A stretch of DNA of 64,000 nt, taken from an uncultured Alphaproteobacteria bacterium. GTDB lineage: Bacteria > Pseudomonadota > Alphaproteobacteria > HIMB59 > GCA-002718135. The position numbers and the translations under genes were made by a program. The stretch is taken from assembly GCA_902616075.1 (NCBI GenBank), contig CACMRK010000004.1, positions 22,346 to 86,345 of the forward strand, in the 5' to 3' direction. The notes beneath the pieces are model-generated. The model worked only from the letters and a program-made list of their open reading frames with translations. It did no database searches and was not told the DNA's origin. Shown piece after piece: positions 1 to 64,000 of the stretch; within the stretch, counting starts at the first letter, position 1, and each line of letters begins with the position of its first letter.

Positions 1-732
1 GTTAACGGCTTTGCTTAATAAATATGCAGTAACTGTGGAATCTACACCTCCAGATAAACCACAAATTATTTTTTTATTCTTAATTTCATTTTTTAATTCT
101 GATACTTTATTTTCAATAAATTTTTGAATTTTGAATTTATTTTTTATAGTTACAATATTGAAAACAAAATTATTAATTATTTTTAAGCCAAAATCTGTAT
201 GATAGACCTCAGGATGAAATTGAAGGCAATAAATTTTATTTTTATAATTTTCAATAGATGAAATAATTTTATTATTTGATAAAGAAGTTATTGAAAAAAG
301 TTTTGGTATTTTATTGATATTATCTCCATGAGACATCCATACTTTGATTTTTTGTTTCTTAATTCCTTTAAATAAAAGTGATTTTCTTTTAATATTTATA
401 ATAGTGTGACCATACTCTCTATGCGTGGAACGTTTTACTACACCTTTCAAATTTTTTGTTACTAATTGCATTCCATAGCAAATTGCTAAAACTGGTTTTT
501 TCATTTTTAAAATTTCTTGATTTAATTTAGGAGCATTTTTGTCTAGTACTGATCTAGGTCCTCCAGATAATATAAATGCCGATGGTTTGATTTCATTTAA
601 AATTTTTTTTGTAATTTTATTAAAAGGATAGACAAGACAGAAGACTTCTAACTCTCTGATTCTTCTTGCAATTAATTGTGTATATTGTGATCCATAATCT
701 ACAATTAAAATAGTTTCTAATTTACTCTTCAT
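1..732 (-). CDS. guaA: GMP synthase (glutamine-hydrolysing), N-terminal part; 3' end runs off the window
   Basis: Not in the ORF track because the window edge truncates it. In my own minus-strand translation, ATG at 732 gives MKSKLETILIVDYGSQYTQLIARR (GATase N-terminus of GuaA). The same frame at 60..1 reads GLSGGVDSTVTAYLLSKAVN (SGGVDS ATP-pyrophosphatase loop) near residue 225. Confidence 0.85.
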   Translation of the reverse strand, partial: MKSKLETILIVDYGSQYTQLIARRIRELEVFCLVYPFNKITKKILNEIKPSAFILSGGPRSVLDKNAPKLNQEILKMKKPVLAICYGMQLVTKNLKGVVKRSTHREYGHTIINIKRKSLLFKGIKKQKIKVWMSHGDNINKIPKLFSITSLSNNKIISSIENYKNKIYCLQFHPEVYHTDFGLKIINNFVFNIVTIKNKFKIQKFIENKVSELKNEIKNKKIICGLSGGVDSTVTAYLLSKAVN

Positions 733-1321
733 GCAATCTAAATCCTCTTGATATTATAAATATTTCACTTGATTCTTGTCTTGATGATTTTGGCTTAAAA
801 TACTCAACTTTATCAAAAATTTTTTTAAGCATCTTTATAATTTCCTTTTCTTCCTCTCCCTTCCAAATTTTGAATATAAATGATCCTTGTTTTTTTAATA
901 TTATTTCTAATCTGTCTATAACCTCATATATTAATTGACATATCCTGAGATGATCTGTTGATTGATGACCAGTTGTATTAGGAGCTACATCTGATAAAAC
1001 CAAATCAAATTTATTTTTTAAATTAGTAAAATTATATTTTAAAAAATCCTCTCTATAGAAAGCTATACTTTGATTATTAATTTTCATATCTAATAAATCA
1101 AAACAGGTTATATTAGTTTTTGAATTGTAATTTAAGATGACTTGAGTCCAACCTCCTGGAGAAGATCCAAGCTCTAGTATTTCTCTAGAGTGCTCAATTA
1201 TTTTATATTTTTGCTCAATCTCTTCTAGTTTAAACGCAGCTCGATTTATATACCCTAACTGTTTAGCTTTCTTTACAAACTGATCATTTTTTTGTCTATT
1301 AACCCAGTTTTTTGATTTCAT
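722..1321 (-). CDS. rlmE: 23S rRNA (uridine-2'-O)-methyltransferase RlmE/FtsJ
   Basis: Track ORF 722..1378. It has SAM-MTase motifs LGSSPGGWTQV and VLSDVAPNTTGH. The RlmE-like N-terminus begins at the internal Met (MKSKNWVNRQKNDQFVKKAK), so I place the start at 1321. Its stop overlaps the guaA start by 11 nt. Confidence 0.8.
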   Translation of the reverse strand: MKSKNWVNRQKNDQFVKKAKQLGYINRAAFKLEEIEQKYKIIEHSREILELGSSPGGWTQVILNYNSKTNITCFDLLDMKINNQSIAFYREDFLKYNFTNLKNKFDLVLSDVAPNTTGHQSTDHLRICQLIYEVIDRLEIILKKQGSFIFKIWKGEEEKEIIKMLKKIFDKVEYFKPKSSRQESSEIFIISRGFRLHEE

Positions 1322-1390
1322 AAAAGATAATAAAGTTAACAAAAAATTGTTTTTTAGTAACTTTAATATATATGACATGTACGATATTTA

Positions 1391-2632
1391 ATGAAAAGAT
1401 CAATATTTATAGCCTTTATAATACTTGCCGCTGTTGTTGGATGGATTGGTTCTGGTCAATTTACAAATAATGTTGTTGCGCAAGACGAAGATACAGAAAC
1501 TAGCACTGAAACAGAAACTTCTTATTCTGGAGATACAGAAAATAATGATAATGAAGAATTTACATTTTCTGTTGAAACAAAGGTATTTACTTCCAGTTTA
1601 ATTGATCAATCTATTGAATTACAAGGTCAAACTATTCATAATAAAAAAATTGATGTTAAATCTGAAACATCTGGCAACATAGATAATATAGAATTCGCAA
1701 GAGGAGATAGAGTATCTCAAAATGCTGAAATGATTACAATCTCACTAGAGGATAGAAATGAAAAGCTTTCTAGTGCAAAAAAAGATTTAGAAAGACTCAA
1801 TAAAGAACTAATTTTAAATGAAAAAAACAGAGATAATCTACTTAGACAAAATGTTGAAAGAATTGAATTGTATGAAATTGAATATGCATCTGCAAAACAA
1901 CTTATTGATAAAGGTTTAAGTTCAAAATCAAAATTAAGTTTAGCATCTTTTAATCTTGCCAATGCTCAAGCGGATAGAGAAGATATTAAAATAAAATTTG
2001 AATCTACATTAGCAAACCTTGAGGCTCAAATTTCAAATGTAAAATCAATTTTAAAGAACATAAAACTCGATATAGAAAAAACTACTATCAAGGCGCCATT
2101 TGATGGAATTATTTCAGAAAAAATGGTTGAGCAAACTGAATTCATCTCAATAGGCACTCCCCTATTTACTATAATTGATTTAGACCCTATCAAGATTGAA
2201 GGATATTTATCTGAATTTGATGTAAATAAAGTAAGTGTTGGTACTAAAGCTTTAATCGAAGATAGTAATGGTATTAAAAAAAATGGAATAATTTCTTTTA
2301 TTTCTCCATCAGCTGAAACTAGTACTAGAACATTCGAAATTACTATTGAAGCTGATAACAAAGATCTCTCTTATAAAAGCGGCATAACAACTAAAATTGT
2401 TATCAAAGGCTCAGAACTTAAAGCTCACAAAATACCACCATCTATATTAACTTTATTAGACGATGGGACTGTAGGTGTTAAAGCTGTAGATAATGATAAT
2501 AAAGTTACTTTCTATCCAACCAAAACAATCAAGGATACAATAGATGGCATGTGGGTTTCTGGATTACCCGAGACAGTCAATTTAATTGTAAGTGGACAAG
2601 AATATATAAGTATTGGTGAAACAATAAACTAA
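1391..2632 (+). CDS. efflux RND transporter periplasmic adaptor subunit (MFP/HlyD family)
   Basis: N-terminal membrane anchor, a coiled-coil middle region and the barrel-sandwich motif TIKAPFDGIISEK. It lies 5 nt upstream of an RND pump gene. Confidence 0.8.
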   Translation: MKRSIFIAFIILAAVVGWIGSGQFTNNVVAQDEDTETSTETETSYSGDTENNDNEEFTFSVETKVFTSSLIDQSIELQGQTIHNKKIDVKSETSGNIDNIEFARGDRVSQNAEMITISLEDRNEKLSSAKKDLERLNKELILNEKNRDNLLRQNVERIELYEIEYASAKQLIDKGLSSKSKLSLASFNLANAQADREDIKIKFESTLANLEAQISNVKSILKNIKLDIEKTTIKAPFDGIISEKMVEQTEFISIGTPLFTIIDLDPIKIEGYLSEFDVNKVSVGTKALIEDSNGIKKNGIISFISPSAETSTRTFEITIEADNKDLSYKSGITTKIVIKGSELKAHKIPPSILTLLDDGTVGVKAVDNDNKVTFYPTKTIKDTIDGMWVSGLPETVNLIVSGQEYISIGETIN

Positions 2633-2637
2633 TCTAA

Positions 2638-5600
2638 ATGAAAATTAATATTATAGACTATGCAATAAGCCATTCCCGAGTTTTCATGGGAATACTTATT
2701 TTTATTATTTTTTCAGGTGCATCTACTTACATCACAATGCCCAAAGAATCATCTCCTGATGTAAGCATACCAATAGTTTATATTTCACTAAGTCAAAATG
2801 GTATTTCTGCACAAGACTCTGAAAGGCTTTTAGTTAAACCAATTGAAGACGAAGTTAAAACTGTTGAAGGAGTAAGAGAAGTAAGATCAACAGCTTATTC
2901 AGGTGGAGGTAATGTTTTATTAGAATTTGATGCTGGATTTGATTCTGATCAAGCTATGGTTGATATTAGGGATAAAGTTGATAGAGCTAAGGGTGATTTA
3001 CCTAGTGAAGCAGATGAACCAACAGTTAACGAAGTTAACATAAGTACATTTCCTATCTTATCCATTTCTTTAAGTGGAGATGTGCCTAATAGAACTCTTC
3101 AGGATTTAGCTGACATTTTGCAAGATGATATTGAAACAATTCCTAGTGTTTTAGAAGCTAAAATAGGCGGTAAAAGAAATGAACAGGTTGACATATTAAT
3201 TAATCCAACTGCAGTTGATAGCTATGGTATCAATCTTGAGAGTCTTATTAATATTGTTAGAGAAAATAATAAAATGGTATCTGCTGGTGGTCAAGACACT
3301 GGTGACGGAAGTTTTGATATTAAAGTTCCAGGTTTATACGAAACTATTGAAGATGTATTAAATACTCCTGTTAAAACTAACGGAGACTCAGTTATTACTT
3401 TCAGAGATATAGCTGAAGTTAAAAGAACATTCGAAGATAGGCAATCTTATGCAAATGTAAATGGATCTAATTCAATAACTATTGATGTTTCCAAAAGAAT
3501 TGGTGAAAATATTATAAATACTATTGAAGAAGTAAAAAGAATAACTGCAATTACTGCTAAAAGTTTTCCTGAAAATGTTGAAATCTCTTTTGGAAATGAT
3601 CAATCAAAAGGAATTAAAACTATGTTAAATAGTCTGCAAAATAACGTCATAGCAGCTATAATCCTTGTTTTAATTATTATTTTAGGAGCATTAGGTGTTA
3701 GATCTGGTTTATTAGTTGGTGTATCTATTCCAGGATCGTTTTTATCAGGTTTATTAGCTCTGTCTGTAATGGGCTTTACTATTAATATAGTAGTATTATT
3801 TGCTCTAATTTTATCTGTAGGACTATTAGTCGATGGAGCAATTGTTGTTGTTGAATATGCAGATAGAAAAATGAAAGAAGGTCTTGGTGTAAAAGATGCT
3901 TTCGCAAACGCATCAAAAAAAATGTCACTACCAATTATATCATCGACTGCAACTACCCTAGCGGCCTTTTTACCTTTAATATTCTGGCCTGGTATAGCTG
4001 GTGAATTTATGAAATATTTACCAATTACACTTATATGTGTTCTTATATCTTCTTTGTTTATGGCATTACTGTTTGTCCCAGTTTTAGGATCTATTTTAAA
4101 TACTGTTTCAAGAATACTTCTCCAATTTATTGTACCATTACTAATATCATTAATTTTTTACAATCTATTATCTTATGGATTTGGATTATTAAATCTTGAA
4201 AGTTATAGTTTATTTATAACAATTGGAAAATATTTACTGAGCTTCGCTTTATTTATATTTGTATTTATAAGAATTATACCAAGAGTTTATAAAATTTCAG
4301 AAAATGTAAATTCTACAGATAAATTAGTTTCTAAAAATGCAAAAATTTTATCTTCAGAATCAAATGAACCTGTTTTAAACGTAACTGGTTTTGTTGGATT
4401 TTATGCAAAAGTATTAAACTTCTTATTATTTCATCCTTTAAAGGTGATGATTAGTGCTTTAGTAATATTAGTTGCTGTAAACTTCACCTATACTAAAGTT
4501 GGAGAAGGTGTAGAATTTTTCCCAGATGTTGAACCAGATCTTGCAAAAATTGTAGTCTTTGCAAGAGGTAATCTCTCAGTTGAAGAGAAAAAAGATTATG
4601 TATCAAGAGTTGAGAATATTATTTTAAAGCTTCAATCGGAAAGACAAGAATTTAAAAATATTTATTCTTTAAGTGGAAATGTAAGTGAACAATCAGAGGC
4701 ATCAGAAGACTTTATTGGATCAATAAGTTTGGAATATACAGATTGGGATAAAAGAAGAAAATCAAAAGTAATTCTTGCAGAAATTTTGGAAGCCACAAAA
4801 AGCATCAATGGTATTAAAGTAGAGTCAAGAGAACAACAAGGTGGTCCTGGTGAAGGTAAACCAATTAACATTAAATTAACCAGTGATAATAAACAACTTT
4901 TAATTGCTGAAGGAATTAAGCTTAAAAAATTTATGGATAGTTATCCAAAGTTAATGAATGTAGAAGATAATTTACCAGCACCTGGGATAGAATGGGAAAT
5001 TAATGTAGATAGAAAACAAGCTTCTAAGTTTGGAGCTAACATTACATCAATTGGTAATGTAATTAAACTTGCAACAAACGGTCTTAAACTTGGTGAATAT
5101 AGACCTGATGATAGTAATGAAAGTATACCACTTTATCTTCGCTATCCAAACGAAGGAAGAACATTGGATAGAATTGATAACTTAAGAGTAACTACTTCAA
5201 ATGGTTTAGTTCCAATATCCAATTTTGTAGAAATTGTTCCAAATAGCAGAACAGGAAATATAATTAGAGTAGATTCAAAAAATGCTATAAATATTCAGGC
5301 AGATGTAGAGCCTGGAACTTATCCTGACGGAAAAGTAAAAGAACTTGAGTACGTATTAGGAATTTCAGATACTGCTCCGTCTTGGAGAGGAAGAACAATA
5401 GATTTACCTCGTTATGAATTGGACAACAAAGTAAGGGCTGAACTTATTGGCGAAAATGAAGACCAAAAAGAAGCTCAAGAATTTTTAACAGGAGCTTTTG
5501 GTGTAGCTTTATTTTTAATGCTAATGATACTTCTATTGCAGTTTAATAGCTTTTATAGTGCATTCTTAATTCTTTTTGCAGTAGTAATGTCCACAGCCGG

Positions 5601-6033
5601 TGTTTTTATAGGATTAATGGTAACAGCACAGCCATTTGGTATTGTTATGTCAGGAGTTGGAGTAATTGCTCTTGCTGGAATAGTTGTAAATAATAATATT
5701 ATATTGATTGATACATTTGATTTTTTAAAGACTAAAACATCTAGTATAAGAGAAGCCATTATCAAAACAGGAGCCCAGAGACTTAGACCAGTTTTACTTA
5801 CAACAACTACAACAGTACTAGGATTATTACCAATGGTTACAATGACAAATGTTGACTTCATATCTAGAGAAATAACCAGAGGTTCGCCAGATACCCAGTG
5901 GTGGGTTCAATTATCAACAGCTATAGTATTTGGGCTACTTTTTGCTACATTTCTTACATTAGTTGTAACACCATCAGCATTAATGTTTAGAGAAAACATT
6001 AAGAATTGGTATAAGAAGAAAATTTCTAGTTAA
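2638..6033 (+). CDS. RND efflux transporter permease (AcrB/HAE-like), 1131 aa with an extra hydrophobic insert in the central loop
   Basis: Typical AcrB architecture: TM1, large periplasmic loop, a TM2-6 block, a second periplasmic loop and a TM8-12 block. It sits downstream of the MFP gene. About 95 extra residues lie between TM6 and TM7 (see findings). Confidence 0.85.
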   Translation: MKINIIDYAISHSRVFMGILIFIIFSGASTYITMPKESSPDVSIPIVYISLSQNGISAQDSERLLVKPIEDEVKTVEGVREVRSTAYSGGGNVLLEFDAGFDSDQAMVDIRDKVDRAKGDLPSEADEPTVNEVNISTFPILSISLSGDVPNRTLQDLADILQDDIETIPSVLEAKIGGKRNEQVDILINPTAVDSYGINLESLINIVRENNKMVSAGGQDTGDGSFDIKVPGLYETIEDVLNTPVKTNGDSVITFRDIAEVKRTFEDRQSYANVNGSNSITIDVSKRIGENIINTIEEVKRITAITAKSFPENVEISFGNDQSKGIKTMLNSLQNNVIAAIILVLIIILGALGVRSGLLVGVSIPGSFLSGLLALSVMGFTINIVVLFALILSVGLLVDGAIVVVEYADRKMKEGLGVKDAFANASKKMSLPIISSTATTLAAFLPLIFWPGIAGEFMKYLPITLICVLISSLFMALLFVPVLGSILNTVSRILLQFIVPLLISLIFYNLLSYGFGLLNLESYSLFITIGKYLLSFALFIFVFIRIIPRVYKISENVNSTDKLVSKNAKILSSESNEPVLNVTGFVGFYAKVLNFLLFHPLKVMISALVILVAVNFTYTKVGEGVEFFPDVEPDLAKIVVFARGNLSVEEKKDYVSRVENIILKLQSERQEFKNIYSLSGNVSEQSEASEDFIGSISLEYTDWDKRRKSKVILAEILEATKSINGIKVESREQQGGPGEGKPINIKLTSDNKQLLIAEGIKLKKFMDSYPKLMNVEDNLPAPGIEWEINVDRKQASKFGANITSIGNVIKLATNGLKLGEYRPDDSNESIPLYLRYPNEGRTLDRIDNLRVTTSNGLVPISNFVEIVPNSRTGNIIRVDSKNAINIQADVEPGTYPDGKVKELEYVLGISDTAPSWRGRTIDLPRYELDNKVRAELIGENEDQKEAQEFLTGAFGVALFLMLMILLLQFNSFYSAFLILFAVVMSTAGVFIGLMVTAQPFGIVMSGVGVIALAGIVVNNNIILIDTFDFLKTKTSSIREAIIKTGAQRLRPVLLTTTTTVLGLLPMVTMTNVDFISREITRGSPDTQWWVQLSTAIVFGLLFATFLTLVVTPSALMFRENIKNWYKKKISS

Positions 6034-6059
6034 ATTTTTTCTAATAAACATTTAAATAT

Positions 6060-6611
6060 ATGACGATTAAATCTATTACTGTCTATTGCTCATCTTCAGA
6101 TAAATTAAGTAATAAATATTATCAAGATGCAGAAGAAATTAGCAAATTAATATCATCATTGAAAATAAATATTGTCTACGGTGGGGCAAAAGTTGGTATT
6201 ATGGGTGTGGTTGCTAAGACAGCAAAAAAATATAAAAATATAGTTACTGGAGTTATTCCAAATTTTTTATCTGAGAGAGAAATAATTTTTGAAAATATAG
6301 ATGAATTAAAAATAGTGGATAATATGTCTGAAAGAAAAAAATTACTATTTGAGTTAGGTGATGCGTATTTAGCATTACCAGGAGGAACAGGTACTTTAGA
6401 AGAAATAGTAGAAGTTGTATCTTGGAAAGTAATGGGGATTCATAATAAGCCAATAATATTTTTTAATAAAAATAATTTCTGGGATAATCTATTTCAGCAA
6501 TTTAAATTTTTTGAAGATGAAAATTTTTCAAATAAAAATTTACAAAACAGTTTTCACATTATAGATACGGTTGATCAATTAAAAAATATATTAATTAAAT
6601 GGCAAAAATAA
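6060..6611 (+). CDS. LOG family protein (TIGR00730; cytokinin riboside 5'-monophosphate phosphoribohydrolase-like)
   Basis: Motifs GGAKVGIMG and PGGTGTLEE; length 183 aa. Confidence 0.8.
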
Positions 6612-7807
6612 AAGTTAAAAACCCTGTAGTTGAAATGGATGGAGATGAAATGACCAGAATCATCTGGGAGTACATCAAAGAACAATTAATTTTGCCATAT
6701 ATTGATATAGATATCAAATATTTTGATCTTGGGGTGATTAAAAGAGATGAGACAAATGATCAAATCACAATAGATGCTGCCGAGGCAGTGAAAAAATATG
6801 GTGTAGGAATAAAATGTGCAACAATTACTCCTGATGAAAATCGAGTAGAGGAATTCAAATTAAAAGAAATGTGGCGTTCTCCCAATGGAACAATAAGAAA
6901 TATACTGGGAGGAACAATATTTAGACAGCCAATTATATGCAAAAATGTTCCAAGAATAATTACAAACTGGAATCATCCAATTGTAGTTGCTAGACATGCC
7001 TTTGGTGATCAATATAGAGCGACTGACACATTAATTAATAAACCAGGAACTCTTAAAATGGTTTTTGAACCTAAAGATGGATCTGAAGGATTTACAAAAG
7101 ATGTATATGAATTTGAAAAACCTGGTGTGGCCCTATCAATGTATAATTTAGATAATTCAATTAAAGACTTTGCTAGAGCTTGTTTTAATTATGGACTTAA
7201 CCTTGGTTGGCCAGTTTACCTTTCTACTAAAAATACTATTTTAAAAATCTATGATGGAAGATTTAAAGATTTATTTCAGGATGTATTTGATACAGAATTT
7301 AAAAATAAGTTTAAAGAAAAAGATATAGTTTATGAACACAGATTAATCGATGATATGGTGGCCTCAGCATTAAAATGGGAAGGTAATTTTATATGGGCTT
7401 GTAAAAATTATGATGGAGATGTTCAATCAGATTCTGTAGCTCAAGGATTTGGATCACTAGGTTTAATGACAAGTGTGTTAATGACCCCAGATGGTAAAAC
7501 AGTAGAAGCTGAGGCTGCACATGGAACTGTTACAAGACATTATAGAAATCATCAGAAAGGTATAGAAACTTCAACTAATCCTATTGCATCAATCTTTGCT
7601 TGGACAAGAGGTTTAAGTTTTAGAGGAGAATTTGATGGTAATAATGAATTAATTAATTTTGCTAAAAAATTAGAAGAAACGTGTATCAAAACTGTAGAAA
7701 GTGGTGAAATGACAAAAGATCTAGCAATATTAATCAACAAAGATCATAAATGGTTAAACACTCAAGATTTTTTAAGCGCAATAAAAAACAATTTTCAAAT
7801 TAACTAA
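6599..7807 (+). CDS. icd: NADP-dependent isocitrate dehydrogenase (402-aa eukaryote-like homodimeric type)
   Basis: Full-length similarity pattern to IDH1-type enzymes ([34 protein letters not shown]). Overlaps the LOG gene by 13 nt. Confidence 0.9.
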
Positions 7808-10472
7808 TAGAGTTTAATTTATCTTCTACGTATTTTATACTTTCATTAATTTGACTAACATCTGATCCTCCTCCTTGAGCAAGATCTTTTCTACCACCCC
7901 CACCCTTGCCACCTAGAATAATCGAAATTTCTTTTATTTCTTTTGAAGCATCAAAAAGGTCTGTAATATCTTCAGTAACTCCTAGCACTATAGATAGTTT
8001 TTTATTATTATTTGAAATTATTAACGAAACACTATTTTTGTTATATTGTTTTTTTTGCTCATCAATAAATGTTTTCAAAGATTTATTAGGGTAGTCTTCA
8101 GCAATCAAGTATATGAAATTTAATTCTTTGATTTTTTTTACAACAATATTATCAATATTTTTTGATATAGACATATTTTGTTTTAATTTTTCGTGTATCT
8201 GAATTAATTCTTTAATTAACAAACCTTTGTCTTCAGATTGATTTTTAAAATTATAATCAGCATTAATCTTTTTAATTTTATTCTTTAAATCTTCAATTTG
8301 ATTATCTTGGTTTTTATTTTTTTCTAATAAATTTCTATCTATTTCTTTAATATATTTATCCACTGCAACATTAGATACAGCCTCTATTCTTCTTATTCCA
8401 GACGCAACACTAGATTGATTAGTTATTTTAAATTTACTTATTTCCCCTAATTTAACTACATGAGTTCCTCCGCATAATTCTTTTGAAAAGAATGATTGAT
8501 TTTCTTGACCCATTGTTACTACTCTTACTTCATCGCTATATTTTTCTCCAAACAATGCCATCGCACCTTCTTCAATAGCTTTTTTTTGATCCACAAATTT
8601 AATTTCAACAATTCCATTTTTTTGAATTTGATCATTTACAATTTCTTCAATATTCATGAGTTGATCTTTTTCAATTGGATTATTGTGACTAAAATCAAAT
8701 CTAAGTTTTTCTGAATTTACAAGTGAGCCCTTCTGCGTGACATGCTTGCCCAGTATTTTTCTAAGAGCAGCATGTAATAAATGAGTTGAAGAATGATTAT
8801 ATTTAATAAAATCTCTATTCAATGTATTAATTCTTGCTTTAATAGTATCTTCAATTTTACATTCACCACTAATTACTTTACCTATGTGAAGAAAATAGTT
8901 TCCAAATATTTTTGTAGTATTCATAACTTCAAACTTAAAGCTATCATTTTCAAAAAAACCATGATCTCCCACCTGACCACCACTTTCTCCATAAAAAGGT
9001 GTTTGATTTAATATTATAATTGCTTCTTGATCTTTTTTAATTTTATCTACTGGCTTACTTTCAGATATGATTGAAATTATTTTACAATCAGCTTCCATAT
9101 CAGAATATCCTAAAAATTCTGTTGGATCTATTTTAGAAGTTATTTCAAACCAAATGCGTTCATCCTCGATGTCTCCTGTACCTTTCCAACTTTGTCTTGC
9201 TCTTTCCTTTTGATCTAACATTTTTTGTTCAAATGTTTTTATATCGACTTCAATATTTTTACTTTTCAAATAATCTTGTGTTAAATCTAAGGGAAATCCA
9301 TAGGTGTCGTATAATTTAAATGCTACTTCTCCATTAAATATATTTGTTGAGTTAGAAATTTCCTCATCTAAAATTTTAATTCCTTTTTCAACAGTTTCCT
9401 TGAATTTAGTTTCTTCATTCATTAATGTATTAGTGATCAGATCTTTTGCTCTATCTAATTCAGGATATGAATTTTTAATTCCATCTAAAAAAATAGGAAA
9501 TAGCTTATGAAATATAGGCTCTTTATTACCTAAAGAATGAGCGTGTCGCATTCCCCTTCTCATTATTCTTCGTAAGACGTATCCTCTACCTTCATTTGAA
9601 GGCATTACTCCATCGGCAATTAAAAAAGAGGATGATTTTAAGTGATCTGCAATTACTCTGTGACTAGGATTTGTTATTGAACTTTCATCACCACATAGTT
9701 TTGTTGATTCATTTATAATTGGTTGAAATAAATCTGTTGAATAATTATCATTAGAACCATCTAGAAGAGCTGTCATTCTCTCTAATCCCATTCCAGTATC
9801 AATGGATGGTTTTGGTAGATTTATTCTCTCAGATTTAGATATTTGCTCATATTGCATAAATACTAAATTCCATATTTCTATAAATCTATCACCATCTTCG
9901 TTTGGAGAACCTGGAGGGCCTCCTTCGTATTTATCACCATGATCATAAAATATTTCAGAACATGGACCGCAAGGACCAGTTTCACCCATTGACCAAAAAT
10001 TATCTGAAGTACTTATTTTAATAATTTTATTTTCAGACAATCCAGCTATTTTTTTCCATAAATCAAAAGCTTCCTGATCATCAGAATAAACAGTTACTAA
10101 TAGTCTATCTTTATTTATTGCGTATTCTTTAGTAATTAGATTCCATGCTAGTTCTATGGCCAACTCTTTAAAATAATCTCCAAAAGAGAAATTTCCTAAC
10201 ATTTCAAAAAAAGTATGGTGTCTTGTGGTGTATCCTACATTTTCTAAATCATTGTGTTTTCCGCCTGCTCTTACACATTTCTGAGCAGTAGTTGCTCTAT
10301 TATATTCTCTTATTTCTTTACCTGTAAAAATATTTTTAAATTGTACCATTCCAGAGTTAGCAAACATTAGAGTAGGATCATTATCTGGCACTAAAGAGCT
10401 AGAATGAATAACCTCATGTCCATTTTTTTTAAAATAATTGAGAAATATTGACCTAATCTGATTTGAATTCAT
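7800..10472 (-). CDS. alaS: alanine--tRNA ligase
   Basis: 890 aa with class II AlaRS core motifs, an editing-domain HxxxH ([12 protein letters not shown]) and a C-terminal GGKGGGG(R)KDLAQGGG. Confidence 0.95.
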
Positions 10473-10510
10473 GAAAAGGTATTATAACTTGAAAACTCTA
10501 TTGTCTAAAT

Positions 10511-10538
10511 AAAAAAGCGCCTATTTTGAAATAGGCGC
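10511..10538 (-). terminator. rho-independent terminator downstream of recA
   Basis: GCGCCTAT (10517-10524) pairs with ATAGGCGC (10531-10538) around a 6-nt loop. On the minus strand the hairpin is followed by a T6 run (10511-10516). It lies 20 nt after the recA stop. Confidence 0.8.
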
Positions 10539-10557
10539 CAAACAAAAATAATATTTA

Positions 10558-11670
10558 CTATTCTTTTATTTCTTCAGCTTCTTTAGCTTCTTTTTCTTTT
10601 TCTTTATTCTCTACTTTTCCTTCCATCATAGCTTTTTCAACTATTCCAGCATTTTGTAGAATTTGATTTTCAATTTCTTTAGCTATAGTTGGATTGTCGT
10701 TAAGAAAGTTTTTAACGTTTTCTCTACCTTGTCCTATTTTAGTATTTTTGTAAGCAAACCATGATCCAGATTTATCAATAATTTCTGCTTTGACACCTAA
10801 ATCAACTAATTCACCTAATTTAGATATACCCTCTCCGTACATTATATCAAATTCAACAACTTTGAATGGAGGTGCAACTTTATTTTTAACTATTTTTACT
10901 CTAGTTTGATTTCCAATGATTTCATCTTTATCTTTAATTGCTCCAATTCTTCTAATATCCATTCTTACAGAAGAATAAAACTTTAAAGCATTACCGCCTG
11001 TAGTTGTCTCAGGACTACCAAACATAACGCCAATTTTCATTCTAAGTTGATTTATGAATACAACTAGAGTGTTTGATTGAGCGATAGAGCTTGTGAGTTT
11101 TCTTAAAGCCTGACTCATCAATCTAGCTTGTAAACCAGGTAATGAATCTCCCATATCGCCTTCTAGTTCAGCTCTTGGGACAAGTGCCGCAACTGAGTCA
11201 ATAATTAGCACATCAATACCCCCAGATTTAATTAAAGAATCAGCAATTTCTAAACCCTGCTCACCTGTATCAGGCTGGGAAATTAATAATTCTTCTAAAT
11301 TTACACCTAATTTTTTTGCATATGCTGGATCTAGAGCATGCTCTGCATCTATAAATGCGCAATTACCGCCTTGTTTTTGTGACTCAGCAACAATATGAGT
11401 AGCTAAAGTAGTTTTACCAGAACTTTCAGGTCCATAAATTTCAATAATTCTCCCCTTTGGAACTCCGCCAATACCAAGGGCAATATCAAGCCCTAATGAA
11501 CCAGTAGATATTGCTTCAATATCTACGTTTGTTTTAGAGCCCAATTTCATTATTGAGCCTTTTCCATAATTTTTCTCTATTAGGCTGACAGCAGCTTCTA
11601 GAGATTTACTTCTGTTTTCTTTATCCATTGAATTTTCGTTATTTACTACTTTTAATTTAGCTTGAGACAT
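10558..11670 (-). CDS. recA: recombinase RecA
   Basis: Walker [10 protein letters not shown], the conserved RecA core, and an acidic KE-rich tail. Confidence 0.97.
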
Positions 11671-11755
11671 TACATTTCTCCATTAATTTCCTATGTTTTT
11701 ATTAAGATTCTTGCAAATCATGTTTACTTGTACACGTTTTGTTCTATTTTTAAAA

Positions 11756-11770
11756 GTTCTATTTTTGTTC
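11756..11770. promoter_or_regulatory. candidate alphaproteobacterial-type SOS (LexA) box GTTC-N7-GTTC upstream of recA
   Basis: GTTCtatttttGTTC sits 86-100 nt upstream of the recA ATG and reads GAAC-N7-GAAC on the recA strand. It is part of a direct repeat of GTTCTATTTTT (11741-11751 and 11756-11766). Confidence 0.35.
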
Positions 11771-11884
11771 TTTTATAAAAATATAATTAAATTATTGAAA
11801 ATTATGAATTATTTATAATTAATAAAATTTCAATATTGCTTGAATAAATAAAATCATTTGATAAATCAGCAGCGTTTTAAAATT

Positions 11885-12292
11885 ATGACAAAATTACCTA
11901 AAAATTATAAACCAACTCAGAAAGAAAAATTCATGAATGCCAAAATGAAAGAATATTTTAGGCAAAAATTAGTAAGTTGGAAACAAGATTTACTCAAGGA
12001 GTCATCTCAAACTTTAAATAATCTTCAAAATGAGAATGAAGCAAAACCAGATATAACTGATAGAGCGTCTGAAGAAATAGATAGATCTTTCGAACTTCGA
12101 ACAAGAGATAGAGAAAGAAAATTAATTAATAAAATTGATGCGGCCCTTCAAAGAATTGAAGATGGATCTTATGGGTATTGTGATGAAACAGGTGATCCAA
12201 TTAGTATTAAAAGATTAGAAGCAAGACCAGTTGCAACGTTGAGTTTAGAAGCTCAAGAAATGCATGAAAAAGCAGAAAAAAGAATTAGTTAA
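11885..12292 (+). CDS. dksA: RNA polymerase-binding transcription factor DksA (zinc-finger-degenerate type)
   Basis: Track ORF starts at a TTG (11858); I prefer ATG 11885 (MTKLPKNYKP). Conserved DksA coiled-coil tip DxxDxA-like region (DITDRASEE) and the C-terminal YGYCDETGDPISIKRLEARPVATLSLEAQE. Confidence 0.85.
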   Translation: MTKLPKNYKPTQKEKFMNAKMKEYFRQKLVSWKQDLLKESSQTLNNLQNENEAKPDITDRASEEIDRSFELRTRDRERKLINKIDAALQRIEDGSYGYCDETGDPISIKRLEARPVATLSLEAQEMHEKAEKRIS

Positions 12293-12302
12293 TTTTTTTT
12301 AA

Positions 12303-12500
12303 ATGTCAGATTTTTATATAGGTGATCTTACACCAGGTACTTTTGTTGTAAATGTCAGCAAAGAAAAAGAATGGGGAATTGGCCAAGTACAATCATGTAT
12401 TAATAATATCGTTACAATTAATTTTGAAAATGTTGGAAAAAAAACTATTAACCCTAGAGAAGTTGAATTAAAAATAATTAATATAAATGCAACTAATTGA
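12303..12500 (+). CDS. small conserved protein, DUF3553-like
   Basis: 65 aa. The WGIGQVQS...VTINFE..GKK pattern matches my recollection of the DUF3553 family of alphaproteobacteria. Confidence 0.5.
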   Translation: MSDFYIGDLTPGTFVVNVSKEKEWGIGQVQSCINNIVTINFENVGKKTINPREVELKIININATN

Positions 12501-13479
12501 TCAGTATTTAAGAAAAGTAAATTATCTAAGAGTATCTGTTACAGATAGATGTGATCTGAGATGTGTTTATTGTATGAAAGAAAAAATGCAATTTCTCCCA
12601 CGAAAAGACATACTCACTTTAGAAGAAATTGAAAGATTATGTGACAACTTTATAGAACTCGGAGTTGAAAAAATTAGATTAACTGGGGGTGAGCCTTTGG
12701 TAAGAAATGATATTATAAAATTAATTGAAAAACTTAATACCAAAAAAGAAAAAACAAATCTAAAGGAAATAACAGTGACAACAAATGGTACATTATTAAA
12801 AAAATATGCCAAACTTCTGAAGCTAAATGGTATTAATAGAATTAATGTTTCTCTAGATACAATTAATCCTGAAAAATATAATAAAATAACAAGATTTGGA
12901 AATATTGAAAAAGTCTTTGATGGAATTAATGAAGCACTTGATAACAACATAAAAATTAAAATTAATACTGTAGTAATTAAAGATTTTAATGAAAATGAAA
13001 TTGAAGAATTAATAAATTGGACTAGTAATAAAAAAATTGATCTTACATTTATCGAAGTAATGCCAATGGAAGAAACAGATATATCAAGAGAATATCAGTT
13101 TATCTCATTATCTGATACTTTTTCAAAACTAGACAAAATATATAAATTTTCTAAAATTGATTATAGTACTGGAGGTCCAGCAAGATTTTATACTAGTGAT
13201 TTAGTTTCTAATAAAATTGGGTTTATAAGTCCTTTAACAAATAATTTTTGTGCCTCTTGCAATAGAGTAAGAATATCTAGCACTGGTAAACTTTTCATGT
13301 GCCTTGGTCAGAATGACTTTGTTGATTTTAGAGAAATAATGAGAAAAGATTATAGTGATGATTATATAAAAGAAAAAATTAAGTTTGCTCTTAAAATTAA
13401 ACCAAAACAACATGATTTTATGATTGGAGAAAAAATTAATAAATATATGAAAAGACATATGAATGTAACAGGTGGATAA
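12487..13479 (+). CDS. moaA: GTP 3',8-cyclase MoaA (radical SAM, molybdenum cofactor biosynthesis)
   Basis: CDLRCVYC radical-SAM cluster motif, a C-terminal second Cys cluster (CASCNRVRISSTGKLFMC) and a terminal GG. Confidence 0.9.
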   Translation: MQLIDQYLRKVNYLRVSVTDRCDLRCVYCMKEKMQFLPRKDILTLEEIERLCDNFIELGVEKIRLTGGEPLVRNDIIKLIEKLNTKKEKTNLKEITVTTNGTLLKKYAKLLKLNGINRINVSLDTINPEKYNKITRFGNIEKVFDGINEALDNNIKIKINTVVIKDFNENEIEELINWTSNKKIDLTFIEVMPMEETDISREYQFISLSDTFSKLDKIYKFSKIDYSTGGPARFYTSDLVSNKIGFISPLTNNFCASCNRVRISSTGKLFMCLGQNDFVDFREIMRKDYSDDYIKEKIKFALKIKPKQHDFMIGEKINKYMKRHMNVTGG

Positions 13480-14237
13480 TGAAATTTCATTTTTTATCAT
13501 CAAACAATCCTGAGGCAAAAAATACAGAAAAAAAACTAACAGAATTATTTGGACAAAACTCTGTGGAAGATGCCGACTACATTATTCCAATTGGAGGCGA
13601 CGGATTACTTTTAAAATCACTTCATAATTTTAATAAACTAAACAAACCATTTTTTGGAATAAACTTTGGTTCAATTGGGTTTTTAATGAATAATCTTAGT
13701 AATGAAAATTTAAATGACATGATTATCAATGCTAAAAAATCTACTTTTAAACCATTAAAAATGACTGCAAAAAGTGTTAATAATGAAATCTTTGAGGCAT
13801 ATGCATATAATGAAGTTTCTCTTATGAGGCAGACTCATTTGGCATCAAAAATTAAAATCAAAATAAATGAGAAAGTAAAAATGGAAGAATTGATATGTGA
13901 TGGCGTTTTGTTATCTACATCAGCTGGAAGTACAGCTTATAATCTATCCGCACATGGTAGCATTCTACCTTTAGACTCAAATATACTTGCATTAACTCCA
14001 ATTAGTGCCTTTAGACCAAGGAGATGGAGAGGTGCTCTGTTATCTGAAATTAGTAAAATTGATTTTGAAGTACTAAATAATGATGAACGCTCATCTAGCG
14101 TAACAGCAGACAATGTTGAATTTAGAGATATTAGTAAAGTGAATATTGTTTCTTCAGATGAAAATAAATGCACTGTATTATTCGATAGTAAGCACTCTAT
14201 TGAAGATAAAATTTTGAATGAGCAATTTAATTATTAA
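13479..14237 (+). CDS. nadK: NAD kinase
   Basis: GGDGLLL motif and a conserved C-terminal NAD-kinase beta domain. Its ATG shares one base with the moaA TAA (TAATG). Confidence 0.85.
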   Translation: MKFHFLSSNNPEAKNTEKKLTELFGQNSVEDADYIIPIGGDGLLLKSLHNFNKLNKPFFGINFGSIGFLMNNLSNENLNDMIINAKKSTFKPLKMTAKSVNNEIFEAYAYNEVSLMRQTHLASKIKIKINEKVKMEELICDGVLLSTSAGSTAYNLSAHGSILPLDSNILALTPISAFRPRRWRGALLSEISKIDFEVLNNDERSSSVTADNVEFRDISKVNIVSSDENKCTVLFDSKHSIEDKILNEQFNY

Positions 14238-14239
14238 GA

Positions 14240-14614
14240 TCAAATTTTTTTAAAAATACAAATCTTGTTACCATCTAAATCCCTTAAATATGCATAATAA
14301 TCTTTACCATGTCTGGGGCCAGGCATTCCTTCATCTTTTGCTCCAAGACTAATTCCAATTTTATAAAATTCATTAACAGTTTTTTTAGAATTAGCTTTAA
14401 AAGTAATCATTGTACCATTTCCTATGGTTGCTTTTTTTTTGTTATGAGGTCTAATCAAGTATAATTCTATTTTTTTAGGTGTTTCTTTTTTAGCATAACC
14501 AAAATAACGATGATGAGATAATACTTTTTTAATTTTTAGAGGTTTTAAAATTTTAGTATAAAATGCAGATGATTTTTTTAAATTATTTGTTCCAATAGTA
14601 ATAAAAGCAAACAT
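14240..14614 (-). CDS. VOC (glyoxalase/bleomycin-resistance/dioxygenase) family protein
   Basis: 124 aa with a VOC-fold pattern (ITIGTNNLKKSSAFY ... YYAYLRDLDGNKI). Confidence 0.6.
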   Translation of the reverse strand: MFAFITIGTNNLKKSSAFYTKILKPLKIKKVLSHHRYFGYAKKETPKKIELYLIRPHNKKKATIGNGTMITFKANSKKTVNEFYKIGISLGAKDEGMPGPRHGKDYYAYLRDLDGNKICIFKKI

Positions 14615-14625
14615 AATTTAATGAT

Positions 14626-14710
14626 TGGTAGCCTCGGCCGGACTTGAACCGGCACTCCCAAAAGGGCAAGGATTTTAAGTCCTTTGTGTCTACCATTCCA
14701 CCACGAGGCC
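14626..14710 (-). tRNA. tRNA-Leu (anticodon UAA), CCA encoded
   Basis: Hand-folded minus strand: GGCCTCG-TG-GTGGAATGGTAGACAC-A-AAGGA-CT[TAA]AA-TCCTT, then a long variable arm GCCCTTTTGGGAGT, then GCCGG-TTCAAGT-CCGGC-CGAGGCT-A-CCA. 85 nt with a G1:U72 pair. Confidence 0.9.
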
Positions 14711-14726
14711 TATTTCTGGACTAATA

Positions 14727-15473
14727 TCAAACTATAGAACTTTTTCCACCATTTAATTCAATCATCATAGTTATATCATCAACTATTGGTTGAATAGATG
14801 TCATCTCCCATGATGAAACAACTATGTTAACACCACCTGTTTTAGCTGCAAGATTAAAATAGGGGTAACTACCGATTGAAGCATTTGTATAATTGTTTTG
14901 AATATTTTTTAAATTTTTTGCAATTTTACTTTCGTATAAATTAGTATTAATTGTTGTAACAAGTTTTGGCTTACCTTTTTTAATTTTTTTCATTAATTCC
15001 TCGAACATAACTTGCATTATTTCTGGCACACCAGGTAAAACATAAATATTTTTTACAATAAATCCTGGTGCAGCGGTTATTGGATTTAAAATAAGCTCTG
15101 AGCCAAATGGCATTTTGGCCATTCTTTGCCTGCTTTCATTAAATTCACCTTTTGGATAATAATTTTCAAGAATCTCAAAAGCCATTTTATTTGTTTCATA
15201 TTGTAAATTAAAGGCTTCAGATATACTTTCTGAAGTTATATCATCATGAGTTGGCCCAATTCCTCCAGTAGTAAAAACATAAGAATATTTTGAGCTATAT
15301 TTTAGAACGTTTTCTATTATTATTTTTTTATCATCCTGGATAACAATGACTTCTTCTAACTTAATACCAGCTTCTAATAATTTTTTTGCAATATAATTTG
15401 AGTTGGTATCTTGGGTTCTACCAGAAAGTATTTCATCACCAATAACGATAACTCCTGCAGTAAAAGAACTCAT
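14727..15473 (-). CDS. CinA-like molybdopterin-binding (MoCF_biosynth) domain protein
   Basis: N-terminal IVIGDEILSGRTQDTNSNYIAKKL and TTGGIGPTHDDIT motifs of the CinA/MoaB-fold domain. Confidence 0.7.
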   Translation of the reverse strand: MSSFTAGVIVIGDEILSGRTQDTNSNYIAKKLLEAGIKLEEVIVIQDDKKIIIENVLKYSSKYSYVFTTGGIGPTHDDITSESISEAFNLQYETNKMAFEILENYYPKGEFNESRQRMAKMPFGSELILNPITAAPGFIVKNIYVLPGVPEIMQVMFEELMKKIKKGKPKLVTTINTNLYESKIAKNLKNIQNNYTNASIGSYPYFNLAAKTGGVNIVVSSWEMTSIQPIVDDITMMIELNGGKSSIV

Positions 15474-15530
15474 ATGATTAATTGATATTTTCTATATATT
15501 ATTTATTAATCATAAGTAATTATTTTTTAA

Positions 15531-16325
15531 ATGAGAAACAACAATATCCCAATACATACGAAAAAAGATTTTGAGGGCATGAGGGAGGCTGGTTCTTTAG
15601 CTGCTGATGTTCTAGACTCTTTAAGTGAAAAGATTGTTCCAGGAATAAGTACTCAAGAAATAAATGACATATGTCATGATCAAATTATTCAAAACAAAGC
15701 AATACCAGCTCCTTTAAATTATAAAGGTTTCCCAAAATCAGTTTGTACATCTGTAAATCATGTTGTTTGTCATGGAATTCCTTCTGAAAGAAAAATTCTA
15801 TCTGAGGGTGATATAGTAAATGTAGATGTAACAGTTATTCTAAATGGTTGGCATGGTGATAGTTCAAGAATGTTTATTGCGGGCAAGACAAATAAAAAAA
15901 ATTATGAATTTTTAAAAACAACTTATGAATCTTTATTAATTGGTATTAGTGAAGCGAAACCTGGTAAGCATATTGGCGATATTGGAAATAAAATTCAGAA
16001 ACTTGCAGAAGGAAAAGGTTATTCTGTAGTAAGAGATTTTTGTGGTCATGGAATTGGAAAAGAATTTCATACACCACCCAGTGTTTTACACTTTGGAGAA
16101 CCAGGTGAAGGACCAATGTTAGAGCCTGGAATGTTTTTAACAATTGAGCCAATGATAAATTTAGGTGGATGGCAAACAAAAATACTAAATGATGGATGGA
16201 CAGCTGTAACAAAAGATAAATCTTTATCTGCTCAATTCGAGCATACAATTGGAATAACAGAAGAAGGAAATGAAATATTTACATTATCTAAAAATAATAC
16301 AGCTTTTCCAATAAAGGATGTATAA
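15531..16325 (+). CDS. map: type I methionyl aminopeptidase
   Basis: VCHGIP, DIVNVDVT, HGIG and EHT metal-ligand motifs; 264 aa. Confidence 0.92.
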   Translation: MRNNNIPIHTKKDFEGMREAGSLAADVLDSLSEKIVPGISTQEINDICHDQIIQNKAIPAPLNYKGFPKSVCTSVNHVVCHGIPSERKILSEGDIVNVDVTVILNGWHGDSSRMFIAGKTNKKNYEFLKTTYESLLIGISEAKPGKHIGDIGNKIQKLAEGKGYSVVRDFCGHGIGKEFHTPPSVLHFGEPGEGPMLEPGMFLTIEPMINLGGWQTKILNDGWTAVTKDKSLSAQFEHTIGITEEGNEIFTLSKNNTAFPIKDV

Positions 16326-16334
16326 GTAGAAAAA

Positions 16335-17627
16335 ATGATACCTAGATACAATAGGCCTAAAATTGAAAAGATTTGGTCATTAGAAAATAAATTTACAATT
16401 TGGACAGAGATTGAGTGTTTGATTGCAGAAAAACAAGCAAGTCTCGGCGTTATTCCAAAAAAAGCAGCAAAAGAAATAAGAAATAAAGCAAAATTTAATA
16501 TTAAAGAAATAGAAAAAATTGAAAAAGAAACAAAACATGATGTTGTTGCTTATATTAATAATGTAAGCAAATATATTGGCGACTCATCAAAATATTTTCA
16601 TTTTGGTGTAACATCAAGTGATATTATTGATACTTCATTTTCTGTACAACTAAAGCAAACCTCTGAAATAATAAGAAAAAGCTTAGTAGAATGTATTCAA
16701 AGTTTAAAAATCAAATCTAAAAAATATAAAGACACATTAATGATTGGAAGGAGTCATGGTATACATGCTGAACCTATTACTTTTGGATTAAAATTATCTT
16801 CCTTTTATTTTGAGTTTAAAAGAAATTTAGAAAGGCTTGATCAAGCGATCAACGAAATATCTGTTTGTGCTATTTCTGGACCTGTTGGAACATTTAATTC
16901 TATAGACCCACGAGTTCAAGATTATGTAGCAAAAAAACTTAAACTAAATTCTGAAGATGTATCAACTCAAGTAATTCCAAGAGATAGGCATGCGTATTTT
17001 TTCTCAGTACTAGGAATTTTAGCATCTTCTATTGAGAGGTTTGCTGTGGAAATTCGAAATTTACAAAAAACAGAGGTGTTAGAAGTTGAAGAAAGTTTTT
17101 CTTCTAAGCAAAAGGGTTCTTCTGCAATGCCTCACAAACGTAATCCAGTATTAAGTGAGAACTTAACAGGTATCTCACGTTATATTAGAAGTGGTGTAAT
17201 ACCTTCACTAGAAAATGTCGTACTTTGGCACGAGAGAGATATTAGTCATTCTAGTGTTGAAAGAATTACGACTCCAGATATTACAATTGCAACTGATTTT
17301 GCACTGAGTCGTTTAAATGGCATTATAAAGAATTTAAAAGTCTATCCAAAAAATATGTTGAAAAATTTGAATATGCTTGGGGGTTTACATAGAACTCACA
17401 ATATTATGTTAAAACTAATTGAAAAAGGATTGAAAAGACAACAAGCCTATAAAATTGTTCAAGAAAGTGCCATGGAAACATGGAATAATAATAAGAATTT
17501 TTCTCAAGTTTTACAAAAAAATAAAGAATTAAACAAAAAATTAAATTCAAAAGAAATCGAAAAAATCATTAAAGATGATAACGATCTAAAGAAAATAGAT
17601 TGGATTTTTAAAAATAAAATTAAATAG
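16335..17627 (+). CDS. purB: adenylosuccinate lyase
   Basis: Fumarate-lyase signature SSAMPHKRNP; 430 aa. Confidence 0.92.
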   Translation: MIPRYNRPKIEKIWSLENKFTIWTEIECLIAEKQASLGVIPKKAAKEIRNKAKFNIKEIEKIEKETKHDVVAYINNVSKYIGDSSKYFHFGVTSSDIIDTSFSVQLKQTSEIIRKSLVECIQSLKIKSKKYKDTLMIGRSHGIHAEPITFGLKLSSFYFEFKRNLERLDQAINEISVCAISGPVGTFNSIDPRVQDYVAKKLKLNSEDVSTQVIPRDRHAYFFSVLGILASSIERFAVEIRNLQKTEVLEVEESFSSKQKGSSAMPHKRNPVLSENLTGISRYIRSGVIPSLENVVLWHERDISHSSVERITTPDITIATDFALSRLNGIIKNLKVYPKNMLKNLNMLGGLHRTHNIMLKLIEKGLKRQQAYKIVQESAMETWNNNKNFSQVLQKNKELNKKLNSKEIEKIIKDDNDLKKIDWIFKNKIK

Positions 17628-17664
17628 TCTTTATTTTTTTTAATATCTGAACTATTTTATAGGT

Positions 17665-17895
17665 ATGCCAATGACTGTTGAACAAATTGAACAATTTATT
17701 AAAGAAGCTATACCAGATGCAACTGTTGAAATTGAAGATCTTAAAGGAGACGGTGATCATTACAGTGCTACAGTGACGTCAAAATCCTTTTCTGGAAAAA
17801 CAAGAGTTCAACAACATAAGATGGTTTATGATTCTTTTAATGGTAAAATGGGTAGTGATTTGCACGCACTTAAGCTAAAAACTGTATCGGAGTAA
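17665..17895 (+). CDS. bolA: BolA family protein
   Basis: 76 aa with GDGDHY...VSxxFxGKxRVxQHKMVY...LHAL. Adjacent to the monothiol glutaredoxin gene. Confidence 0.85.
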   Translation: MPMTVEQIEQFIKEAIPDATVEIEDLKGDGDHYSATVTSKSFSGKTRVQQHKMVYDSFNGKMGSDLHALKLKTVSE

Positions 17896-17897
17896 TA

Positions 17898-18239
17898 ATG
17901 AATAATAACGACCATGTATCTCAAAATATAGAAAATGAAATTAACTCAAATGATGTAATGCTTTTCATGAAGGGCACCCCTGTATTTCCTATGTGTGGAT
18001 TTTCTGCAAGAGTAGTTGAAATATTAAATAAAGTAGGTGTTAAATTTGGAAGTGTGAATGTGTTAGAGAGTGACGAAATGAGAGAAGGTATTAAAACATA
18101 TTCTAATTGGCCAACCATACCACAACTTTATGTTAAGAAAGAATTTATAGGTGGTTGTGACATTATAACTGAAATGTTTGAAAGTGGCGAATTGTTAGAA
18201 TTATTAAACACAAATGGAATAGACGTAAACCCTTCATAG
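17898..18239 (+). CDS. grxD: Grx4-family monothiol glutaredoxin
   Basis: CGFS active site (PMCGFSARV) and WPTIPQLYV motif. Confidence 0.92.
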   Translation: MNNNDHVSQNIENEINSNDVMLFMKGTPVFPMCGFSARVVEILNKVGVKFGSVNVLESDEMREGIKTYSNWPTIPQLYVKKEFIGGCDIITEMFESGELLELLNTNGIDVNPS

Positions 18240-18240
18240 A

Positions 18241-19140
18241 TTGTTAAATAATAGTTTTTCAAAAGGTGTAATATTTTCTTGTATTGCATCAATTTTTTGG
18301 GGGCTTCCACAACCCCTTTTTTTTAATGAATTAAATCACGTTGAGACTATTGAAGTTGTAGCTCATAGAGGTTTCTGGTCGTTTATTTTTCTATTTTTAT
18401 TATTAATTTTAGTTTCAAACTTAAGTGATTTTATTGAAATATTTAAATCTAGAAAAAGAATTTTTATTTTAACAATTACAGCTTTTCTTATTGCAGGTAA
18501 CTGGGCAGGTTTTATTTATTCTGTAGGGCAAGAAAGAGTTCAGGATGCATCAATGGGTTACTTTATTACTCCAATGATCAGTATTATTTTAGGTTATTTT
18601 TTTTTAAATGAAAAAATAACTAAGCCTAAATTTGCATCTGTATGTTTTATGTTCTTAGGTATATTATTCTTATTTATTAACCTGAATCAATTTCCATTCC
18701 TAATAATTTGGATTGGAACCTCATGGGCAATATATGGATTATTAAGAAAACAAGTTAATGTTAATCCTTCAATTGGTTTACTTTATGAAACTTTCATAAT
18801 ATCTTTAATATCTATCCCGTATTTAGCTTATTTATTTTGGCAAAATGAAAATAGTATTTTTAGTATTGATTTGAAGACATCATTATTTTTAATTCTAACA
18901 GGAGCTGTAACAATTTTTCCATTATTTTTTTTTAATTTGGGTTTGAAATTTATTCAATTAGGTCTTGCTGGAGTTTTATTTTACTTAGCACCAACATTTC
19001 ATTTTATAACTTCAGTATTTATTCTTAATGAAGAAATTTTACAAATTAAGTTAATATCATTTATAATTATTTGGATAGGAATAATAATTTATATTTATGA
19101 TAGTTATAAAAAAGAAATTATCTTGAATAATACTCAATAA
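18241..19140 (+). CDS. rarD: EamA/RarD family permease
   Basis: About 10 hydrophobic segments and a RarD-like N-terminus. TTG start per the ORF track. Its 3' end overlaps the rpsD 3' end by 23 nt. Confidence 0.65.
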
Positions 19141-19738
19141 CTAAATTAGGTTCCATAGTTACAGGATAAGGAACATCATGAATTAGAGGTGCTCTTAAAA
19201 AACGACCTTTTAACTCTTTTACATCAACTTCTAGGTATTCTGGAATTTCTCTTTCTTGAGAACTAACTGATTCTACAATTATGTTAATTTCTTTACTTTT
19301 ATCTCTTATTGAGATTTCATCCCCGTCACTTACACTATATGATGGAATATTAACTCTTTTACCATTAACCTTAACATGACCATGATTAACTAACTGTCTT
19401 GCAGAAAAAATTGTAGGTACAAATTTCATTCTATAAACTGTAGCATCTAATCTTCTTTCTAAAAGTTCAATTAAAATCTGACTTGTATCACCTTTAATAT
19501 TAGAGGCTTTTTTAAAAATATTTCTAAATTGTCTTTCAGTTAAATCACCGTAATAAAATTTAAGTTTTTGCTTAGCAAATAACTGATTACCATAGTCTGA
19601 AAGTTTTTTTCTTTGACCTTGAACGCCATGCTGACCAGGCTTTGAGTTTCTTCTATTAAAGGGGCTTTTAGGTCTACCCCACAAGTTAACACCTAGCCTT
19701 CTATCAATTTTGTATTTAGCGTTATGTCTTTTTGTCAT
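19118..19738 (-). CDS. rpsD: 30S ribosomal protein S4
   Basis: 206 aa. N-terminal [19 protein letters not shown], an S4 RNA-binding domain and C-terminal IEYYSR. Confidence 0.97.
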
Positions 19739-19801
19739 TATTATGAGGGCTATATAGTGATTTAAAGTACTATGTCAAATTTAATATGCTCAATTTTTGG
19801 C

Positions 19802-20512
19802 TTATTTGTTAAGTTTTTTAGTAATTCCCCATAAAGTTTGCAATTCTTTCTTTGTGAGAGGAATTTTTGTAAAAATACTGTAAATATTATTCTTCATACT
19901 TTCCTTTTTTTCTCTTGGTGTAAAAAAATTCTTATTTTCAAGATTTTCAAATATATAATTTAAGAATTTAGATAATTGGCGTTTACTAATATTATTTTTT
20001 TCAACGGTAGTCGAATTTGTATTTTTAAAATTATTCAATTCAAATAATTTATGACATAAAATGGTAACTGCGTGAGAAAGGTTTAATGAATTACTTTTAC
20101 TACTTGTTTCAATAGTAAAAATTATATCAGATAATCTCAAATCTTCATTTGAAAGTCCTGAATTTTCAGGACCAAAAAGTATTGCTGTTTTTTTATTAAC
20201 AATAATTTTTCTTTTAATAAATTTAAAATTGTTAGTAGAATTTTTTTCTAAATATCTTTTTCTATTAGTCGTGGCCACAACATAAGTAAAGTTAGAGAGT
20301 GCAATTTCTAAATCATCAAATACTTTAATATTCTCAATAATTTTCGTTGCTTTTTTTGCTGCATTTATTGATTTATTGTTTAACCAGTTATCTCTTGGCG
20401 AAACAACAATTAGATCTTTTATACCAAAATTGTGCATTACACGAGCAACCATTCCAATATTTTCTGGAAGTTGAGGTCTAACTAAAATTATGCTTGGATT
20501 TTTTGGAGTCAA
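19802..20512 (-). CDS. SpoU/TrmJ-family RNA 2'-O-methyltransferase
   Basis: N-terminal LVRPQLPENIGMVARVMHNFG and SpoU knot motifs (FGPENSGLSNE, LNLSHAV). Confidence 0.75.
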   Translation of the reverse strand: MTPKNPSIILVRPQLPENIGMVARVMHNFGIKDLIVVSPRDNWLNNKSINAAKKATKIIENIKVFDDLEIALSNFTYVVATTNRKRYLEKNSTNNFKFIKRKIIVNKKTAILFGPENSGLSNEDLRLSDIIFTIETSSKSNSLNLSHAVTILCHKLFELNNFKNTNSTTVEKNNISKRQLSKFLNYIFENLENKNFFTPREKKESMKNNIYSIFTKIPLTKKELQTLWGITKKLNK

Positions 20513-22095
20513 TTTTTATTCTTTAAATCATTAAATAACTTAAAAGTAATACTATCAAAAATAGCGCTATAAGATGCATCAATGATATTTGGAGATACAC
20601 CAATAGTTGTCCAGTGTGTATTGGTAGAATCAGAAGATTCAATTAATACTCTTGTTATAGCACCTGTACCTTTTTCTGATGAAAGAATCATAACTTTGTA
20701 ATCAGTTAGCTTTAAATCTTTTAGATCAGGATAATAATCAATAAGAGCTTTTCTTAATGCACTATCAATAGCATTAACTGGACCATTTCCAGTACCCACT
20801 GTCATCATATTAGAATCTTTAACTTTTAAAAATATTGTAGCCTCTGCTTCAGTAACAATTTCACCTTTAGCATTCCATCTTCTTTCATCTGTGACTCTAA
20901 ATTTTTCTAAGTTATAAAAATCCTCAAAATGACCAAGGTGACGTCTTACTAATAATTCAAAACTAGCTAAAGCAGTATCAAATGAATATCCTTCTGATTC
21001 TTTTTCCTTAATAATCTCTAAAATATTATTGATTTCATTTTTAGGTAGATCAATATTAATCTTATTTAATTGATTTAATATATTAGATCTTCCTGCCTGA
21101 TTAGAAATTACGACGTTTCTAGAATTACCAACTATTTCTGGTTCAATATGTTCATAAGTTGAAGAATTTTTTTCTATTGCGGATGCATGCAATCCACCTT
21201 TATGAGAAAAAGCATGATCTCCAACATATGGAGCATTTTTTCTTGAAGGCATGTTAAGAATATCATTCAAGGTTCTAGAAATGTGAATTAAATTTTTTAA
21301 TTTATCTTTTGAAATGTTTGTTTTATATTTTGTTTTTAAAACCAAAGATGGAATTAAGGAAATTAAATTAGTATTTCCACATCTTTCTCCTAAACCGTTA
21401 ATCGTTCCCTGTATCTGTCTTGCTCCAGCATTAATAGCTGCTAATGCATTTGCAACTGCATTATCAGTATCATTGTGAGCATGTATACCAACATTTTGAC
21501 CTGGTATAACTTTTACTACTTCTGAAACAATATTGTAAATTTCATCAGGAAGAGTTCCCCCATTTGTATCACAAAGAACAACCCATCTTGCACCAGCCTC
21601 ATACGCTGCTTTAATACAATTCAATGCAAACTCTTTATTTTCTTTAAAGCCATCAAAAAAATGTTCTGCATCAAAAATTGACTCTTTGTTTTTATTTTTT
21701 ATTGATTGAATACTATCACTGATCATTTTTAAATTTTCATCTTCAGATATTTCTAAAGCATTTTTTACATGAAATGATGATGATTTACCTACAATACAAA
21801 CACAACTTGCGCTTGAATTAATAAGTGCATTTAATCCTGGATCGTTATCTGCACTTCTCCCTGGTCTTCTTGTCATACCAAAGGCAGTTAATTTACTTTT
21901 TGAAAATTTTGTATTTCTTGAAAAAAAATCATTATCGGTAGGATTTGCTCCCGGCCATCCACCTTCAATGTAATCTATTCCTAAATCATCAAGATGTTGA
22001 GATATATTCATTTTGTCACTAACAGAAAAATTAACTCCTGTTGTTTGCTGACCATCTCTAAGTGTGGTATCGAATAAATATACTTTATCTTCCAT
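20509..22095 (-). CDS. cimA: citramalate synthase (LeuA-related, TIGR00977-like)
   Basis: TTLRDGQQ, the GGWPGANPTD motif typical of CimA-type enzymes and a C-terminal LeuA-dimer regulatory domain; 528 aa. Confidence 0.7.
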   Translation of the reverse strand: MEDKVYLFDTTLRDGQQTTGVNFSVSDKMNISQHLDDLGIDYIEGGWPGANPTDNDFFSRNTKFSKSKLTAFGMTRRPGRSADNDPGLNALINSSASCVCIVGKSSSFHVKNALEISEDENLKMISDSIQSIKNKNKESIFDAEHFFDGFKENKEFALNCIKAAYEAGARWVVLCDTNGGTLPDEIYNIVSEVVKVIPGQNVGIHAHNDTDNAVANALAAINAGARQIQGTINGLGERCGNTNLISLIPSLVLKTKYKTNISKDKLKNLIHISRTLNDILNMPSRKNAPYVGDHAFSHKGGLHASAIEKNSSTYEHIEPEIVGNSRNVVISNQAGRSNILNQLNKINIDLPKNEINNILEIIKEKESEGYSFDTALASFELLVRRHLGHFEDFYNLEKFRVTDERRWNAKGEIVTEAEATIFLKVKDSNMMTVGTGNGPVNAIDSALRKALIDYYPDLKDLKLTDYKVMILSSEKGTGAITRVLIESSDSTNTHWTTIGVSPNIIDASYSAIFDSITFKLFNDLKNKN

Positions 22096-22133
22096 AATTA
22101 CTAGATCGCTAATAGAGTATAAATTTAAATTTA

Positions 22134-23468
22134 CTAGATTTTTCCAAGTTTTTGCAAGATTTCGTCTCTATCAAATAATGGTAGTAGATATTTTAATTCG
22201 GGTCCATGAGATTTTCCTGTCAAAATCAACCTCAAAGGCATAAATAAATCTTTTCCTTTAAGCCCAGTTTTTTTGTTAATTTTTGATGTCCAATGATCCC
22301 ATGTTGTTTCATCAAAAGGATCCTCAGGTAATTCATCAACTGCCGTATTAATAAAATTATCATCAATATTTAAATCTTTAGCATTATTTATTTTTGTAAT
22401 TACTTCTTCCCATTCTTTAGCTTGTTTAATAAATGAAATATTATTTTTAATAAAACGCCAAAAACTCTCTTTTTGAAAATTTGATTTTATATTTTTTAAC
22501 TTATGACTAATCTCATTATAACTAAATAATTTAATGGTATTTTCATTAAGATTTCTTAAGGATTCAATTGAAAATTTAGCAGAAGATCTAGATAAGCTTT
22601 GAATATCAAATTTTTTTACTATTTCATTTAAATCTTTGATTGGATCAATATTACTGCTCGAACCAATAAATAGAAAATAATTAAGTAACGATATATTTTC
22701 ATATCCTTCGTCTCTAAAATTTTCAATTGAAAGACTTCCAAGTCTTTTGCTAAAACCCTTACCAGTTTCATCAACTAAGAATGGATGATGAGCAAATGAT
22801 GGAATAGAAGATTCAAGAGCCTTAAAAATTTGAATATGATAGGCAGTATTAGCTATGTGATCCTCCCCTCTAATAATATGTGTAATTTTTTCTTCAATAT
22901 CATCAATGACTGAAGGTAAATGGTATAACAATGTTCCATCAGCTCTAATTAAAACAGGATCACTCAAATTTTTTGCATCAAATGTAACATCTCCTTTAAT
23001 AATATCTTTCCAACTAATATTTTCATGATCTAATTTGAATCTCCAATGGGGTTGGATTCCTGATTCTATTTTTTTTTCTACTTCTTCATCACTTAGATTT
23101 AATGATGATCTATCATAAATAGGTGGTTTTCCAGATGATAACAAAGATTTTTTCTTTAAAGCTAATTCCTCTTCTGTTTCAAAACATGGATAAAGTCTTT
23201 TCTTTTGTTTTAGAATTTGGATTTTCTCATTGTAAATATGTTGTCTAGAGGACTGATTAAAAGTGTAACTCCAATTTAATCCAAGCCATTTAAGATCATC
23301 TTTGATACTTGTCTCAAATTCTTTAGAACTCCTATTGGCATCAGTATCATCAATTCTTAATACAAACTCACCTTGATTTTTATGACAAAAAATCCAATTC
23401 AAAATTGCTGATCTAGCATTACCGATATGTATTTTTCCTGTAGGGCTAGGAGCGAACCTACACTTCAT
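22134..23468 (-). CDS. gltX: glutamate--tRNA ligase
   Basis: RFAPSPTGKIHIGNARSA (HIGH) and GFSKRLGS (KMSKS-like); 444 aa. Confidence 0.9.
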   Translation of the reverse strand: MKCRFAPSPTGKIHIGNARSAILNWIFCHKNQGEFVLRIDDTDANRSSKEFETSIKDDLKWLGLNWSYTFNQSSRQHIYNEKIQILKQKKRLYPCFETEEELALKKKSLLSSGKPPIYDRSSLNLSDEEVEKKIESGIQPHWRFKLDHENISWKDIIKGDVTFDAKNLSDPVLIRADGTLLYHLPSVIDDIEEKITHIIRGEDHIANTAYHIQIFKALESSIPSFAHHPFLVDETGKGFSKRLGSLSIENFRDEGYENISLLNYFLFIGSSSNIDPIKDLNEIVKKFDIQSLSRSSAKFSIESLRNLNENTIKLFSYNEISHKLKNIKSNFQKESFWRFIKNNISFIKQAKEWEEVITKINNAKDLNIDDNFINTAVDELPEDPFDETTWDHWTSKINKKTGLKGKDLFMPLRLILTGKSHGPELKYLLPLFDRDEILQKLGKI

Positions 23469-23469
23469 A

Positions 23470-24210
23470 TTATTCTTTAGGAATTTCGCAAACGGGAATA
23501 GGCTTCATCTTATGAAGATTTGGCTTTCTAATTTCTTCGTATCTACTGTAATATTCACTAGACTTATTATCCATTGCTTCTTCTAATTGCTTATATGAAA
23601 GACCAAGCTGGCTTTCATCATTTCTACTATCATCCCATAAACCATCTGTCGGTGCTGCGCTAATAATATCTTTTATAACCCCAATTTCTTCGGCTAATTC
23701 CCACACCTCAGTTTTAGTACAATCTGCTATTGGCGATATATCTACACCTCCATCACCATATTTTGTATAAAATCCAACACCAAAATCTTCAACTTTATTT
23801 CCAGTACCGACAACTATACCATTATTACTTTGAGCTATTTGGTATAGAGTTACCATTCTTAGTCTAGATCTTGAATTTGCAAAAGCTAACTCACTATCAA
23901 AATTTTGCATTGTATTTTGAAATGTTTTAAAAACATTATCTAGCTCGATTATTTTTGTTTCTACATTTGGGTAATTTTGCTCTAAAAATTCTAAATGTCT
24001 TAAACTTAAATCATGTTGTGATGAATTTTGCTTAATTGGCATTGAAACAGCTATAGTTTTTAAACCAGTTTGAGCACATAAGGTGCTAGTAAGAGCTGAG
24101 TCAACTCCTCCTGACACTCCTATTACTAGTGTAGTTGGATTATTATTTATAGATTTAGCGTAATCTTTAATCCAATTGGTAATGTATACGATTTTATCTT
24201 TTGAATTCAT
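23470..24210 (-). CDS. nadE: NH3-dependent NAD+ synthetase
   Basis: GVSGGVDSALT PP-loop; 246 aa. Confidence 0.88.
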   Translation of the reverse strand: MNSKDKIVYITNWIKDYAKSINNNPTTLVIGVSGGVDSALTSTLCAQTGLKTIAVSMPIKQNSSQHDLSLRHLEFLEQNYPNVETKIIELDNVFKTFQNTMQNFDSELAFANSRSRLRMVTLYQIAQSNNGIVVGTGNKVEDFGVGFYTKYGDGGVDISPIADCTKTEVWELAEEIGVIKDIISAAPTDGLWDDSRNDESQLGLSYKQLEEAMDNKSSEYYSRYEEIRKPNLHKMKPIPVCEIPKE

Positions 24211-24231
24211 AAGTATTATATAAATATAAAT

Positions 24232-25605
24232 TTATAAATTTGAAGATTGCTTTGAGAGCAATTTTTCTTCTTTTAAAAAATCTGATAATAAAAAAGCCAA
24301 TTCTAGAGACTGCGAGGCATTTAGTCTCGGATCACAATATGTATGATATCTATTTTTTAAATCTTCATCTGTTATTTCTTGAAGACCTCCCATACATTCT
24401 GTAACATCTTGACCAGTCATTTCTAAATGGACGCCGCCTGGATATGTTCCTTCGCTTCTATGAATTTGAAAAAATTGCTGAATTTCAGAAATTATATCTT
24501 TTAATGGCCTAGTTTTAAAACCCGTGTTAGATTTGATAGTATTTCCATGCATGGGGTCACAAGTCCAAACAACATTTTTACCAGCTGAATTAATTGATCT
24601 AATTATTTTTGGAAGTATTCCACTAACTTTTTCATGACCCATTCTGCATATCAGCGTTATTTTTCCAGCTTCATTATTTGGATTCAACACATCTAATATC
24701 TTTAATAGTTCTTCTGTCTTTGTGCTTGGACCTACTTTAATACCTATAGGGTTCTCAATACCTCTTAAAAATTCAATATGTGCTCCATCAAGTTGTCGTG
24801 TTCTGTCACCTACCCACAACATATGAGCTGAAACATCGTACCACTTACCTGAAGTACTATCTATTCTTGTTAATGCTTCCTCATATTGAAGAAGTAAAGC
24901 TTCATGACTTGTAAAGAAGTCTGTTTCATTTAATTGTCTTACACTGTTTCCATTTATTCCACATGCCTCCATAAAAGATAAGCATTCGTCAATTCTAGAA
25001 GATATCTCTCTAAATTTAGCAGCATTCTCACCTTTGACAAAATTTAGGTTCCATTGATGTATTTTATTTAAATTGGCAAAACCGCCCTGAGAAAAAGCTC
25101 TTAAAAGATTAAGTGTAGATGCAGACTGATTGTAGGCCTGAATTAATCTATCTGGATTAGGATCTCTGTCTTTTTGATTGAAGTCTATCCCATTAATTAT
25201 ATCGCCTTTATAAGACTCAAGTTCTAAATCATTAATAACTTCTGTTGCAGATGATCTTGGCTTTGCAAACTGTCCAGCAATTCTTCCTACTTTAACAATT
25301 GGACAAGAAGCGCCAAACGTTAATACAACAGCCATTTGTAAAATAACTTTAAATGTATCTCTAATATTATCTGGATGAAAATCTGCAAAACTTTCTGCAC
25401 AATCTCCACCTTGTAATAAAAAAGCATTTCCGTTTGAAACTTCTCCAAGTTTCTTTTTTAATAGTCTCGCTTCTCCAGCAAAAACTAAAGGTGGATATTT
25501 GGAAATTTCATTTAGAGTTTTATTTAGATGATCTTCATTCTGATAGTTAGGCATATGAAGAGCATTTTTATTTCTCCAACTATTTGGTGACCATTTATCG
25601 CTCAT
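24232..25605 (-). CDS. class II (plant-like) 3-deoxy-7-phosphoheptulonate (DAHP) synthase
   Basis: 457 aa. N-terminal WSPNSWRNK..A.HMPNY, plus IAGQFAKPRS and DPMHGNT motifs of AroA(II). Confidence 0.88.
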   Translation of the reverse strand: MSDKWSPNSWRNKNALHMPNYQNEDHLNKTLNEISKYPPLVFAGEARLLKKKLGEVSNGNAFLLQGGDCAESFADFHPDNIRDTFKVILQMAVVLTFGASCPIVKVGRIAGQFAKPRSSATEVINDLELESYKGDIINGIDFNQKDRDPNPDRLIQAYNQSASTLNLLRAFSQGGFANLNKIHQWNLNFVKGENAAKFREISSRIDECLSFMEACGINGNSVRQLNETDFFTSHEALLLQYEEALTRIDSTSGKWYDVSAHMLWVGDRTRQLDGAHIEFLRGIENPIGIKVGPSTKTEELLKILDVLNPNNEAGKITLICRMGHEKVSGILPKIIRSINSAGKNVVWTCDPMHGNTIKSNTGFKTRPLKDIISEIQQFFQIHRSEGTYPGGVHLEMTGQDVTECMGGLQEITDEDLKNRYHTYCDPRLNASQSLELAFLLSDFLKEEKLLSKQSSNL

Positions 25606-25652
25606 AATTTGAAAAGGCTCATAAACCCTAATATATCTTGAAACAAGGGTTA

Positions 25653-26951
25653 TTATTTAGATCTTTTATTTCTTAGAATTTTTAAGGCTGATCTTTCAAT
25701 AGCAAGTGAATTTTTGGGAATATTTTTAGTGATAACACTACCTGCGCCAATTCTAGATTTAGACTCAATTACAACTGGAGCAATGAGTGATGTGTTTGAA
25801 CCTATAAATACATTATCTTTTATTATCGTTTTGTGTTTTTTCTTTCCATCATAGTTACAAGTTATAGTGCCGGCACCTATATTCACATTATTTCCTATTT
25901 CTGAATCTCCAACATATGAAAGATGAGCAATAGAAACATTATTTCCAATTTTAGAATTTTTTATTTCAACAAAGTTACCAATCCTTGATTTTTTTCCGAT
26001 TTTTGTTTTTGGCCTTAATCTAGCACTTGGACCAATATGTGAATTTTCATCTATTGTAACCTCTTCTAAGTATGAATTACTTTTAATTATTGAACCTTTT
26101 TTTATAATTGTTTTTTCCTTTATTGTAACATTGCTTTCAATTGTAACAGTAGGTTCAATTTTGGTGTCATAGCTTAAATAACAAGTATTGGGTTTTAAAA
26201 AATTGACTCCATTTTTTATAAAATTTTTTACGTATTTTTTTTGCAAGATATTTTGTACAACATTAAAATCATCCAATGTATTTATGCCCAACATTGTTTC
26301 TTTGTTGCACTCAATATAATTAATAGGAATATTTTTTTTTGAAAAAATTTTGCATATATCAGGAAGATATCTTTCTTTTTTAATTTTATTTTCTTTAATA
26401 TTTTTTAAATTATCAAATAATAATTTAGTATTTGCTATCAAAATACCAGAATTACATAAATTAATTTTTTTTTGTTCAGGTTTTAAATTGATTTGCTCAA
26501 TTATTTCTTCAACGTAGTTGTTATTCAATAATAACCTACCATAACCATGTGGCTCTGAGGTATTAAATGCAATTAATGAAGCTTTCGCTTTACTTTTTTT
26601 AAATTTACTTACTAGTTTTCTTATATCTTTAATTTCAACTAAAGGTGTATCACCAAATAAAATTAAAATATTTTTTGATTTAACATATTTTTTAACTTGC
26701 TCAATTGCATCAGCGGTTCCTTTTTGTTTTTTTTGAACAACTAACTTTGAAGTATTTAATATTAATTTTAATTCTTCTTTATTTTTTTCATTAGATACAA
26801 CTAATATATTTTTACCAGATATTTTTTTTGCAATATTAAAAATATGTGAAACAATTGGTAACCCGCATAATTGATAAACAAGCTTTGATTTACTTGCTTT
26901 AAATCTCGTACTATTGCCTGCAGCAAGTATAACAGTTGTAATATCAGACAT
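25653..26951 (-). CDS. glmU: bifunctional UDP-N-acetylglucosamine pyrophosphorylase / GlcN-1-P N-acetyltransferase
   Basis: N-terminal LAAGNSTRFKS nucleotidyltransferase motif and C-terminal hexapeptide-repeat (LbH) domain. Confidence 0.88.
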   Translation of the reverse strand: MSDITTVILAAGNSTRFKASKSKLVYQLCGLPIVSHIFNIAKKISGKNILVVSNEKNKEELKLILNTSKLVVQKKQKGTADAIEQVKKYVKSKNILILFGDTPLVEIKDIRKLVSKFKKSKAKASLIAFNTSEPHGYGRLLLNNNYVEEIIEQINLKPEQKKINLCNSGILIANTKLLFDNLKNIKENKIKKERYLPDICKIFSKKNIPINYIECNKETMLGINTLDDFNVVQNILQKKYVKNFIKNGVNFLKPNTCYLSYDTKIEPTVTIESNVTIKEKTIIKKGSIIKSNSYLEEVTIDENSHIGPSARLRPKTKIGKKSRIGNFVEIKNSKIGNNVSIAHLSYVGDSEIGNNVNIGAGTITCNYDGKKKHKTIIKDNVFIGSNTSLIAPVVIESKSRIGAGSVITKNIPKNSLAIERSALKILRNKRSK

Positions 26952-26955
26952 TAAG

Positions 26956-27594
26956 TTAGAAATTTCTTAAAATTTCGTTTCCAACATTAATTATTTCTTT
27001 TGAAGCATCTGATGTAACACTTATATCTACTACACCCCTTCCAACTGAGAATGTTTCTGCAAATAATACTTTGCTCGACAGTCGGGAGCGAGCAATTTTA
27101 GCACCAGCGTATCTTAAACGCAAAATCATTGCGTCAGTTAATTTTGCTCTCGGCATCACTCTATTAAGAATAATTATTGGATTTTTTCTTTCTTGTTTTG
27201 CAATTTTTAAAAAAGGAAGTGTAGCCATTAAGTCTACTGGACTTGGTTGTACTGGAACAAATACTCTATCAGAAGCTTTTACAACCTGCATTGTTTCAAA
27301 AGTTATAGATGGAGGGCTATCAATTATTATAAAGTCGTACTTTCTTTTTATGGCTTTAATTTCATCTATTAAATTCCTTATATCAAAATTTAATTGAGTT
27401 ATTCCAATATCATCTTCACCATAATAAGATTTTCTTGCTTCAAGCCAATATGATAGACTTTTTTGTGCATCAGCATCTATAACAGCTACTTTGTAACCAC
27501 TATTGCTCCACAAAACTGATAAATTTGCTGAAAGAGTTGATTTACCTGAACCACCTTTTTGATTCGAAAATGCTATAACTTTTCCCATATACAA
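26956..27594 (-). CDS. orphan ParA/MinD-like P-loop ATPase (no ParB partner nearby)
   Basis: Deviant Walker A NQKGGSGKST; 212 aa. The start may be Met3 (27588). Confidence 0.75.
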   Translation of the reverse strand: MYMGKVIAFSNQKGGSGKSTLSANLSVLWSNSGYKVAVIDADAQKSLSYWLEARKSYYGEDDIGITQLNFDIRNLIDEIKAIKRKYDFIIIDSPPSITFETMQVVKASDRVFVPVQPSPVDLMATLPFLKIAKQERKNPIIILNRVMPRAKLTDAMILRLRYAGAKIARSRLSSKVLFAETFSVGRGVVDISVTSDASKEIINVGNEILRNF

Positions 27595-27645
27595 GTATTG
27601 ATAATAACTATTTTAAAGATAGATGGAAACATTTTATAAAAAAAT

Positions 27646-28563
27646 ATGAAAAAAAATAAGTTAGATATTGCAAAAAATTTATTAAGCAGTGGAGAACTTG
27701 TAATATTTCCCACAGAAACAGTATTTGGTCTTGGAGCAGATGCAACAAATGATGAGGCTGTAAAATCTATTTTTAAAGTAAAAAAAAGACCAAGAAGTAA
27801 TCCAATTATCTGTCACTTTAAAAGTATTAAACAAATAGAAAAATATTTTATTTTAAATAAATTTGAAAAAAAATTAGGTTCAAAATTCTGGCCTGGTCCT
27901 TTGACAATAATATTAAAAAAAAAGAAAAATTCTAAAATATCAAAATTAGTCTCTAATAACTCAACTTTAGTTGGCTGCAGAATTCCTGGTAATAAATTGG
28001 CTAAAAAATTAATTACTTTATTTGACCTACCTATTGCAGCCCCTAGTGCTAATCTGTCAGAAAGAACTTCCGTAACCAATATTATGGATATTGATCCTAT
28101 TCTAGTAAAAAAAATATTTGTTTTAAAAGATAAACAGTCTTCTCATGGACTAGAGTCCACAGTTGTTAGAATTGATACCAATAATGAAATTGAAGTATTA
28201 AGATATGGCAGCATAACTGTTGAAGAGCTAAATAAATATGCAAAAGTAAAAATTAAAAAGAAATCATCTATTTCTCCTGGTAATTTAAAAAAACATTATT
28301 CAACTTTAAAGCCAATAAGAATGAATGCTAAGAGAATACTAAAAAATGAAGGTTTATTAAATTTTGGTAATAATAAATTAAAGTCTAAAATAATTAATTT
28401 AAATTTGAGTAATAAAAAAAATTTAAATGAAGCAGCAAAAAATTTTTATCATTATCTTCATAAATTAGATCAAAGTAGATGCAAAAAAATTGCTGTAGTA
28501 GAAATACCTGATAAAGGGCTTGGCAAAACTATAAATGACAGATTAAGAAGAGCAATTAAGTAA
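27646..28563 (+). CDS. tsaC: L-threonylcarbamoyladenylate synthase (Sua5/YrdC type)
   Basis: YrdC-domain motif FPTETVFGLGADA, SANLS, and a C-terminal Sua5 domain. Confidence 0.8.
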   Translation: MKKNKLDIAKNLLSSGELVIFPTETVFGLGADATNDEAVKSIFKVKKRPRSNPIICHFKSIKQIEKYFILNKFEKKLGSKFWPGPLTIILKKKKNSKISKLVSNNSTLVGCRIPGNKLAKKLITLFDLPIAAPSANLSERTSVTNIMDIDPILVKKIFVLKDKQSSHGLESTVVRIDTNNEIEVLRYGSITVEELNKYAKVKIKKKSSISPGNLKKHYSTLKPIRMNAKRILKNEGLLNFGNNKLKSKIINLNLSNKKNLNEAAKNFYHYLHKLDQSRCKKIAVVEIPDKGLGKTINDRLRRAIK

Positions 28564-29886
28564 TTACAATCTATTTAAATAATCCATTAACCTATAATAA
28601 ATAATGGCTGAAGAATACAATGGTCTTCTAAACATGTTGCCACCTGGAATTTTAAAATGATTAATTTGCTCAAACATATCAAAATTATTTGATTTATTTA
28701 AAATTTTTTCAGCTACCATTTTTCCTCCCATAATACTCATAGCTAAACCATGCCCAGAGTAAGCATGAGCATAATATAACTTTTGATTCATTATAGTTCC
28801 AAAAATAGGCAATCTATTAATCGATATTGCCAAGGTACCTCCCCAAGAAAATTCAATTTTAAATTTTTTTAATTCAGGAAAAACTTTATACATTCGTTTA
28901 GAAACAAAACTCTTTGCATCTTTTACAAAATGAGATGTAATTGTTTCAGGTCCTCCAAAAAGAAGTCTGTAGTCTTCTGAAAATCTATAATAATCAATCA
29001 TAAATCTAGAATCTATTACGCCACAATTTCTTTTGATTAATTTAGTTGCCAGATTTTTTCCGAGAGGTTCAGTTGCAATAATATAATTGTTTATAGGCAT
29101 AAAATAATTTCTTTTTGATCCTAAAAGATTATCAAGATAACCATTACAACCAATAATTACTTTCTTCGCTTTAATAATATTTTTTCCAGAATGAATTATA
29201 ACTTCTTTTTGATTATCAATAATTTTATCAGCTGGAGAATTTTCATATATATTTATACCATTTGCTAAACACTGTTCTGCTAAGCCATATGTTAGTTTTA
29301 ATGGGTTCAAATGATAAGAATCCTTTAAAAGCATCCCAGAAAAATATCTGTCACTATTAACTTCATCTCTTATTGAATTGTGATCAAAGTATTCATAGTT
29401 ATTATAATTATAATTCTTCTGCATATGCTCAATTTCATCTTCAAAATACTTATAATCTTTTTTTGTGTTGCCAACATGAAGAACACCTTGTCTAAGAGCA
29501 CAATCAATTTTGTATTTTTCAATTAAATTAACTACATTTGACACAGCATCTAATCCAACTTTCCAAAAAAAGTTTGATTTTTCAATACCAAATTTTTTTT
29601 CCAGGTAGAACTGATCCTTTCTCATACCAATTCCTAGTTGACCACCATTCCTACCAGAGGCACCAGATCCAACTTTGTTTGCTTCCAAAATAGTTATTGA
29701 TAAACCTTGATTAGATAAATTTAATGCAGAAGAAATACCTGTTAAACCACCTCCAATAATACATACATCAGTTGAAATATTCTCATTTAATTTAATTTGA
29801 TTAGGAAAATTAGGTGCCGAAAATTTATAAAAACTCTCTTTTTCATTATCATGTTGATTAAAGGTCCTTTTTTTTGTAGTAAACAT
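28564..29886 (-). CDS. FAD-dependent oxidoreductase (DAO family; gamma-glutamylputrescine oxidase PuuB-like)
   Basis: Dinucleotide fold VCIIGGGLTGISSAL. Divergent from a PuuA-like gene and next to pot/agu genes. Confidence 0.65.
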   Translation of the reverse strand: MFTTKKRTFNQHDNEKESFYKFSAPNFPNQIKLNENISTDVCIIGGGLTGISSALNLSNQGLSITILEANKVGSGASGRNGGQLGIGMRKDQFYLEKKFGIEKSNFFWKVGLDAVSNVVNLIEKYKIDCALRQGVLHVGNTKKDYKYFEDEIEHMQKNYNYNNYEYFDHNSIRDEVNSDRYFSGMLLKDSYHLNPLKLTYGLAEQCLANGINIYENSPADKIIDNQKEVIIHSGKNIIKAKKVIIGCNGYLDNLLGSKRNYFMPINNYIIATEPLGKNLATKLIKRNCGVIDSRFMIDYYRFSEDYRLLFGGPETITSHFVKDAKSFVSKRMYKVFPELKKFKIEFSWGGTLAISINRLPIFGTIMNQKLYYAHAYSGHGLAMSIMGGKMVAEKILNKSNNFDMFEQINHFKIPGGNMFRRPLYSSAIIYYRLMDYLNRL

Positions 29887-29936
29887 TAACTTATCTTTAA
29901 TGGTTTAATAATAATTAGTAAACAAACAGTCTCAAT

Positions 29937-31304
29937 ATGATTGAAAAATTTCAAAATTGGTTTCATGAAAACTCTATTACAGAAGTTGAATGTTTAGTTC
30001 CAGATCTTGGAGGTATAGCAAGGGGAAAAATTTTACCAACTAATAAATTTTTAAAAGGACTGGAAGATGAAAGTCACAGATTACCACAGTCAACTTTTAT
30101 TCAAACAATATCAGGAGATTATGCAACTGAGGACTCTGCCGGTGCTTTACCAAGAAGTGTTTACAATCCAACTGACATTGATGTAATTTTAAAACCAGAT
30201 TTTAATACAATGAGAGTAGTGCCATGGTACGAAGACCCTACTGCACAAATTATCTGCGATGCAATAAATCTTAACGGAGATGATGTTATAAATTCTAGTA
30301 GGAATGCTCTAAAAAATATTCTTAAACTTTATAAAAAAGATAAATTAACTCCAATTGTTTCACCAGAGTTAGAATTTTATTTAGTAAAACCTAATGCTGA
30401 CTCAGATTATCCTCTTGAAGTGCCAGTGGGTCAATCAGGTAGACAAGAAACAGGTAAGCAAGCCTTGGGTATAGATGCTGTTAACGAATTTGATCATCTT
30501 TTTGAAGATGTATATAATTATTGTGAAGCACAAAATATTGAAATTGATACTATTAACCATGAATCTGGTTCAGCTCAGATGGAAATTAATTTTCAGCATG
30601 GTGATCCTTTAGATCTAGCAGATCAGGTATTTTTATTTAAACGAACTCTAAGACAGTCGGCTTTGAAACATAAACTTCATGCAACATTTATGGCAAAACC
30701 TATGGAGAACCAACCAGGTAGTGCAATGCACATACATCAATCGATATATAATGAAAAAAATAAAAATATTTTTTTTAATCAATCATCTAAAATTTCAAAA
30801 AAAATGAAAAATTATTTAGGTGGGTTGGAAAAATATACTCCATTATTAATGCCTATATACGCTCCAAATATAAATTCATTTAGAAGATTGTTTGCAACTT
30901 GGGGTGCTCCTAAAAATGTTAAATGGGGAATAGGTAATAGAAGTTGTGGTTTTAGAATTCCATCAATTGAGGAAAGGAATATACGTATTGAAAATAGAAT
31001 TCCTGGATCTGATACAAATCCATATCTTGTTTTTGCAGCTAATTTAGCTTCAGGATATTTAGGAATGAAAAACAATTTAAAACCAAATCCAGAAACTAAA
31101 GATAGTGCATTTAAAGATAAAAATTCTAATTTACCTAAAAATATGGATGAATCGTTAACTCTCTTTGAAAATGATGAAGATATAAAATCTATATTTAACG
31201 AAAAATTTGTGAGGTCGATTGCTGCGATAAGAAGAGTTGAGTATCAAGCTTATTTATCAGTAATAAGTTCTTGGGAGCGAGAATATTTATTACTTAATGT
31301 TTAA
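29937..31304 (+). CDS. glutamine synthetase family protein (gamma-glutamyl-polyamine synthetase PuuA-like)
   Basis: GS catalytic-domain motifs (PELEFYL, NHESGSAQMEINF, KPMENQPGSAMHIHQS, NRSCGFRIP). Confidence 0.7.
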   Translation: MIEKFQNWFHENSITEVECLVPDLGGIARGKILPTNKFLKGLEDESHRLPQSTFIQTISGDYATEDSAGALPRSVYNPTDIDVILKPDFNTMRVVPWYEDPTAQIICDAINLNGDDVINSSRNALKNILKLYKKDKLTPIVSPELEFYLVKPNADSDYPLEVPVGQSGRQETGKQALGIDAVNEFDHLFEDVYNYCEAQNIEIDTINHESGSAQMEINFQHGDPLDLADQVFLFKRTLRQSALKHKLHATFMAKPMENQPGSAMHIHQSIYNEKNKNIFFNQSSKISKKMKNYLGGLEKYTPLLMPIYAPNINSFRRLFATWGAPKNVKWGIGNRSCGFRIPSIEERNIRIENRIPGSDTNPYLVFAANLASGYLGMKNNLKPNPETKDSAFKDKNSNLPKNMDESLTLFENDEDIKSIFNEKFVRSIAAIRRVEYQAYLSVISSWEREYLLLNV

Positions 31305-32088
31305 ATTTTTTATTAAAATAAAAATAAAATAAACCAATTATTATTAAAGCAAACATTAAAATTGCTGATAATGCGTTTACTTCAGGACTCAATCCTAATC
31401 TAACTTTAGAAAAAACTACAATTGGCAATGTGTTAGCTCCAGGCCCAGTAGTAAAACTTGCAACAACTAGATCATCTAAAGAAATTGTAAAAGCTAATAA
31501 CCAACCAGCAATAATAGAAGGCAAAATTATTGGTAAAGTTATCTTATAGAGTACCTTTGTATAATTATAGCCTAGATCCATCGCAGCTTCCTCAATATTT
31601 TTGTTAAAGTCAGTTAATCTTGCTTGAATAATAATTGCGACAAATGCAATACAAAAAGTAACGTGCGATATAAAAATAGTTAATTGTCCTCTAGATGATG
31701 GAAATCCAATTACATTATTTAAGCTTATAAAAAAAAGTAACATTGAAAGACCTAAAATTAATTCTGGTAAAACCAAAGGTGTTGAAGAAAGAAAAATATA
31801 GAATGATTTAAAAGGAATTTTTCTTATTCTTACAAGTGAATATCCAATCATAACTCCTAAAATTGTAGCAAAAGTTGCAGACAAAGCTGCAATTTTAATA
31901 CTAATAATAAATGCCTCAATTATTTGTTCATTATTAAATAATTCATTGTACCATCTTAAAGAAAATCCTTTCCAAACCATTACTCTCTTATTTTCATTAA
32001 ATGAGTAAAAAATTAAAACTAAAATTGGGAAATATAAAAAAAATAAACCTAAAAAAATAACTGTACTTTTGATTAAACTAGATTTCAT
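31294..32088 (-). CDS. potC: spermidine/putrescine ABC transporter permease PotC
   Basis: Track ORF 31294..32157. Alignment to the PotC N-terminus favours Met24 (MKSSLIKSTVIF), with ATG at 32088. This overlaps the potB stop by 11 nt. Confidence 0.8.
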   Translation of the reverse strand: MKSSLIKSTVIFLGLFFLYFPILVLIFYSFNENKRVMVWKGFSLRWYNELFNNEQIIEAFIISIKIAALSATFATILGVMIGYSLVRIRKIPFKSFYIFLSSTPLVLPELILGLSMLLFFISLNNVIGFPSSRGQLTIFISHVTFCIAFVAIIIQARLTDFNKNIEEAAMDLGYNYTKVLYKITLPIILPSIIAGWLLAFTISLDDLVVASFTTGPGANTLPIVVFSKVRLGLSPEVNALSAILMFALIIIGLFYFYFNKKFKH

Positions 32089-32965
32089 TTTTTTGACTCC
32101 AACGAGAATAAAGTATTTGAAAAATAACAATTGGCAAAACCAAAATAATAATTCCACTAAAAGCTAAAGCACTAGCACCGGGCCAATTTCTATTAACAAA
32201 GAATTCCTCCCATAATATTTTTCCATAATACAATCTATCACTACCACCTAACATTTCAGGTATAATAAATTCTCCAACAACAGGTATAAAAACTAATAAA
32301 GATCCGGCAACAATTCCTGGAACAGACAAAGGAAGAATAACTTTAAAAAAGGTTTTAATACGATTTAATCCTAAATCTTTTGATGCTTCAATTAAATTTA
32401 AGTCAAATTTATTTAAGTATCCATAGAGCGGTAAAATCATCAAAGGTAAATAAGTGTATACAATTCCCATGATGACAGCATATTGATTGTATAATAATTG
32501 AAGTGGTTCTGATATTATGCCTAGATTTAGAAGTATTACATTTAAAATTCCATTATTCTGTAAAATTATTTTCCATGCATATACTCTTAATAAAAATGAT
32601 GACCAAAATGGAATTACTACTAAAACTAATAGGATATTTCTTAATCTGATATTTGAAGTCGCAATATAAAAAGCTAATGGGAACCCAATAAGTAAACAAA
32701 AAAAAGTAGATATTAGAGCTAGTATCAAAGAGTTTACAAAAGATCCAATGTAGTAATAATCACTAAATATATAAACATAGTTTTCAAATGTAGTATTGAT
32801 CTTAAATCCATTATCAAAAAGAAAAATATCTTGATAAGGAGGCATACCCCATTCTGATACCGAAATTGATATTTTAAAAATTATAGCTAATGGTATAAAA
32901 AAAAATAGAACAAGCCAAAAATAAGGACTAAAAACAAAATATTTTTCAAATAATTTATTTTTCAA
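32078..32965 (-). CDS. potB: spermidine/putrescine ABC transporter permease PotB
   Basis: Six TM segments and the EAA-loop motif IEASKDLGLNRIKTFFKVILP. Confidence 0.8.
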   Translation of the reverse strand: MKNKLFEKYFVFSPYFWLVLFFFIPLAIIFKISISVSEWGMPPYQDIFLFDNGFKINTTFENYVYIFSDYYYIGSFVNSLILALISTFFCLLIGFPLAFYIATSNIRLRNILLVLVVIPFWSSFLLRVYAWKIILQNNGILNVILLNLGIISEPLQLLYNQYAVIMGIVYTYLPLMILPLYGYLNKFDLNLIEASKDLGLNRIKTFFKVILPLSVPGIVAGSLLVFIPVVGEFIIPEMLGGSDRLYYGKILWEEFFVNRNWPGASALAFSGIIILVLPIVIFQILYSRWSQKNEI

Positions 32966-34033
32966 TTAATCCTCTAAAGCCTTAATTGATTCACTTTCCC
33001 AAGTACAAATGACTTTCTCCCCTTTTGGGAAATTATAATTTGAGTTGGAGTTAAAATTCTGATCTAAAACTGAAATTATCATATTTTTAATTTTAATTTC
33101 ATAACGTGTAAAGCTTCCCAAATATGATTTTTCTAAAATTTCTCCACTAAAGGAATTAAATAAACTTGTTTTCAAATTATTTATTGATTGTATTTTTATT
33201 TTCTCTGGTCTTAGTAAAATATTAGTTTTTGTATTTTTTAATTCTTTGTTTAATTTAAAATTTATACCTAAATCATCAGAATAAAAATTTTCATCTTTCT
33301 TATAAATCTCAATTATATTTGCAATTCCTATAAAATTGGCAGTATAAAGACTTTTAGGATTTTCATAAATCTCTTCAGGGCTAGAACATTCCAAAATAAG
33401 ACCATTCTTCATTATTGCCATTCTATCAGATAAGGACATTGCTTCTTCCTGATCATGGGTGACAAAAACAAATGTAATTTTTAGTTTCTTTTGGAGTGTT
33501 GTTAACTCTAATTGTGTTTTTGATCTTAGTTTTTTATCTAGTGCCGCAAGAGGCTCATCTAATAATAATAACTTAGGTTTTTTTATTAAGCACCTTCCAA
33601 GGGCAACTCGTTGCTGCTCTCCCCCTGATAATTGCTTAATTCTTCTATTTAATAAATGTTCAATAGATAAAAGTTCGGCGATATTTCTTACGTTTATTTC
33701 AATTTCTTTTTGAGTAAAATTTTCTTTTATTCCAAAAGCTAAATTATTAAATACATTTAAATGAGGAAATAAAGCATACGATTGAAACATATAGTTTAAT
33801 GGCCTATCAAAAGGCTCAAGGTTTGTTATGTCAATTCCATCGAGTATTATACGTCCTGTATCCGGCTTCTCAAATCCGCCTAATATTCTTAGTAAGGTAG
33901 TTTTGCCTGAACCAGAAGATCCTAAGAGACCAAAAAATTCAGATTTTGATATATTTAAATTAATATTTTCTAAAACTTTGTTATCTCCAAAGGATTTAGA
34001 AATATTTTCAATTACAAGAAAATTATTATCCAT
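32966..34033 (-). CDS. potA: spermidine/putrescine ABC transporter ATPase PotA
   Basis: Walker A GSSGSGKTT, signature LSGGEQQR, Walker B LLLLDEP and a C-terminal TOBE-like domain. Confidence 0.85.
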   Translation of the reverse strand: MDNNFLVIENISKSFGDNKVLENINLNISKSEFFGLLGSSGSGKTTLLRILGGFEKPDTGRIILDGIDITNLEPFDRPLNYMFQSYALFPHLNVFNNLAFGIKENFTQKEIEINVRNIAELLSIEHLLNRRIKQLSGGEQQRVALGRCLIKKPKLLLLDEPLAALDKKLRSKTQLELTTLQKKLKITFVFVTHDQEEAMSLSDRMAIMKNGLILECSSPEEIYENPKSLYTANFIGIANIIEIYKKDENFYSDDLGINFKLNKELKNTKTNILLRPEKIKIQSINNLKTSLFNSFSGEILEKSYLGSFTRYEIKIKNMIISVLDQNFNSNSNYNFPKGEKVICTWESESIKALED

Positions 34034-34039
34034 CTTAAA

Positions 34040-34069
34040 TCAGCACTAATATTAATATATTAGTGCTGA
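34040..34069 (-). promoter_or_regulatory. perfect 12-bp intercistronic hairpin between potD and potA
   Basis: TCAGCACTAATA (34040-34051) pairs with TATTAGTGCTGA (34058-34069) around a 6-nt loop. On the minus-strand mRNA it lies between the potD stop and the potA ATG and is followed by only a short U-run. Confidence 0.6.
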
Positions 34070-34084
34070 AATGAAGTATATTTT

Positions 34085-35131
34085 TTAATTTGATTTAAAT
34101 TTATTAAAATATTTAGTTGATAATTGTGCTTTTTTAGGTGAGTCAGCAGTATCAGCAAATAGCATACTTAAAGTTGCTTCATCTGGATAAATAGCTGGGT
34201 CTCCTAAAATTTCTGGGTCAACTAGCTCATTAGCTGCTTTGTTTGGGTTAGAATACCAAACATAGTTAGTAATATCTGCAGCAACTTCAGGGCGCAAAAT
34301 ATAATTTATAAACTTATGTGCATTTAAAACATTTTTTGCATCAGCTGGAATTGCCATCATATCAAACCAAATTACTGTTCCTTCTGAAGGTATAGAATAC
34401 CAAACTGGTTCTATTTCTTCGTAAGCAGCAATAAAAACATCACCTGACCATCCCATAGCTAGACAAATTTCACCATTAGCGAGATCATCAATATATTGAG
34501 AGGAATCAAAATACCTAATGAAAGGTCTAATTTCCTGCAACATTGAAAGAGCAGCCTTATAATCATTTTCGTCTTCAGTATTAGGATCTTTACCTACATA
34601 TTTTAAGGCAATTTCCATTACTTCAGATGGTGCATCTAACATTGCTATACCACAATCCTCATATTTAGAAGCTATAGCTGGGTCAAATAATACACTCCAA
34701 CTAGTAACTTCATCTTCATCTACCTTATCAGTATTGTAACCAATGCCAGTTGTGCCGTACATGTAGTTTACTGAATACTGACCGCCTGGATCATGAGCAT
34801 CTATCTTTGATAAAACTTCAGGATCTAAATTTCCTAAGTTCGATAATTCAGATTTATCAAGTTTTTGAAAAACTCCTGCCTTGATTTGGTTTTCTAAAAA
34901 AGAACCAGAAGGCACGACAATATCATAGCCAGACCCACCAGCTAAAAGTTTAGCTTCAAGAACTTCGTTAGAATCAAAAACATCATAAGTTACATCAATG
35001 CCAAATTCATTTTCGAAATTTTCAATTGTATCTTCGGCAATATAGTCAGACCAATTGTAAATAAATAATTCTTCTTTAGCCTGAGCTGAAAAAGAAATTA
35101 AAACTAATAGAGATATAAAATACTTAAGCAT
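34085..35131 (-). CDS. potD: polyamine ABC transporter periplasmic substrate-binding protein (PotD/PotF family)
   Basis: Sec signal MLKYFISLLVLISFSAQA and PotD/F-like sequence throughout. A strong SD, GGAGGGG, lies 4 nt (AATA) before the ATG. Confidence 0.85.
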   Translation of the reverse strand: MLKYFISLLVLISFSAQAKEELFIYNWSDYIAEDTIENFENEFGIDVTYDVFDSNEVLEAKLLAGGSGYDIVVPSGSFLENQIKAGVFQKLDKSELSNLGNLDPEVLSKIDAHDPGGQYSVNYMYGTTGIGYNTDKVDEDEVTSWSVLFDPAIASKYEDCGIAMLDAPSEVMEIALKYVGKDPNTEDENDYKAALSMLQEIRPFIRYFDSSQYIDDLANGEICLAMGWSGDVFIAAYEEIEPVWYSIPSEGTVIWFDMMAIPADAKNVLNAHKFINYILRPEVAADITNYVWYSNPNKAANELVDPEILGDPAIYPDEATLSMLFADTADSPKKAQLSTKYFNKFKSN

Positions 35132-35171
35132 TATTCCCCTCCTAAATAAAAATTACATTAAATAAAATAAA

Positions 35172-36029
35172 TTAAAAATCGAGAATTTTTTTATATAGAT
35201 CGGGTCTTCTGTCTCTAAAGTTACCCCATAATTTTCTATATTCTCTTGAAATTAACAAATCTAAAGTCGCAGTTATTATTCCCTCATCCTTATCATTCAT
35301 ACGGTTTATTACATTTCCAAGATGATCCAGTATAAAAGAATTACCATAAAAATTTAATTCAATATCTGCTTCGACCTCCTTCCCTATTCTATTCGAGGTT
35401 ATTATAGGAATTTGATTTGCAGCAGCATGTCCTACCATTGTATTAATCCAATGATCCCTGGAATTTAGTTCAGGCATGTGTGGCTCAGAGCCAATTGCTG
35501 ATGGATAAAAAATTAAATCTGCTCCTTTCAATGTTAGTATTCTTGCACATTCAGGAAACCACTGATCCCAACAAATTGCACAGCCAACTTTTGCCAGAGG
35601 GGTGTCAAAAACCATAAAACCTGTATTGCCTTTTTCAAAATAATACTTTTCATTATATCCAGGCCCTTCAGGGATGTGAGATTTATTATAAACTTCACTT
35701 ATTTTACCGAAAGAATCAATCATAACTAGAGAGTTAAAAAACTTATTTTCCTTTTTTTGAAAAAAACTAATTGGTAATGAAATCTTTTTATCTTTACAAA
35801 TATTAGATAATTTTTCGAACATTGGATGGGAAGGAAAATCAATTGCAAGATCAAAAAATTTATCATTTTTTGTTGAACAAAAATAATAATCTTGAAATAA
35901 TTCTTGCAGAAGTAAAATATCAACATTCTCATTTGAAGCTTTTTCAACTAAACTAATTGCTTTGTTTAAATTAGCTTCAAAGTCTCCTTTAAAAGCCTTA
36001 AATTGTGATGTTGCTACTTTTACCTTCAT
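35172..36029 (-). CDS. aguB: N-carbamoylputrescine amidase (CN-hydrolase family)
   Basis: Nitrilase-superfamily E-K-C triad context (ICWDQWFPE). The track start is 36056; I prefer Met10 (MKVKVATSQF), whose ATG at 36029 forms an ATGA overlap with the aguA stop. Confidence 0.8.
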   Translation of the reverse strand: MKVKVATSQFKAFKGDFEANLNKAISLVEKASNENVDILLLQELFQDYYFCSTKNDKFFDLAIDFPSHPMFEKLSNICKDKKISLPISFFQKKENKFFNSLVMIDSFGKISEVYNKSHIPEGPGYNEKYYFEKGNTGFMVFDTPLAKVGCAICWDQWFPECARILTLKGADLIFYPSAIGSEPHMPELNSRDHWINTMVGHAAANQIPIITSNRIGKEVEADIELNFYGNSFILDHLGNVINRMNDKDEGIITATLDLLISREYRKLWGNFRDRRPDLYKKILDF

Positions 36030-37009
36030 ATTTTTGGTACATTCATTGTTATACAATGAATATTTCCTCCACCATAATTTATATTTTCTGTTTCCAACAT
36101 TATAATCTCTCGATTTGGGAATAAATTTTCAAAAGTTAATTTTACCTCATTGTCTTCCTTAACATTGAATTTAGGTAAGATAATTTTATTTTTACTGAAA
36201 TAGAAATTTATATATGAGCTAATAATATTCTTATTATTAATCTTTTTTCTTGTAGGTAAAGGAACTTCAATTAAATCAAATGTCTGATTAGTATCTTTAA
36301 AAAATTTAATAAGATCAGATTTGTTTTTTTCTAATATTTCAAAATTAGGATCTAATTTGTGAGTTGTAGCAATTAAATATTTATTTTTTCCTATTGGGCA
36401 TAATAAATTATCTACATGACCATCTGTGTCATCCTCCATTAGTCCATTTTCAAAGAAAAAAATATAATTTAAGTCAAACAATAGCTTTAATTTTTCAATT
36501 ATATATTCACTATTATGTTTTTGTTTTCTATTTTTATTAAATATTACATTTTTAGTGCTAAATAAATTTTTTTTATCATCATAAGTTATTGCTCCTCCTT
36601 CAATGACTAAGTCAGAAGTTATTGTTGGGATATTTAAATAGTTTGAAATAAATTTTGATATTTTATTATCATTTAAATAACCTGGATACTTTCCATAACC
36701 ATTAAATTCAAAGCTAATTGATTTTAATTTTTCATCTTCGTTATAAAAAATTGGTGCAATATCTCGCATCCAAGAATCATCTAATTTACATTCTACAATA
36801 TCTATATTTTTATGATCAGTTTTATTTAGAATTTCATTTATGTCTTCTTTATTTGACAAAACAATAACATGCTCAGTTTTTGCAATTTCATTAATTACAT
36901 TTGCAACTTCATCTCTGGCCTTATTAATAATTTTACCATAAAGATCTTTATTACATGGCCAAGCAATCAAACAATATTGGTGTTCATACCATTCAGGAAT
37001 TAGTTTCAT
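36026..37009 (-). CDS. aguA: agmatine deiminase
   Basis: Peptidyl-arginine-deiminase-fold motifs (WMRDIAPIF, DGHVDN) and the C-terminal catalytic GGGNIHCIT. Confidence 0.88.
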   Translation of the reverse strand: MKLIPEWYEHQYCLIAWPCNKDLYGKIINKARDEVANVINEIAKTEHVIVLSNKEDINEILNKTDHKNIDIVECKLDDSWMRDIAPIFYNEDEKLKSISFEFNGYGKYPGYLNDNKISKFISNYLNIPTITSDLVIEGGAITYDDKKNLFSTKNVIFNKNRKQKHNSEYIIEKLKLLFDLNYIFFFENGLMEDDTDGHVDNLLCPIGKNKYLIATTHKLDPNFEILEKNKSDLIKFFKDTNQTFDLIEVPLPTRKKINNKNIISSYINFYFSKNKIILPKFNVKEDNEVKLTFENLFPNREIIMLETENINYGGGNIHCITMNVPKI

Positions 37010-37022
37010 AAAATTTAAAAAT

Positions 37023-37601
37023 ATGTATAATTATTTCATGTCTAAAGATGAAGTAAAATTCACTGAAATGAAACATGGTGATAAAGAGGATTATGAACTT
37101 CTTGCTAATTTTGAAGATAAATTTATTGAAGGTACAGCTGATAGAATAGTAAGAGTGCTAGAAAGTTTAGACAATTCTTTAGGTGGCTATAAGGTATCGA
37201 GACTAGAACACTCACTTCAAACTGCATCAAGGGCGTTACGTGAACAAGCTTCTGAAGAAATGGTGGTAGCTTCCTTATTGCATGATATAGGTGATGAAAT
37301 TGCACCACTTAATCATTCTGAACTTGCAGCTGCAGTATTAAAACCTTTTGTTTCTGAAAAAACAAGATGGATTGTAGAACAACACGGTTTGTTTCAAGCC
37401 TACTACTATAATCATTATTATGGAAAAGATAGAAATCTAAGAGATAAATTCAAAGGTCATGAATTCTTTAAGGACACTATAGATTTTTGTGAAAGATGGG
37501 ATCAAGCATCATTTGATCCAAATTATGATACAATTCCTTTAAAAGAATTTGTTCCAATGGTTCAAAGAATATTTAATAGAACACCTTATAGAAATTTATA
37601 A
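37023..37601 (+). CDS. HD-domain protein, PhnZ/TmpB/MIOX-like (candidate mixed-valent diiron oxygenase)
   Basis: 192 aa. Candidate metal ligands by eye are H63 (LEHSLQTA), H87-D88 (LLHDIGD), H98, H121 (EQHG) and D160 (ERWDQASFD). The size and the RWD..A..D tail resemble PhnZ-type HD oxygenases rather than phosphohydrolases. Confidence 0.55.
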   Translation: MYNYFMSKDEVKFTEMKHGDKEDYELLANFEDKFIEGTADRIVRVLESLDNSLGGYKVSRLEHSLQTASRALREQASEEMVVASLLHDIGDEIAPLNHSELAAAVLKPFVSEKTRWIVEQHGLFQAYYYNHYYGKDRNLRDKFKGHEFFKDTIDFCERWDQASFDPNYDTIPLKEFVPMVQRIFNRTPYRNL

Positions 37602-38069
37602 TTATTTTTTTAGCTTATTGATTAGTGTAAGGTTACCTGGATCAAAATTATTTTTATTTTCTTGAATAAATTTATCTATATCTTTTTGCTTTTCTAATTC
37701 TAATTCAGAAACTTTTCTAATATTTAAATCAACATACAAAGAACAAACCTCTGTTGTTGCTGCTCTATAACCTTCAAGCTTATGTGTCATTTCTAATTTA
37801 TAAATTAATCTTTTTTTATCCCTATCAAGAAATAACAAATTAATATCTACTTCATCACCCTCTTTCACTTCTTTGTCATAAGTTGTGTGTGACTCTACGG
37901 CAAAAGTAGTTTTCTTCTCTGTTTTTGCAGAAGTTTCACCCATATTAAATTTTTGTAAAAGAACTTCCCATCCAGCATCAAAAAGATGAATATAAAATGC
38001 CAAATTCATATGACCATTGTAATCGGTCCATTCTTTTTTCACTTTTCCTGAATTTAAATATATCTTCAT
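37602..38069 (-). CDS. hotdog-fold acyl-CoA thioesterase (betainyl-CoA thioesterase-like)
   Basis: 155 aa of the 4HBT-type hotdog fold (EWTDYNGHMNLAFY). Divergent from the BKACE + carnitine dehydrogenase genes, as in known carnitine clusters. Confidence 0.6.
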   Translation of the reverse strand: MKIYLNSGKVKKEWTDYNGHMNLAFYIHLFDAGWEVLLQKFNMGETSAKTEKKTTFAVESHTTYDKEVKEGDEVDINLLFLDRDKKRLIYKLEMTHKLEGYRAATTEVCSLYVDLNIRKVSELELEKQKDIDKFIQENKNNFDPGNLTLINKLKK

Positions 38070-38111
38070 TGTTTTTCTTTATTAATTCAAAAAATATAGT
38101 AGTTTAAATTA

Positions 38112-39002
38112 ATGAATAATGAAGTAATAATTTCGTGTGCTGTAACTGGATCAGGAGATACAGCAGGCAAACATCCTGAATTACCTATAACACCAAAACA
38201 AATTGCTGATGCTTCAATTGAAGCTGCCAAAGCGGGTGCAGCAATAGCTCATTTACATGTAAGGGAACCTGATGGCAAACCTTCTAGAAATTTAAGTTAT
38301 TATAAAGAAGTGGCAGATAGAATTCGCTCTTCTGATACTGATGTAGTTTTAAATTTTACTACAGGTATGGGTGGTGATTTTGAAGTTGGAACAGGTAAAG
38401 ATCCTTTAAATCCCGTGGGAGCAAATACAGATATGATCGATGCATTAAGCAGATTAGAACATGTTGAAGAGTTATTGCCAGAAATTTGTACTTTAGACTG
38501 CGGATCACTAAATTTTGGTGACTCAAACATGACATTTATTCATACACCGATACAACTAAGAACTGCAGCAAAAAAAATGCAGGAGCTTGGAGTGAAACCA
38601 GAAATGGAAGCTTTTGAAATGGGTCATTTATGGTTTGCTAACCAACTTTATAAAGAAGGTTTAATTGATGGTCCTCCTTTTTATCAAATATGCCTTGGCA
38701 TACCTTGGGGATCACCTGCAACAACGAGCGCAATGAAAGCAATGGCTGAAATGGTACCTACTGAAGGTATTTGGTCTGGATTTGGAATAGGAAGATCACA
38801 AATGCCCATGGCTGCACAAGCAGTTATTTTAGGAGGAAATGTTCGTGTGGGACTTGAAGATAATCTTTATTTAAAGAAAGGAGTTTTTGCATCAAATGCA
38901 CAGTTAGTTGAAAAAGCAAGATGCATTGTTGAAGATATGGGGGCTTCTATTTTATCCCCTCAACAGACTAGAGAGAAATTAAAACTAAAAAAACATTTTT
39001 AA
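38112..39002 (+). CDS. BKACE (DUF849) family beta-keto acid cleavage enzyme, dehydrocarnitine-cleaving type by context
   Basis: BKACE pattern [10 protein letters not shown]...[27 protein letters not shown]...NFTTGMGG. It lies 1 nt upstream of a carnitine-dehydrogenase-like gene. Confidence 0.7.
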
Positions 39003-39003
39003 T

Positions 39004-39924
39004 TTGAAAAATATTGCTGTCATTGGAACTGGTGTAATTGGTACCGGCTGGATACTTAGATTTCTCGCTAATGGTATAAAAGTCAAAGCATTTGATAAAA
39101 ATTCTCAGCAATTACATTTTCTAAAAGAAGAAATAACAAGAACAAACTTAATTATAAAGAAATTATATAATACAAAAATCAATTTCAAAAATTTGGAAAT
39201 CGTAGACAGTATTGAAGAAGCAGTAAAAAATGCAGAGTTAATTCAGGAAAATGTCCCCGAACGATTAACTTTAAAAAAAGATGTTATAAAAAATATAAGT
39301 AAATATTCACCCTCAAATTCAATAATTGCTTCAAGTTCATCTGGTTTACTTCCATCAGATTTACAATCAAAATGTATTAATCCAAAAAGATTAATCATAG
39401 CTCATCCATTTAACCCTGTATATATTCTCCCTTTGGTTGAAATTGTAAAAGGTAAAAAAACTACAAATTTATATCTAAATAAAGCAAAAAAATTTTATCA
39501 AAAAATTAAAATGAAGACATTATCGGTAGAAAAAGAATTACCAGGCTTTTTATCTGATAGATTGCAAGAAGCTTTGTGGAGAGAGGGGTTACATATTGTA
39601 AATGATGGATATGCTTCAACAAAAGATTTAGATGAAGCAATCACTTATGGGCCTGGTATGAGGTGGGCTTTAATGGGAACTTTTCTTACTTTTCATCTTG
39701 CTGGAGGAGAAATGGGTATGAAACACATGTTAGATCAATTTGGACCAGCATTAAAACTTCCATGGACTAAACTGAAATCTCCAAAATTGACAAAAAAGCT
39801 TAAAGAAAAAATCATCAAAGGAACAAAAAAACAATCAAATAATCATTCTATAAAAGATTTAAGTAACATAAGAGATAATTTCTTAATAGATTTGCTAGAA
39901 TTAAAGAAAAAATATAAATTATAA
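39004..39924 (+). CDS. L-carnitine dehydrogenase-like 3-hydroxyacyl-CoA dehydrogenase family protein
   Basis: Rossmann motif IAVIGTGVIGTGW and 3HCDH N- and C-terminal domains. TTG start per the track. BKACE and thioesterase gene context. Confidence 0.65.
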   Translation: MKNIAVIGTGVIGTGWILRFLANGIKVKAFDKNSQQLHFLKEEITRTNLIIKKLYNTKINFKNLEIVDSIEEAVKNAELIQENVPERLTLKKDVIKNISKYSPSNSIIASSSSGLLPSDLQSKCINPKRLIIAHPFNPVYILPLVEIVKGKKTTNLYLNKAKKFYQKIKMKTLSVEKELPGFLSDRLQEALWREGLHIVNDGYASTKDLDEAITYGPGMRWALMGTFLTFHLAGGEMGMKHMLDQFGPALKLPWTKLKSPKLTKKLKEKIIKGTKKQSNNHSIKDLSNIRDNFLIDLLELKKKYKL

Positions 39925-39926
39925 TT

Positions 39927-40934
39927 ATGACAATAATCTCAAAATATGTAGCTTTAAAAAATTATATACCAACTGGCTTACCCAAAGAAGAGGATTTTGA
40001 AATTAAATCTAAAACTTTAGAATTAGATGAAACAAATAATATTCATGTTCTTAATTCATGGATATCTGTTGATCCGTATATGAGAGCAAGAATGACAGAA
40101 CGTAAAAATTATAAACCACCCTTTTTACTAGGCGAGGAAATGGAAGGTTATGCAATTGGGTCAGTACAAAAATCAAAAGATTCACAATTTAAAGAAGGAG
40201 ATGTTGTTTTCAGTAATTTTGGAATGAGAGATAACTTCATTTGCAAAGGCGGTGATTTAAAAAAAATAAAAAATTCCAATCTTCCATTGCAAACTTATCT
40301 AGGACCTTTAGGAATGACAGGTCAAACAGCATATATTGGTCTTTTTAATCATGGAAATATACAAAAGGGACAAAGTATTCTTGTATCTTCAGCAGGTGGA
40401 AGTGTTGGATCAACAGTTTGTCAAATTGCAAAAAATTTAGGATGTAAAGTTTATGCTAGTACAGGATCAGATGAAAAAGTTGATTGGTTAAAAAATGAAT
40501 TAAATGTTGATGTGGCATTTAATTATAAAAAAATTGATAACCTTGTTCTTCACTTAAAAGAAATTTGTCCTGAAGGATTTGACTTATATTTTGATAATGT
40601 TGGGGGTGATTTTTTAGAGTCTGCGATTTTTCGAATGAAAAATTTTGGAAGAATTATTATTTGTGGAAGAATATCTCAGATGAATTCAACTTCTACTCCT
40701 GCTGGACTAAAAAATATGGCTCACGTATTAGTAAAAAGATTAACAATAAAAGGTTTTTTAATTTTTGATCATGAAAATGATAATGAGCCTTTTGAAACTG
40801 ATATGCGAAATTGGATTTCAGAAGGAAAAATAAAATTTAAAGAAACAATTTATGAAAATATAGAAAATGCTCCTAAAGCATTTATAGATTTACTTAATGG
40901 TAAAAATTTAGGCAAAATGTTAGTTAAAATTTAA
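39927..40934 (+). CDS. NADP-dependent oxidoreductase, MDR superfamily (alkenal/enone reductase, PTGR1/YncB/CurA-like)
   Basis: SVDPYMRARM and AGGSVGSTVCQIAK motifs; 335 aa. Begins 2 nt after the dehydrogenase gene. Confidence 0.7.
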   Translation: MTIISKYVALKNYIPTGLPKEEDFEIKSKTLELDETNNIHVLNSWISVDPYMRARMTERKNYKPPFLLGEEMEGYAIGSVQKSKDSQFKEGDVVFSNFGMRDNFICKGGDLKKIKNSNLPLQTYLGPLGMTGQTAYIGLFNHGNIQKGQSILVSSAGGSVGSTVCQIAKNLGCKVYASTGSDEKVDWLKNELNVDVAFNYKKIDNLVLHLKEICPEGFDLYFDNVGGDFLESAIFRMKNFGRIIICGRISQMNSTSTPAGLKNMAHVLVKRLTIKGFLIFDHENDNEPFETDMRNWISEGKIKFKETIYENIENAPKAFIDLLNGKNLGKMLVKI

Positions 40935-42374
40935 CTAAATTGTAACGTAGGGAGACGTCCCTCGATATTTTATATCTAATTTAAGTTCTTTATCAATTGG
41001 AGGAAAAGCTCTTTGCTGACATTCCACTCTAGGGCATATCCTACACGAAACTCCAATTGGCATTTGTAATTTTTTATTATTAAGATCAATTCCTTCAGAA
41101 TAAATTAGATCTTTAGCGTATTTCATATCACAACCTAAACCAATCGAAACAAAACTTTTAGGCATTCCATGTTTTTCAATTCCTTTCTCAAAAGCTCTTG
41201 CTATACAAAAATATACTCGTCCATCAGGCATTTTAGATATTTGAGGATGAATTTTTCCAGGATTTAAAAAAGCAGTATACACATTCCATCTAGGACAAGA
41301 ACCTCCATGTCTTGGTATATGAATACCAGATAAAGAAAATCGCTTTGACACATTTCCAGCAATATCTGTTTTTAAAAAATGAAATGGCACTCCTTCGTTT
41401 CCAGGTCTTTGAAGATTTGTTAATCTATGTGTAACTTGTTCAAAACTACAAGCATAATGATGCATCAAAATTTCTACATCATATTTATGTAATTTAGCAC
41501 TCTTTAAAAAATCGTTATAAGGCATCATAAAAGCAGCAGCATAATAATTTAGTAAAGATAGTTTAAGCAAAGGTTCTACTTCTTCTGATTCGACGTTATT
41601 ATCTTTAATAACTTTATTGATAACATCATTAGCCTCTAAATAAGCAACTTGTGATGCTAAATGAAAGTTTCTTGATGTGTAAGTTAACATTTCAGAAAGA
41701 TAAAAAATCTTGGATTTTTCATCAAATCTTTTAACTATTTTTTCATCTTCGTTTATGGTCACTATTTTAACTTCAATTCCATGTTTTTCTTTAAGATAAA
41801 GTGATAATTTAGATCCAGAACCAATGTTAGGTCCAGTTTCAAGACCTATTTCTTTTCTTAGATTTTCAGAACTTACTTCTAAATCATGAAAATAATTTTT
41901 ATTTTCTTGAAGAATATCTGAAACGATTTCTACAGGTAATCTTGTTGGTTTTTCAATTTGATTTGCATTGACATCCATCGTTTCAAGTCGATTTTGCATA
42001 TCTTCTTTAAAACTTTTAAAAGAATCATTTATTGTCAGTAATGCCTTAGCTATGTTAGGATTTGAACCAATAAAGTCACTTGTGTCATAATTGGTTATCT
42101 TTAAATCATCAAAAATCTCATTGCTTAAAACATCCATTACGTCTGAAAGTAGTCGTTTACTAGATTCTGTTGAGAAGTCTTTAATTGATAAATCTAATTT
42201 ATCAGCTGCTTTAATTAGTAAGGAAAGTGGTATTTTTCTTTTTCCACTTTCAATTAAATTTAAATAACTAGGAGATATACCAATAGTTTTTGATAATTCA
42301 GCTTGTGAAAAACCTTTGCTTATCCTTTGTTTTTTTAACCTTGGGCCAAAATTTATGTCAGATTCAATATTCAT
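40935..42374 (-). CDS. ScfR/RamB/PrpR-family transcriptional regulator (XRE HTH + DUF955-like + DUF2083 Cys-rich domain)
   Basis: N-terminal XRE HTH (FSQAELSKTIGISPSYLNLIESGKR). Central degenerate ImmA/IrrE-like region (NFHLASQVAYLE). C-terminal GGSCPRWNV ... CRICPRVECQQRAFPP cysteine pattern typical of the family. Confidence 0.8.
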   Translation of the reverse strand: MNIESDINFGPRLKKQRISKGFSQAELSKTIGISPSYLNLIESGKRKIPLSLLIKAADKLDLSIKDFSTESSKRLLSDVMDVLSNEIFDDLKITNYDTSDFIGSNPNIAKALLTINDSFKSFKEDMQNRLETMDVNANQIEKPTRLPVEIVSDILQENKNYFHDLEVSSENLRKEIGLETGPNIGSGSKLSLYLKEKHGIEVKIVTINEDEKIVKRFDEKSKIFYLSEMLTYTSRNFHLASQVAYLEANDVINKVIKDNNVESEEVEPLLKLSLLNYYAAAFMMPYNDFLKSAKLHKYDVEILMHHYACSFEQVTHRLTNLQRPGNEGVPFHFLKTDIAGNVSKRFSLSGIHIPRHGGSCPRWNVYTAFLNPGKIHPQISKMPDGRVYFCIARAFEKGIEKHGMPKSFVSIGLGCDMKYAKDLIYSEGIDLNNKKLQMPIGVSCRICPRVECQQRAFPPIDKELKLDIKYRGTSPYVTI

Positions 42375-42390
42375 TTACAAAATTTACAAA
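42374..42390. promoter_or_regulatory. tandem octamer element A: TTTACAAA-a-TTTACAAA (candidate ScfR-type operator)
   Basis: Read directly from the sequence. On the regulator's strand it is TTTGTAAA-t-TTTGTAAA, ending in the A of the regulator ATG. Confidence 0.45.
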
Positions 42391-42464
42391 AATAATAAAT
42401 TCGAAGTAATTTTCTTTACATTAAAACTAAGAAAAACTCTAGTTTTTTTTCATTTTTTTATGTA

Positions 42465-42481
42465 TTTGTAAAATCTGTAAA
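42465..42481. promoter_or_regulatory. tandem octamer element B: TTTGTAAA-a-TCTGTAAA (inverted copy of element A)
   Basis: Read directly from the sequence. It is the reverse complement of element A at 16/17 positions and ends 1 nt before the ATG of the 59-codon ORF. Confidence 0.45.
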
Positions 42482-42482
42482 T

Positions 42483-42662
42483 ATGAACAGTAAATTAACA
42501 GAAAATATTAACAACCAAAAAGACAGCCTAGAGCAGAGTTCTATTGAGAAGAAGGTTCTTGAAGGATCTATAGACTCAAATTATGACCTTAATCTTGCTG
42601 ATGGTATCGAAGCATACTACAGCGAAAGATACGGTTGGACTCTTAGAAGAAAAACGATCTAA
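42483..42662 (+). CDS. unannotated 59-aa hypothetical protein (below the ORF-track size cut-off)
   Basis: My translation is MNSKLTENINNQKDSLEQSSIEKKVLEGSIDSNYDLNLADGIEAYYSERYGWTLRRKTI*. It is the only open frame in the largest gap of the window, has a G+C-enriched 3' half, and is followed by a hairpin + T-run. Confidence 0.4.
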   Translation: MNSKLTENINNQKDSLEQSSIEKKVLEGSIDSNYDLNLADGIEAYYSERYGWTLRRKTI

Positions 42663-42678
42663 TTAAATTAGATTTTTT
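42657..42678. terminator. weak AT-rich bidirectional hairpin terminator between the mini-ORF and the GMC oxidoreductase gene
   Basis: ATCTAAT (42657-42663) pairs with ATTAGAT (42667-42673). A T-run follows at 42673-42678 on the plus strand, and CGTTTT follows on the minus strand. The stem has only one G:C pair, so it is weak. Confidence 0.35.
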
Positions 42679-42682
42679 CTCT

Positions 42683-44284
42683 CTAACTAACGGTACTATT
42701 TATTTGGTCGTAAGCTTTTTCAGCAATCATAATAGTTGTTGCATTTAAATTAGCACTAACAATATCTGGCATTACAGAAGCATCAATAACTCTTAAATTT
42801 TGAATTCCATGAACCCTTAGGTCTTGGTCTACAACTGAAGTTTTGTCCTCACCCATTTTATTAGTGCATGACGGATGATACGCAGATTCAGATGTATTTT
42901 TAATAACTTCATTTAATTCATTTTGATTAGATACATTTTTCCCAGGCCTAATTTCTTTACCGAGATACTCTTTAAGTGGTTTTTGAGACAAAATTTTTCT
43001 AGCAATTCTTACACCTTCTCTCATTTGTTTTAAATCATCCTCATGCTTAAGGTAATTAAATTGAATTTTAGGATCATCTTTATAGTTATTTGTTTTAATT
43101 TTAATAAAACCTCTGCTTTTTGGTCTATTTGGACATACATGAAATTGAAAAGCTTCAAACTTAGGATTTTCTAAACCATGATTAATAACTAAGTACGGAA
43201 AAAAATGAAATTGTAAGTTTGGATGACTATATGATTTGTCAGATTTAACAAACCCTCCTAATTCTAAATGTGAGTTTGCTAATCTACCTTTTTTAAATAA
43301 AAACCATTTTGATCCCTCAATAGCTTGATAAAGATAATTCGTTGCTAGAGTATGTAATGTTTCATTTTTTTTAGATTTATACTGAATGTACATCTCTAAA
43401 TGATCTTGTAAATTTTCTCCCACCCCAACTAAATTATTAATAACTTCTATTCCCAAGCTTTTAAGATACGTTTCATTACCTATTCCGGATAGTTGAAGAA
43501 TTTTAGGTGAATTAATTGAACCAGCACAAAGTATAACTTCTTTATTGGCTAAATAATTATTGGTTATATTTTTTTTAATCGTTTCAACACCAATTGCAGT
43601 TTTATTTTTAAAAAGAATTTTTTTAACATCAATATTATTTATTATTCTTAGATTTTTTCTATTTTGGATTGGCTCTAAATATGCCTTAGCAACACTTTGC
43701 CTAACACCATTGTTTATTGTTACATCAAAAGTTCCAAAACCTTCCTTATCAATACTGTTAGAGTCATTAAATATTTTATATCCAGCTTCTTGTGCAGCTT
43801 CTAAAACTTTTTTAAATAGAGGATATTTTTTATCTATGTTTGATTTATTTACTTTTAATGGCCCCTCTTTACCTCTTACATTACTATCATGAGACCAAGT
43901 TTCTAATTTTTTAAAAAAAGGTAAAACTTTTTCATATGACCAATTAGTTAAACCACTTGAAGACCATCTATCAAAATCCTCTTTATGACCTCTAGCGAAA
44001 ACCATTCCGTTATGCGAAGAGCATCCCCCGATCATTTTACCTCTTGGACAATATAAAGATCTATTATTTAGAAACGGCTCAGGCTCAGTATAATATTTCC
44101 AATTATATTTTGGATCATGCATTGCATATAGAAGTGCACTTGGCATATCAACTTTCCAGGTTTTACTGGATGGGCCAGCTTCTAATAAAATTACAGAATT
44201 CTTTGATTGTGAAGACAATCTGTTAGCTAAAACACAACCTGCTGACCCTGCTCCAACAATGATGTAGTCAGCGTTTTTATCCAC
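42683..44284 (-). CDS. GMC family oxidoreductase (choline dehydrogenase-like), copy 1
   Basis: FAD fold DYIIVGAGSAGCVLANRLS and a GMC C-terminal substrate domain with AYHPSCT and VIDASVMP. Confidence 0.85.
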   Translation of the reverse strand: MDKNADYIIVGAGSAGCVLANRLSSQSKNSVILLEAGPSSKTWKVDMPSALLYAMHDPKYNWKYYTEPEPFLNNRSLYCPRGKMIGGCSSHNGMVFARGHKEDFDRWSSSGLTNWSYEKVLPFFKKLETWSHDSNVRGKEGPLKVNKSNIDKKYPLFKKVLEAAQEAGYKIFNDSNSIDKEGFGTFDVTINNGVRQSVAKAYLEPIQNRKNLRIINNIDVKKILFKNKTAIGVETIKKNITNNYLANKEVILCAGSINSPKILQLSGIGNETYLKSLGIEVINNLVGVGENLQDHLEMYIQYKSKKNETLHTLATNYLYQAIEGSKWFLFKKGRLANSHLELGGFVKSDKSYSHPNLQFHFFPYLVINHGLENPKFEAFQFHVCPNRPKSRGFIKIKTNNYKDDPKIQFNYLKHEDDLKQMREGVRIARKILSQKPLKEYLGKEIRPGKNVSNQNELNEVIKNTSESAYHPSCTNKMGEDKTSVVDQDLRVHGIQNLRVIDASVMPDIVSANLNATTIMIAEKAYDQINSTVS

Positions 44285-45066
44285 TAATTCATTCTTTCAG
44301 TGTTTCCATCAACAGTCATGATTTGACCAGATACATTTTCTGAAGCATCGCTCAATAAAAATAATGCCATTGATGCAATATCTTCTTTTTCTACAAATGT
44401 GTTTAATGAAACCATTGACTCTAATTCTTTTCTTACTTTTTTATTTGAAGAATTTATTAATTTAGCTTTTGCATTTATTACCCTATCCATTCTATCGCCA
44501 TTAACAGAACCAGGACAAATTGCATTCACACGTATTTTAAATTTTCCTAATTCAACTGCTAATGTTTTAGTTAATCCAATTACTGCCCATTTACTTGATG
44601 CATATGGTGAACGTTGAGCAAAACCATATAATCCTGCAGTTGAAGATAAATTAATAATAGATCCTTTTTTAGCATTTTTTAAAAATGGAATAGCAAATTT
44701 TGTGAAATAAAAATGTGAACTTAAATTGGTTTTAATCGTGTTATCCCATTCATCTATTGAAATATTTTGAAGATACTTTGTAGGTCCTGCAATGCCTATA
44801 TTATTTATTAATCCATCTATTTTTTTTAAGTTAGATAGAGACTTAAAATATTCTTTAATGTCTTTTGGATTTGTGCAGTCTAAGTGTTTAGCAAATATTT
44901 TATTACGATATTTTTTGTTTAAATTTATTTTATCAATTTTTGATTTATTTATATCAGATAAATATACTTTTCCACCAGAACTGATTATTTTATTTGCTAT
45001 AGCAAAACCTAAGCCATCTGCACCAGCAGAAATAATATAATTTTTTTTACTAAGGTTAATTTTCAT
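44284..45066 (-). CDS. SDR family oxidoreductase
   Basis: 260 aa with the catalytic YASSKWAV (YxxxK), NNIG and a PG motif. Shares 1 nt with the GMC gene start. Confidence 0.8.
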   Translation of the reverse strand: MKINLSKKNYIISAGADGLGFAIANKIISSGGKVYLSDINKSKIDKINLNKKYRNKIFAKHLDCTNPKDIKEYFKSLSNLKKIDGLINNIGIAGPTKYLQNISIDEWDNTIKTNLSSHFYFTKFAIPFLKNAKKGSIINLSSTAGLYGFAQRSPYASSKWAVIGLTKTLAVELGKFKIRVNAICPGSVNGDRMDRVINAKAKLINSSNKKVRKELESMVSLNTFVEKEDIASMALFLLSDASENVSGQIMTVDGNTERMN

Positions 45067-45333
45067 TTATTGAATATTATCTATCTCTTTTTTAGAAATA
45101 TATCCAATAGTTTTACCTTTATTGTCAGTAACTACTATTGTTAAGTTGTCTTCAAGAATTTTATTTTTAAAATTTTTTAGTTTTATATTTTGGTTTACTT
45201 TGTAAATAGAACCTAATGTTAAATTATCTTTATTAAAACTGTTCTCAATTATCATTATATTTTTTGCTTCTAGATTATCTATTCTATTTTCTTTGCTAGA
45301 AAAAATATTAAGTAAAAATTTAAATATATTCAT
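45067..45333 (-). CDS. 88-aa protein with a single CBS-like motif
   Basis: The C-terminal NLTIVVTDNKGKTIGYISKKEIDNI resembles the beta2-beta3-alpha2 end of a CBS domain. It is packed with 0 nt to the SDR gene and 18 nt to the ABC ATPase gene. Confidence 0.45.
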   Translation of the reverse strand: MNIFKFLLNIFSSKENRIDNLEAKNIMIIENSFNKDNLTLGSIYKVNQNIKLKNFKNKILEDNLTIVVTDNKGKTIGYISKKEIDNIQ

Positions 45334-45351
45334 TATTTAAAATATAGATTA

Positions 45352-46965
45352 CTAGGAAGATCTTTTATTCAGAAGATTGGTTAGCCAATCAGGATCCATT
45401 TCTGGGACTGAAGACAATAAAAGTTCTGTATAATCAGGATATGGCGGATTCAAAATTTTACTTTTCAAACCCTGTTCCACTACCTCACCTTGATACATAA
45501 CAACTATTTCATCTGAGATTGCTTTAACCGTTGCTATATCATGTGTTATAAAAATATAAGTAACACCAAGATCTTTTTGTAATTTTTGGAGTAATTTTAA
45601 TATTCCTTCTTGAACAATTTGATCTAGCGCTGATGTTACTTCATCACAAATAATTAAATCTGGGTTAGCCGCTAAAGCTCTTGCAATGCATATTCTCTGT
45701 TTTTGACCTCCAGATAATTCGGATGGTAATCTATCTAAAAAAGTTTCATCTAGTTCAATCATTTTTAATAATTCAATAACTTTTGCTTCTCTTTCTTTCC
45801 CTTTTATACCTTGATAAAATTCTATTGGCCTTCCTATTATTTCATCAACAGTTTGACGGGGGTTCATTGCAGTATCAGGCATTTGAAAAATTATTTGAAT
45901 TCTTCTTAATTCTTCTTTTGACCTTTGTTCAAGTTTTGGAGACAATTTTTTTCCATCAAAAATTATTTCTCCTTTTAATTGAGGAAGTAAGCCTGTAATT
46001 ACTCTTGCTGTTGTTGATTTTCCTGATCCACTTTCGCCAACTATAGCTACTGTTTTACCTTTAGGAATATCTATAGAAACATTGTGTAAGACCTTAGATG
46101 AGCCATATGCTGCATCAATATTTTTAATGGACAACATATAATCTTCATTTGTTTCTTCAGGCTTGATCAGTGATCTTACTGACCATAGAGATTTAGTGTA
46201 TTCTTCTTTTGGGTTTGATAGCATATCTCTTGTTTCAGCTTCTTCAACTTCTTCACCGTATCGCAAAACTTTTATTCTATCAGCCATTTGAGCAACTACG
46301 GCTAAATCATGAGTAATATAAATTGCTGCTGTATTAAATTTGTCTACTATAGATCTCATAGCAGATAATACTTCTACTTGAGTAGTTACATCTAAGGCAG
46401 TAGTTGGTTCATCAAATATTATTAACTCTGGTCTTGGGGACATAGCCATAGCAGTCATTATTCTTTGAAGTTGGCCTCCTGATACTTGGTGCGGGTATCT
46501 ATCTCCTATATTTTCCGCATCTGGAAGCTGTAGTGATTCATAAAGTTGTACAGCATCTTTTTTTAATACATCCGTGGGATTTATCTTTAATCTATTAGCG
46601 GCACTTATTGTTTGATCCATTAATCTATGAGCAGGATTAAAAGATGCTGCTGCTGATTGAGCAACATAAGATATTTTAGTTCCCCAAATCTTTCTCTTTT
46701 CAAATTCAGTTAGTTTAGCGAGGTCTATGCCGTTAAAATTAATTTCTCCCTTTATAATCTTACAACCAGGTTGGGTATAGCCCATTGCAGCTTTACCCAT
46801 AGTAGATTTTCCGGCACCACTCTCTCCTATTAATCCTAGTATTTCTCCTCTGTGTAAAGTCAAATCTACACCTTTTAAAATTTTATGCCATCTCTCATCT
46901 GAAAATCCATCAATATGGATATTTTTCATTTCAAGTAGGAGTTCTTTTGATTTATTTGACGTCAT
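45352..46965 (-). CDS. ABC transporter ATP-binding protein, fused double ATPase (DppD-DppF/GsiA-like)
   Basis: Two Walker A sites (GESGAGKST, GESGSGKST), two signatures (VSGGQLQR, LSGGQKQR) and two Walker B sites. Confidence 0.9.
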   Translation of the reverse strand: MTSNKSKELLLEMKNIHIDGFSDERWHKILKGVDLTLHRGEILGLIGESGAGKSTMGKAAMGYTQPGCKIIKGEINFNGIDLAKLTEFEKRKIWGTKISYVAQSAAASFNPAHRLMDQTISAANRLKINPTDVLKKDAVQLYESLQLPDAENIGDRYPHQVSGGQLQRIMTAMAMSPRPELIIFDEPTTALDVTTQVEVLSAMRSIVDKFNTAAIYITHDLAVVAQMADRIKVLRYGEEVEEAETRDMLSNPKEEYTKSLWSVRSLIKPEETNEDYMLSIKNIDAAYGSSKVLHNVSIDIPKGKTVAIVGESGSGKSTTARVITGLLPQLKGEIIFDGKKLSPKLEQRSKEELRRIQIIFQMPDTAMNPRQTVDEIIGRPIEFYQGIKGKEREAKVIELLKMIELDETFLDRLPSELSGGQKQRICIARALAANPDLIICDEVTSALDQIVQEGILKLLQKLQKDLGVTYIFITHDIATVKAISDEIVVMYQGEVVEQGLKSKILNPPYPDYTELLLSSVPEMDPDWLTNLLNKRSS

Positions 46966-47872
46966 CTTTTAATCCGCTAGTAATGTAAAGATACCAATCA
47001 ACAACAAAATTAATTGATACACAAAGCAAAGCAATTGCAGCAGCTGGAATTAATGGTGTTAAACCTGCTGTTATATCATATTGTGCATATTGAATAAGTA
47101 TTGCATTTTCCCTCACCATTGATGCCCAATCTGCTGAAGGGGGTTGAATTCCAATTCCTAAAAAACTTAAACTAGATATTGTAAAAATTATAAATATGAA
47201 CCTTAAACCAAACTCAATAATCAAAGGTGAAGCTATATTAGGAAGTATTTCTCTGAAAATAATATATGATAAATTTTCACCTCTTAGCCTCGCGACCTCA
47301 ACATATTCTAGAACAACTTGACCAACAGCAACTGATCTTGATATTCTAAAAAATCTAGTTGATTCCAAAATTCCTAAAATGACAATTAAATTAAAATTAG
47401 TAGGTCCAAAAACTGATAAAAGTATAAATGTAAAAATCATTACAGGTATAGCCATAAGCGTGTCTACTATTCTACTTAATAGTTGATCTAAATACCTTCT
47501 ATCCAAAGCAGCTATAATTCCAAATACTGTTCCAATTCCTAAAGCAATAAAAGTAGCCAATAAACAAATACCAATTGTATTTCTTGCAGCATAGATAATG
47601 CGAGAAAAAATATCTCTTCCAATTTGATCAGTACCAAATATATGGCCATCACCCCAAGGAGCATAAGCTACTGGGAATATTTCTGCTTCTCCATGTGGAG
47701 CAATTAAGGGAGCAAATATTGCAGCAAAAAAATATATGAATAGTACAATCATACCAAACCAAGCTGAGATTGGAGCTTTTGATAAGGCAATTTTTAATCT
47801 TTCTAATCTAGTTCTTCTTTTGATTAAATTTGCAACTTCACTTTTTGCAGAATAAGATAAATTTTCGCTCAT
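46952..47872 (-). CDS. ABC transporter permease (DppC/OppC-like)
   Basis: Six TM segments. N-terminal extension followed by the GTDQIGRDIFSRIIYAARN motif typical of the DppC family. Confidence 0.85.
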   Translation of the reverse strand: MSENLSYSAKSEVANLIKRRTRLERLKIALSKAPISAWFGMIVLFIYFFAAIFAPLIAPHGEAEIFPVAYAPWGDGHIFGTDQIGRDIFSRIIYAARNTIGICLLATFIALGIGTVFGIIAALDRRYLDQLLSRIVDTLMAIPVMIFTFILLSVFGPTNFNLIVILGILESTRFFRISRSVAVGQVVLEYVEVARLRGENLSYIIFREILPNIASPLIIEFGLRFIFIIFTISSLSFLGIGIQPPSADWASMVRENAILIQYAQYDITAGLTPLIPAAAIALLCVSINFVVDWYLYITSGLKDDVK

Positions 47873-48867
47873 TTTGGGTATAGTAACCTTGGGTTAGAAA
47901 TAATGCCGATCAAGTCAGCAATTAAATTTAATATTACATATGTTGATGCAAAAATTAATGCACAAGCTTGAACAACAGGTAAATCTCGATTATAGACTGA
48001 TCCGACCATCAACCTACCAATACCTTGATAGTTAAAAACATATTCAACAACAACTGAGCCAATCAACATATAAGCTAAGTTTATTGCAATTACTTGAGAA
48101 ATAGGTGCCCAAGCATTTGGAAGTGCATGTTTAACAATTACCTCGTATCTAGAAGCTCCCGATAATTTTGCCATTTCAATATATTCACTTGATAAGATAT
48201 TTATTATCGCTGACCTTGTCATTCTCATCATGTGACCCATAGTAATTAATGTCAAAGTAAAAACTGGAAGAGCAGTCCTGTAAAATCTTTCAGCCAAAGT
48301 TGAAGCTTCATCCACATTAGAAATAGTTGGAAAAACTGGAAACAGTGTCGCTAGTAAAAGAATAAAAATATAGGCTGTAAAAAATTCTGGTGAAGATACG
48401 GTTACTAAGCTAACTCCAGTTGCTGACCTATCATAATAAGAGTTTCTGTATAATGCTGCTGAAATACCTAAGATTAAAGATAGAGGAATAGCCAACATGG
48501 CGGCAACCCCTGTTAAAAATAATGTATTCTTTAATCTGGGTACAATTAAACCAACAACTTCTCTGGACCTATCACCTTGATCCCCTTGAACTTTAGATCT
48601 TCCAGAGAAAGAACTACCAAAATCTCCTTGAAAAACATTTCCTAACCAATCAAAATATCTTGTGACTGGAGGTTTATCTAAACCCAATTCTGCTCTTAGA
48701 GCTTTTACTGCAGATTTTGTTGCACTTTGACCTAATATTTCCGTAGCAAAGTCTCCCGGTAAAAAAGAGAATGTACTAAATATTATTACCGAAAATGCAA
48801 AAACTGTAACGAGACCAAGACTAAGCCTTAACAAAATTGTTCTAAATATTGGATGAATTCTAGTAAT
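47869..48867 (-). CDS. ABC transporter permease (DppB/OppB-like); probable non-canonical ATT start
   Basis: The track ORF starts at TTG 48834, but the frame stays open upstream to 48891. A strong SD, AAGGAGG (48879-48873), lies 5 nt before ATT 48867-48865. A DppB-like N-terminus (…IFRTILLRLSLGLV) would be truncated by the TTG start. Confidence 0.7.
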   Translation of the reverse strand: MTRIHPIFRTILLRLSLGLVTVFAFSVIIFSTFSFLPGDFATEILGQSATKSAVKALRAELGLDKPPVTRYFDWLGNVFQGDFGSSFSGRSKVQGDQGDRSREVVGLIVPRLKNTLFLTGVAAMLAIPLSLILGISAALYRNSYYDRSATGVSLVTVSSPEFFTAYIFILLLATLFPVFPTISNVDEASTLAERFYRTALPVFTLTLITMGHMMRMTRSAIINILSSEYIEMAKLSGASRYEVIVKHALPNAWAPISQVIAINLAYMLIGSVVVEYVFNYQGIGRLMVGSVYNRDLPVVQACALIFASTYVILNLIADLIGIISNPRLLYPK

Positions 48868-49009
48868 ATTACCCTCCTTAAAGATACAATCTTAATTCTT
48901 AAAGTTTTGTCTAAATTAGGTCAACATGTAAGCTAAAATTAATAATTTATACGTTGAATTAAAACGTTATATATGTTTTTATATATTAACTTAAGTTTGT
49001 TTTTTGTTA

Positions 49010-49023
49010 AATTTCTAGAAATT
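49010..49023. promoter_or_regulatory. perfect 14-bp palindrome AATTTCTAGAAATT in the divergent transporter control region
   Basis: Read directly from the sequence. It lies 46 nt upstream of the SBP ATG (49069). Confidence 0.3.
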
Positions 49024-49025
49024 AT

Positions 49026-49050
49026 GAACAAAAATCTTAGGTTTTTGTTC
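49026..49050 (+). promoter_or_regulatory. 5'-UTR hairpin immediately upstream of the SBP Shine-Dalgarno
   Basis: GAACAAAAAT (49026-49035) pairs with GTTTTTGTTC (49041-49050) as 9 Watson-Crick pairs plus 1 G:U, with a 5-nt loop. The SD GGGAGG follows at 49059-49064. Confidence 0.4.
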
Positions 49051-49068
49051 AAGTATAAGGGAGGACAA

Positions 49069-50697
49069 ATGAAAAATAAGAAAATAGACAAATACATTGA
49101 AGAACAGTCTTCAAAGCTAACAAAAGGGCTTATTGATAGAAGACAGTTTATGATGTCTGTCCTTGCTACTGGGGTCACGCTTCCAATTGCATTATCATTA
49201 GCAGATAAAGCAGTTGCAGCTACACCAAAAAAAGGTGGACATTTAAGATGGGGTAATAGTGCAGCAGATGCAACTGATACTCTTGATCCAGCAACTTATC
49301 AGAGCTCATTTATGCAAGCTACTGCTTGGTCATATCAGAACTGTCTAACTGTTGTTGATTCTGATCACACAATTGTTGGAGAGCTTGCTGAGTCAATTGA
49401 ATCAGATGATGCTCAAACTTGGGTATATAATCTTCGCAAAGGTGTTGAATTCCATAATGGTAAATCAATGACAGCAGAAGATGTTGTGCTCAACTACCAG
49501 TATCATATGAATCCAGATACTGCTTCGGCAGCAGGCGGACTGTTATCTCAAATTGAGACAGTTTCTGCTGATGGAAATGACAGAGTTATTTTTAAGCTAA
49601 AAGGTGCAAATGCCGATTGGCCTGCAATAACTACTGACTATCATATTATGATTAAACCAACAAAAGATGGAGTTGTTGATGCTCAATCAACGATTGGAAC
49701 TGGTCCATATATTATGGATGAATTCAATCCTGGTGTTGGTGCAAAATTTGGAAAAAGAAATCCAAATTATTTCAAAGGTGATAGTGTTGCACACTTTGAT
49801 TCAGTTGAAGTAATTGGTATTAATGATCCTGCTACTAGACAAGCAGCATTATTAAACGGTGAAATTGATTGGATGAATGGTGTTGATCTTAGAACTGCTA
49901 ATCTATTAACTAGAAATCCTAGTGTAGAAATTACAGCAGCTTCTGGTTACGCTCACTATACAGCTCCAATGCGATTGAACGTTCCACCGTTTGATAACTT
50001 TGATGTACGTATGGCAATGAAGTTTGCAATTAAAAGACAGGAAATTGTTGATAAGATTATGCTTGGATATGGTACTGTTGGTAATGATCATCCGATCTCT
50101 ACTGCTCACCCATATCACAATAGCGCTTTAGAGCAGAGAGAGTTTGATGCTGATAAAGCTGCATATCACTGGAAAAAATCTGGTGTAAGTGGACCAATTG
50201 AAATTAGTACTTCAGAGGTTCCTTATGCAGGATGTACAGATGCAACAAACTTGATTGCAGCATCTGCCCAAGAATGTGGTATCGATCTTAGAGTTAAAAA
50301 AGAGCCTGAAGATGGTTACTGGAGTAACGTATGGAACACAAAAGGTTTCAGTATGAGTTCTTGGGGTGGAAGACCTACAGAGGATATGATGTGGTCTGCT
50401 GCATTCACAGATGACACTGAATGGAACGAAGCTGCATGGGGTAATCTAGTTCAAACTGATTCAACTGTTCGTTTCAATGAACTTGTTAGATCTGCTAGAT
50501 CAGAACTTGATGCAGAAAAAAGAAAATCAATGTACTGGGAAGCACAAGCACTTTGTAACTACGATGGTGGTGCAATTGTTTATGCATTTAACCAATACGT
50601 TGGTGCTGGTTCTAAAAAACTTGCTCACGGTGAAGATGTTGCTGGTAACTGGGAAAGTGACGGTAACAAACTTTCTGAACGTTGGTGGTTTGCATAA
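49069..50697 (+). CDS. ABC transporter substrate-binding protein, family 5 (DppA/OppA-like) with twin-arginine signal peptide
   Basis: I place the start at ATG 49069 (SD GGGAGG 4 nt upstream) rather than the track's 48973. Tat motif DRRQFMMSVLATGVTLPIALSLADKAVA|A. Family-5 SBP body. Visibly higher G+C and codon bias than its neighbours. Confidence 0.85.
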   Translation: MKNKKIDKYIEEQSSKLTKGLIDRRQFMMSVLATGVTLPIALSLADKAVAATPKKGGHLRWGNSAADATDTLDPATYQSSFMQATAWSYQNCLTVVDSDHTIVGELAESIESDDAQTWVYNLRKGVEFHNGKSMTAEDVVLNYQYHMNPDTASAAGGLLSQIETVSADGNDRVIFKLKGANADWPAITTDYHIMIKPTKDGVVDAQSTIGTGPYIMDEFNPGVGAKFGKRNPNYFKGDSVAHFDSVEVIGINDPATRQAALLNGEIDWMNGVDLRTANLLTRNPSVEITAASGYAHYTAPMRLNVPPFDNFDVRMAMKFAIKRQEIVDKIMLGYGTVGNDHPISTAHPYHNSALEQREFDADKAAYHWKKSGVSGPIEISTSEVPYAGCTDATNLIAASAQECGIDLRVKKEPEDGYWSNVWNTKGFSMSSWGGRPTEDMMWSAAFTDDTEWNEAAWGNLVQTDSTVRFNELVRSARSELDAEKRKSMYWEAQALCNYDGGAIVYAFNQYVGAGSKKLAHGEDVAGNWESDGNKLSERWWFA

Positions 50698-50713
50698 AAT
50701 ATTAATTTTCTTT

Positions 50714-50735
50714 GTGGCGCATTTAAATGCGCCAC
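50714..50735 (+). terminator. GC-rich hairpin (terminator/attenuator) after the SBP gene
   Basis: The 22-nt perfect palindrome GTGGCGCATTTAAATGCGCCAC sits 16 nt after the SBP stop, followed by a T-containing tract (ACTATTTCT). The next gene starts 26 nt downstream. Confidence 0.65.
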
Positions 50736-50761
50736 ACTATTTCTACTAATCTTCCAAAAAA

Positions 50762-51685
50762 ATGTTTTTAAAAAATAAGAAATACCTCTTTGATGGAGGT
50801 TCCGGTCAAACTTTAATGGAGATGGGTTTAGAGACAACAGGCGATCTTTGGTCAGCACAAGCTTTATTAAATGAAAATAATCACCAAATGGTCTTAGAAA
50901 TGCATAAAAATTTTATAAATGCTGGATCACAATTAATAGTCACTTCAAATTTTAGTGTTAGAAGGAGGCTATTAAAAAAATATAATTTACTTGATAAATT
51001 TGAATTTGGAATAAGATCTGCTGGATCACTAGCATTAAAAGCAAAAAATGAAAGTGATAAAAAAGTTATTGTTGCTGGCTCATTGCCAAATCAAGGTAAT
51101 ACATATTCCCCAATACATTTTGAAACTGATGAAACAATGTTTAATTATTTTCATGAAATTGCAAAAATATTAAATGATTATGTCGATATATTTTACTTAG
51201 ATGTTTTGTGTTCCATCAAAGAAATAAAAATTGCTCTAGAAGCTTCAAAAGAATTTAATAAACAAGTTCTTGTAGGTGTACACTTACGTTATGATGGAAA
51301 ATTACCATCTGGAGAAAGTCTTGATGAACTTTTTGAAACTATTCAAAAATTTAATTGTTGCGGCATAGTATCAGCCTGTGTATCGCCTGAAATTGTTAAT
51401 TTGAGTATTCCTATATTTAATAAACAAAAGCTTCCTTTTGGTTATAAAATGAATTTATTTAAAGAACTGCCTACTAGTAATAAAGAAAAATTTAATTCAG
51501 AGGGCTTTGAAGGACATTATGATTATATTGATCCCGTTGAGTTACTTGGAACTCGAAATGAAGAATTTGGAGAAGATAAATATAAAAAGTTTGTTTTAAA
51601 ATCTTTAAATGAAGGTGTTACTCTAGTTGGTGGATGCTGTGAAGTGAAGCCACGACATATTGAAGCTATTAAGAATTTATTTTAA
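50762..51685 (+). CDS. homocysteine S-methyltransferase family protein (BHMT/MmuM-like)
   Basis: Pfam S-methyl_trans pattern, including an N-terminal LFDGGSGQTL and the C-terminal zinc-ligand GGCCEVKPRHI. Confidence 0.75.
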   Translation: MFLKNKKYLFDGGSGQTLMEMGLETTGDLWSAQALLNENNHQMVLEMHKNFINAGSQLIVTSNFSVRRRLLKKYNLLDKFEFGIRSAGSLALKAKNESDKKVIVAGSLPNQGNTYSPIHFETDETMFNYFHEIAKILNDYVDIFYLDVLCSIKEIKIALEASKEFNKQVLVGVHLRYDGKLPSGESLDELFETIQKFNCCGIVSACVSPEIVNLSIPIFNKQKLPFGYKMNLFKELPTSNKEKFNSEGFEGHYDYIDPVELLGTRNEEFGEDKYKKFVLKSLNEGVTLVGGCCEVKPRHIEAIKNLF

Positions 51686-51726
51686 AATTTTTTTTTCATT
51701 ATTTTGTGATAAGTTGAATAAATTTT

Positions 51727-52956
51727 ATGGGAGATTTAATTAGTAATTACAGATTTGTCGTTAAGCCAGTTATTAAGGAAACTGGTAGATCTTTGGATTT
51801 GGCTAGGCCCATGAAAATACATCCTCTCACTTATCAAGAGTTACCACTCAACCCAGAATATACTAACTACGCCGATGGAAGATTTACGCTTGAAAAATTA
51901 TCTCATGCTACAGCAGATGAAATGTATTGGAAAGCTAGACAAGAAATAATTTTAAGACATACGGGCGAGCATCCATACGAAATTTCTGGTCCGGATGCTG
52001 AAAATTTACTTCAACAAATATTTCCTAGAGATATTTCAAAAGTAAAAATAGGACGATGTTCTTATCAATTTGCTTGTTATCATGATGGAGGAATGATTTC
52101 AGATGGATTATTATTAAGACTAGAAAAAAATAAATTTTGGTTTGCACAAGGTGATGGACATTTATACAGTTGGTACAAAGCTCATTCGAAAAATTTAGAT
52201 GTTGAAATTAAAGATCCAAATGTTTGGGTAAGTCAAATACAAGGACCTAAATCTCTAAAATTGTTAGAGAAACTAATTGATCAACCATTAAAAAATAATT
52301 TTAATTACTTTGATTGGATTGAAACTTCAATTGCTTCAGAAAAAGTAATTATAAGTAGAACAGGGTTTACGAATGAACTAGGTTGGGAAATTTATTTAAG
52401 GCCAGAAAATAATTCCAAAAAAATTGGGGACTTAATACTCAGTAAGGGTGAAGAAATGGGAATGATCCTAACAGCCTCTCCAGGGTTTAGATGTAGAAGA
52501 ATTGAGGCAGGTCTCTTATCTGCAGGGAGAGATTTTACAAGAGACAGATCTCCATTTGCTGTTGGATTAGGAAAATTTATAGATTTTAATAAGGGAGATT
52601 TTATTGGAAGAGATTATTTACTAAATACAAGCAAAGATTGTTTAACATGGGGTATGAGAGTGGAAAATAGTTTTGCATTGGTTGATTCTGAAATTTCTAT
52701 TAATAATAAAAAAGTTGGAATTGTAACTTCAAGTACATGGTCGCCATTTCAAGTTTGTGGTGTTGCTATAGTTCATATGGATAAAGCAGAATTTGGACCA
52801 GATACAATAGTAGATGTTAGATGCGATGATGGTACTTTACAAAAAGGTGAAATATGTACTTTACCAATGTATGATGAGAAAGGAGAAATACAAAGAGGTT
52901 TAAAAGAAAATATTCCATCTAGCCCTATACCTTGGAAGGGTATTTCAAAAAACTAA
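51727..52956 (+). CDS. GcvT-family (aminomethyltransferase fold) protein, LigM/DesA-like putative THF-dependent demethylase
   Basis: 409 aa with GcvT-fold motifs (ISGPDAENLL, VSQIQGPKS, ISRTGFTNELGWEIY, RIEAGLLSAGRDF). The N-terminal PEYTNY...W region resembles LigM-type demethylases, from my recollection. Confidence 0.6.
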   Translation: MGDLISNYRFVVKPVIKETGRSLDLARPMKIHPLTYQELPLNPEYTNYADGRFTLEKLSHATADEMYWKARQEIILRHTGEHPYEISGPDAENLLQQIFPRDISKVKIGRCSYQFACYHDGGMISDGLLLRLEKNKFWFAQGDGHLYSWYKAHSKNLDVEIKDPNVWVSQIQGPKSLKLLEKLIDQPLKNNFNYFDWIETSIASEKVIISRTGFTNELGWEIYLRPENNSKKIGDLILSKGEEMGMILTASPGFRCRRIEAGLLSAGRDFTRDRSPFAVGLGKFIDFNKGDFIGRDYLLNTSKDCLTWGMRVENSFALVDSEISINNKKVGIVTSSTWSPFQVCGVAIVHMDKAEFGPDTIVDVRCDDGTLQKGEICTLPMYDEKGEIQRGLKENIPSSPIPWKGISKN

Positions 52957-53004
52957 TATATTTTGTAATAGAATTATAAATTATATTAGAATACAAATAT
53001 TAAA

Positions 53005-54168
53005 ATGAATGATCTCATTAAACCTAGCAATAAAATCCATACAATAGATGATGCAATAAGATTATCTAAAAAAAGATTACCAAAATTAGTCTTTGACTTT
53101 ATTGATGGAGCATCAGGAGATGACAAACTTGCAGAAATTAATAGTACAGCATTAGATCAAATTAGACTTGAGCCTAAGGTTTTTAGAAATGTTGAGAATA
53201 GAAATTTAAGTAAAAAAATATTTGATTTTCATTTTGATTATCCATTTGGATTTGCACCAATGGGAATGACAAATCTTTCATGGCCTGATGCAGATAAAAT
53301 GATAGCAAAAGAAAGTGCGTATAATAATATTCCAACATGTGTTTCAATGGCTTCTAGTACTACGTTAGAAGATATGTTTACTTTTTCAGAAGGTCATTCG
53401 TGGATGCAAATATATATTTTTCAAAGTGAAGAATTTATTATGGAATTATTAAAAAGAGCAGAAAGTATTGGATACAAGGTCTTGATCCTCACTGTTGATG
53501 TTCCAATTCTTTCAAGAAGAGCTAGAGATGATAGAAATGGCTTTGGTTATCCATTTAAAATTGGCCCAAAACAATTTTTAGATTTTGCACTACATCCTCA
53601 ATGGAGTTTAACAACTTTGTTTAAAGGCGCTCCACAACCAATGAATTATGTTACCTCTAAAAGTGGTGATCAAATTTTTAGACGAAAAGAAAGTAGAGGA
53701 GCAACTGATTGGAGTACTCTAAAAAGGGTTCGAGAGGCTTGGAAAGGAAAATTAATAATCAAAGGAGTAATGAATTCTGAAGATGCTTTGAAAATTAAAG
53801 AGGCTGGTGCTGATGCAATTCAAGTATCAAATCATGGTGGAAGGCAATTAGATAGTGCTACTGCTTCTATTAATGCTTTGCCATTAATACGAAAAGCTTT
53901 GGGAGACGATTTTCCAATACTTTTTGATAGTGGCATTAGAAGTGGTAGTGATATTTTACGAGCATTAGCTCTGGGAGCTAACTTTGTTATGTTTGGCAGA
54001 CCTTTAATGTATGCTATTGGAGCAGATGGTGCAAGAGGTCTTAGAAGAATCATTAACCTAATTAAAGAAGAGTTAAGTACAAATCTTGGCTTAGTGGGAT
54101 TAACCGATATAAATGAAGTTGATAAAAAAATTATAGCAGAGAAATTTTTTAAGGATATAAAGTACTAA
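53005..54168 (+). CDS. FMN-dependent alpha-hydroxy acid dehydrogenase/oxidase (LldD/glycolate oxidase/MdlB family)
   Basis: TIM-barrel FMN motifs (LTVDVPILSRRARD, SNHGGRQLD, GIRSGSDILRALALGA). Confidence 0.85.
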   Translation: MNDLIKPSNKIHTIDDAIRLSKKRLPKLVFDFIDGASGDDKLAEINSTALDQIRLEPKVFRNVENRNLSKKIFDFHFDYPFGFAPMGMTNLSWPDADKMIAKESAYNNIPTCVSMASSTTLEDMFTFSEGHSWMQIYIFQSEEFIMELLKRAESIGYKVLILTVDVPILSRRARDDRNGFGYPFKIGPKQFLDFALHPQWSLTTLFKGAPQPMNYVTSKSGDQIFRRKESRGATDWSTLKRVREAWKGKLIIKGVMNSEDALKIKEAGADAIQVSNHGGRQLDSATASINALPLIRKALGDDFPILFDSGIRSGSDILRALALGANFVMFGRPLMYAIGADGARGLRRIINLIKEELSTNLGLVGLTDINEVDKKIIAEKFFKDIKY

Positions 54169-54169
54169 G

Positions 54170-55912
54170 ATGGGAGATAAAAAGATTAGAGGTGGGGCAT
54201 TAGTTGCAAGAGCTCTTAGAGACAAAGGTATTGATAATGTTTTTACACTTTCTGGAGGTTTTTGTAATCCGGCACTTGAAGGATTTATGGAGTGTCAAAT
54301 TAATGTAATTAATTGTCCTCATGAACAAATTGCTGGTCATTTAGCTGATGGTCATACCAGAATATCAAGAAAACCATCCGTTTGTATTGTGGGGCCCGAA
54401 GGTTTTGCAAATGCAGTACCCTCAATGATGGAAGCTTGGGGTGAAAGATCACCTGTTATTTTTATAACTGGATCAAGTAGTTTAAAAAGACAAGGAGCAG
54501 GCGGTTTTAAGGAAATAGATGATGTATCTATTGCAGCACCGTTAACAAAATACAGTGCAAGTATAACAGATGGCAACAGAATAAGAGAGTTCGTAGATAA
54601 AGCATATAGAATTGCAACAAATGGCTATCCTGGTGCAGTACATTTAAGTGTACCAGTAGATATAATGTTTTCATCATTTGCAGATGATGCAGGTTTAGAA
54701 GAAAGACCTTTTACTCATCAAAAGAAACCTTTAGCAAAAGCTTGGCCTGATCCTGAGAGTTTAAATGAAATATTTGATCTAGCAATTAGTGCACAAAAAC
54801 CTGTTTTTATAGGAGGGCATGGAGTTTGGTGGTCTAGTGCGGAACAAAAATTAGAACAAGCTGGGTTTGAATTAAATATTCCAATATTTAATATACCATA
54901 CCACCAAAAACTTTTAGGTGAAGAGGCAAATACATATATGGGTCTTGCAGATATTCATCAATACCCTCCATCAAAAATGGCTCTTCATGAATCAGATTTG
55001 GTTCTTATGATTGGTGCACGTCTTGATAATCAAATGAATTTTGGTAATCCTCCACTTTTTCCAAAAAGCACAAAGCTTGTTTGTATTAATGGATCACATG
55101 AAGAAATAGAATTAAATAGAGCTGCAGATATTAATTTACTTTGTGACCCTGGAGTCTTTTTGGATAAACTCTTAGAATTAAAGAAAAATAGTAAATGGAA
55201 ATTAAATAATGAATGGTTTGATAAGAATAAAAAAGAGAAAAAAAATTGGATTGATAAAACATTAGATGATTTAAATAAAGAAACTGAAGAGGCTAAAAAA
55301 AAAGGTGGAAAAATTCATCCTCTTCAGTTAGCTTTAGATGTTCAAGAAGTATTAACTGAAAATGATTGGTTAGTTATTGATGGTGGAAACACACATTTCT
55401 GGTCTGAGATTGCAATTAATATTGCTGGATCAAAAGGTAAAAAACTTGGAGGAATATTACATCCAGGTACTTTTAGTATGTTAGGTGTTGGAGTTCCTTT
55501 TGCAGTATCAGCGAAAAATCTTAATCCTAAATCTAATGTTGTTTTAATAAGTGGAGATGGTGCATTTTTATCTGGCGGATTATCAATTGAAGCTGCATTT
55601 CAAGAAAAAAAACCTATTGTTGTAGTTATCGATAACAATGGAGGTCTTGACTGTATTTCTCAACAACAAGAAAGGTTGTTTGAAAGTGGGAAACACTTTG
55701 CAACTGATTTTAGAGATATTCCATTTCATTCAATTTTTGAGGGTTTTGGAGGACATGGAGAATTAGTTACTAAAAGAGAAGATTTAGGCCCCGCTTTAAA
55801 AAGAGCGTTAAAAAGTGGTAAAACTGCATGTGTAAATGTTAAGGCTAAAGGTGTTATAAGTCCAATAGTTGCTGCAGTTAGTGATAAAAGAGATAAAGCG
55901 TCTATAGAGTAG
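54170..55912 (+). CDS. thiamine-diphosphate-dependent enzyme (ALS/BFD/Oxc superfamily; 2-oxoacid decarboxylase or 2-hydroxyacyl-CoA lyase-like)
   Basis: N-terminal PYR domain with catalytic HEQ, a GGFKEID motif, and the ThDP-binding motif GDGAFLSGG...NNGG. Starts 1 nt after the FMN enzyme gene. Confidence 0.8.
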   Translation: MGDKKIRGGALVARALRDKGIDNVFTLSGGFCNPALEGFMECQINVINCPHEQIAGHLADGHTRISRKPSVCIVGPEGFANAVPSMMEAWGERSPVIFITGSSSLKRQGAGGFKEIDDVSIAAPLTKYSASITDGNRIREFVDKAYRIATNGYPGAVHLSVPVDIMFSSFADDAGLEERPFTHQKKPLAKAWPDPESLNEIFDLAISAQKPVFIGGHGVWWSSAEQKLEQAGFELNIPIFNIPYHQKLLGEEANTYMGLADIHQYPPSKMALHESDLVLMIGARLDNQMNFGNPPLFPKSTKLVCINGSHEEIELNRAADINLLCDPGVFLDKLLELKKNSKWKLNNEWFDKNKKEKKNWIDKTLDDLNKETEEAKKKGGKIHPLQLALDVQEVLTENDWLVIDGGNTHFWSEIAINIAGSKGKKLGGILHPGTFSMLGVGVPFAVSAKNLNPKSNVVLISGDGAFLSGGLSIEAAFQEKKPIVVVIDNNGGLDCISQQQERLFESGKHFATDFRDIPFHSIFEGFGGHGELVTKREDLGPALKRALKSGKTACVNVKAKGVISPIVAAVSDKRDKASIE

Positions 55913-55915
55913 GTT

Positions 55916-56251
55916 ATGGCAATTTTTTCTACACATTTACTAAACTCAATAGATGGCACGCATGCGAGTGATGTAGAAATTGTTATTTATAAAGTAAATA
56001 ATAATAACAAAGTTGTATTTCTAGAAGATAAAACAGATAGTTCTGGAAGAATGCTTAAAGAATTTGAATTAACGAAAGAAGATTGTGAAAGTGATTATGA
56101 AATGATAATTAATTCTGGTAAATATTTTAGAAATACTAGTGAAATAATTAATTCAATCAGTGTTAAATTTAAAATGAAAGATCCTCTTAAAAAATATCAC
56201 ATACCTTTAATTGTTTCTCCAAATGGATACTCAATATGGTGGTCTAAATAA
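55916..56251 (+). CDS. transthyretin-like protein (HIU-hydrolase fold) lacking the C-terminal YRGS signature
   Basis: 111 aa aligning to the HIUase pattern: STHLLN (cf. THILD), SSGR (cf. DGR) and KYHIPLIVSPNGY (cf. HYHIPLLLSPFGY). It ends in SIWWSK instead of (T/V)YRGS. Confidence 0.7.
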   Translation: MAIFSTHLLNSIDGTHASDVEIVIYKVNNNNKVVFLEDKTDSSGRMLKEFELTKEDCESDYEMIINSGKYFRNTSEIINSISVKFKMKDPLKKYHIPLIVSPNGYSIWWSK

Positions 56252-56252
56252 A

Positions 56253-57374
56253 ATGAGTAATTCAGGATTAAACATGTCTAGACGCATTAGGAGGACTCCC
56301 TATACCGAGAAAGTAATTGAGGCTGGTGTAAGTGGTTTTACTGTAGTTAATCATATGCTTCTTCCAAAATCATATAAAGCAACAGTTGAAGAAGATTATT
56401 GGCACTTATCTAAAAATACTCAAATTTGGGATGTTTCATGTCAACGACAGGTTCAAATAATAGGAGAAGATGCTACAGAATTAATACAACTCATGTCTCC
56501 AAGGTCAATAAAAGATATGCCTATTGGTAAATGTTACTATTATCCAATGATAGATGAAAATGCAGGGATGATAAATGATCCTGTACTTTTAAAATTAAGT
56601 GAAAATAAATATTGGCTATCAGTTGCAGATTCAGATGTCCTTCTTTGGTCAAAAGGATTGGCTGTAGGAAGAAATTTTAAAGTTGATATTATAGAGCCAG
56701 ATATTTATCCCTTAGCAATTCAAGGTCCAAAATCTGAAAAATTAATGTCATCAATATTTGGAGAAAAAATTAAAAAATTAAAATTCTTTCATTTTTCTTT
56801 TTTTGAATTTGAAGGAACAAAACAGATAATTGCAAGATCAGGATATAGCAAACAAGATGGTTTTGAGATTTACCTTAAAGGTTTTAGTTTAGGAAAAAAA
56901 CTTTGGGAAACTATTTGGGAAGCAGGAAAAGATTTTAATATTTCACCTGGATGTCCAAATTTAATTGATAGAATAGAAGGTGGTTTATTATCCTATGGTA
57001 ATGAATTTACTTTAGAAAATAATCCAATTGAATGTGGATTTGATAATTATTGTAACAATTTATCTCATGATTTCATTGGAAAAAATGCATTAAAAAAAAT
57101 ATTAAAAAATGGAATAGAAAAAAAAATAAAAGGAATTACTTTTGATGGGTCCCCGACTCCTTCGTGTACAATACCTTTTCCTGTATACTCAAAAAATAGA
57201 TTTCAAATTGGTAATATCACCTCTGGTATTTATTCACCATTTTTAAAAACCAATATTGGGCTATCAATGGTTGATAGAGACTATTGGAATGATGGGCAGG
57301 ATGTTATCGTATTAACACCAGACAACATTGAGAGAAAAGGTAAAGTGTGCTCACTACCTTTTAATTATTCTTAA
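56253..57374 (+). CDS. dmdA: DMSP demethylase-like GcvT-family protein (DmdA-like)
   Basis: Start set at ATG 56253 (MSNSGLNMSRRIRRTPYT), 1 nt after the previous stop. DmdA-like blocks from my recollection of SAR11 DmdA are NHMLLP, EEDYWHL, QIWDVSCQRQVQIIG, GKCYYYPMIDENAGMINDPVLLKL, ARSGYSKQDGFEIY and PGCPNLIDRIEGGLLSYGNEF. Confidence 0.65.
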   Translation: MSNSGLNMSRRIRRTPYTEKVIEAGVSGFTVVNHMLLPKSYKATVEEDYWHLSKNTQIWDVSCQRQVQIIGEDATELIQLMSPRSIKDMPIGKCYYYPMIDENAGMINDPVLLKLSENKYWLSVADSDVLLWSKGLAVGRNFKVDIIEPDIYPLAIQGPKSEKLMSSIFGEKIKKLKFFHFSFFEFEGTKQIIARSGYSKQDGFEIYLKGFSLGKKLWETIWEAGKDFNISPGCPNLIDRIEGGLLSYGNEFTLENNPIECGFDNYCNNLSHDFIGKNALKKILKNGIEKKIKGITFDGSPTPSCTIPFPVYSKNRFQIGNITSGIYSPFLKTNIGLSMVDRDYWNDGQDVIVLTPDNIERKGKVCSLPFNYS

Positions 57375-57375
57375 A

Positions 57376-57822
57376 ATGAGTCATTCAATCGAATTAAAGT
57401 GGGAATTAGGAGATCAAAAACTCGAATTTGGAAAATACTTAACTGATCACACAGTAATGCTTAATGAAAATGTATCTATTGATGCAGGATCATCTCCAGA
57501 TTATGGAGGAAGCGAAACTAATATTAATCCAGAGCAAAAACTAGCTGCAGCTGTAAGTAGTTGTTTTATGATGACGTTTTTAGCTTTAGCTGCAAAAATG
57601 AAATGGCCAGTTATTAATTACAAAGATAAAGCAATTTCGTATTTAGGAAAAAATGCAGAGGGGAGAATGTACGTTAACAAAATAGAGCTAAATCCAGCTA
57701 TAGTATTTGAAGATAATTTTAATATTTCTGATGAAGAAATGAAAAAGATGAAAGAGAGATCACATAAGTATTGTTTTATAGCTAATTCACTATCCAAAGA
57801 TGTTGAAATTCAAATCAATTAA
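57376..57822 (+). CDS. OsmC/Ohr family protein
   Basis: Start set at ATG 57376 (MSHSIELKW). OsmC-fold pattern with two Cys (AAVSSCFMMTF, HKYCFIANS). Confidence 0.7.
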   Translation: MSHSIELKWELGDQKLEFGKYLTDHTVMLNENVSIDAGSSPDYGGSETNINPEQKLAAAVSSCFMMTFLALAAKMKWPVINYKDKAISYLGKNAEGRMYVNKIELNPAIVFEDNFNISDEEMKKMKERSHKYCFIANSLSKDVEIQIN

Positions 57823-58614
57823 ATGAATTTTAATCTAATATTAAACGAAAAAAATAATAATATTTTTAATATTATTCTTAATGACCAGAGAAACCAAAAT
57901 ACTTTAAGCGAAAACATGATCAATGAATTAACATCAGCACTAGACATCGCTGATAAAGATAATGATGTAAAAGTAATTATTTTATCATCAAACGGTAATA
58001 TTTTTTGTGCAGGACATAATTTAAAAGATTTAAATTCACAAAGATTGCAAAATGACAAAGGTGAAAGCTATTTTAAAAAAATATTTCAAATGTGCTCTCA
58101 ACTTATGCTGAAAATTAATAAAAATAATAAACCAGTTATAGCTATGGTTGATGGTATTGCTACTGCAGCAGGCTGTCAGTTAATTTCTAGCTGTGATTTA
58201 GCTTACTCAAGTAACAGAGCAAAATACGCAACCCCTGGTGTTAATATTGGATTATTTTGTTCTACACCAATGGTTCCATTATCAAGAACTGTAGGGAAAA
58301 AGCAAGCAATGGAAATGCTTCTCACTGGAGATCTTATAGATGCAAATAAAGCATTAAGGATTGGTTTAATAAATGATGTCTTTGAAGAAGATAGTTTAAA
58401 AGAAAATGTATTTCAAATTGCTAAAAAAATATCATCTAAATCTTCTAATACTATTAAAATTGGTAAAGAAGCTTTTTACAAACAAAAAGATATGAATTTA
58501 GAAGATGCATATACTTTTACTTCAAATGTAATGACGGAAAATATGCTAAATGATGATTCCAAGGAAGGTATTGAAGCTTTTTTAGAAAAAAGAGAGCCAA
58601 ACTGGAAAGAATAA
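57823..58614 (+). CDS. enoyl-CoA hydratase/isomerase (crotonase) family protein, ECHDC3-like
   Basis: Crotonase motifs (FCAGHNLKDL, VIAMVDGIATAAGCQL, EGIEAFLEKREPNW). It has 0 nt spacing to the OsmC-like gene. Confidence 0.8.
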   Translation: MNFNLILNEKNNNIFNIILNDQRNQNTLSENMINELTSALDIADKDNDVKVIILSSNGNIFCAGHNLKDLNSQRLQNDKGESYFKKIFQMCSQLMLKINKNNKPVIAMVDGIATAAGCQLISSCDLAYSSNRAKYATPGVNIGLFCSTPMVPLSRTVGKKQAMEMLLTGDLIDANKALRIGLINDVFEEDSLKENVFQIAKKISSKSSNTIKIGKEAFYKQKDMNLEDAYTFTSNVMTENMLNDDSKEGIEAFLEKREPNWKE

Positions 58615-58621
58615 TTACTTC

Positions 58622-60094
58622 TTAAAATGGGTTTGGTTGTGATGGATTGGTTGCTAACCATGTAGATTTAGTTTGCATGTAACTTTGCATTCCCTCCCAT
58701 CCATTTTCACGACCGTATCCTGATTGCTTAAAACCTCCAACTGGAGATTGAGTAGAAGCATTAAAATAATTATTTATATAAACAGTTCCAGCCTCTATCT
58801 TATCTGCTAAACGTATAGCTTTATTAGTATCCTTAGTCCAAATACCTGCCGCAAGTCCATAAATAGTATCGTTTGCAATTTTAATTACTTCATCTTCATT
58901 ATCCCAAGATTGTATTGAGGCGACAGGTCCAAATACTTCATTTTGAGCTAAATCATCTTCATTTGGAACATTATCAAAAATAGTTGGTCCAATATAGTAC
59001 CCTTCAGATTTTTGTTCTTTTCTTCCATCAATTAATAATTTTAAACCTCTTTTTTCAGCCGCTTCTATCTTAGATAAAATAAAATCATATTGCTCTTTAT
59101 TTGCTATAGGTCCTATTTGTGTTGCAACATCATTTGGGTGACCAACTTTAGCCTTTTTAACAACTTCTAATAAATTATGAGTAAATTTATCTTTTATATC
59201 TTTATGCACTAGTATCCTTGATCCTGAAATACAACTATGGCCTGAAACTGGAAATATACCTGAAACAACTCCATTTACTGATAAAGTTAAATCAGCATCT
59301 TTAAATATAATTTGTGGTGATTTACCCCCTAACTCCATAATAATAGGTTTAACATTTTTTGATGCACTTAAACTTGCTGCACTCCCCCCTTTTGTTCCAC
59401 CTGTAAAACTTATCATTCTAACATCTTGGTGTTCAATAAGAGGTGCTCCGGTTGTAGGACCAAAACCAGTAACAACATTAATCAAACCTTCTGGAAGATC
59501 CGCTTCTTCTAAAATTTTCATTAACTCTAATGTAGAGCATGATGCTCTTTCTGAAGGTTTAATTACAACAGTATTACCTGCTGCTATTGCCGGTGCTAAT
59601 TTCCAGATTAATGTTCCAATTGGTGAGTTCCAAGGTAGAATGAGTGCAACAACTCCAAATGGTTCCCATTTTAAATAATTATGCATATTTGGAACTTCGG
59701 AAGGTATCAGTCTACCTTCATACTTGTCACACATGCCTGCATAATAATAAAAACTCTCAGTCTGCCAGCTGGTTAAAGAAGGAGTGATATTTTTTGGAAG
59801 TTTGCCGTTATCTTTAGTTTCTATTTGCCCAATACGTTCTGCATTTTTAGCAATAATATCTCCAATTCTAGTTAACGTTCTCCCTCTTTCTGCTGGATGC
59901 ATTTTACCATAAGGACCATCATAATAAGCCTGTTTAGCAGATGATACCGCGAGATTAATATCTTTTTCATTACAATCAGGAACCTTTGCCCATACTTTAC
60001 CTATAGATGGATCCTCACTTTCAAAATATTTTTCAGAAGAAGGGTCATGCCATTTATTTCCTGCATAAAATTTGTAGGTTTGAGTTTCAGACAT
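58622..60094 (-). CDS. NAD(P)-dependent aldehyde dehydrogenase (betaine-aldehyde dehydrogenase-like)
   Basis: ALDH motifs ELGGKSP, FTGGTKGG, a catalytic Cys context (GHSCISGSRILV) and EVFGPV. Confidence 0.88.
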   Translation of the reverse strand: MSETQTYKFYAGNKWHDPSSEKYFESEDPSIGKVWAKVPDCNEKDINLAVSSAKQAYYDGPYGKMHPAERGRTLTRIGDIIAKNAERIGQIETKDNGKLPKNITPSLTSWQTESFYYYAGMCDKYEGRLIPSEVPNMHNYLKWEPFGVVALILPWNSPIGTLIWKLAPAIAAGNTVVIKPSERASCSTLELMKILEEADLPEGLINVVTGFGPTTGAPLIEHQDVRMISFTGGTKGGSAASLSASKNVKPIIMELGGKSPQIIFKDADLTLSVNGVVSGIFPVSGHSCISGSRILVHKDIKDKFTHNLLEVVKKAKVGHPNDVATQIGPIANKEQYDFILSKIEAAEKRGLKLLIDGRKEQKSEGYYIGPTIFDNVPNEDDLAQNEVFGPVASIQSWDNEDEVIKIANDTIYGLAAGIWTKDTNKAIRLADKIEAGTVYINNYFNASTQSPVGGFKQSGYGRENGWEGMQSYMQTKSTWLATNPSQPNPF

Positions 60095-60143
60095 AATTTA
60101 TTTAAACTTAAATATTTTCATTGGTCAACTTATTTGTGATTAA

Positions 60144-61781
60144 TTAATTTTTTAATATCAAATCTGATGCTTTTTCTGCTAACATAATTACAGATGCATT
60201 TATATTTCCACTTATCATATCTGGAAAAGAAGAAGCATCTACTACTCTCAGATTGTCTATTCCTCTAACTTTAAGCTGATTATCAAGTACAGCCATTTTG
60301 TTATTACTTGAACCCATTGCGCAAGTAGATGCAGGATGATGACCTGTTTGTACATGATTTCTAACTGACTCTTTTAAATCTTGGTCACTTTTGATTTTTT
60401 TTCCTGGAAGTAATTCTTCCGAAACAATTTTAGCTAAACTGGGTTTTGACAATACTTCTCTTGTATGCTTCATCCCTTCTATCATATCTTCCATATCAGA
60501 TGGATCGATGAACCAATTTGGATTTATATTAAGTTCATCATTTGGATTTGAGCTTTTAAGTTTTACACTTCCTGTGCTCTTTGGTCTTAGTAAATTAATT
60601 TGAAAGTGTAATCCTGGAAAAGCTTTTTTACCTCTAGAAAAAAATAATGAACCAAAATTTAATAAATTGTCTAAACTCATAGACCAATTATCTTTTTCTT
60701 CTTTAAAACACATAGGTGTCATGAATACTTGTATTTCAGGCATATCTTTTTCTCTTATTGCATGAAATAGATTTGTTGACCAAAAAGGAGCTGCGGCTAA
60801 TCCCTGTTTAAATAAAATATATTTTAATCCCACAATAATAGCTCTATCGATCCTTTGATATTTAGAGAAACTTAAATTGTTATTTTGAAAAGCCCAATTC
60901 ATTGGCATAACAGGATGATCGTGAAGGTTTTCACCTACTCCAGGTAATTTAATTAATAATTCTATATTTTTTTCTTTTAAATGTGACTCTGGACCAATTC
61001 CTGACAACATTAAGCATTTGGGACTACCGAATGCCCCTAAAGATAATATTACCTCTGATGATGCATAAACTTCACCATTTGATAAAAGCAATCCTTTAGC
61101 TTTATTTTTCTCAATTAAAATTTTTATTACAGATGTATTTTTATAAATTGTTAAGTTGTTAGGTTTAAATTTCAAATAAGCTTCTGCAGATGATTGTCTT
61201 TTTCCATTCCATACTTTAACATCATATCGGCCTACTCCATTTAGATTGCCATTATAAAAATCATCATTAATTTCTGCCCCAGCCTCAACACATGCATCAA
61301 TAAATGCTTTATCGATAGAATTGTAGTTACCAGCTGGTGTAAGTTTTAAAGGACCTGAATGTGAGTGAAATTCATTTTTTTCTCTATGAAAAGCTGAAGC
61401 AGATCTTTTGAAATATGGTAATACATCATTATATGACCAACCCTCTAAGCCCTTTTGTCTCCACCTATTAAAATCACCTGGAGCACCTCTCATGTAAATC
61501 ATACCATTTAAAAGAGAAGATCCTCCTAGTCCTTTACCTCTAGGATATAAAATTTTTCTGTTATTTAAAGAAGGTTGAGGTATTGACTCAAAACCCCAAT
61601 CAAATTTAGGGTTTCCAAAAATGTATCCGTTACCACCAGGCATTTGAGTGAATAAACTTTTTCCTGACCCCCCTGCTTCTATTAGTAATACCTTTATATC
61701 TTTATTTTCAGATAATCTTGAGGCTAAAGTACAGCCAGCAGAACCTCCGCCTGCAATTATATAGTCAAATGTTTTTTTCAT
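60144..61781 (-). CDS. GMC family oxidoreductase (choline dehydrogenase-like), copy 2
   Basis: DYIIAGGGSAGCTLASRLS, GGSSLLNGM, HHPASTCAMG and VVDASSFP. Directly upstream (same strand) of the ALDH gene, in a betA-betB-like arrangement. Confidence 0.85.
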   Translation of the reverse strand: MKKTFDYIIAGGGSAGCTLASRLSENKDIKVLLIEAGGSGKSLFTQMPGGNGYIFGNPKFDWGFESIPQPSLNNRKILYPRGKGLGGSSLLNGMIYMRGAPGDFNRWRQKGLEGWSYNDVLPYFKRSASAFHREKNEFHSHSGPLKLTPAGNYNSIDKAFIDACVEAGAEINDDFYNGNLNGVGRYDVKVWNGKRQSSAEAYLKFKPNNLTIYKNTSVIKILIEKNKAKGLLLSNGEVYASSEVILSLGAFGSPKCLMLSGIGPESHLKEKNIELLIKLPGVGENLHDHPVMPMNWAFQNNNLSFSKYQRIDRAIIVGLKYILFKQGLAAAPFWSTNLFHAIREKDMPEIQVFMTPMCFKEEKDNWSMSLDNLLNFGSLFFSRGKKAFPGLHFQINLLRPKSTGSVKLKSSNPNDELNINPNWFIDPSDMEDMIEGMKHTREVLSKPSLAKIVSEELLPGKKIKSDQDLKESVRNHVQTGHHPASTCAMGSSNNKMAVLDNQLKVRGIDNLRVVDASSFPDMISGNINASVIMLAEKASDLILKN

Positions 61782-61840
61782 TTTTAAAAATATAAATTAT
61801 ACTAATTATTAATTTATAAGTAAACTCGAGTATATTAAAT

Positions 61841-62659
61841 ATGAAAAATTACGAAGATTGGATTGGAAAGAAAATTTCAAGAAGTGAGATTATTACTCCT
61901 CGATTAGTTGATCATTTAAAAAAAACAATCGATCAAAAATGTTTAAGTGATCAAACTGTACCTGAGGGAATTTTTTTATGCTTATGCGCAGATGTAGCTT
62001 CGATAAATGATCTAGATAAAGATGGAAATACAAAATTAGGAATTTTCTTACCTGAGTTACCTTATAAAATTAGAATGTGGGCTGGTGGTAAAATAAAAAT
62101 ATTTGATGAATTTGAAATTGGATCTGAAATTAAAAAAAATTCAACAATTTCAAGTATTGAATTTAAAGAAGGTAGATCAGGCAAACTATGTTTTGTTAAT
62201 ATTAATAATGAATATTTAAATAAAAATAAATTAATAATATCAGAAATTCAAACTGCTGTTTATAGAGAAAAAATAAATAAAAACTCCATTACTCCTAAAA
62301 TAAAAGATGAACTAAAATTAATTGATAAAGTAGAAATTTTTAGTTCATCAACTTTGCTATTCAGATATTCTGCTTTAACTTTTAATGGACATAAGATTCA
62401 TTATGATAATGATTATACAAAAAATTATGAGGGCCATATGGGATTATTAGTCCATGCGCCTCTTCAAGCAACTTATCTTTTAAATCTTGCAAGAAAAAAT
62501 GAGATTGAGTTCAATTCTTTTGAATATAAAGCTACAGCTCCTCTTGTATATAACCATAATTTTTTTATAGAAATTGGTGAAAATCAAGATGATGAAATTA
62601 TTGGAAGGATTCTTAATGAAAAAAAAGAAATTACAATGATTGCAAAATATAAAAAATGA
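61841..62659 (+). CDS. MaoC-N/FAS1-like dehydratase family protein (HTD2 / mesaconyl-C4-CoA hydratase-like)
   Basis: The LFRYSALTFNGHKIHYD...EG..GLLVHAPL motif is characteristic, by my recollection, of the HTD2/Meh hydratase family; 272 aa. Confidence 0.55.
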   Translation: MKNYEDWIGKKISRSEIITPRLVDHLKKTIDQKCLSDQTVPEGIFLCLCADVASINDLDKDGNTKLGIFLPELPYKIRMWAGGKIKIFDEFEIGSEIKKNSTISSIEFKEGRSGKLCFVNINNEYLNKNKLIISEIQTAVYREKINKNSITPKIKDELKLIDKVEIFSSSTLLFRYSALTFNGHKIHYDNDYTKNYEGHMGLLVHAPLQATYLLNLARKNEIEFNSFEYKATAPLVYNHNFFIEIGENQDDEIIGRILNEKKEITMIAKYKK

Positions 62660-63981
62660 GTTTTCATAAAAAATTTTGTAATTGGGCATCACAAAAAAAA
62701 ATTAATATCAATAAGGTAACTTATAAAAGAGCAGAAAATGCATTCATAGATACCCTAGCTTGTATATTATCAGGTGTTAAAGAAAAACAATCAAAGGTTG
62801 CTTTAAAATATTGTTTAGAAAATAATAATTCAGGAAAAATTATGGTTTTTGGAGGAGGAAAAAAATTATCTATTTCTGCAGCGTGTTTTTTACATGGTGT
62901 CAGATCAGCATCTATAGACTTTGATGATTACGAATACGTTGCAGGATCTCATCCTAGTGCGCCAATTTTTTCAGCCCTTATATCTATTGCTCAAATGAAA
63001 AACATCTCAATTGAGGAAATATATCAGGGGTGGTCAGTAGGATATGAATTAATAATAAAATTAGGACAAGCACTTAGCTATGATCATTATTATAAAGGAT
63101 GGCATTCAGCAAATACAATAGGCGTGATTGGAACTGCTGCAGCAGTATCTAAAGTGTTAAAATTAAATGCAGATCAAATGGCAAATGCAATTTCTATTGC
63201 AACAAGTTTTTCATCTGGATTAAAAGAGCAATTCGGCACAGATATAAAAGCTTTTCATATAGGGTTTGCTTCTCAAGCAGGGGTACAGTCAGCCTTACTT
63301 GCAAAAAATGGAGGGACAGCTAATCAAGATATTTGGAATATTGAGAGAGGATTTATTGAATTATATGGTAGTAAATTTTCTAAAAAATTAAATAATAATT
63401 TTAAAAGATCAGATTTAGGAAATGCAATAATTAAATTTCCAAATTTCATTAAGTTTTGGCCAGTTTGTAGTTATTCACAAAGAGTAATACAAGGAGGATT
63501 AATTTTAAATAAAAAAATTTTTATAAAAAAAAATATTAAATCTATTTCAATTGAGTTTCCAGAACCTTGGTCCAGAGTATCAAAATTTCATATACCTAAA
63601 AATTCCACTGAAGCTAGATTTTCATTGAGTTATTGTTTAGCAACTGCTCTCATTAATGGTAAATTTGATTTAAGTAGTTTAAATATTTCCAAAAATAAAA
63701 AAAGTTTAAATTTGGTTAAAAAAATTAAACTACTCAAGTACAAAGTGCCAAATAATTTTGAAGATTATGACCCTAAGTATCCTGACATAATTAAAGTAAT
63801 AATGAATGATGGAAGTATATTGATTGAAAAAATATCACATATTAAAGGAGGAAAAAATAACCCTTTAAAAGATGAAGATATTGATAATAAATTTTTAATG
63901 TGTGGAGGTAAAAAAAATATTTTAAATAAAATAAGAAATCAAAAATATAAGAAGAAAAATTTAAAAGAAATAATTTTTTAA
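62656..63981 (+). CDS. MmgE/PrpD family protein
   Basis: PrpD-family N-terminal pattern (AFIDTLACILSGV, HGVRSASIDFDD, SHPSAPIFSAL, GWHSANTIGVIGTAAA). Its ATG overlaps the previous stop (ATGA). Confidence 0.8.
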   Translation: MSFHKKFCNWASQKKININKVTYKRAENAFIDTLACILSGVKEKQSKVALKYCLENNNSGKIMVFGGGKKLSISAACFLHGVRSASIDFDDYEYVAGSHPSAPIFSALISIAQMKNISIEEIYQGWSVGYELIIKLGQALSYDHYYKGWHSANTIGVIGTAAAVSKVLKLNADQMANAISIATSFSSGLKEQFGTDIKAFHIGFASQAGVQSALLAKNGGTANQDIWNIERGFIELYGSKFSKKLNNNFKRSDLGNAIIKFPNFIKFWPVCSYSQRVIQGGLILNKKIFIKKNIKSISIEFPEPWSRVSKFHIPKNSTEARFSLSYCLATALINGKFDLSSLNISKNKKSLNLVKKIKLLKYKVPNNFEDYDPKYPDIIKVIMNDGSILIEKISHIKGGKNNPLKDEDIDNKFLMCGGKKNILNKIRNQKYKKKNLKEIIF

Positions 63982-64000
63982 TTTAGCTATTTTTTCTTTC

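Follow-up and report, generated by a model that had tools for sequence, protein, structure and literature searches.

A deeply conserved four-gene module lies at the centre of a catabolic gene cluster at positions 50762-58614 of the window, by which we mean the whole 64,000-nucleotide stretch of DNA that was analysed. The module encodes an FMN-dependent dehydrogenase, a ThDP-dependent enzyme, a transthyretin-like protein and a DmdA-like methyltransferase. Hundreds of SAR11 genomes carry it, as do unrelated marine bacteria, and it probably marks an undescribed breakdown route for a DMSP-like compound; no paper describing the module was found in the literature searched. The features of the region are as follows, with genes 3 to 6 forming the core.

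45352-48834, minus strand: ABC transporter genes (open reading frames), divergent from the SBP gene
45352-46965, minus strand: ABC fused double ATPase (two Pfam ABC_tran domains on the identical SAG locus)
46952-47872 and 47869-48834, minus strand: two ABC permeases (Pfam BPD_transp_1 on the identical SAG locus)
48973-50697, plus strand: family-5 (Opp/Dpp/Nik-type) SBP with the twin-arginine motif DRRQFMMS
50713-50736, plus strand: GC-rich hairpin in the interval between the SBP gene and gene 1 (10-bp stem, 4-nt loop, weak T-rich tail)
50762-51685, plus strand: gene 1, homocysteine S-methyltransferase-domain protein, BHMT/MmuM-like (Pfam S-methyl_trans, 140 bits)
51727-52956, plus strand: gene 2 ('GcvT2'), GcvT-family THF-binding aminomethyl/methyltransferase (Pfam GCV_T)
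53005-54168, plus strand: gene 3 (core gene 1), membrane-type FMN-dependent L-2-hydroxyacid dehydrogenase, MdlB/LldD-like (Pfam FMN_dh, 397 bits)
54170-55912, plus strand: gene 4 (core gene 2), ThDP-dependent enzyme (three TPP domains)
55916-56251, plus strand: gene 5 (core gene 3), transthyretin/HIUase-fold protein (Pfam Transthyretin, 70.7 bits)
56253-57374, plus strand: gene 6 (core gene 4), DmdA-family THF-dependent methyltransferase (NCBIfam DmdA, 531.6 against a cut-off of 410)
57376-57822, plus strand: gene 7, OsmC/Ohr-family thiol peroxidase-like protein (Pfam OsmC, 57.6 bits)
57823-58614, plus strand: gene 8, ECHDC3-like crotonase of the enoyl-CoA hydratase family (NCBIfam PRK08139, 369.8, above the cut-off of 313)
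58622-60094, minus strand: aldehyde dehydrogenase (ALDH), convergent on the operon
60144-61781, minus strand: GMC oxidoreductase, convergent on the operon

A check of the open reading frames bore out the preliminary description, which had placed eight co-directional plus-strand genes here with the last six 0-3 nt apart. Measured with ATG starts that match the N-termini of homologues (56253 for gene 6 and 57376 for gene 7), the gaps between the last six genes were 1, 3, 1, 1 and 0 nt, and the first three junctions were looser at 64, 41 and 48 nt. In public assemblies the gene caller places the start of gene 6 at 56223, so that genes 5 and 6 overlap by 29 nt; translational coupling is compatible with both starts. 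Also as described before, an SBP gene with a Tat signal precedes the operon, as does a hairpin, which is a strong one, and the convergent ALDH and GMC genes (58622-61781) lie at its far end. The true start of the SBP is probably an internal Met. The hairpin's free energy was -16.9 kcal/mol (z = -4.0), lower than that of any of 200 shuffled sequences, and the stem was identical in 25 related loci. We regard this element as terminator- or attenuator-like.

Conservation was assessed in 80 species-representative SAR11 loci. Every locus that was long enough contained the FMN dehydrogenase, ThDP, transthyretin-like and DmdA-like genes in that order, separated by gaps of 0-6, 1-9 and at most 22 nt. 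The same four genes were found in Arenicellales (GC 49%), Pelagibius (58%) and three more proteobacterial contigs (GC 59-63%), and module gene order and spacing were kept across bacterial classes over a GC range of 29-65%. The dehydrogenase gene adjoined the ThDP gene in all loci examined. Synteny in related genomes thus bore out part of the earlier proposal, namely the core. Gene 1 is a lineage-variable accessory that was restricted, among the 80 loci, to the window's clade and to L036 and L037. In nearly all SAR11 loci gene 2 preceded the core (61-66% identity between clades), and it was not found in the non-SAR11 module contexts examined; in L047 an opposite-strand gene separates it from the core. 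Among the 80 loci gene 7 was confined to the window's clade, as was the crotonase; in Pelagibacter they are replaced by a peptidase-S51-like gene and a thiolase, the latter at the position of the crotonase. The ALDH and GMC pair was conserved within the window's clade only. From these data we conclude that the unit is the four-gene core and not the eight-gene or six-gene operon proposed earlier, and that the ALDH and GMC genes are lineage-specific rather than general partners.

Profile searches upheld the earlier family list overall and refined it for genes 2, 3, 4 and 6. Gene 3 had been called FMN 2-hydroxyacid oxidase-like; the FMN 2-hydroxyacid assignment stands, but the protein aligned over its full length with 6bfg, an (S)-mandelate dehydrogenase of the membrane type, membrane segment included, indicating that it is of the dehydrogenase type and not a soluble oxidase. 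Its catalytic residues are intact (SNHGGRQL, KG, RxxD and QxY are kept). The best PDB matches of the ThDP enzyme were to HACL/HACS/OXC (190 bits), followed by benzaldehyde lyase (161) and acetolactate synthase (ALS, up to 132). Identity as an acetolactate synthase was rejected because the curated cut-off was missed and HACL/OXC were closer. The enzyme scored under every NCBIfam cut-off (HACL 243 against 600, OXC 204 against 557), and only three full-length relatives with more than 35% identity were found among 1.84 billion representatives. Its counterparts in Arenicellales, Pelagibius and high-GC taxa are 68-73% identical to it, and its catalytic Glu52 and GDG...NN motif are invariant. Judged by its sequence, it forms a narrow, very conserved new clade nearest to 2-hydroxyacyl-CoA lyase/synthase and oxalyl-CoA decarboxylase. 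The transthyretin-like protein scored 70.6 with TIGR02962, under the cut-off of 87.45. When aligned to E. coli 2g2n it retains the HIUase His/Arg/His residues, but the YRGS tail has become W-W-S. The motifs S-H-x-L, G-R, [YC]-H-x-P and Y-[ST]-x-W-[WYC]-S are conserved in SAR11, Arenicellales, Pelagibius and others, and the exact sequence of the window's protein occurs in at least 999 public contigs.

In the public record the names 'acetolactate synthase', '5-hydroxyisourate hydrolase' and 'glycine cleavage system aminomethyltransferase T' are used. Taken at face value, the core would encode an acetolactate synthase, an L-lactate dehydrogenase, a 5-hydroxyisourate hydrolase of purine catabolism and a DMSP demethylase, brought together by the compactness of SAR11 genomes. 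This explanation is very improbable. The curated LldD, ALS, OXC, HACL and HIUase cut-offs were all missed, which argues against housekeeping functions; for the FMN and ThDP enzymes this sets aside the housekeeping alternative that had been raised earlier. Moreover, the YRGS signature of HIUase is replaced in every ortholog, no gene for uricase, OHCU decarboxylase or the ALS small subunit lies nearby, and chance adjacency does not explain an order and spacing that are kept across classes.

Gene 6 is DmdA-like, as the preliminary description had it, but that description missed that the gene is a paralog of the canonical SAR11 dmdA. Canonical DmdA scored 634 with the NCBIfam model that gave 531.6 for the module protein. 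The canonical gene lies in a different genomic block, and Pelagibacter genomes carry 1-3 dmdA copies. The module protein is 49% identical to the characterised SAR11 DmdA (HTCC1062, 3TFH) and 52-58% identical to the products of module-linked genes of other classes, which in turn are only 43-49% identical to 3TFH. This higher mutual identity across classes indicates that the module DmdA-like genes constitute their own orthologous group. Characterised DmdA does not accept DMSA, and DMSP analogues have been postulated to be demethylated by a separate pathway, which has no known genes (PMC7221440).

Judged by the neighbours of the other three core genes (the trio), methyl removal belongs to the unit. 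The DmdA-like gene directly follows the transthyretin-like gene in six of nine non-SAR11 module contexts. A seventh, L155, has a homocysteine S-methyltransferase gene at this fourth position, a distant homologue of gene 1 that is a functional substitution for the DmdA-like gene. Orthologous MttB-family methyltransferase genes also recurrently adjoin the module. In L151 and L153 the trio is accompanied by a TRAP transporter and a LysR regulator, once within a LysR-DctPQM operon, and no methyltransferase gene is adjacent; the trio is therefore able to stand alone.

The latter finding favours a model in which two functions merely lie side by side. The trio would degrade a non-methylated small 2-hydroxy acid (e.g. 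glycolate/glyoxylate) imported by a TRAP or ABC transporter, and an ordinary DMSP demethylase would accompany it solely for co-regulation on algal exudates. The DmdA-like protein exceeds the curated DmdA cut-off, so it may simply demethylate DMSP. In one version of this model the dehydrogenase would turn the glyoxylate thiohemiacetal into an oxalyl thioester, the OXC-like enzyme would take this to a formyl thioester, and the transthyretin-like protein, as a hydrolase, would free formate. Oxidation of the glyoxylate thiohemiacetal by L-hydroxyacid oxidases is established enzymology, and the kinship of the ThDP enzyme to thioester-acting enzymes fits this scheme, as do a tartronate-semialdehyde-reductase-family (NAD_binding_2) gene downstream in L155 and a family III CoA-transferase gene 5 kb upstream in Arenicellales. 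We nevertheless consider a side-by-side arrangement unlikely. A methyl-removing enzyme follows the trio in the SAR11 loci (80 compared) and in 7 of 9 others, even where its type is swapped, and MttB-family genes recur. The DmdA-like orthologous group is separate from canonical DmdA, which SAR11 already encodes elsewhere, and the trio has no conserved CoA ligase or transferase partner.

CoA-level alpha-oxidation was also considered and appears improbable. Here the ThDP enzyme would be a true 2-hydroxyacyl-CoA lyase, converting a 2-hydroxyacyl-CoA to formyl-CoA and the aldehyde with one carbon fewer. A 3-substituted acid (MMPA, DMSP) that is not normally beta-oxidisable could be the source of the substrate, and a crotonase or thiolase, plus an aldehyde dehydrogenase, would finish the pathway. 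The closest solved and characterised relatives of the enzyme work on CoA thioesters and not on free 2-oxo acids, and its C-terminal tail is kept to the final residue (...SIE), as expected of a lid. CoA enzymes recur near the module, including the window's crotonase, the Pelagibacter thiolase and a 4HBT thioesterase beside the P0123 paralog. However, the HACL and OXC cut-offs were missed widely, the module has no conserved acyl-CoA ligase, CoA-transferase or 2-hydroxylase partner, most non-SAR11 contexts are without CoA enzymes, and the FMN dehydrogenase, acting on free 2-hydroxy acids, would be redundant.

Our preferred reading, held tentatively, is that an imported methyl-sulfonium 2-hydroxy or 2-oxo acid is catabolised by mandelate-like chemistry with harvest of its methyl group. 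Import of a carboxylate is suggested by orthologous TRAP DctP binding proteins (57% identity), whose genes adjoin the trio or share its operon, and by an orthologous SBP5 transporter (57-59% identity) found with the module in both Pelagibacter and a GC-63% bacterium. The intact catalytic residues of the dehydrogenase point to a 2-hydroxy/2-oxo acid hub, as do the neighbours of the trio in other taxa, which include genes for a D-2-hydroxyacid dehydrogenase, KPR-family reductases, a mandelate-racemase-family protein and DAO-family oxidases. The first three echo the mandelate-pathway logic proposed earlier.

We infer that the four gene products share one substrate, that it is a sulfonium compound, and that the steps occur in the following order. 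A carboxylate bearing a 2-hydroxy (or 2-oxo) group and a DMSP-related methyl-sulfonium group would give up one methyl, either to THF via the DmdA paralog or to homocysteine via the BHMT-like enzyme, yielding methionine. The dehydrogenase would then convert the 2-hydroxy acid to the 2-oxo acid, with electrons passing to the quinone pool, and the ThDP enzyme would decarboxylate or cleave the 2-oxo acid, following the chemical logic of the mandelate pathway. In the window's lineage the convergent aldehyde dehydrogenase and the crotonase would process the product, and in Pelagibacter the thiolase would do so. HIUase opens an alpha-hydroxy amide, yielding an alpha-hydroxy acid; by this analogy we conjecture that the transthyretin-like protein has an integral role in catalysis or ligand binding, preferably as a hydrolase, and its Trp-Trp tail could bind an onium head group.

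Candidate substrates of first preference would be 4-dimethylsulfonio-2-hydroxybutyrate (DMSHB) or 4-methylthio-2-hydroxybutyrate (MTHB), and S-methylmethionine via the shared 2-oxo acid; thio-glycolate species derived from dimethylsulfonioacetate would come second. DMSHB is a possible substrate on this reasoning, but the FMN_dh family is L-specific and algal DMSHB is the D-isomer as reported, which weighs against the DMSHB/MTHB scheme. That scheme also leaves the transthyretin-like gene without a role. Furthermore, no aldehyde dehydrogenase is conserved with the module across the loci compared, and a decarboxylase product would need one; this counts against both DMSHB/MTHB and the methyl-sulfonium reading in general. 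The latter is further weakened by the CoA-thioester relatives of the ThDP enzyme together with the CoA enzymes nearby, and by the family-5 SBPs, for which osmolyte transport is not typical.

The proteins outside the core were also placed. Gene 1 scored under all NCBIfam cut-offs (87 against 215-453) and retains a Cys...GGCC zinc triad. Gene 2, earlier termed LigM-like, does belong to the GcvT family but is nearer to DmdA and to the Tdm C-terminal domain (180 bits each, both sub-cut-off) than to LigM (62 bits only). Gene 7 scored under the OsmC subfamily cut-offs and has two Cys residues, and its exact sequence occurs in at least 1000 public contigs. The best PDB match of the crotonase was human ECHDC3 (2vx2). 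The ALDH resembles betaine-aldehyde dehydrogenase and the GMC protein resembles choline dehydrogenase, but both were sub-cut-off (BADH 456 against 669; BetA 451 against 732). The ABC transporter genes are kept beside the operon in the window's clade, and the window's SBP shares only ~30% identity with the SBP5 found alongside the module in Pelagibacter and L150.

Eight plus-strand open reading frames occupy 50762-58614 of the window (G+C ~29%), and the region is present as an identical copy in two SAR11 single-cell genome assemblies.

Features of the operon region
48973-50697, plus strand: family-5 solute-binding protein (SBP5)
50713-50736: hairpin
50762-58614, plus strand: genes 1-8, in the order BHMT/MmuM-like protein; GcvT-family protein (GcvT2, 51727-52956); FMN dehydrogenase; ThDP enzyme; transthyretin-like protein (55916-56251); DmdA-like protein; OsmC (57376-57822); crotonase
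58622-60094, minus strand: aldehyde dehydrogenase
60144-61781, minus strand: GMC oxidoreductase

This layout agrees with the preliminary description, including the coordinates of the eight genes, the twin-arginine motif of the upstream family-5 binding protein and the aldehyde dehydrogenase and GMC oxidoreductase genes convergent to the operon. The last six genes, taken from the ATG starts that agree with the N-termini of homologues, lie 1, 3, 1, 1 and 0 nt apart, and the junctions ahead of genes 1, 2 and 3 measure 64, 41 and 48 nt. Public gene calls place the start of gene 6 29 nt inside gene 5; both starts are compatible with coupling. The attenuator-like hairpin claimed ahead of the operon was also recovered, with a 10-bp stem, a free energy of −16.9 kcal/mol and z = −4.0. 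Its sequence is identical across 25 related loci, a conservation of little weight because those genomes are nearly identical in nucleotide sequence. An Rfam scan of the whole window returned a single match in 64 kb, a tRNA gene at 14629-14710 on the minus strand, and no riboswitch ahead of the operon. Sigma-70 promoter matches were fewer than in shuffled sequences, and that scan was uninformative on internal promoters.

A search with the window ThDP protein gave 120 listed matches, all at least 98% identical, and was uninformative on diversity. In a one-genome-per-species scan for the ThDP clade at least 599 stretches matched the pattern, of which at least 541 were confirmed, and the best 80 loci, all from SAR11, were compared with the window proteins. 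Every sufficiently long locus among these 80 had the order FMN dehydrogenase, ThDP enzyme, transthyretin-like protein, DmdA-like protein, with tight junctions throughout.

Junctions within the four-gene core in the best 80 SAR11 loci
FMN dehydrogenase to ThDP enzyme: gap 0-6 nt, 75/77
ThDP enzyme to transthyretin-like protein: gap 1-9 nt, 82/82
Transthyretin-like to DmdA-like protein: gap at most 22 nt, all loci with both genes

Among the best 80 loci, the OsmC, crotonase, aldehyde dehydrogenase and GMC genes were confined to the clade of the window itself (ThDP identity at least 96%). Pelagibacter-type clades, in which ThDP identity is 82-88% and which include HIMB1709 and Uisw_090, instead have GcvT2, in some cases preceded by the homocysteine methyltransferase, then a peptidase-S51-like gene, the core and a thiolase gene, followed by an aminotransferase gene in one genome. 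At one locus (L047) an opposite-strand gene lies between GcvT2 and the core. Synteny thus rules out the eight genes as one fixed operon; because accessory genes vary by clade and GcvT2 is separable, the conserved unit comprises four genes rather than six or eight. The earlier interpretation is therefore borne out as to the linkage of the core across genomes and fails as to the extent of the unit.

The peptidase-S51-like gene (dipeptidase E/cyanophycinase family) extends into the beginning of the FMN dehydrogenase gene in three Pelagibacter-type loci (L047 8156-8845, L061 8148-8843, L036 8124-8837), and in those genomes the thiolase gene follows the DmdA-like gene. Together with a Dpp-type transporter, the S51-like gene hints at a peptide-like or amide-linked substrate.

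Contexts outside SAR11 were obtained by searching with a distant homologue and inspecting the contigs of the matches. Relative to the window proteins, the encoded proteins are 68-73% (ThDP), 43-54% (FMN dehydrogenase), 52-58% (DmdA-like) and 27-36% (transthyretin-like) identical.

Module contexts outside SAR11 (TTR, transthyretin-like)
L147 / L152; Arenicellales nBUS_48, Gammaproteobacteria, GC 49%: D-2-hydroxyacid dehydrogenase; FMN_dh, ThDP, TTR, GCV_T; then SDR, GST ... TauD
L148; Pelagibius sp. Alg239-R121, GC 58%: FMN_dh, ThDP, TTR, GCV_T; convergent TRAP DctPQM and LysR; ApbA and MttB nearby
L150 / L154; GC 63%: MttB; SBP5 ABC transporter, FMN_dh, ThDP, TTR, GCV_T, mandelate-racemase family, DAO
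L156; GC 59%: ApbA and MttB divergent from FMN_dh, ThDP, TTR, GCV_T
L155; GC 45%: FMN_dh, ThDP, TTR, homocysteine S-methyltransferase, beta-hydroxyacid dehydrogenase
L151; GC 64%: FMN_dh, ThDP, TTR with TRAP and LysR; methyltransferase absent
L153; GC 65%: FMN_dh, ThDP, TTR with TRAP and LysR; methyltransferase absent

The trio of 2-hydroxyacid dehydrogenase, ThDP enzyme and transthyretin-like protein is invariant within and beyond SAR11. It is nearly always followed by a predicted methyl-removing enzyme, which would pass a methyl group from an onium donor to THF or homocysteine, and it is repeatedly flanked by 2-hydroxy/2-oxo-acid enzymes, MttB-family methyltransferases and transporters for carboxylates or peptide-like solutes. 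The MttB-family (non-pyrrolysine) proteins beside the module are orthologous, with 62-77% identity (L148 16523-19062, L150 138-1721, L156 4031-6536), and two of these three loci also carry a ketopantoate-reductase-family (ApbA) gene, 68% identical; homologues of neither protein were found in the window or the SAR11 loci. The SBP5 of the Pelagibacter module is orthologous to that of L150 (57-59% identity); the window encodes a distinct SBP5, ~30% identical. The module-linked TRAP binding proteins are likewise orthologous (57% identity); a PDB search with one of them gave weak matches (72 bits) to structural-genomics entries, from which no ligand could be inferred. At L151 the place of the DmdA-like gene, after the transthyretin-like gene, is taken by a gene (12179-13318) whose secreted 379-aa product matches nothing in Pfam or NCBIfam.

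The FMN dehydrogenase reaches the Pfam cut-off for FMN_dh (PF01070) with 397 bits and aligns end to end with the membrane-bound (S)-mandelate dehydrogenase MdlB (6bfg). As this alignment includes the membrane segment, the protein is predicted to be a quinone-linked dehydrogenase rather than an oxidase. Its catalytic residues (His, two Arg, Lys and Tyr) are present; the motifs SNHGGRQL, KGV, R..D and Q.Y do not vary among module orthologs and align with those of mandelate dehydrogenase. Scores against the LldD models NF033901 and NF008398 were 225.8 and 269.5 bits, below the cut-offs of 550 and 376. A Tyr-to-Phe change at mandelate dehydrogenase Tyr26 was rejected as a signature of these dehydrogenases, the position varying (F, A, Y) among orthologs.

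The mandelate pathway of Pseudomonas putida comprises the racemase MdlA, the FMN-dependent (S)-mandelate dehydrogenase MdlB, the ThDP-dependent benzoylformate decarboxylase MdlC and the aldehyde dehydrogenase MdlD. The module resembles it in that a gene for a membrane-type FMN L-2-hydroxyacid dehydrogenase lies directly upstream of a ThDP gene, to which the window adds a nearby aldehyde dehydrogenase gene and L150/L154 a mandelate-racemase-family gene. However, the transthyretin-fold protein and a methyltransferase are integral to the module, the aldehyde dehydrogenase is not conserved, an aromatic substrate is unlikely, and the ThDP enzyme is nearest to 2-hydroxyacyl-CoA lyase (HACL) and oxalyl-CoA decarboxylase (OXC). 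The best solved relatives of the ThDP enzyme are 2-hydroxyacyl-CoA lyase/synthase and oxalyl-CoA decarboxylase at 190 bits (e.g. 8vzc, 7pt2, 2c31), followed by benzaldehyde lyase at 161 bits and acetolactate synthases at up to 132 bits; benzoylformate decarboxylase is absent from the 60 best.

The likeness to HACL/OXC extends to a full-length match, intact ThDP motifs and a conserved C-terminal tail; the clade alignment shows no variation at E52, G462-D463-G464 and N489-N490, and all three TPP Pfam domains are present. The protein nevertheless misses both family cut-offs (243 bits against 600 for NF058623 and 204 against 557 for NF006721). It also misses every acetolactate synthase model (233 bits against 538 for TIGR00118), and the gene that follows is the transthyretin-like gene rather than an ilvN/ilvH small subunit. 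In all it lies below every curated family cut-off by more than two-fold. Since just three full-length sequences among 1.84 billion representative proteins exceed 35% identity (68, 48 and 35-36%), the clade is narrow, and identity to anything outside it is at most 33%.

A ThDP paralog, P0123 (47% identical to the window protein), was rejected as a module member because its context of SDR, ThDP enzyme, 4HBT thioesterase and split transketolase marks another subfamily. A metagenome scan with P0123 returned almost only generic ThDP enzymes of ~31% identity, and two further loci (L083, L116) showed only a TRAP-transporter neighbourhood. The same conserved cluster, with a 47%-identical ThDP paralog and a split transketolase-like E1, was seen at L149 9158-14166 and on the JGI contig of P0123, a context which suggests that the wider ThDP clade works with thioesters. 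An alpha-oxidation at the CoA level through a true 2-hydroxyacyl-CoA lyase would accord with the CoA enzymes that adjoin the module in some contexts; we regard it as quite unlikely, because no CoA-activating enzyme is conserved alongside the ThDP gene and most non-SAR11 contexts are without CoA enzymes.

The transthyretin-like protein has the transthyretin/hydroxyisourate hydrolase (HIUase) fold. The HIUase active-site His/Arg/His are retained in all orthologs as S-H-x-L, G-R and [YC]-H-x-P, which align with 2g2n, so that the likeness to HIUase (2g2n, 2h0e) covers the fold family, the N-terminal His, Gly-Arg and Tyr-His-x-Pro. In contrast, the C-terminal Tyr-Arg-Gly-Ser that defines the family has given way in every ortholog to Trp-[Trp/Tyr/Cys]-Ser: the window protein ends ...YSIWWSK, and orthologs from SAR11, Arenicellales, Pelagibius and others all have a Y-[ST]-x-W-[WYC]-S tail. 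The score against TIGR02962 is 70.6 bits (orthologs 63.9 and 80.5) against a cut-off of 87.45, and purine-catabolic neighbours are lacking. HIUase opens an alpha-hydroxy amide to an alpha-hydroxy acid, and pairs of Trp are characteristic of sites that bind onium groups. By analogy, the transthyretin-like protein might yield an alpha-hydroxy acid, the substrate class of the next enzyme, and its Trp-Trp pair might bind the onium group. In public records the module proteins carry the names acetolactate synthase, hydroxyisourate hydrolase and GcvT. That such annotations hold at face value, with housekeeping roles, is very improbable given the synteny across classes, the replacement of the HIUase signature and the failure to reach the curated cut-offs.

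The DmdA-like protein passes the NCBIfam DmdA model (NF009133) with 531.6 bits against a cut-off of 410. Its module-linked orthologs score 530-580 and the characterised HTCC1062 DmdA 634; because all pass this model, annotation and gene-count surveys do not separate the copies. The window protein is 49% identical to HTCC1062 DmdA (PDB 3TFH), and module-linked DmdA-like proteins across classes are 52-58% identical to one another and 43-49% to 3TFH. Canonical dmdA lies beside mhpC, fadD (dmdB) and mmgC (dmdC) (PMC3160333), in a conserved block of sdh, asd, dmdA, acyl-CoA genes and leuBDC. By neither clade nor genomic block is the DmdA-like gene an ortholog of characterised DmdA; from sequence comparison it is a DmdA paralog of a separate clade. 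It shares with the DMSP pathway (DmdA, DmdB, DmdC, DmdD/AcuH) membership of the DmdA family by curated model and the predicted THF-dependent removal of a methyl group from a sulfonium compound, and the crotonase may take a DmdD/AcuH-like role. It differs in its separately conserved context, with no dmdB or dmdC nearby and a tie to 2-hydroxyacid and ThDP chemistry absent from the known pathway.

The other methyltransferase-related genes vary more. Like BHMT/MmuM enzymes, gene 1 encodes a homocysteine S-methyltransferase domain and keeps its zinc Cys triad, and a homologue takes the place of the DmdA-like gene in L155; however, it misses all curated BHMT/MmuM cut-offs (86-87 bits against 215-338) and is limited to some lineages. 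GcvT2 belongs to the GcvT family, with ~180 bits each to DmdA and to the C-terminal domain of trimethylamine N-oxide demethylase (Tdm) and 62 bits to LigM. Gene 7 encodes a two-Cys protein of the OsmC family, and gene 8 passes PRK08139 (ECHDC3-like) with 369.8 bits against 313, its best PDB match being human ECHDC3 (2vx2).

One explanation of the linkage is that the trio acts on a simple small hydroxy acid while the DmdA-like gene travels along; in one version glyoxylate thiohemiacetals would be oxidised to oxalyl thioesters, which would then become formyl thioesters. Support comes from the two contexts lacking a methyltransferase and from the OXC-like ancestry of the ThDP enzyme; we consider it rather doubtful in view of the near-universal methyltransferase linkage, the swapped methyltransferase type and the separate orthology of the DmdA-like proteins. 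Our preferred, still tentative reading is that the module genes act on one imported compound in which a methyl-sulfonium group is combined with a 2-hydroxy/2-oxo acid function; mandelate-like oxidation and decarboxylation would be coupled with methyl harvest. A further-reaching and less likely version would make the module an undescribed and globally abundant pathway, in SAR11, Arenicellales and other marine bacteria, for a relative of DMSP outside the reach of canonical DmdA. That pathway would employ a DmdA paralog of new specificity, a new ThDP clade and a new catalytic class of transthyretin-fold protein with an onium-recognising Trp-Trp tail.

Candidate substrates of the proposed DMSP-relative pathway are 4-dimethylsulfonio-2-hydroxybutyrate (DMSHB), an S-methylmethionine-derived oxo acid, dimethylsulfonioacetate and gonyol. 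The proposal in the preliminary description, DMSHB or 4-methylthio-2-hydroxybutyrate (MTHB), fits the DmdA family with its BHMT-like alternative as well as the D-specific dehydrogenases and racemase-family gene of other taxa. It also fits the DAO-family and aminotransferase genes, whose products could supply the same 2-oxo acid by way of S-methylmethionine or methionine. The proposal leaves the transthyretin-like protein without a role, and does not explain why no aldehyde dehydrogenase is conserved with the module or why the ThDP enzyme is nearest to thioester-using lyases. Since algal DMSHB is the D-isomer, it also meets a stereochemical difficulty in SAR11. Bacteria demethylate and demethiolate DMSP analogues such as dimethylsulfonioacetate, which canonical DmdA does not accept, and a demethylation/demethiolation route for it without identified enzymes has been postulated (PMC7221440). 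Dimethylsulfonioacetate is another candidate, and the module is a concrete candidate for such chemistry.

In the literature searched, including HTCC1062 locus tags beside dmdA and the use of DMSHB or MTHB by Pelagibacter, no description of this gene combination was found. The enzyme families are known; their linkage is new, as are the ThDP clade, the transthyretin subfamily and the distinct DmdA clade. For enzymology, the ThDP clade is very conserved, being 68-73% identical between genomes of 29% and 65% GC, and the transthyretin-fold subfamily has a replaced active-site tail. SAR11 depends on reduced organic sulfur, and estimates around the world of how much DMSP is diverted from the climate-active gas DMS draw on its dmdA genes. 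Pelagibacter genomes have 1-3 copies of dmdA (bioRxiv 10.64898/2026.04.03.716430). One of these 'dmdA' copies is part of a distinct four-gene module that spans classes and is tied to 2-hydroxyacid and ThDP chemistry, so this copy may act on a substrate other than DMSP. If the DMSP-relative pathway is real, a sizeable share of 'dmdA' in ocean metagenomes would not report DMSP demethylation. The interest of the module lies in this bearing on dmdA counts and in its abundance in ocean data. The exact transthyretin-like and OsmC proteins each occur on about 1000 or more public contigs from sources including Tara, JGI, ENA and Logan (at least 999 for the transthyretin-like protein), so the lineage and its operon are very abundant in such data.

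Several further gene groups were seen around the operon. A second GMC oxidoreductase and an SDR gene lie directly upstream of ABC transporter genes (42683-45066); the region encodes two choline-dehydrogenase-like enzymes, below the BetA cut-off where tested. At 38112-40934 and 40935-42374, BKACE, 3-hydroxyacyl-CoA-dehydrogenase-family and MDR oxidoreductase genes stand beside a ScfR-type regulator. The first two resemble the carnitine dehydrogenase/dehydrocarnitine cleavage pair, which suggests a catabolic unit for a carnitine-like betaine 10 kb upstream of the operon. What looks like an agmatine-to-putrescine route occupies 32966-37009, with agmatine deiminase (PAD_porph) and an N-carbamoylputrescine amidase-like carbon-nitrogen hydrolase next to an ABC ATPase and a PotD-like binding protein; the occurrence of a PAD_porph gene 10 kb upstream of the Arenicellales module is probably coincidental. 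MaoC-like and PrpD-family genes are found at 61841-63981. Just past the right end of the window (L001 15889-16907) are a gamma-butyrobetaine-hydroxylase-like/TauD dioxygenase gene and an EamA exporter gene, and a TauD-family gene lies downstream of the module in Arenicellales too.

Follow-up and report, generated by a model that had tools for sequence, protein, structure and literature searches.

A conserved four-gene cassette of SAR11 combining an FMN-dependent 2-hydroxy-acid dehydrogenase, an orphan ThDP enzyme, and a DmdA-family protein

Introduction

Canonical dmdA shares an operon with enzymes that process its product, in the order dmdC-dmdB-hydrolase-dmdA. DMSHB (4-dimethylsulfonio-2-hydroxybutyrate) is an intermediate in DMSP synthesis in algae and bacteria. 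Among ThDP enzymes, 2-hydroxyacyl-CoA lyases (HACL) and acetolactate synthases (AHAS) carry a Gln residue in the active site. The residues Q255, R273, S274, R362, and R417 of AcHACL contact CoA (PMC8760513), and DMSHB has been described as a natural sulfonium 2-hydroxy acid (PMC13360808).

Here, we analyzed a 64,000-nt stretch of DNA (contig CACMRK010000004.1), referred to as the window. A sequence-only reading had proposed that it encodes a trio of an FMN-dependent dehydrogenase, a ThDP enzyme, and an aldehyde dehydrogenase (ALDH), by which a non-aromatic 2-hydroxy acid is shortened by one carbon.

Results

The window has ~29% GC and belongs to SAR11. Six plus-strand genes form an operon with intergenic gaps of 1, 3, 1, 1, and 0 nt, as calculated from ORF coordinates, and encode, in this order, an FMN dehydrogenase, a ThDP enzyme, a transthyretin/HIUase-like protein, a DmdA-family aminomethyltransferase, an OsmC-like protein, and a crotonase. 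When the ORFs were re-read, the coordinates, spacings, and motifs given earlier for the dehydrogenase, ThDP enzyme, and ALDH were all correct. The three genes between the ThDP enzyme and the crotonase had been overlooked, as had the membership of the ALDH in a convergent unit of its own. The window also holds a carnitine-type BKACE module and two choline-dehydrogenase-like genes.

The first four genes make up a conserved cassette whose members are translationally coupled: the dehydrogenase (gene 1), the ThDP enzyme (gene 2), and, after them, the transthyretin-like protein and the DmdA-family methyltransferase. The complete cassette was observed in 77 of 80 SAR11 genome loci, and the remaining three end at contig ends. 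The first two genes were adjacent, with gaps of 0–6 nt, in every one of the 80 related loci that extends that far, and were adjacent in three further bacterial lineages as well, a juxtaposition far beyond chance. All four genes, in unchanged order, were also found in Arenicellales, in Pelagibius sp., and in one high-GC bacterium. The cassette is therefore widespread in SAR11 and present too in other marine Proteobacteria, and this four-gene cassette, rather than the proposed trio, is the real unit.

The first gene (53005..54168, plus strand) encodes a predicted FMN-dependent (S)-2-hydroxy-acid dehydrogenase of 387 aa (PF01070, E = 9e-119). It aligned along its full length, including the membrane-binding segment, with (S)-mandelate dehydrogenase 6bfg, in agreement with its earlier assignment to the MdlB/LldD type, and the catalytic motifs QIY, TVD, RR, K, and SNHGGRQ were all kept. 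The protein is not a canonical L-lactate dehydrogenase, an outcome named beforehand as speaking against the trio: its LldD score was 225.8 bits (cut-off, 550). Because the protein is mandelate-dehydrogenase-like and its pocket has Phe and Ala at the positions of Tyr24 and Trp108 of GOX, we infer that its substrate is larger than lactate or glycolate. The earlier proposal of a non-aromatic acid is retained in that the substrate is probably not aromatic, nor lactate or glycolate.

The dehydrogenase type is replaceable. In L165, an NAD-type (NAD-dependent epimerase/SDR-type) dehydrogenase stands in place of the FMN enzyme, and the ThDP enzyme is kept. Two ThDP homologues have an SDR and a 4HBT thioesterase (P0123), or an OpuAC transporter and a GMC oxidoreductase (P0129), as neighbors. 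Since the FMN enzyme is always followed by the ThDP enzyme, this arrangement fits the oxidation of a hydroxy acid to an oxo acid, followed by ThDP chemistry. In Arenicellales, a D-2-hydroxy-acid dehydrogenase lies immediately upstream of the cassette, so both enantiomers could feed one 2-oxo acid.

The ThDP enzyme (54170..55912, plus strand; 580 aa) begins 1 nt past the dehydrogenase stop and contains all three TPP_enzyme domains. The motifs reported earlier were present, namely, the cofactor-activating Glu52 in CPHEQ and the ThDP/Mg motif SGDGAF...IDNNGG. All NCBIfam models scored under their cut-offs: AHAS, 233 against 538 bits; HACL, 243 against 600; Oxc, 204 against 557; and Xsc, 183–190 against 620–676. 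Thus, a grouping with acetolactate synthases, likewise set as a refutation of the trio, does not emerge from the available evidence. In a PDB search, HACL and Oxc were the closest solved structures (E = 6e-55), with formolase/BAL as further near relatives, and BFD was absent from the 60 best PDB relatives. Of the 50%-identity clusters in a set of 1.84 billion representatives, just four carried its signature motifs, and the identity across bacterial classes was 68–72%; by sequence, the enzyme forms a narrow orphan family.

The sequence-only reading had offered, as an alternative, that an HACL/Oxc-type enzyme works on CoA esters with the downstream crotonase, and a thiolase may be added to this scheme (alpha-oxidation). 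The closest structures favor it, as do a crotonase, thiolase, or thioesterase nearby, varying by lineage, and a family-III CoA transferase ~5 kb upstream in Arenicellales. However, in addition to the low HACL and Oxc scores, the AcHACL residues Q255, R273, S274, R362, and R417 correspond to P, S, K, W, and E in this enzyme, and Gln128 of the active site, unlike in 2-hydroxyacyl-CoA lyases and acetolactate synthases, is Lys. Both replacements hold family-wide. Moreover, the cassette is without a conserved CoA ligase or transferase, and the crotonase occurs in 27 of the 80 loci. Action on CoA esters is thus very unlikely. Because the CoA contacts of HACL are absent, Lys replaces Gln, and a TRAP carboxylate transporter is paired with the cassette in Pelagibius, the substrate would be a free acid and not a CoA ester, and the enzyme is probably a free 2-oxo-acid decarboxylase or lyase.

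The third gene (55916..56251, plus strand) encodes a putative transthyretin/HIUase-fold protein (PF00576, E = 2e-19), which scored 70.6 bits with the HIUase equivalog (cut-off, 87.45). The His/Arg/His residues of the E. coli TLP 2g2n are kept, and WWS(K) replaces YRGS at the C-terminus. The WWS ending was observed in 79 of the 80 loci, with WWP in one; two of the other lineages have WWS and the third WYS.

The start codon (ATG) of the fourth gene (56253..57374, plus strand) lies 1 nt beyond the transthyretin-like stop. Its product, a predicted DmdA-family aminomethyltransferase, scored 531.6 bits with the NCBIfam DmdA equivalog (cut-off, 410) and is 48–49% identical to the crystallized P. ubique DmdA 3TFH. 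Cassette aminomethyltransferases showed identities to DmdA of 46–51% within SAR11, 40% in L165, and 43–48% in the three other lineages. The protein of the window has ARSGYS in contrast to ARSGWS of canonical DmdA, with Tyr for the Trp reported to contact DMSP, and the gene sits apart from the canonical dmdA operon. These features point to a lineage distinct from canonical DmdA, although public pipelines label the protein a DMSP demethylase.

The pipelines likewise name the other three products as ordinary enzymes. On that reading, the operon would simply bring together an L-lactate dehydrogenase, an enzyme of the acetolactate synthase type, a true hydroxyisourate hydrolase, and a true DMSP demethylase. 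The DmdA score agrees with this. Nevertheless, the LldD, AHAS, and HIUase scores all fall below their cut-offs, the YRGS motif that defines HIUase is absent, and canonical dmdA is located elsewhere with dmdB and dmdC. In addition, the invariant order and the 0–6 nt gap between the first two genes across orders argue for one pathway, and we regard four unrelated functions as extremely unlikely.

Downstream of the cassette, an OsmC/Ohr-like gene (57376..57822, plus strand; PF02566) starts 1 nt after the aminomethyltransferase gene. It occurs in 28 of the 80 loci, and its translational coupling to the cassette is confined to the clade of the window. The last operon gene (57823..58614, plus strand) encodes a predicted enoyl-CoA hydratase, the crotonase (PF00378; PRK08139, 369.8 bits against a cut-off of 313), whose operon-terminal position is also confined to that clade.

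The ALDH gene (58622..60094, minus strand) ends 7 nt from the crotonase. Together with a putative choline-dehydrogenase-like (betA-like) GMC oxidoreductase (60144..61781, minus strand; PF00732 and PF05199), it forms a unit that converges on the operon, in which the GMC gene is first and the ALDH gene second. The region has its best promoter-like site at 61824-61796 (minus strand), ahead of the GMC gene. The GMC protein gave 515.5 bits with PRK02106 (cut-off, 605). The ALDH (490 aa; PF00171, E = 2e-157) gave 456 bits with the BADH model (cut-off, 668), and its best PDB matches were ALDH1A1/ALDH2, about equal to BADH; it is a generic NAD(P)-dependent enzyme of class 1/2 type. It adjoins the cassette in 27 of the 80 loci, all near kin of the window, and is not a conserved partner; the conserved partners are the transthyretin-like and DmdA-family proteins. 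These results bear on the proposal that dehydrogenase, ThDP decarboxylase, and ALDH shorten a plain non-aromatic 2-hydroxy acid by one carbon, with genes 3 and 4 as passengers. The resemblance of the FMN enzyme to mandelate dehydrogenase, the intact catalytic Glu and ThDP motif, and the 7-nt distance agree with it. On the other hand, the ALDH belongs to an opposite-strand unit of limited distribution and BFD is missing among the best relatives of the ThDP enzyme. Furthermore, genes 3 and 4, coupled at 1–3 nt and conserved over four bacterial orders, are not passengers. The mandelate-type route is thus unlikely.

Upstream, an Opp/Dpp-type ABC transporter (45352..48834, minus strand), predicted from ORFs and translations, is divergent from the operon and comprises a fused double ATPase (45352-46965) and permeases (46952-47872 and 47869-48834). 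A transporter of this type adjoins the cassette in most SAR11 loci and lies immediately upstream on the same strand in L172. The adjacent family-5 (Opp/Dpp/NikA-type) solute-binding protein (48973..50697, plus strand) matched solely NikA/AppA/GsiB-type proteins in PDB and NCBIfam, all far under cut-offs, and shares only ~30% identity with the binding protein beside the clade-I SAR11 cassette. Directly 3′ of its gene, a terminator-like scan found a 10-bp G+C-rich hairpin (50713..50736, plus strand) without a clear T-tract, a candidate attenuator or mRNA stabilizer. Next lies a divergent homocysteine S-methyltransferase-family gene (50762..51685, plus strand; PF02574, E = 1.6e-40; ~87 bits in NCBIfam against cut-offs of 215–338), which has the zinc-site motif GGCCE at the C-terminus of its product and occurs in 28 of the 80 loci. 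A second putative GcvT-family aminomethyltransferase, GcvT2 (51727..52956, plus strand; PF01571 and PF08669), scored ~180 bits with both the DmdA and TMAO-demethylase models, under both cut-offs, and is 27% identical to DmdA; in SAR11 loci it is mostly upstream of the cassette. Elsewhere, MttB-family genes adjoin the cassette in two non-SAR11 lineages, a TauD-family dioxygenase lies nearby in Arenicellales, and the clade-I SAR11 operon has a family-S51 peptidase, with a thiolase after the cassette.

Discussion

We tentatively propose that the cassette serves to degrade or salvage a free 2-hydroxy acid with a DMSP-like methylated onium group by demethylation, oxidation, and decarboxylation, for which DMSHB appears to be the best single candidate. 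The onium/methyl theme is drawn from the score above the DmdA cut-off, the homocysteine methyltransferase and GcvT2 upstream in SAR11, the MttB-family genes in two lineages, the OpuAC and GMC neighbors of P0129, and the BKACE module and choline-dehydrogenase-like genes of the window. The cassette aminomethyltransferase is here likened to canonical DmdA in sharing an operon with enzymes that process its product. The ABC or TRAP transporter next to the cassette would import the substrate, and the DmdA-family enzyme would transfer an S-methyl group from it to tetrahydrofolate; in certain clades, related methyl removal may fall to a homocysteine methyltransferase or an MttB-family enzyme. The membrane-associated FMN dehydrogenase would then convert the 2-hydroxy acid to the 2-oxo acid, passing electrons to the respiratory chain. 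The ThDP enzyme would yield an aldehyde shorter by one carbon (methional or DMSP-aldehyde), which any ALDH at hand could oxidize to MMPA or DMSP for the known demethylation route. Demethylation could occur either before or after oxidation. The transthyretin-like protein may be a hydrolase, tautomerase, or binding partner.

Several observations count against DMSHB. The transthyretin-like protein, despite its equally conserved position, is given no explanation; no ALDH is conserved with the cassette; and cassette-side transporters are non-orthologous between clades (~30% identity). Recurring CoA-related neighbors (crotonase in the window, thiolase in clade I, and 4HBT thioesterase beside P0123) also do so, and the clade-I S51 peptidase and the adjacent Opp/Dpp-type transporter hint at a substrate that, unlike DMSHB, is peptide-like or conjugated. 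If 4-methylthio-2-oxobutyrate is made, a sulfur auxotroph would, by decarboxylating it, squander an immediate precursor of methionine. Finally, the cross-class conservation of the ThDP enzyme could reflect a substrate that is small and universal, as opposed to an exotic osmolyte.

Such a substrate could be glycolate, with the FMN enzyme producing glyoxylate, the ThDP enzyme releasing CO2 and forming hydroxymethyl-ThDP or formaldehyde, and the GcvT-family protein capturing the C1 unit as 5,10-methylene-THF. The FMN_dh family includes glycolate oxidases, the closest ThDP relatives (HACL, Oxc, and formolase/BAL) act on C1/C2 units, GcvT-fold domains trap formaldehyde in other enzymes, and the neighbors are methyl or C1 enzymes. 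However, the mandelate-dehydrogenase-like pocket points to a larger substrate, the aminomethyltransferase is nearest to the methyl-transferring DmdA and not to GcvT, and SAR11 reportedly has GlcDEF for glycolate. Glycolate cleavage is therefore improbable.

Another possibility of low probability is an Xsc-like elimination, in which a 3-substituted lactate (such as 3-sulfolactate, 3-methylthiolactate, or 3-onium lactate) is oxidized, and the ThDP enzyme decarboxylates the product and expels the beta-substituent, leaving acetyl-ThDP to be freed as acetate, acetyl phosphate, or acetyl-CoA. Such chemistry would account for a specialized, highly conserved ThDP enzyme. Homologues of this enzyme adjoin a dehydrogenase accompanied by a transporter of the sulfonate/NMT1 or OpuAC type, and also a thioesterase. 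The thiolase or crotonase after the SAR11 cassette suits it as well, and the TauD-family dioxygenase of Arenicellales could yield the 2-hydroxy acid. Nevertheless, the Xsc scores are far below their cut-offs, the cassette has neither a phosphotransacetylase nor a sulfite-handling gene, and the aminomethyltransferase and transthyretin-like protein are left unaccounted for; to our knowledge, no natural 3-onium lactate has been described.

Whichever substrate applies, the dehydrogenase and the ThDP enzyme belong to a cassette that is conserved across the ocean’s most abundant bacteria.

Gene organization and conservation of the four-gene cassette

On its plus strand, the window (G+C ~29%) carries genes for a family-5 solute-binding protein (48973–50697), a homocysteine S-methyltransferase-family protein (HMT, 50762–51685) and a GcvT-family protein, GcvT2 (51727–52956). 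These are followed by an FMN enzyme (FMN_dh, 53005–54168), a ThDP enzyme with all three TPP domains (54170–55912), a transthyretin/HIUase-fold protein (55916–56251; PF00576, E = 2e-19), a DmdA-family aminomethyltransferase (AMT, 56253–57374), an OsmC-like protein (57376–57822) and a crotonase (57823–58614). The six genes from FMN_dh through the crotonase are separated by 1, 3, 1, 1 and 0 nt. A convergent minus-strand unit, with a choline-dehydrogenase-like GMC oxidoreductase as its first gene (60144–61781) and an ALDH as its second (58622–60094), ends with the ALDH stop 7 nt beyond the crotonase gene, the last one on the plus strand. The sequence-only reading had joined FMN_dh, the ThDP enzyme and the ALDH into a mandelate-like trio; its three ORFs, the ThDP motifs and the 7-nt ALDH gap were all confirmed.

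A perfect 10-bp G+C-rich hairpin, TGTGGCGCAT..ATGCGCCACA, was located at 50713–50736, between the solute-binding-protein gene and the methyltransferase gene, and this element may determine how much binding protein is made relative to the enzymes. The hairpin and a promoter-like site 5′ of the GMC gene, the best such site of the region, were the two sites singled out in the promoter/terminator scan, in which site counts were not above those in shuffled sequence. An Rfam scan of the whole window returned one tRNA only, and no SAM or other riboswitch was found 5′ of the operon. The OsmC-like gene is translationally coupled to a methyltransferase operon, and HMT lies upstream. This link echoes the osmC-bhmT-ordL cluster of HTCC1062, which is controlled by a SAM riboswitch (PMC5069961), whereas the Rfam scan detected none in the window. 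GcvT2 scored ~180 bits against the DmdA and TMAO-demethylase models alike and passed neither; it is a third type of SAR11 aminomethyltransferase. An HMT-family gene stands in its place in some genomes, as at locus L079.

The region was then compared with 80 related loci by tblastn and all-against-all ORF clustering, the loci being taken from genomes that carry the label Pelagibacterales or uncultured Alphaproteobacteria and were obtained from single cells or by metagenome assembly. The order FMN_dh–ThDP–transthyretin–AMT was complete in 77 of the 80, contig ends cutting the remaining three, and the gaps were 0–6 nt between FMN_dh and the ThDP gene and 1–9 nt between the ThDP and transthyretin-like genes. 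The ThDP gene of the window was 96–99% identical to those in 31 loci, which identifies the organism as a member of SAR11. ALDH, GMC, OsmC and crotonase genes lay beside the cassette in the window's own clade only (24–28 of the 80 loci). The cassette is a conserved, tightly coupled set of four genes, with the dehydrogenase and the ThDP enzyme as its invariant front pair. Taken at their public names (acetolactate synthase, hydroxyisourate hydrolase, L-lactate dehydrogenase and DMSP demethylase, the last being the public name of AMT), the four genes would encode ordinary, unrelated enzymes. Set beside the conserved order and spacing, we regard such a reading as extremely improbable, and all four names are unsupported or doubtful.

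In Pelagibacteraceae, whose ThDP enzyme is 81–88% identical to that of the window, the operon consisted of GcvT2 (or the methyltransferase), a family-S51 peptidase (121 bits), the cassette and then a thiolase, with an Opp/Dpp-type ABC transporter divergent from it. The Opp/Dpp transporter, GcvT2, S51 peptidase and cassette of clade-I SAR11 (L060, 1–14389) occupied ~12 kb between the thiolase and a 430-aa gene. In cassette-less contigs (L115/L116/L126, 371–2904), these two flanking genes were only ~125 nt apart, indicating an insertion or deletion of transporter and cassette. The ~12-kb clade-I block is thus a presence/absence polymorphism, and its site in the cassette-less contigs lies ~5 kb from canonical dmdA.

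The identical four-gene order was also present in Arenicellales (L166, L169–171), with a D-2-hydroxy-acid dehydrogenase upstream and SDR, GST and TauD-family genes downstream. In Pelagibius sp. Alg239-R121 (L168), the cassette was accompanied by a convergent TRAP transporter and, nearby, an MttB-family methyltransferase. In a high-GC genome (L172), an MttB gene and a family-5 ABC transporter preceded it, and enolase-superfamily and DAO genes followed. Over these three lineages, identity to the window was 68–72% for the ThDP enzyme, 42–52% for FMN_dh, 29–38% for the transthyretin-like protein and 51–58% for AMT. An NAD-type epimerase/SDR gene took the place of FMN_dh on a contig of 38% GC (L165). 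Directly 3′ of the L172 cassette (12371–19740) are two enolase-superfamily (MR_MLE) genes, a DAO-family oxidase, a DHDPS-family gene and an amino-acid ABC transporter, a set that we take to resemble published hydroxyproline-betaine/proline-betaine catabolic clusters. The cassette was found in at least 557 contig stretches of a species-representative genome collection, and for three of its genes, the respective protein clusters each contained hundreds to thousands of metagenomic sequences.

Sequence features of the FMN enzyme

FMN_dh gave a full-length match to PF01070 (profile positions 2–349 of 350, E = 9e-119), and its residues 10–373 aligned with full-length (S)-mandelate dehydrogenase (MDH) of P. 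putida (6bfg, E = 1e-68). This alignment spans the membrane-binding segment, which the soluble chimera 1huv lacks, and MDH Gly81 is kept. The membrane-binding segment is absent in soluble oxidases and has been linked structurally to quinone-linked dehydrogenase function. Judging from these features, the FMN enzyme is more likely a quinone-linked dehydrogenase than an oxidase. It scored below the LldD cut-offs (NF033901, 225.8 vs 550 bits; PRK11197, 269.5 vs 376), so that canonical LldD, a counter-case raised in the sequence-only reading, did not apply.

The alignment showed QIY, TVD, SRRARD, IIKGV and SNHGGRQ motifs with the catalytic Tyr/Asp/Arg/Lys/His/Arg set, which we take to be Tyr129, Asp157, Arg164, Lys230, His254 and Arg257 in glycolate oxidase (GOX), where Tyr24 presumably binds the carboxylate. 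All SAR11 copies have Phe at the Tyr24 position, and copies of other lineages have either Phe or Ala there (Ala in Arenicellales). The position of the size-limiting Trp108 of GOX is Ala in FMN_dh, which suggests that the substrate is larger than glycolate or lactate. A ThDP/folate variant of glycolate cleavage, converting the C2 acid to CO2 and methylene-THF, would employ both the ThDP enzyme and a folate-dependent AMT; with Ala at the size-limiting position, we consider it quite unlikely.

The ThDP enzyme and its relation to known families

The ThDP enzyme has the activating Glu in CPHEQ and the GDGAF...NNGG motif, and it fell below every NCBIfam cut-off, the best model being PRK05858 (270 vs 587 bits). 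This was observed for the HACL/Oxc models (NF058623 (HACL), 242.9 vs 600; PRK09259 (Oxc), 204.1 vs 557; TIGR03254, 188.7 vs 739), for AHAS (TIGR00118, 233.1 vs 538) and AlsS (206 vs 510), and for Xsc (TIGR03457, 182.6 vs 676.4; PRK07525, 190.4 vs 620). An acetolactate synthase, the other counter-case raised with the trio proposal, is thus contradicted by the scores; furthermore, the enzyme has G-F-K-E where acetohydroxy-acid synthases have Gln (F-Q-E), and the gene that follows is transthyretin-like, not an ACT-domain small subunit. An Xsc-like β-elimination on a 3-substituted lactate would start from a 2-hydroxy acid, the kind of substrate that FMN_dh is expected to oxidize, and is unlikely beside the Xsc scores.

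The best solved relatives were 2-hydroxyacyl-CoA lyases/synthases (E = 6e-55), then benzaldehyde lyase (BAL)/formolase and then AHAS. BFD was not among the 60 best PDB relatives, which comprised HACL/Oxc, BAL/formolase, AHAS/ALS, pyruvate oxidase and Gcl. When 1.84 billion cluster representatives were searched, top identities of 68% and 48% gave way to 35% and then ≤34%, and the GGFKE, LADxHQYPPS and DGGNTHFWSE motifs were confined to four 50%-identity clusters. The enzyme belongs to a narrow orphan family. The only other members of the family, P0123 (L081–L083) and P0129 (L084), are both in high-GC bacteria, at loci that have neither the transthyretin-like gene nor AMT, two genes that otherwise co-occur. 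P0123 lies in an SDR-ThDP-4HBT thioesterase-split transketolase context with an NMT1/sulfonate-type ABC transporter, and P0129 follows an OpuAC-type ABC transporter, a GMC oxidoreductase and a molybdopterin oxidoreductase.

The sequence-only reading had offered as its alternative a HACL/Oxc-type enzyme that works with the crotonase on CoA esters. Like AcHACL (7pt1), RuHACL (8vza) and Oxc, the family has a three-domain ThDP fold with the catalytic Glu and the GDG...NN motif, but it differs at the substrate contacts and has its own LADxHQYPPS insertion. In AcHACL, CoA is contacted by Q255, R273, S274, R362 and R417, and the active-site Gln128 binds the thioester carbonyl (PMC8760513). Mapped at ~30% identity, with the reference residues all on the expected letters and the loop positions less certain, these correspond to P243, S268, K269, W360, E413 and Lys114 of the window enzyme, respectively. 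The replacements are kept in all cassette lineages; Arg417 and Gln128 are retained in the outgroups P0137 and P0139 and in both HACL structures. No CoA ligase or transferase was found in the SAR11 cassette operons, the sole case being a CoA_transf_3 gene ~5 kb upstream in Arenicellales. Because of these replacements and the lack of a conserved CoA ligase or transferase, the substrate of the enzyme is most likely a free carbonyl compound, namely the 2-oxo acid supplied by the dehydrogenase before it, rather than an acyl-CoA. The reaction may be that of a simple decarboxylase, a lyase or a carboligase. A true HACL/Oxc activity on CoA esters would agree with the closest solved relatives; with scores below the cut-offs, CoA contacts replaced and no conserved CoA-activating partner, it is very improbable. 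The Trp and Glu at the CoA-binding Arg positions were also considered as an onium-binding cage, an idea that was dropped, the corresponding HACL positions lying at the channel entrance.

Comparison with the mandelate pathway

As in MdlB-MdlC-MdlD of Pseudomonas putida, a membrane-associated FMN (S)-2-hydroxy-acid dehydrogenase would be followed by a ThDP enzyme, and the chemistry from hydroxy acid to oxo acid to ThDP is a logic common to the cassette front pair and MdlB-MdlC. This part of the likeness held, in that the dehydrogenase is of MdlB type with the membrane segment. In contrast, the ThDP enzyme is nearest to HACL/Oxc, BAL and AHAS and not BFD-like, no conserved or co-transcribed ALDH was present, and the transthyretin-like and DmdA-family genes have no counterpart in the mandelate pathway. 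The ALDH itself had to be removed from the trio, since it is on the opposite strand in its own GMC-ALDH unit, beside the cassette in 27 of the 80 loci and absent there in other lineages. Its score was below the BADH cut-off (TIGR01804, 456.3 vs 668.6 bits), and its best PDB relatives were ALDH1A1/ALDH2, about equal to BADH. A literal mandelate-type trio thus has a low probability. The substrate of the cassette is probably an onium or organosulfur acid, not an aromatic one as in the mandelate pathway.

The aminomethyltransferase and canonical DmdA

AMT passed the NCBIfam DmdA equivalog NF009133 (531.6 bits, cut-off 410), as did all cassette copies, those of other lineages scoring 473–580 and canonical DmdA 638. 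It is 48–49% identical to crystallised P. ubique DmdA (3TFH), and cassette copies in general are 45–51% identical to DmdA over the full length and up to 58% on contig-truncated fragments. In the genus Pelagibacter, cassette AMTs are only 45–48% identical to DmdA, although a flanking thiolase shows 77% identity when the same genome types are compared. The cassette AMT is accordingly a lineage distinct from DmdA and not a diverged orthologue. The residue W171 has been reported as a DMSP-specific contact (PMC7487153). It corresponds to Trp197 in 3TFH and was Trp in every canonical copy examined and Tyr in every cassette AMT (ARSGYS).

The gene neighbourhoods were likewise different. Canonical dmdA (products 82–100% identical to 3TFH) was never seen with FMN_dh, ThDP or transthyretin-like neighbours; its locus has dmdC-dmdB-hydrolase-dmdA, an arrangement published for HTCC1062 (PMC3160333), beside asd, sdh and suc genes, and 10-kb flanks on long contigs held dmdCB, asd, sdh and suc genes only. 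Common to both operons is a DmdA-family tetrahydrofolate-dependent methyltransferase encoded together with candidate product-processing enzymes. These partners are a CoA ligase and an acyl-CoA dehydrogenase for canonical DmdA, whereas they are FMN_dh, the ThDP enzyme and the transthyretin-like protein for the cassette AMT. AMT was not equated with SAR11_1265, the paralogue of Sun et al. 2011 that lies beside metF; beyond the annotated flanking genes, a set in which metF would have to appear, no family recurred near the cassette in the 80 loci.

The transthyretin-like protein

The transthyretin-like protein has the fold and length of HIUase, and the active-site His/Arg/His residues in STH.., ..GR and YH.P are kept in comparison with E. 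coli TLP (2g2n). However, it scored below the HIUase equivalog (TIGR02962, 70.6 vs 87.45 bits) and differs from 5-hydroxyisourate hydrolases such as E. coli TLP and PucM in that the C-terminal YRGS signature is missing and replaced by a near-invariant WWS(K/E). The window protein ends in ..YSIWWSK, and WWS was observed in 79 of the 80 SAR11 copies (WWP in the other) and in L165, L166 and L168, with WYS in L172. There was no other purine/ureide gene nearby. Compared with known systems as a whole, the cassette fell outside the mandelate pathway, HACL/Oxc, AHAS, Xsc and HIUase, and passed only the DmdA sequence-score test.

Methyl and onium genes around the cassette

Methyl or onium metabolism was a recurring theme around the cassette, with HMT and GcvT2 upstream in the window, MttB-family genes beside it in two other lineages, and the OpuAC transporter and GMC oxidoreductase next to the homologue P0129. 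A carnitine-type module at 37602–40934 encodes a 4HBT thioesterase (minus strand), BKACE, an L-carnitine-dehydrogenase-like 3HCDH and an enone/curcumin-reductase-like MDR. The thioesterase matched the thioesterase domain of carnitine 3-dehydrogenase, and the 3HCDH scored 343.6 bits against the L-carnitine dehydrogenase model (cut-off 414). This module may act on carnitine or an analogue, e.g., a sulfonium hydroxy acid. It is followed at 40935–45066 by a ScfR-type regulator (HTH, M78 peptidase-like and ScfRs domains), an SDR and a second GMC oxidoreductase, which passed the choline-dehydrogenase subfamily cut-off (705 vs 605 bits). From 40935 up to 64 kb, the window looks like an island of onium-compound catabolism.

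Two further blocks were observed. A polyamine/agmatine block at 28564–37009 comprises a DAO-family oxidoreductase, a glutamine-synthetase-like (gamma-glutamyl-polyamine synthetase-type) gene, a Pot-type ABC transporter, a CN-hydrolase (N-carbamoylputrescine amidase-like) and an agmatine-deiminase-family gene. At 61841–63981, a 272-aa protein with a faint FAS1/MaoC-like dehydratase match overlaps by 4 nt an MmgE/PrpD-family protein (49 bits against the PrpD cut-off of 950), and in the clade of the window the two genes are conserved together next to the GMC-ALDH unit.

A candidate pathway and its implications

We tentatively propose that the cassette processes a free 2-hydroxy acid with a DMSP-like methylated onium group. 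AMT would carry out folate-dependent demethylation of the onium 2-hydroxy acid, the FMN dehydrogenase would convert the 2-hydroxy acid to the 2-oxo acid, and the ThDP enzyme would decarboxylate the latter to an aldehyde one carbon shorter, with an unlinked or clade-specific ALDH as the last step. Among natural sulfonium 2-hydroxy acids, 4-dimethylsulfonio-2-hydroxybutyrate (DMSHB; PMC13360808) is the only well-known one. It is the best single candidate, at the same tentative level, because of this and because its products would feed into established SAR11 sulfur metabolism: methylthio-hydroxybutyrate, methylthio-oxobutyrate, methional or DMSP-aldehyde, and then MMPA or DMSP. Against DMSHB, the transthyretin-like protein is left without a role in these steps, the S51 peptidase and peptide-type transporters do not fit, and CoA enzymes recur nearby. 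The probability left over from this proposal and its rivals belongs to something else.

The proposal shares with DMSP biosynthesis from DMSHB (DsyD; the plant SMM/DMSP-aldehyde route) the loss of C1 from a four-carbon sulfonium 2-hydroxy or 2-oxo acid, which leaves a three-carbon sulfonium or thioether, and a BADH-like ALDH final step is common to the plant route and the proposed chemistry. In contrast to those syntheses, the cassette would run in the catabolic direction with unrelated enzymes, an FMN dehydrogenase and a ThDP decarboxylase. A full-text literature search found no description of the gene cluster. What is new here is the conserved partners and the orphan ThDP family around a known module from hydroxy acid to oxo acid to ThDP enzyme. 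It is possible, though not probable, that the cassette constitutes an undescribed pathway for a phytoplankton-released sulfonium or betaine hydroxy acid, with a new ThDP family and a repurposed transthyretin fold.

The use of methylated sulfur and nitrogen osmolytes by SAR11 affects marine DMS and methanethiol fluxes. The cassette matters for its abundance and for the routine tallying of one of its genes as dmdA. Among its carriers is Pelagibius sp. Alg239-R121, which, to judge from its name, may be a cultured isolate open to knock-outs. If AMT does not act on DMSP, dmdA-based surveys would over-count the potential for DMSP demethylation, and some compound made by phytoplankton would have a new route yet to be defined. 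Should the undescribed-pathway reading be true, a large share of the "dmdA" genes in SAR11 and other marine bacteria would be part of this pathway and act on a substrate other than DMSP.

What the first reader, a model, noticed from the sequence alone, without database searches (positions are those of the whole stretch)
55916..56251. Transthyretin-like protein with the diagnostic YRGS C-terminus replaced by WWSK, outside any purine-catabolic context
Seen: the 111-aa protein keeps the HIU-hydrolase fold landmarks. These are STHLLN near the N-terminus, an SGR arginine and KYHIPLIVSPNGY. It ends ...YSIWWSK.

Established: bacterial 5-hydroxyisourate hydrolases end in a strictly conserved Y-R-G-S tetrapeptide that contributes to the active site. 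They normally sit with uricase, OHCU decarboxylase or allantoinase genes.

Seen: none of those genes is in this window. Instead the gene is wedged, with 3-nt and 1-nt spacers, between a ThDP enzyme and a DmdA-like gene.

Inference: this is a neofunctionalised TLP, either a new hydrolase specificity or a ligand-binding subunit.
Basis: partly seen in the sequence, partly recalled or inferred. Interest (0 to 1): 0.55.

Follow-up and report, generated by a model that had tools for sequence, protein, structure and literature searches.

The report
Transthyretin-like partner of a thiamine enzyme
This small gene is a real, conserved offshoot of the urate-pathway enzyme 5-hydroxyisourate hydrolase that has lost that enzyme's signature tail; in bacteria from SAR11 to Chloroflexota it always follows one particular thiamine-dependent enzyme gene, usually beside a DMSP-demethylase-type gene, and its job is unknown.

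Summary
The ORF at 55916-56251 encodes a 111-aa protein of the transthyretin/HIUase fold. It keeps His7, Arg45 and His95, but ends in WWSK instead of YRGS.

This is not a frameshift. The tail W-(W/hydrophobic)-S is conserved in hundreds of relatives. The clade is monophyletic and under purifying selection (dN/dS about 0.17). It scores below NCBI's HIUase cut-off (70.6 bits against 87.45).

No purine-catabolic gene was found anywhere in the 64-kb window.

The main new finding is genetic coupling:
- In 150 of 151 loci with room upstream, the gene lies directly downstream of one ThDP enzyme. The one exception is an IS-disrupted locus that keeps a ThDP remnant.
- That ThDP enzyme is 67-71% identical from SAR11 to Chloroflexota.
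- The two genes often show translational coupling.
- Most loci form a module FMN 2-hydroxy-acid oxidase, ThDP enzyme, TLP, DmdA-family demethylase. This holds in SAR11, Beta- and Gammaproteobacteria, a Rhodobacteraceae MAG and Chloroflexota.

Best reading: a neofunctionalised, probably still catalytic, partner of the ThDP enzyme in a one-carbon-shortening route for a 2-hydroxy or 2-oxo acid, linked to DmdA. The substrate is unknown.

One paper noted in passing a "second HIU homolog with a different function" in SAR11. I found no characterisation.

Verdict: a new variant of a known kind, and moderately to highly interesting.

The parts
55916..56251 (+). Transthyretin-like protein (TLP) of the W-x-S clade, 111 aa. 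It keeps His7, Arg45 and His95, has His16 in place of the HIUase/TTR proline, and ends in WWSK.
   Evidence: ORF. Pfam PF00576, 70.7 bits. TIGR02962, 70.6 bits, below the 87.45 cut-off. Fold confirmed. Clade conservation.
54170..55912 (+). ThDP-dependent enzyme, 580 aa, of the ALS/HACL/OXC/benzaldehyde-lyase superfamily. It is the invariant upstream partner of the TLP. It has the HEQ catalytic Glu and a GDG...NN ThDP motif, and its C-terminal tail DKRDKASIE is conserved across phyla.
   Evidence: Three TPP_enzyme domains. No NCBIfam model reaches its cut-off. Best PDB matches are HACL/OXC at 190 bits and BAL at 161 bits. 67-71% identical to the orthologues in Rhodoferax, a gammaproteobacterium, Chloroflexota and Boseongicola. 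Upstream of the TLP in 78/78 and 72/73 loci.
53005..54168 (+). FMN-dependent 2-hydroxy-acid oxidase/dehydrogenase, 387 aa, like lactate oxidase or mandelate dehydrogenase. It is the first gene of the core module.
   Evidence: PF01070, 397 bits. PDB matches: L-lactate oxidase and (S)-mandelate dehydrogenase. Present in 72/72 SAR11 loci and 37/55 other loci.
56253..57374 (+). DmdA-family THF-dependent (S-)methyltransferase, 373 aa. It starts 1 nt after the TLP stop codon.
   Evidence: NF009133, 531.6 bits against a cut-off of 410. 404 bits to 3TFH. Downstream of the TLP in 79/79 SAR11 loci and 59/71 others. The cassette homologues in other classes also pass the cut-off, at 542-568 bits.
57376..58614 (+). 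OsmC-like peroxiredoxin (57376-57822) and enoyl-CoA hydratase (57823-58614). These are lineage-specific downstream genes of the same strand run.
   Evidence: PF02566 and PF00378/NF006008. Conserved only in the window's own SAR11 subclade.
45352..52956 (.). Variable upstream accessory genes. Dpp/Opp-type ABC transporter (45352-48834, minus strand), SBP_5 binding protein (48973-50697), homocysteine S-methyltransferase (50762-51685) and a 409-aa DmdA paralogue (51727-52956).
   Evidence: Pfam and NCBIfam. SBP_5 and ABC permeases are among the most frequent neighbours of the module in other lineages too.

Best explanation
The gene encodes a cytoplasmic protein of the transthyretin/HIUase fold, presumably homotetrameric. 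It belongs to a distinct, ancient paralogue clade (the 'W-x-S TLPs'), and I read it as not being a 5-hydroxyisourate hydrolase.

Its function is tied to one specific, very highly conserved ThDP-dependent enzyme encoded immediately upstream. The two genes are often translationally coupled.

The usual module is FMN 2-hydroxy-acid oxidase, ThDP enzyme, TLP, DmdA-family methyltransferase. In some soil loci a TauD-type dioxygenase lies in the upstream cluster and no FMN-oxidase gene was detected. The module looks like a one-carbon-shortening route: 2-hydroxy acid to 2-oxo acid to C-C cleavage by ThDP. This is the logic of the mandelate pathway or of alpha-oxidation. Its product or substrate would be handled by the DmdA-type demethylase, which suggests a methylated onium carboxylate related to DMSP.

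Within that route the TLP most likely remains catalytic. It keeps the HIUase His-Arg-His constellation that binds and activates an oxyanionic substrate. The Tyr-Arg-Gly-Ser lid is replaced by Trp-(Trp/hydrophobic)-Ser, and a new His16 appears. This would re-shape the inter-subunit pocket for a non-purine intermediate of the ThDP reaction, for example by ring-opening, hydrolysis or protection of a labile 2-oxo-acid or aldehyde species.

Shown: the fold, the retained and lost residues, clade monophyly, purifying selection, gene coupling and the absence of purine genes.

Inferred: tetramer formation, catalysis, the nature of the pathway and the substrate.
For: **Fold and residues**
- PF00576 E=1.9e-19. 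TM 0.85 to E. coli TRP and to HIUases.
- His7, Gly14, Gly44, His95 and Pro97 are invariant across relatives only 27-50% identical, and Arg45 is nearly so (96-100%). Position 108 is Trp in 91-100% and Ser110 is present in 78-100%. Position 16 is His where HIUases have Pro in 100%.

**Not HIUase**
- TIGR02962 scores 70.6 bits, below the 87.45 cut-off.
- YRGS is absent in the whole clade.
- The clade is monophyletic with the tail columns left out.
- There are no purine-catabolism genes in 64 kb.
- The literature notes that SAR11 and SAR116 carry such a second homologue even in genomes without purine genes (PMC11698098).

**Real and constrained**
- dN/dS is about 0.17, and the stop codon is fixed in 79/79 alleles.

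**Coupling**
- The ThDP gene is directly upstream in 78/78 SAR11 loci and 72/73 other loci.
- The same four-gene order occurs in Rhodoferax, a gammaproteobacterium, Chloroflexota, Boseongicola and many freshwater and marine metagenome contigs.
- The gap between the ThDP gene and the TLP is 3 nt in the window. The two genes overlap by 1 nt (TGATG) in L083 and L086.
- ThDP is 67-71% identical across phyla, against 26-39% for the TLP.

**Pathway logic**
- The FMN enzyme is closest to lactate oxidase and mandelate dehydrogenase.
- The ThDP enzyme is closest to HACL, OXC and benzaldehyde lyase.
- The cassette GcvT homologues all exceed the DmdA cut-off.
- Frequent neighbours are carboxylate or peptide transporters (SBP_5, TctC, TRAP), S51 peptidase and LysR.
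- The window region is rich in genes for onium-compound catabolism.
Against: - No biochemical datum exists for any member of this clade, for the partner ThDP enzyme or for this FMN enzyme.
- Retention of His, Arg and His is also compatible with pure ligand binding.
- The TLP evolves much faster than the ThDP enzyme, which would be unusual for a strictly co-adapted catalytic pair.
- About 15% of non-SAR11 loci lack DmdA and about a third lack the FMN enzyme, so the 'pathway' is not uniform.
- The module is common in freshwater and soil bacteria, where DMSP-type substrates are not known to be abundant.
- The cassette DmdA is only about 55-60% identical (my estimate; about 400 bits) to the crystallised P. 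ubique DmdA (PDB 3TFH). I recall, but did not check here, that this enzyme was biochemically verified. The cassette protein's substrate is therefore inferred.
- The converse test could not be run: whether the ThDP orthologue ever occurs without the TLP.
- Tetramer geometry and the position of the two Trp residues in the pocket were not modelled.
Confidence: 0.5

Rival explanations
1. Non-catalytic small subunit or ligand-sensing partner of the ThDP enzyme. The TLP tetramer binds the large ThDP protein, or binds a metabolite, and activates, stabilises or regulates it. This would resemble the way AHAS small subunits (IlvN/IlvH) serve acetolactate synthase large subunits. Alternatively it carries or sequesters a reactive or hydrophobic intermediate, as transthyretin carries thyroxine.
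For: - There is an obligate gene pair, with the small gene immediately 3' of a large ALS-superfamily gene and start and stop codons overlapping or nearly so.
- The catalytic YRGS lid of HIUase is lost.
- The family has precedent for turning an enzyme into a binding protein. PDB entries of HIUase Y116T/I16A mutants bound to T4 appear among the fold matches.
- The C-terminal tail of the ThDP enzyme is invariant and could be a docking element.
Against: - His7, Arg45 and His95 stay invariant or nearly so at 26-40% overall identity.
- From memory, not checked here: when HIUase became the non-enzymatic transthyretin, these residues were replaced.
- No fusion of the ThDP enzyme and the TLP was seen among 150 representatives.
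- No interaction data exist.
Confidence: 0.27
2. It is still a 5-hydroxyisourate hydrolase, or acts on a closely related oxidised purine or ureide, with an unusual C-terminus. The operon position would then be incidental.
For: - The fold and the His-Arg-His residues of HIUase are retained.
- NCBI and JGI pipelines name clade members 'hydroxyisourate hydrolase'.
- Some SAR11 do catabolise purines (PMC11698098).
Against: - The whole clade lacks YRGS. The Tyr and the C-terminal Ser of that motif belong to the HIUase active site (established knowledge), and here the Tyr position is Trp in 91-100% of members.
- It scores below the TIGR02962 cut-off.
- It forms a clade separate from YRGS proteins.
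- It was never found next to uricase or OHCU decarboxylase in the roughly 170 loci examined, and always next to the ThDP gene.
- SAR11 genomes with a purine operon carry a separate canonical homologue, and the second copy also occurs in genomes with no purine genes.
Confidence: 0.06
3. Folate- or pterin-directed helper of DmdA. The TLP would act on an oxidised or bridgehead-hydroxylated folate by-product, such as 4a-hydroxy-5-methyl-THF, which is chemically analogous to 5-hydroxyisourate. It would thereby protect the THF pool during methyl transfer.
For: - There is only a 1-nt spacer to dmdA in the window, and a DmdA-family gene lies downstream in 79/79 SAR11 loci and 59/71 other loci.
- An OsmC peroxiredoxin lies next to dmdA here.
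- Roseobacter dmdEF genes link DMSP demethylation to oxidative stress (PMC12992908).
- The substrate analogy itself is inference only.
Against: - The invariant partner is the ThDP enzyme, not DmdA. 12 of 71 non-SAR11 loci keep ThDP-TLP without DmdA.
- From memory: characterised DmdA enzymes work in vitro without such a protein, and R. pomeroyi dmdA has no TLP neighbour. One search shows that the dmdA-acuI operon there has dmdR upstream.
Confidence: 0.07

Closest known systems
5-hydroxyisourate hydrolase (HiuH/UraH/PucM/YedX; TIGR02962; PDB 2G2N, 2IGL, 2H0E, 3QVA, 8UW4)
   Same: Same fold: TM 0.80-0.86 and 19-30% identity. Same length. The N-terminal S/T-H-x-L motif, the G-R arginine and the Y-H-x-P-L histidine strand are conserved.
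   Different: - The C-terminal Y-R-G-S is replaced by W-(W/x)-S-x, often with an extension.
- G-x-P-A becomes G-x-H-A, and T-N-x-x-G-R becomes T-D-x-x-G-R.
- It scores below the equivalog cut-off.
- It forms a separate clade.
- It is cytoplasmic: the first strand starts at residue 2, so there is no signal peptide.
- Its genomic partner is a ThDP enzyme rather than uricase or OHCU decarboxylase.
Vertebrate transthyretin
   Same: Another neofunctionalised descendant of HIUase, in which changes at the C-terminal and channel residues altered the pocket. The position that is Trp108 here corresponds to zebrafish HIUase Tyr116, and Y116T mutants of that enzyme, one bound to T4, appear among the fold matches (PDB 3IWV, 3Q1E).
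   Different: - From memory, transthyretin lost the His/Arg/His catalytic residues and opened the channel. The W-x-S clade keeps them and puts a bulkier Trp at that position.
- Transthyretin is a secreted carrier. This protein is bacterial, cytoplasmic and encoded in an operon with metabolic enzymes.
'Second 5-hydroxyisourate lyase homolog' of SAR11 and SAR116, noted by Braakman et al., Sci Adv 2025 (PMC11698098, Methods)
   Same: Very probably the same gene family. It is annotated as HIU hydrolase or lyase, lies outside the purine operon, has low similarity to the operon copy, and is present in genomes without purine genes.
   Different: That paper only excluded it from its tally. It describes no motif, partner gene, wider distribution or function.
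Mandelate pathway MdlB-MdlC, and alpha-oxidation (PhyH-HACL1)
   Same: An FMN-dependent 2-hydroxy-acid dehydrogenase followed by a ThDP enzyme that breaks the C1-C2 bond. In some soil loci a TauD-type Fe/2-oxoglutarate dioxygenase lies upstream of an HACL-like ThDP enzyme..
   Different: - Neither known pathway contains a protein of the transthyretin fold or a THF-dependent methyltransferase.
- The enzymes here are only about 30% identical to MdlB, BAL and HACL (my estimate from the bit scores).
- No CoA ligase or transferase is part of the core module.
AHAS regulatory small subunit (IlvN/IlvH)
   Same: A small protein encoded directly 3' of a large ThDP subunit of the ALS superfamily. It is offered only as a possible functional analogy.
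   Different: It has an unrelated fold (ACT domain). No evidence of physical interaction was obtained here.

Membership tests
Pfam PF00576 HIUase/Transthyretin superfamily | Match to the family HMM above the gathering score | tested here: met
   70.7 bits against a cut-off of 25.3, E=1.9e-19, covering residues 5-108.
Pfam PF00576 HIUase/Transthyretin superfamily | Eight-stranded beta-sandwich fold of TTR/HIUase | tested here: met
   AF2 model with pLDDT 91.3. Foldseek TM 0.85-0.86 to 2igl and 2g2n, and 0.79-0.84 to human TTR.
5-hydroxyisourate hydrolase (TIGR02962 equivalog) | Score at or above the curated equivalog cut-off | tested here: not met
   70.6 bits against a cut-off of 87.45, and NF011610 at 51.4 bits against 217. 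The Rhodoferax clade member has no NCBIfam hit at E<=1e-20.
5-hydroxyisourate hydrolase (TIGR02962 equivalog) | C-terminal Y-R-G-S tetrapeptide, whose Tyr and terminal Ser lie in the active site | tested here: not met
   The protein ends in WWSK. 114 of the 120 closest relatives end in WWS plus one residue. All 88 full-length clade representatives lack YRGS, whereas the 14 HIUases in the same search have Y-[RH]-G-[SN].
5-hydroxyisourate hydrolase (TIGR02962 equivalog) | Catalytic His (N-terminal strand), Arg (G-R) and His (Y-H-x-P) | tested here: met
   His7, Arg45 and His95 align with the E. coli, Salmonella and B. subtilis enzymes. The two His are invariant in the clade and Arg45 is present in 96-100%.
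5-hydroxyisourate hydrolase (TIGR02962 equivalog) | G-x-P-A motif after the first strand | tested here: not met
   Position 16 is His here (GTHA). It is His in 70-89% of the clade and Pro in 100% of the YRGS sequences.
5-hydroxyisourate hydrolase (TIGR02962 equivalog) | Genomic association with uricase, OHCU decarboxylase or allantoin genes | tested here: not met
   None in the 64-kb window. None among the top recurrent neighbour families in about 170 related loci.
5-hydroxyisourate hydrolase (TIGR02962 equivalog) | Hydrolysis of 5-hydroxyisourate to OHCU | not testable with these tools
   Requires an enzyme assay, following decay of uricase-generated HIU.
W-x-S transthyretin-like clade (proposed here) | C-terminal [YC]-[ST]-x-W-[W/hydrophobic]-S with a variable end, monophyletic apart from the tail | tested here: met
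   Y105-S106-I-W108-W109-S110-K. The NJ tree without the tail columns groups 88 such sequences apart from 14 YRGS sequences.
W-x-S transthyretin-like clade (proposed here) | Encoded immediately downstream of the conserved ThDP enzyme orthologue | tested here: met
   3-nt spacer in the window. 78/78 SAR11 loci and 72/73 other loci.
DmdA (NF009133 equivalog), for the downstream gene | Score above the curated cut-off and similarity to the crystallised P. ubique DmdA (3TFH) | tested here: met
   531.6 bits against 410. 404 bits to 3TFH. DMSP demethylation by this cassette clade itself has not been tested.

The most novel reading that the evidence does not exclude
The ThDP enzyme and the W-x-S TLP, fed by the FMN 2-hydroxy-acid oxidase, would form a so far unrecognised, widely distributed pathway that shortens a sulfonium (or other onium) 2-hydroxy acid by one carbon. 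An example is 4-dimethylsulfonio-2-hydroxybutyrate, or the 2-oxo acid derived from S-methylmethionine. The product would go to the DmdA-type demethylase.

The TLP would then be a new enzyme activity on the transthyretin fold. It would use the retained His-Arg-His site for the carboxylate or oxyanion, and the paired C-terminal Trp residues of adjacent subunits as a cation-pi pocket for the sulfonium head group, to process or protect the labile 2-oxo-acid or aldehyde intermediate.

This would mean that the 'dmdA operon' of the ocean's most abundant bacteria handles DMSP precursors or analogues, and not only DMSP.
Probability: 0.12. Interest if true: 0.85.

Novelty: new variant of a known kind. 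Interest (0 to 1): 0.62.

Why it matters
- **Relevance to the sulfur cycle.** dmdA is the key gene that diverts marine DMSP away from the climate-active gas DMS, and SAR11 carries most of the ocean's copies. In SAR11, and also in freshwater, soil and other marine lineages, a DmdA-family gene sits in a deeply conserved operon with an FMN oxidase, an exceptionally conserved ThDP enzyme and a re-tooled transthyretin-fold protein. This suggests that the pathway around DmdA is incompletely understood.
- **Testable candidates.** The module provides four concrete, clonable candidates for missing steps in organosulfur or onium-compound catabolism.
- **Annotation error.** These proteins are widely annotated as 'hydroxyisourate hydrolase', and the partner enzyme as 'acetolactate synthase'. 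This inflates predictions of purine catabolism and branched-chain amino-acid synthesis in metagenomes.
- **Protein evolution.** This would be a second, independent neofunctionalisation of HIUase besides vertebrate transthyretin.

Tried and rejected
1. **Frameshift or sequencing artefact at the 3' end: rejected.** The tail and the stop position are identical in 79/79 SAR11 alleles with synonymous variation around them. The other two reading frames do not encode YRGS (read).
2. **Hidden purine-catabolism context: rejected.** A Pfam scan of every ORF of 100 aa or more in the window found none.
3. **SAR11-specific oddity: rejected.** The clade and the cassette occur in Beta- and Gammaproteobacteria, Rhodobacteraceae and Chloroflexota, and in lake, soil and marine metagenomes.
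4. **Residue 109 (W, L, A, M, F or V) tracking the presence of DmdA or the FMN oxidase:** no pattern was seen, and many contigs are truncated.
5. **Natural fusions of the TLP with ThDP or DmdA:** none among the 150 best representatives. The longer hits are OHCU-decarboxylase/HIUase fusions ending in YRGS, N-terminal mis-calls, or an unrelated C-terminal extension.
6. **Converse test (ThDP orthologue without a TLP):** the last homology search returned only near-identical SAR11 sequences and gave no answer. PLSDB plasmids contain neither the ThDP orthologue nor a W-x-S TLP.
7. **Literature:**
   - No open-access paper links transthyretin or HIUase with dmdA or DMSP.
   - Gonzalez et al. 2019 (ISME J), cited for dmdA being part of 'a conserved operon', is not held and could not be read.
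   - The Roseobacter dmdR and dmdEF genes are different genes.
   - From the abstract listed, the known DMSHB-to-DMSP enzyme is part of the bifunctional DsyGD. I recall it as a cupin, unrelated to these proteins.
8. **First metagenome scan:** the scan with the diverse 81-sequence alignment failed for lack of a conserved stretch. It was repeated with a tighter alignment.
Full report
**1. The observation**

The ORF at 55916-56251 (+) is exactly as described. It runs from ATG to TAA and encodes 111 aa. It contains STHLLN (5-10), SGR (43-45) and KYHIPLIVSPNGY (93-105), and it ends in YSIWWSK. It starts 3 nt after the stop of a 580-aa ThDP enzyme gene (54170-55912) and ends 1 nt before the ATG of a GcvT-family gene (56253-57374).

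It is a genuine member of the transthyretin/HIUase superfamily:
- Pfam PF00576 gives 70.7 bits, E=1.9e-19.
- The best PDB sequence hits are the E. coli, Salmonella and B. subtilis transthyretin-related proteins and HIUases, E=6e-11 to 3e-8.
- An AlphaFold model has pLDDT 91.3. It superposes on E. coli YedX/TRP at TM 0.85-0.86, on other HIUases, and then on transthyretins.

The HMMER alignments show that His7, Arg45, His95, Tyr105 and Ser106 align with the conserved HIUase residues. The YRGS tetrapeptide is replaced by W108-W109-S110-K111. The protein falls below NCBI's curated HIUase equivalog cut-off, with TIGR02962 at 70.6 bits against 87.45.

**2. Not an artefact, and not a strain peculiarity**

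- Of the 120 closest database relatives, 114 end in WWS followed by K, Q, D, E, N or R. This holds down to 54% identity.
- In 79 SAR11 genomic loci, the two TGG codons and the TAA stop are at the same position in every case. Codons 104-107 and 110 vary synonymously, and the last residue varies (K, N, D or E).
- dN/dS among close alleles is about 0.17.
- The alternative reading frames of the 3' end do not encode YRGS.

**3. A large, distinct clade**

A profile search of 1.84 billion representative proteins found 1063 relatives at E up to 1e-3, and 182 at E up to 1e-10. Among 94 full-length representatives:
- 51 carry WWS.
- 37 carry other non-YRGS tails, mostly W-x-S variants such as WLS, WAS, WMS, WCS, WVS and WFS, often followed by a short extension.
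- Only 6 are YRGS HIUases.

Across this clade (27-50% identity), His7, Gly14, Gly44, His95 and Pro97 are invariant and Arg45 is nearly so (96-100%). Trp108 is present in 91-100% and Ser110 in 78-100%.

Clade-specific differences from HIUase also include His16 (G-T-H-A, where HIUases and transthyretin have G-x-P-A) and Asp41 (T-D-x-x-G-R against T-N-x-x-G-R).

I built a neighbour-joining tree after removing the C-terminal columns. It places all 88 non-YRGS sequences in one clade, separate from 14 YRGS sequences. Mean identity is 33% within the clade and 26% between the two groups.

Annotation pipelines call these proteins 'hydroxyisourate hydrolase' in Rhodoferax, Aquabacterium, Burkholderiales, Chloroflexota, Arenicellales, other Gammaproteobacteria and Boseongicola.

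**4. Context in the window**

I scanned every ORF of 100 aa or more against Pfam. There is no uricase, OHCU decarboxylase, allantoinase, allantoicase or xanthine dehydrogenase.

The gene lies in a run on one strand:
- SBP_5 binding protein (48973)
- homocysteine S-methyltransferase (50762)
- a 409-aa DmdA paralogue (51727)
- FMN-dependent 2-hydroxy-acid oxidase/dehydrogenase (53005)
- ThDP enzyme (54170)
- TLP (55916)
- DmdA-family protein (56253)
- OsmC-like protein (57376)
- enoyl-CoA hydratase (57823)

The DmdA-family protein scores 531.6 bits against the NF009133 cut-off of 410, and 404 bits to the P. ubique DmdA structure 3TFH.

The wider region (38-64 kb) is rich in genes typical of onium and osmolyte catabolism. 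These include BKACE plus a 3-hydroxyacyl-CoA-dehydrogenase-like gene, two GMC oxidoreductases, an aldehyde dehydrogenase and a Dpp-type ABC transporter.

**5. The key result: an obligate gene pair and a conserved module**

A scan of one genome per GTDB species found 201 species encoding a relative. The 80 best are all SAR11 (Pelagibacterales) SAGs, MAGs and isolates.

In those loci the order FMN oxidase, ThDP enzyme, TLP, DmdA is present wherever the contig is long enough. The counts are ThDP 78/78, DmdA 79/79 and FMN enzyme 72/72. This includes lineages whose TLP is only 53-65% identical. The outer flanks differ between lineages.

Outside SAR11 the same four-gene order occurs in:
- a Rhodoferax MAG
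- an unnamed 4.7-Mb assembled contig
- a complete gammaproteobacterial chromosome (CP070646)
- a Chloroflexota MAG
- a Boseongicola (Rhodobacteraceae) MAG
- dozens of lake, soil and marine metagenome contigs

Over these non-SAR11 loci:
- The ThDP gene is directly upstream of the TLP in 72 of 73 loci. The single exception is an IS-disrupted locus that still keeps a ThDP C-terminal remnant.
- A DmdA-family gene follows within 400 nt in 52 of 71 loci, and within 1.6 kb in 59 of 71. In the latter cases a TctC receptor gene is sometimes inserted.
- The FMN enzyme is present in 37 of 55 loci.

Variants exist without the FMN enzyme (LysR, ThDP, TLP, DmdA). Others have TauD-type dioxygenases instead and no DmdA: TauD, ThDP, TLP, sulfatase, or ADH, TauD, TctC, ThDP, TLP, TctC, amidohydrolase.

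The invariant partner is therefore the ThDP enzyme, not DmdA.

An unbiased clustering of all neighbouring ORFs ranks the families as follows: ThDP (88 loci), TLP, GcvT/DmdA (76), FMN enzyme (56), Peptidase_S51 (29), SBP_5 (27) with ABC permeases, LysR (17) and thiolase (16).

**6. Properties of the partners**

*ThDP enzyme*
- It has all three TPP_enzyme domains, the HEQ catalytic glutamate and a GDG...NN ThDP motif (read from the translation).
- It reaches no NCBIfam cut-off.
- It is closest to 2-hydroxyacyl-CoA lyase and oxalyl-CoA decarboxylase (190 bits), benzaldehyde lyase (161 bits) and acetolactate synthases.
- It is strikingly conserved: 67-71% identity between SAR11 and the beta-, gammaproteobacterial, Chloroflexota and Rhodobacteraceae versions.
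- Over the same genome pairs, the FMN enzyme is 46-50% identical, DmdA 49-60% and the TLP 26-39%.
- Its C-terminal tail ...DKRDKASIE is the same across phyla.
- The TLP start codon overlaps its stop codon (TGATG) in two lineages, and follows within 3-13 nt in most others.

*FMN enzyme*
- It is closest to L-lactate oxidase, (S)-mandelate dehydrogenase, 4-hydroxymandelate oxidase and glycolate oxidase.

*Cassette GcvT homologues*
- Those of Rhodoferax, the gammaproteobacterium, Boseongicola and others all exceed the DmdA equivalog cut-off, at 542-568 bits.
- However, both the window's DmdA and that of Pelagibacter sp. HIMB1695 score only about 400 bits against the crystallised HTCC1062 enzyme. 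I estimate that as 55-60% identity.
- DMSP demethylation by the cassette-type clade is therefore an inference.

**7. How it most likely works**

*Shown:* a protein of the TTR fold, constrained by selection, that keeps the polar HIUase triad but has a different pocket lid and a new His. It is always co-encoded with one ThDP enzyme. It usually sits between an FMN 2-hydroxy-acid oxidase and a THF-dependent methyltransferase. Neighbouring transporters are typical of carboxylates or peptides.

*Inferred:*
- The combination of FMN enzyme and ThDP enzyme resembles the mandelate pathway: 2-hydroxy acid to 2-oxo acid to aldehyde plus CO2.
- The TauD plus HACL-like variant resembles alpha-oxidation.
- Both shorten a carboxylic acid by one carbon.
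- The association with DmdA suggests that the shortened product (or the substrate) is a methyl-sulfonium or other onium carboxylate related to DMSP.
- An obvious but untested candidate is 4-dimethylsulfonio-2-hydroxybutyrate, or its 2-oxo acid.

From memory (not checked here), His, Arg and His were lost when HIUase became the non-catalytic transthyretin. The same residues remain invariant or nearly so in this clade at 26-40% identity. I therefore favour a still-catalytic TLP acting on a labile intermediate of the ThDP step. It might perform hydrolysis or ring-opening of a cyclised 2-oxo acid, or process a reactive aldehyde. The Trp-Trp tail would re-shape the inter-subunit pocket, possibly as a cation-pi site. 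The last point is speculative.

The main rival is a non-catalytic small subunit or ligand-binding partner of the ThDP enzyme, analogous to AHAS small subunits. I cannot exclude it. A residual HIUase function is unlikely. A folate-repair role tied to DmdA is disfavoured, because ThDP-TLP pairs persist without DmdA.

**8. Comparison with what is known**

The closest family is HIUase, but two of its defining sequence features were tested and not met, as was the curated score. It should therefore not be filed as HIUase. It is a member of the PF00576 superfamily.

Braakman et al. (Sci Adv 2025, PMC11698098) state in their Methods that many SAR11 and SAR116 genomes carry a second homologue annotated as 5-hydroxyisourate lyase. 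It lies elsewhere in the genome, has low similarity to the operon copy, and is present in genomes lacking purine genes. [quoted passage not shown] That is independent support, and also the only mention I found.

Searches combining transthyretin or HIUase with dmdA, DMSP or SAR11, or with HTCC1062 locus tags, gave nothing else. Gonzalez et al. 2019, cited for dmdA being 'part of a conserved operon', could not be read. The operon may therefore have been partly described there.

**9. Verdict**

The feature is a new, uncharacterised variant (a paralogue clade) of a known protein family. The added and more interesting point is that it is the obligate genetic partner of an exceptionally conserved ThDP enzyme, in a cross-phylum module that includes the SAR11 DmdA-type gene. 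The function remains unknown, and the mechanistic proposals are ranked hypotheses. Interest: 0.62.

Noticed in passing
window 54170-55912 (and L076, L081, L083-L086, L088): The ThDP enzyme upstream of the TLP is 67-71% identical from SAR11 to Chloroflexota, and its C-terminal tail (...DKRDKASIE) is the same across phyla. Yet it reaches no NCBIfam cut-off and is named 'acetolactate synthase' by pipelines. It is probably a distinct, uncharacterised ThDP enzyme family.
   Followed up: partly
window 51727-52956: A 409-aa GcvT-family protein scores 180 bits to both the DmdA and the TMAO-demethylase models, below both cut-offs. It is conserved upstream of the cassette in most SAR11 loci at 62-65% identity. 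It is a second, uncharacterised THF-dependent (de)methylase next to a homocysteine S-methyltransferase (50762-51685).
   Followed up: partly
window 56253-57374; L076 10345-11463: The cassette-type DmdA of this window and of Pelagibacter sp. HIMB1695 scores only about 400 bits (about 55-60% identity by my estimate) to the crystallised HTCC1062 DmdA (3TFH). It is about as distant from that enzyme as from the Rhodoferax cassette protein. SAR11 may therefore carry distinct DmdA clades, and the cassette clade's substrate is unverified.
   Followed up: partly
window 37602-42374: This stretch holds a thioesterase, a BKACE (beta-keto acid cleavage enzyme), a 3-hydroxyacyl-CoA-dehydrogenase-like gene, a zinc ADH-like gene and an ScfR-type regulator. 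It looks like a carnitine-type catabolic cluster. It adjoins two GMC oxidoreductases (42683-44284 and 60144-61781) and an aldehyde dehydrogenase (58622-60094). Together they form an 'onium-compound island' around the cassette.
   Followed up: no
L076 6409-7092; L081 2294-3004; about 29 loci: A Peptidase_S51 gene (dipeptidase E / cyanophycinase family), often with LysR and an SBP_5 ABC transporter, recurs just upstream of the FMN-ThDP-TLP-DmdA module. It is seen in SAR11 lineages distant from the window's subclade and in freshwater betaproteobacteria. This hints that the imported substrate may be peptide-like or amide-linked.
   Followed up: partly
L088 (contig ctg321467); L096-L103 (soil metagenomes): Variant modules lack both the FMN oxidase and DmdA. 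They combine ThDP-TLP with TauD-family dioxygenases, a sulfatase, TctC receptors and an amidohydrolase. The pair appears to have been recruited to other substrates.
   Followed up: partly
window 28564-37009: A polyamine-type cluster: DAO oxidoreductase, a glutamine-synthetase-like gene (gamma-glutamyl-polyamine synthetase type), a PotABCD-like ABC transporter, a carbon-nitrogen hydrolase and an agmatine deiminase-family (PAD_porph) gene. It is ordinary but complete.
   Followed up: no
window 54170-56251: In this window the ThDP gene and the TLP gene are in the same reading frame, separated only by TAG GTT. In other lineages they overlap out of frame (TGATG), so stop-codon read-through is not a conserved feature.
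   Followed up: yes
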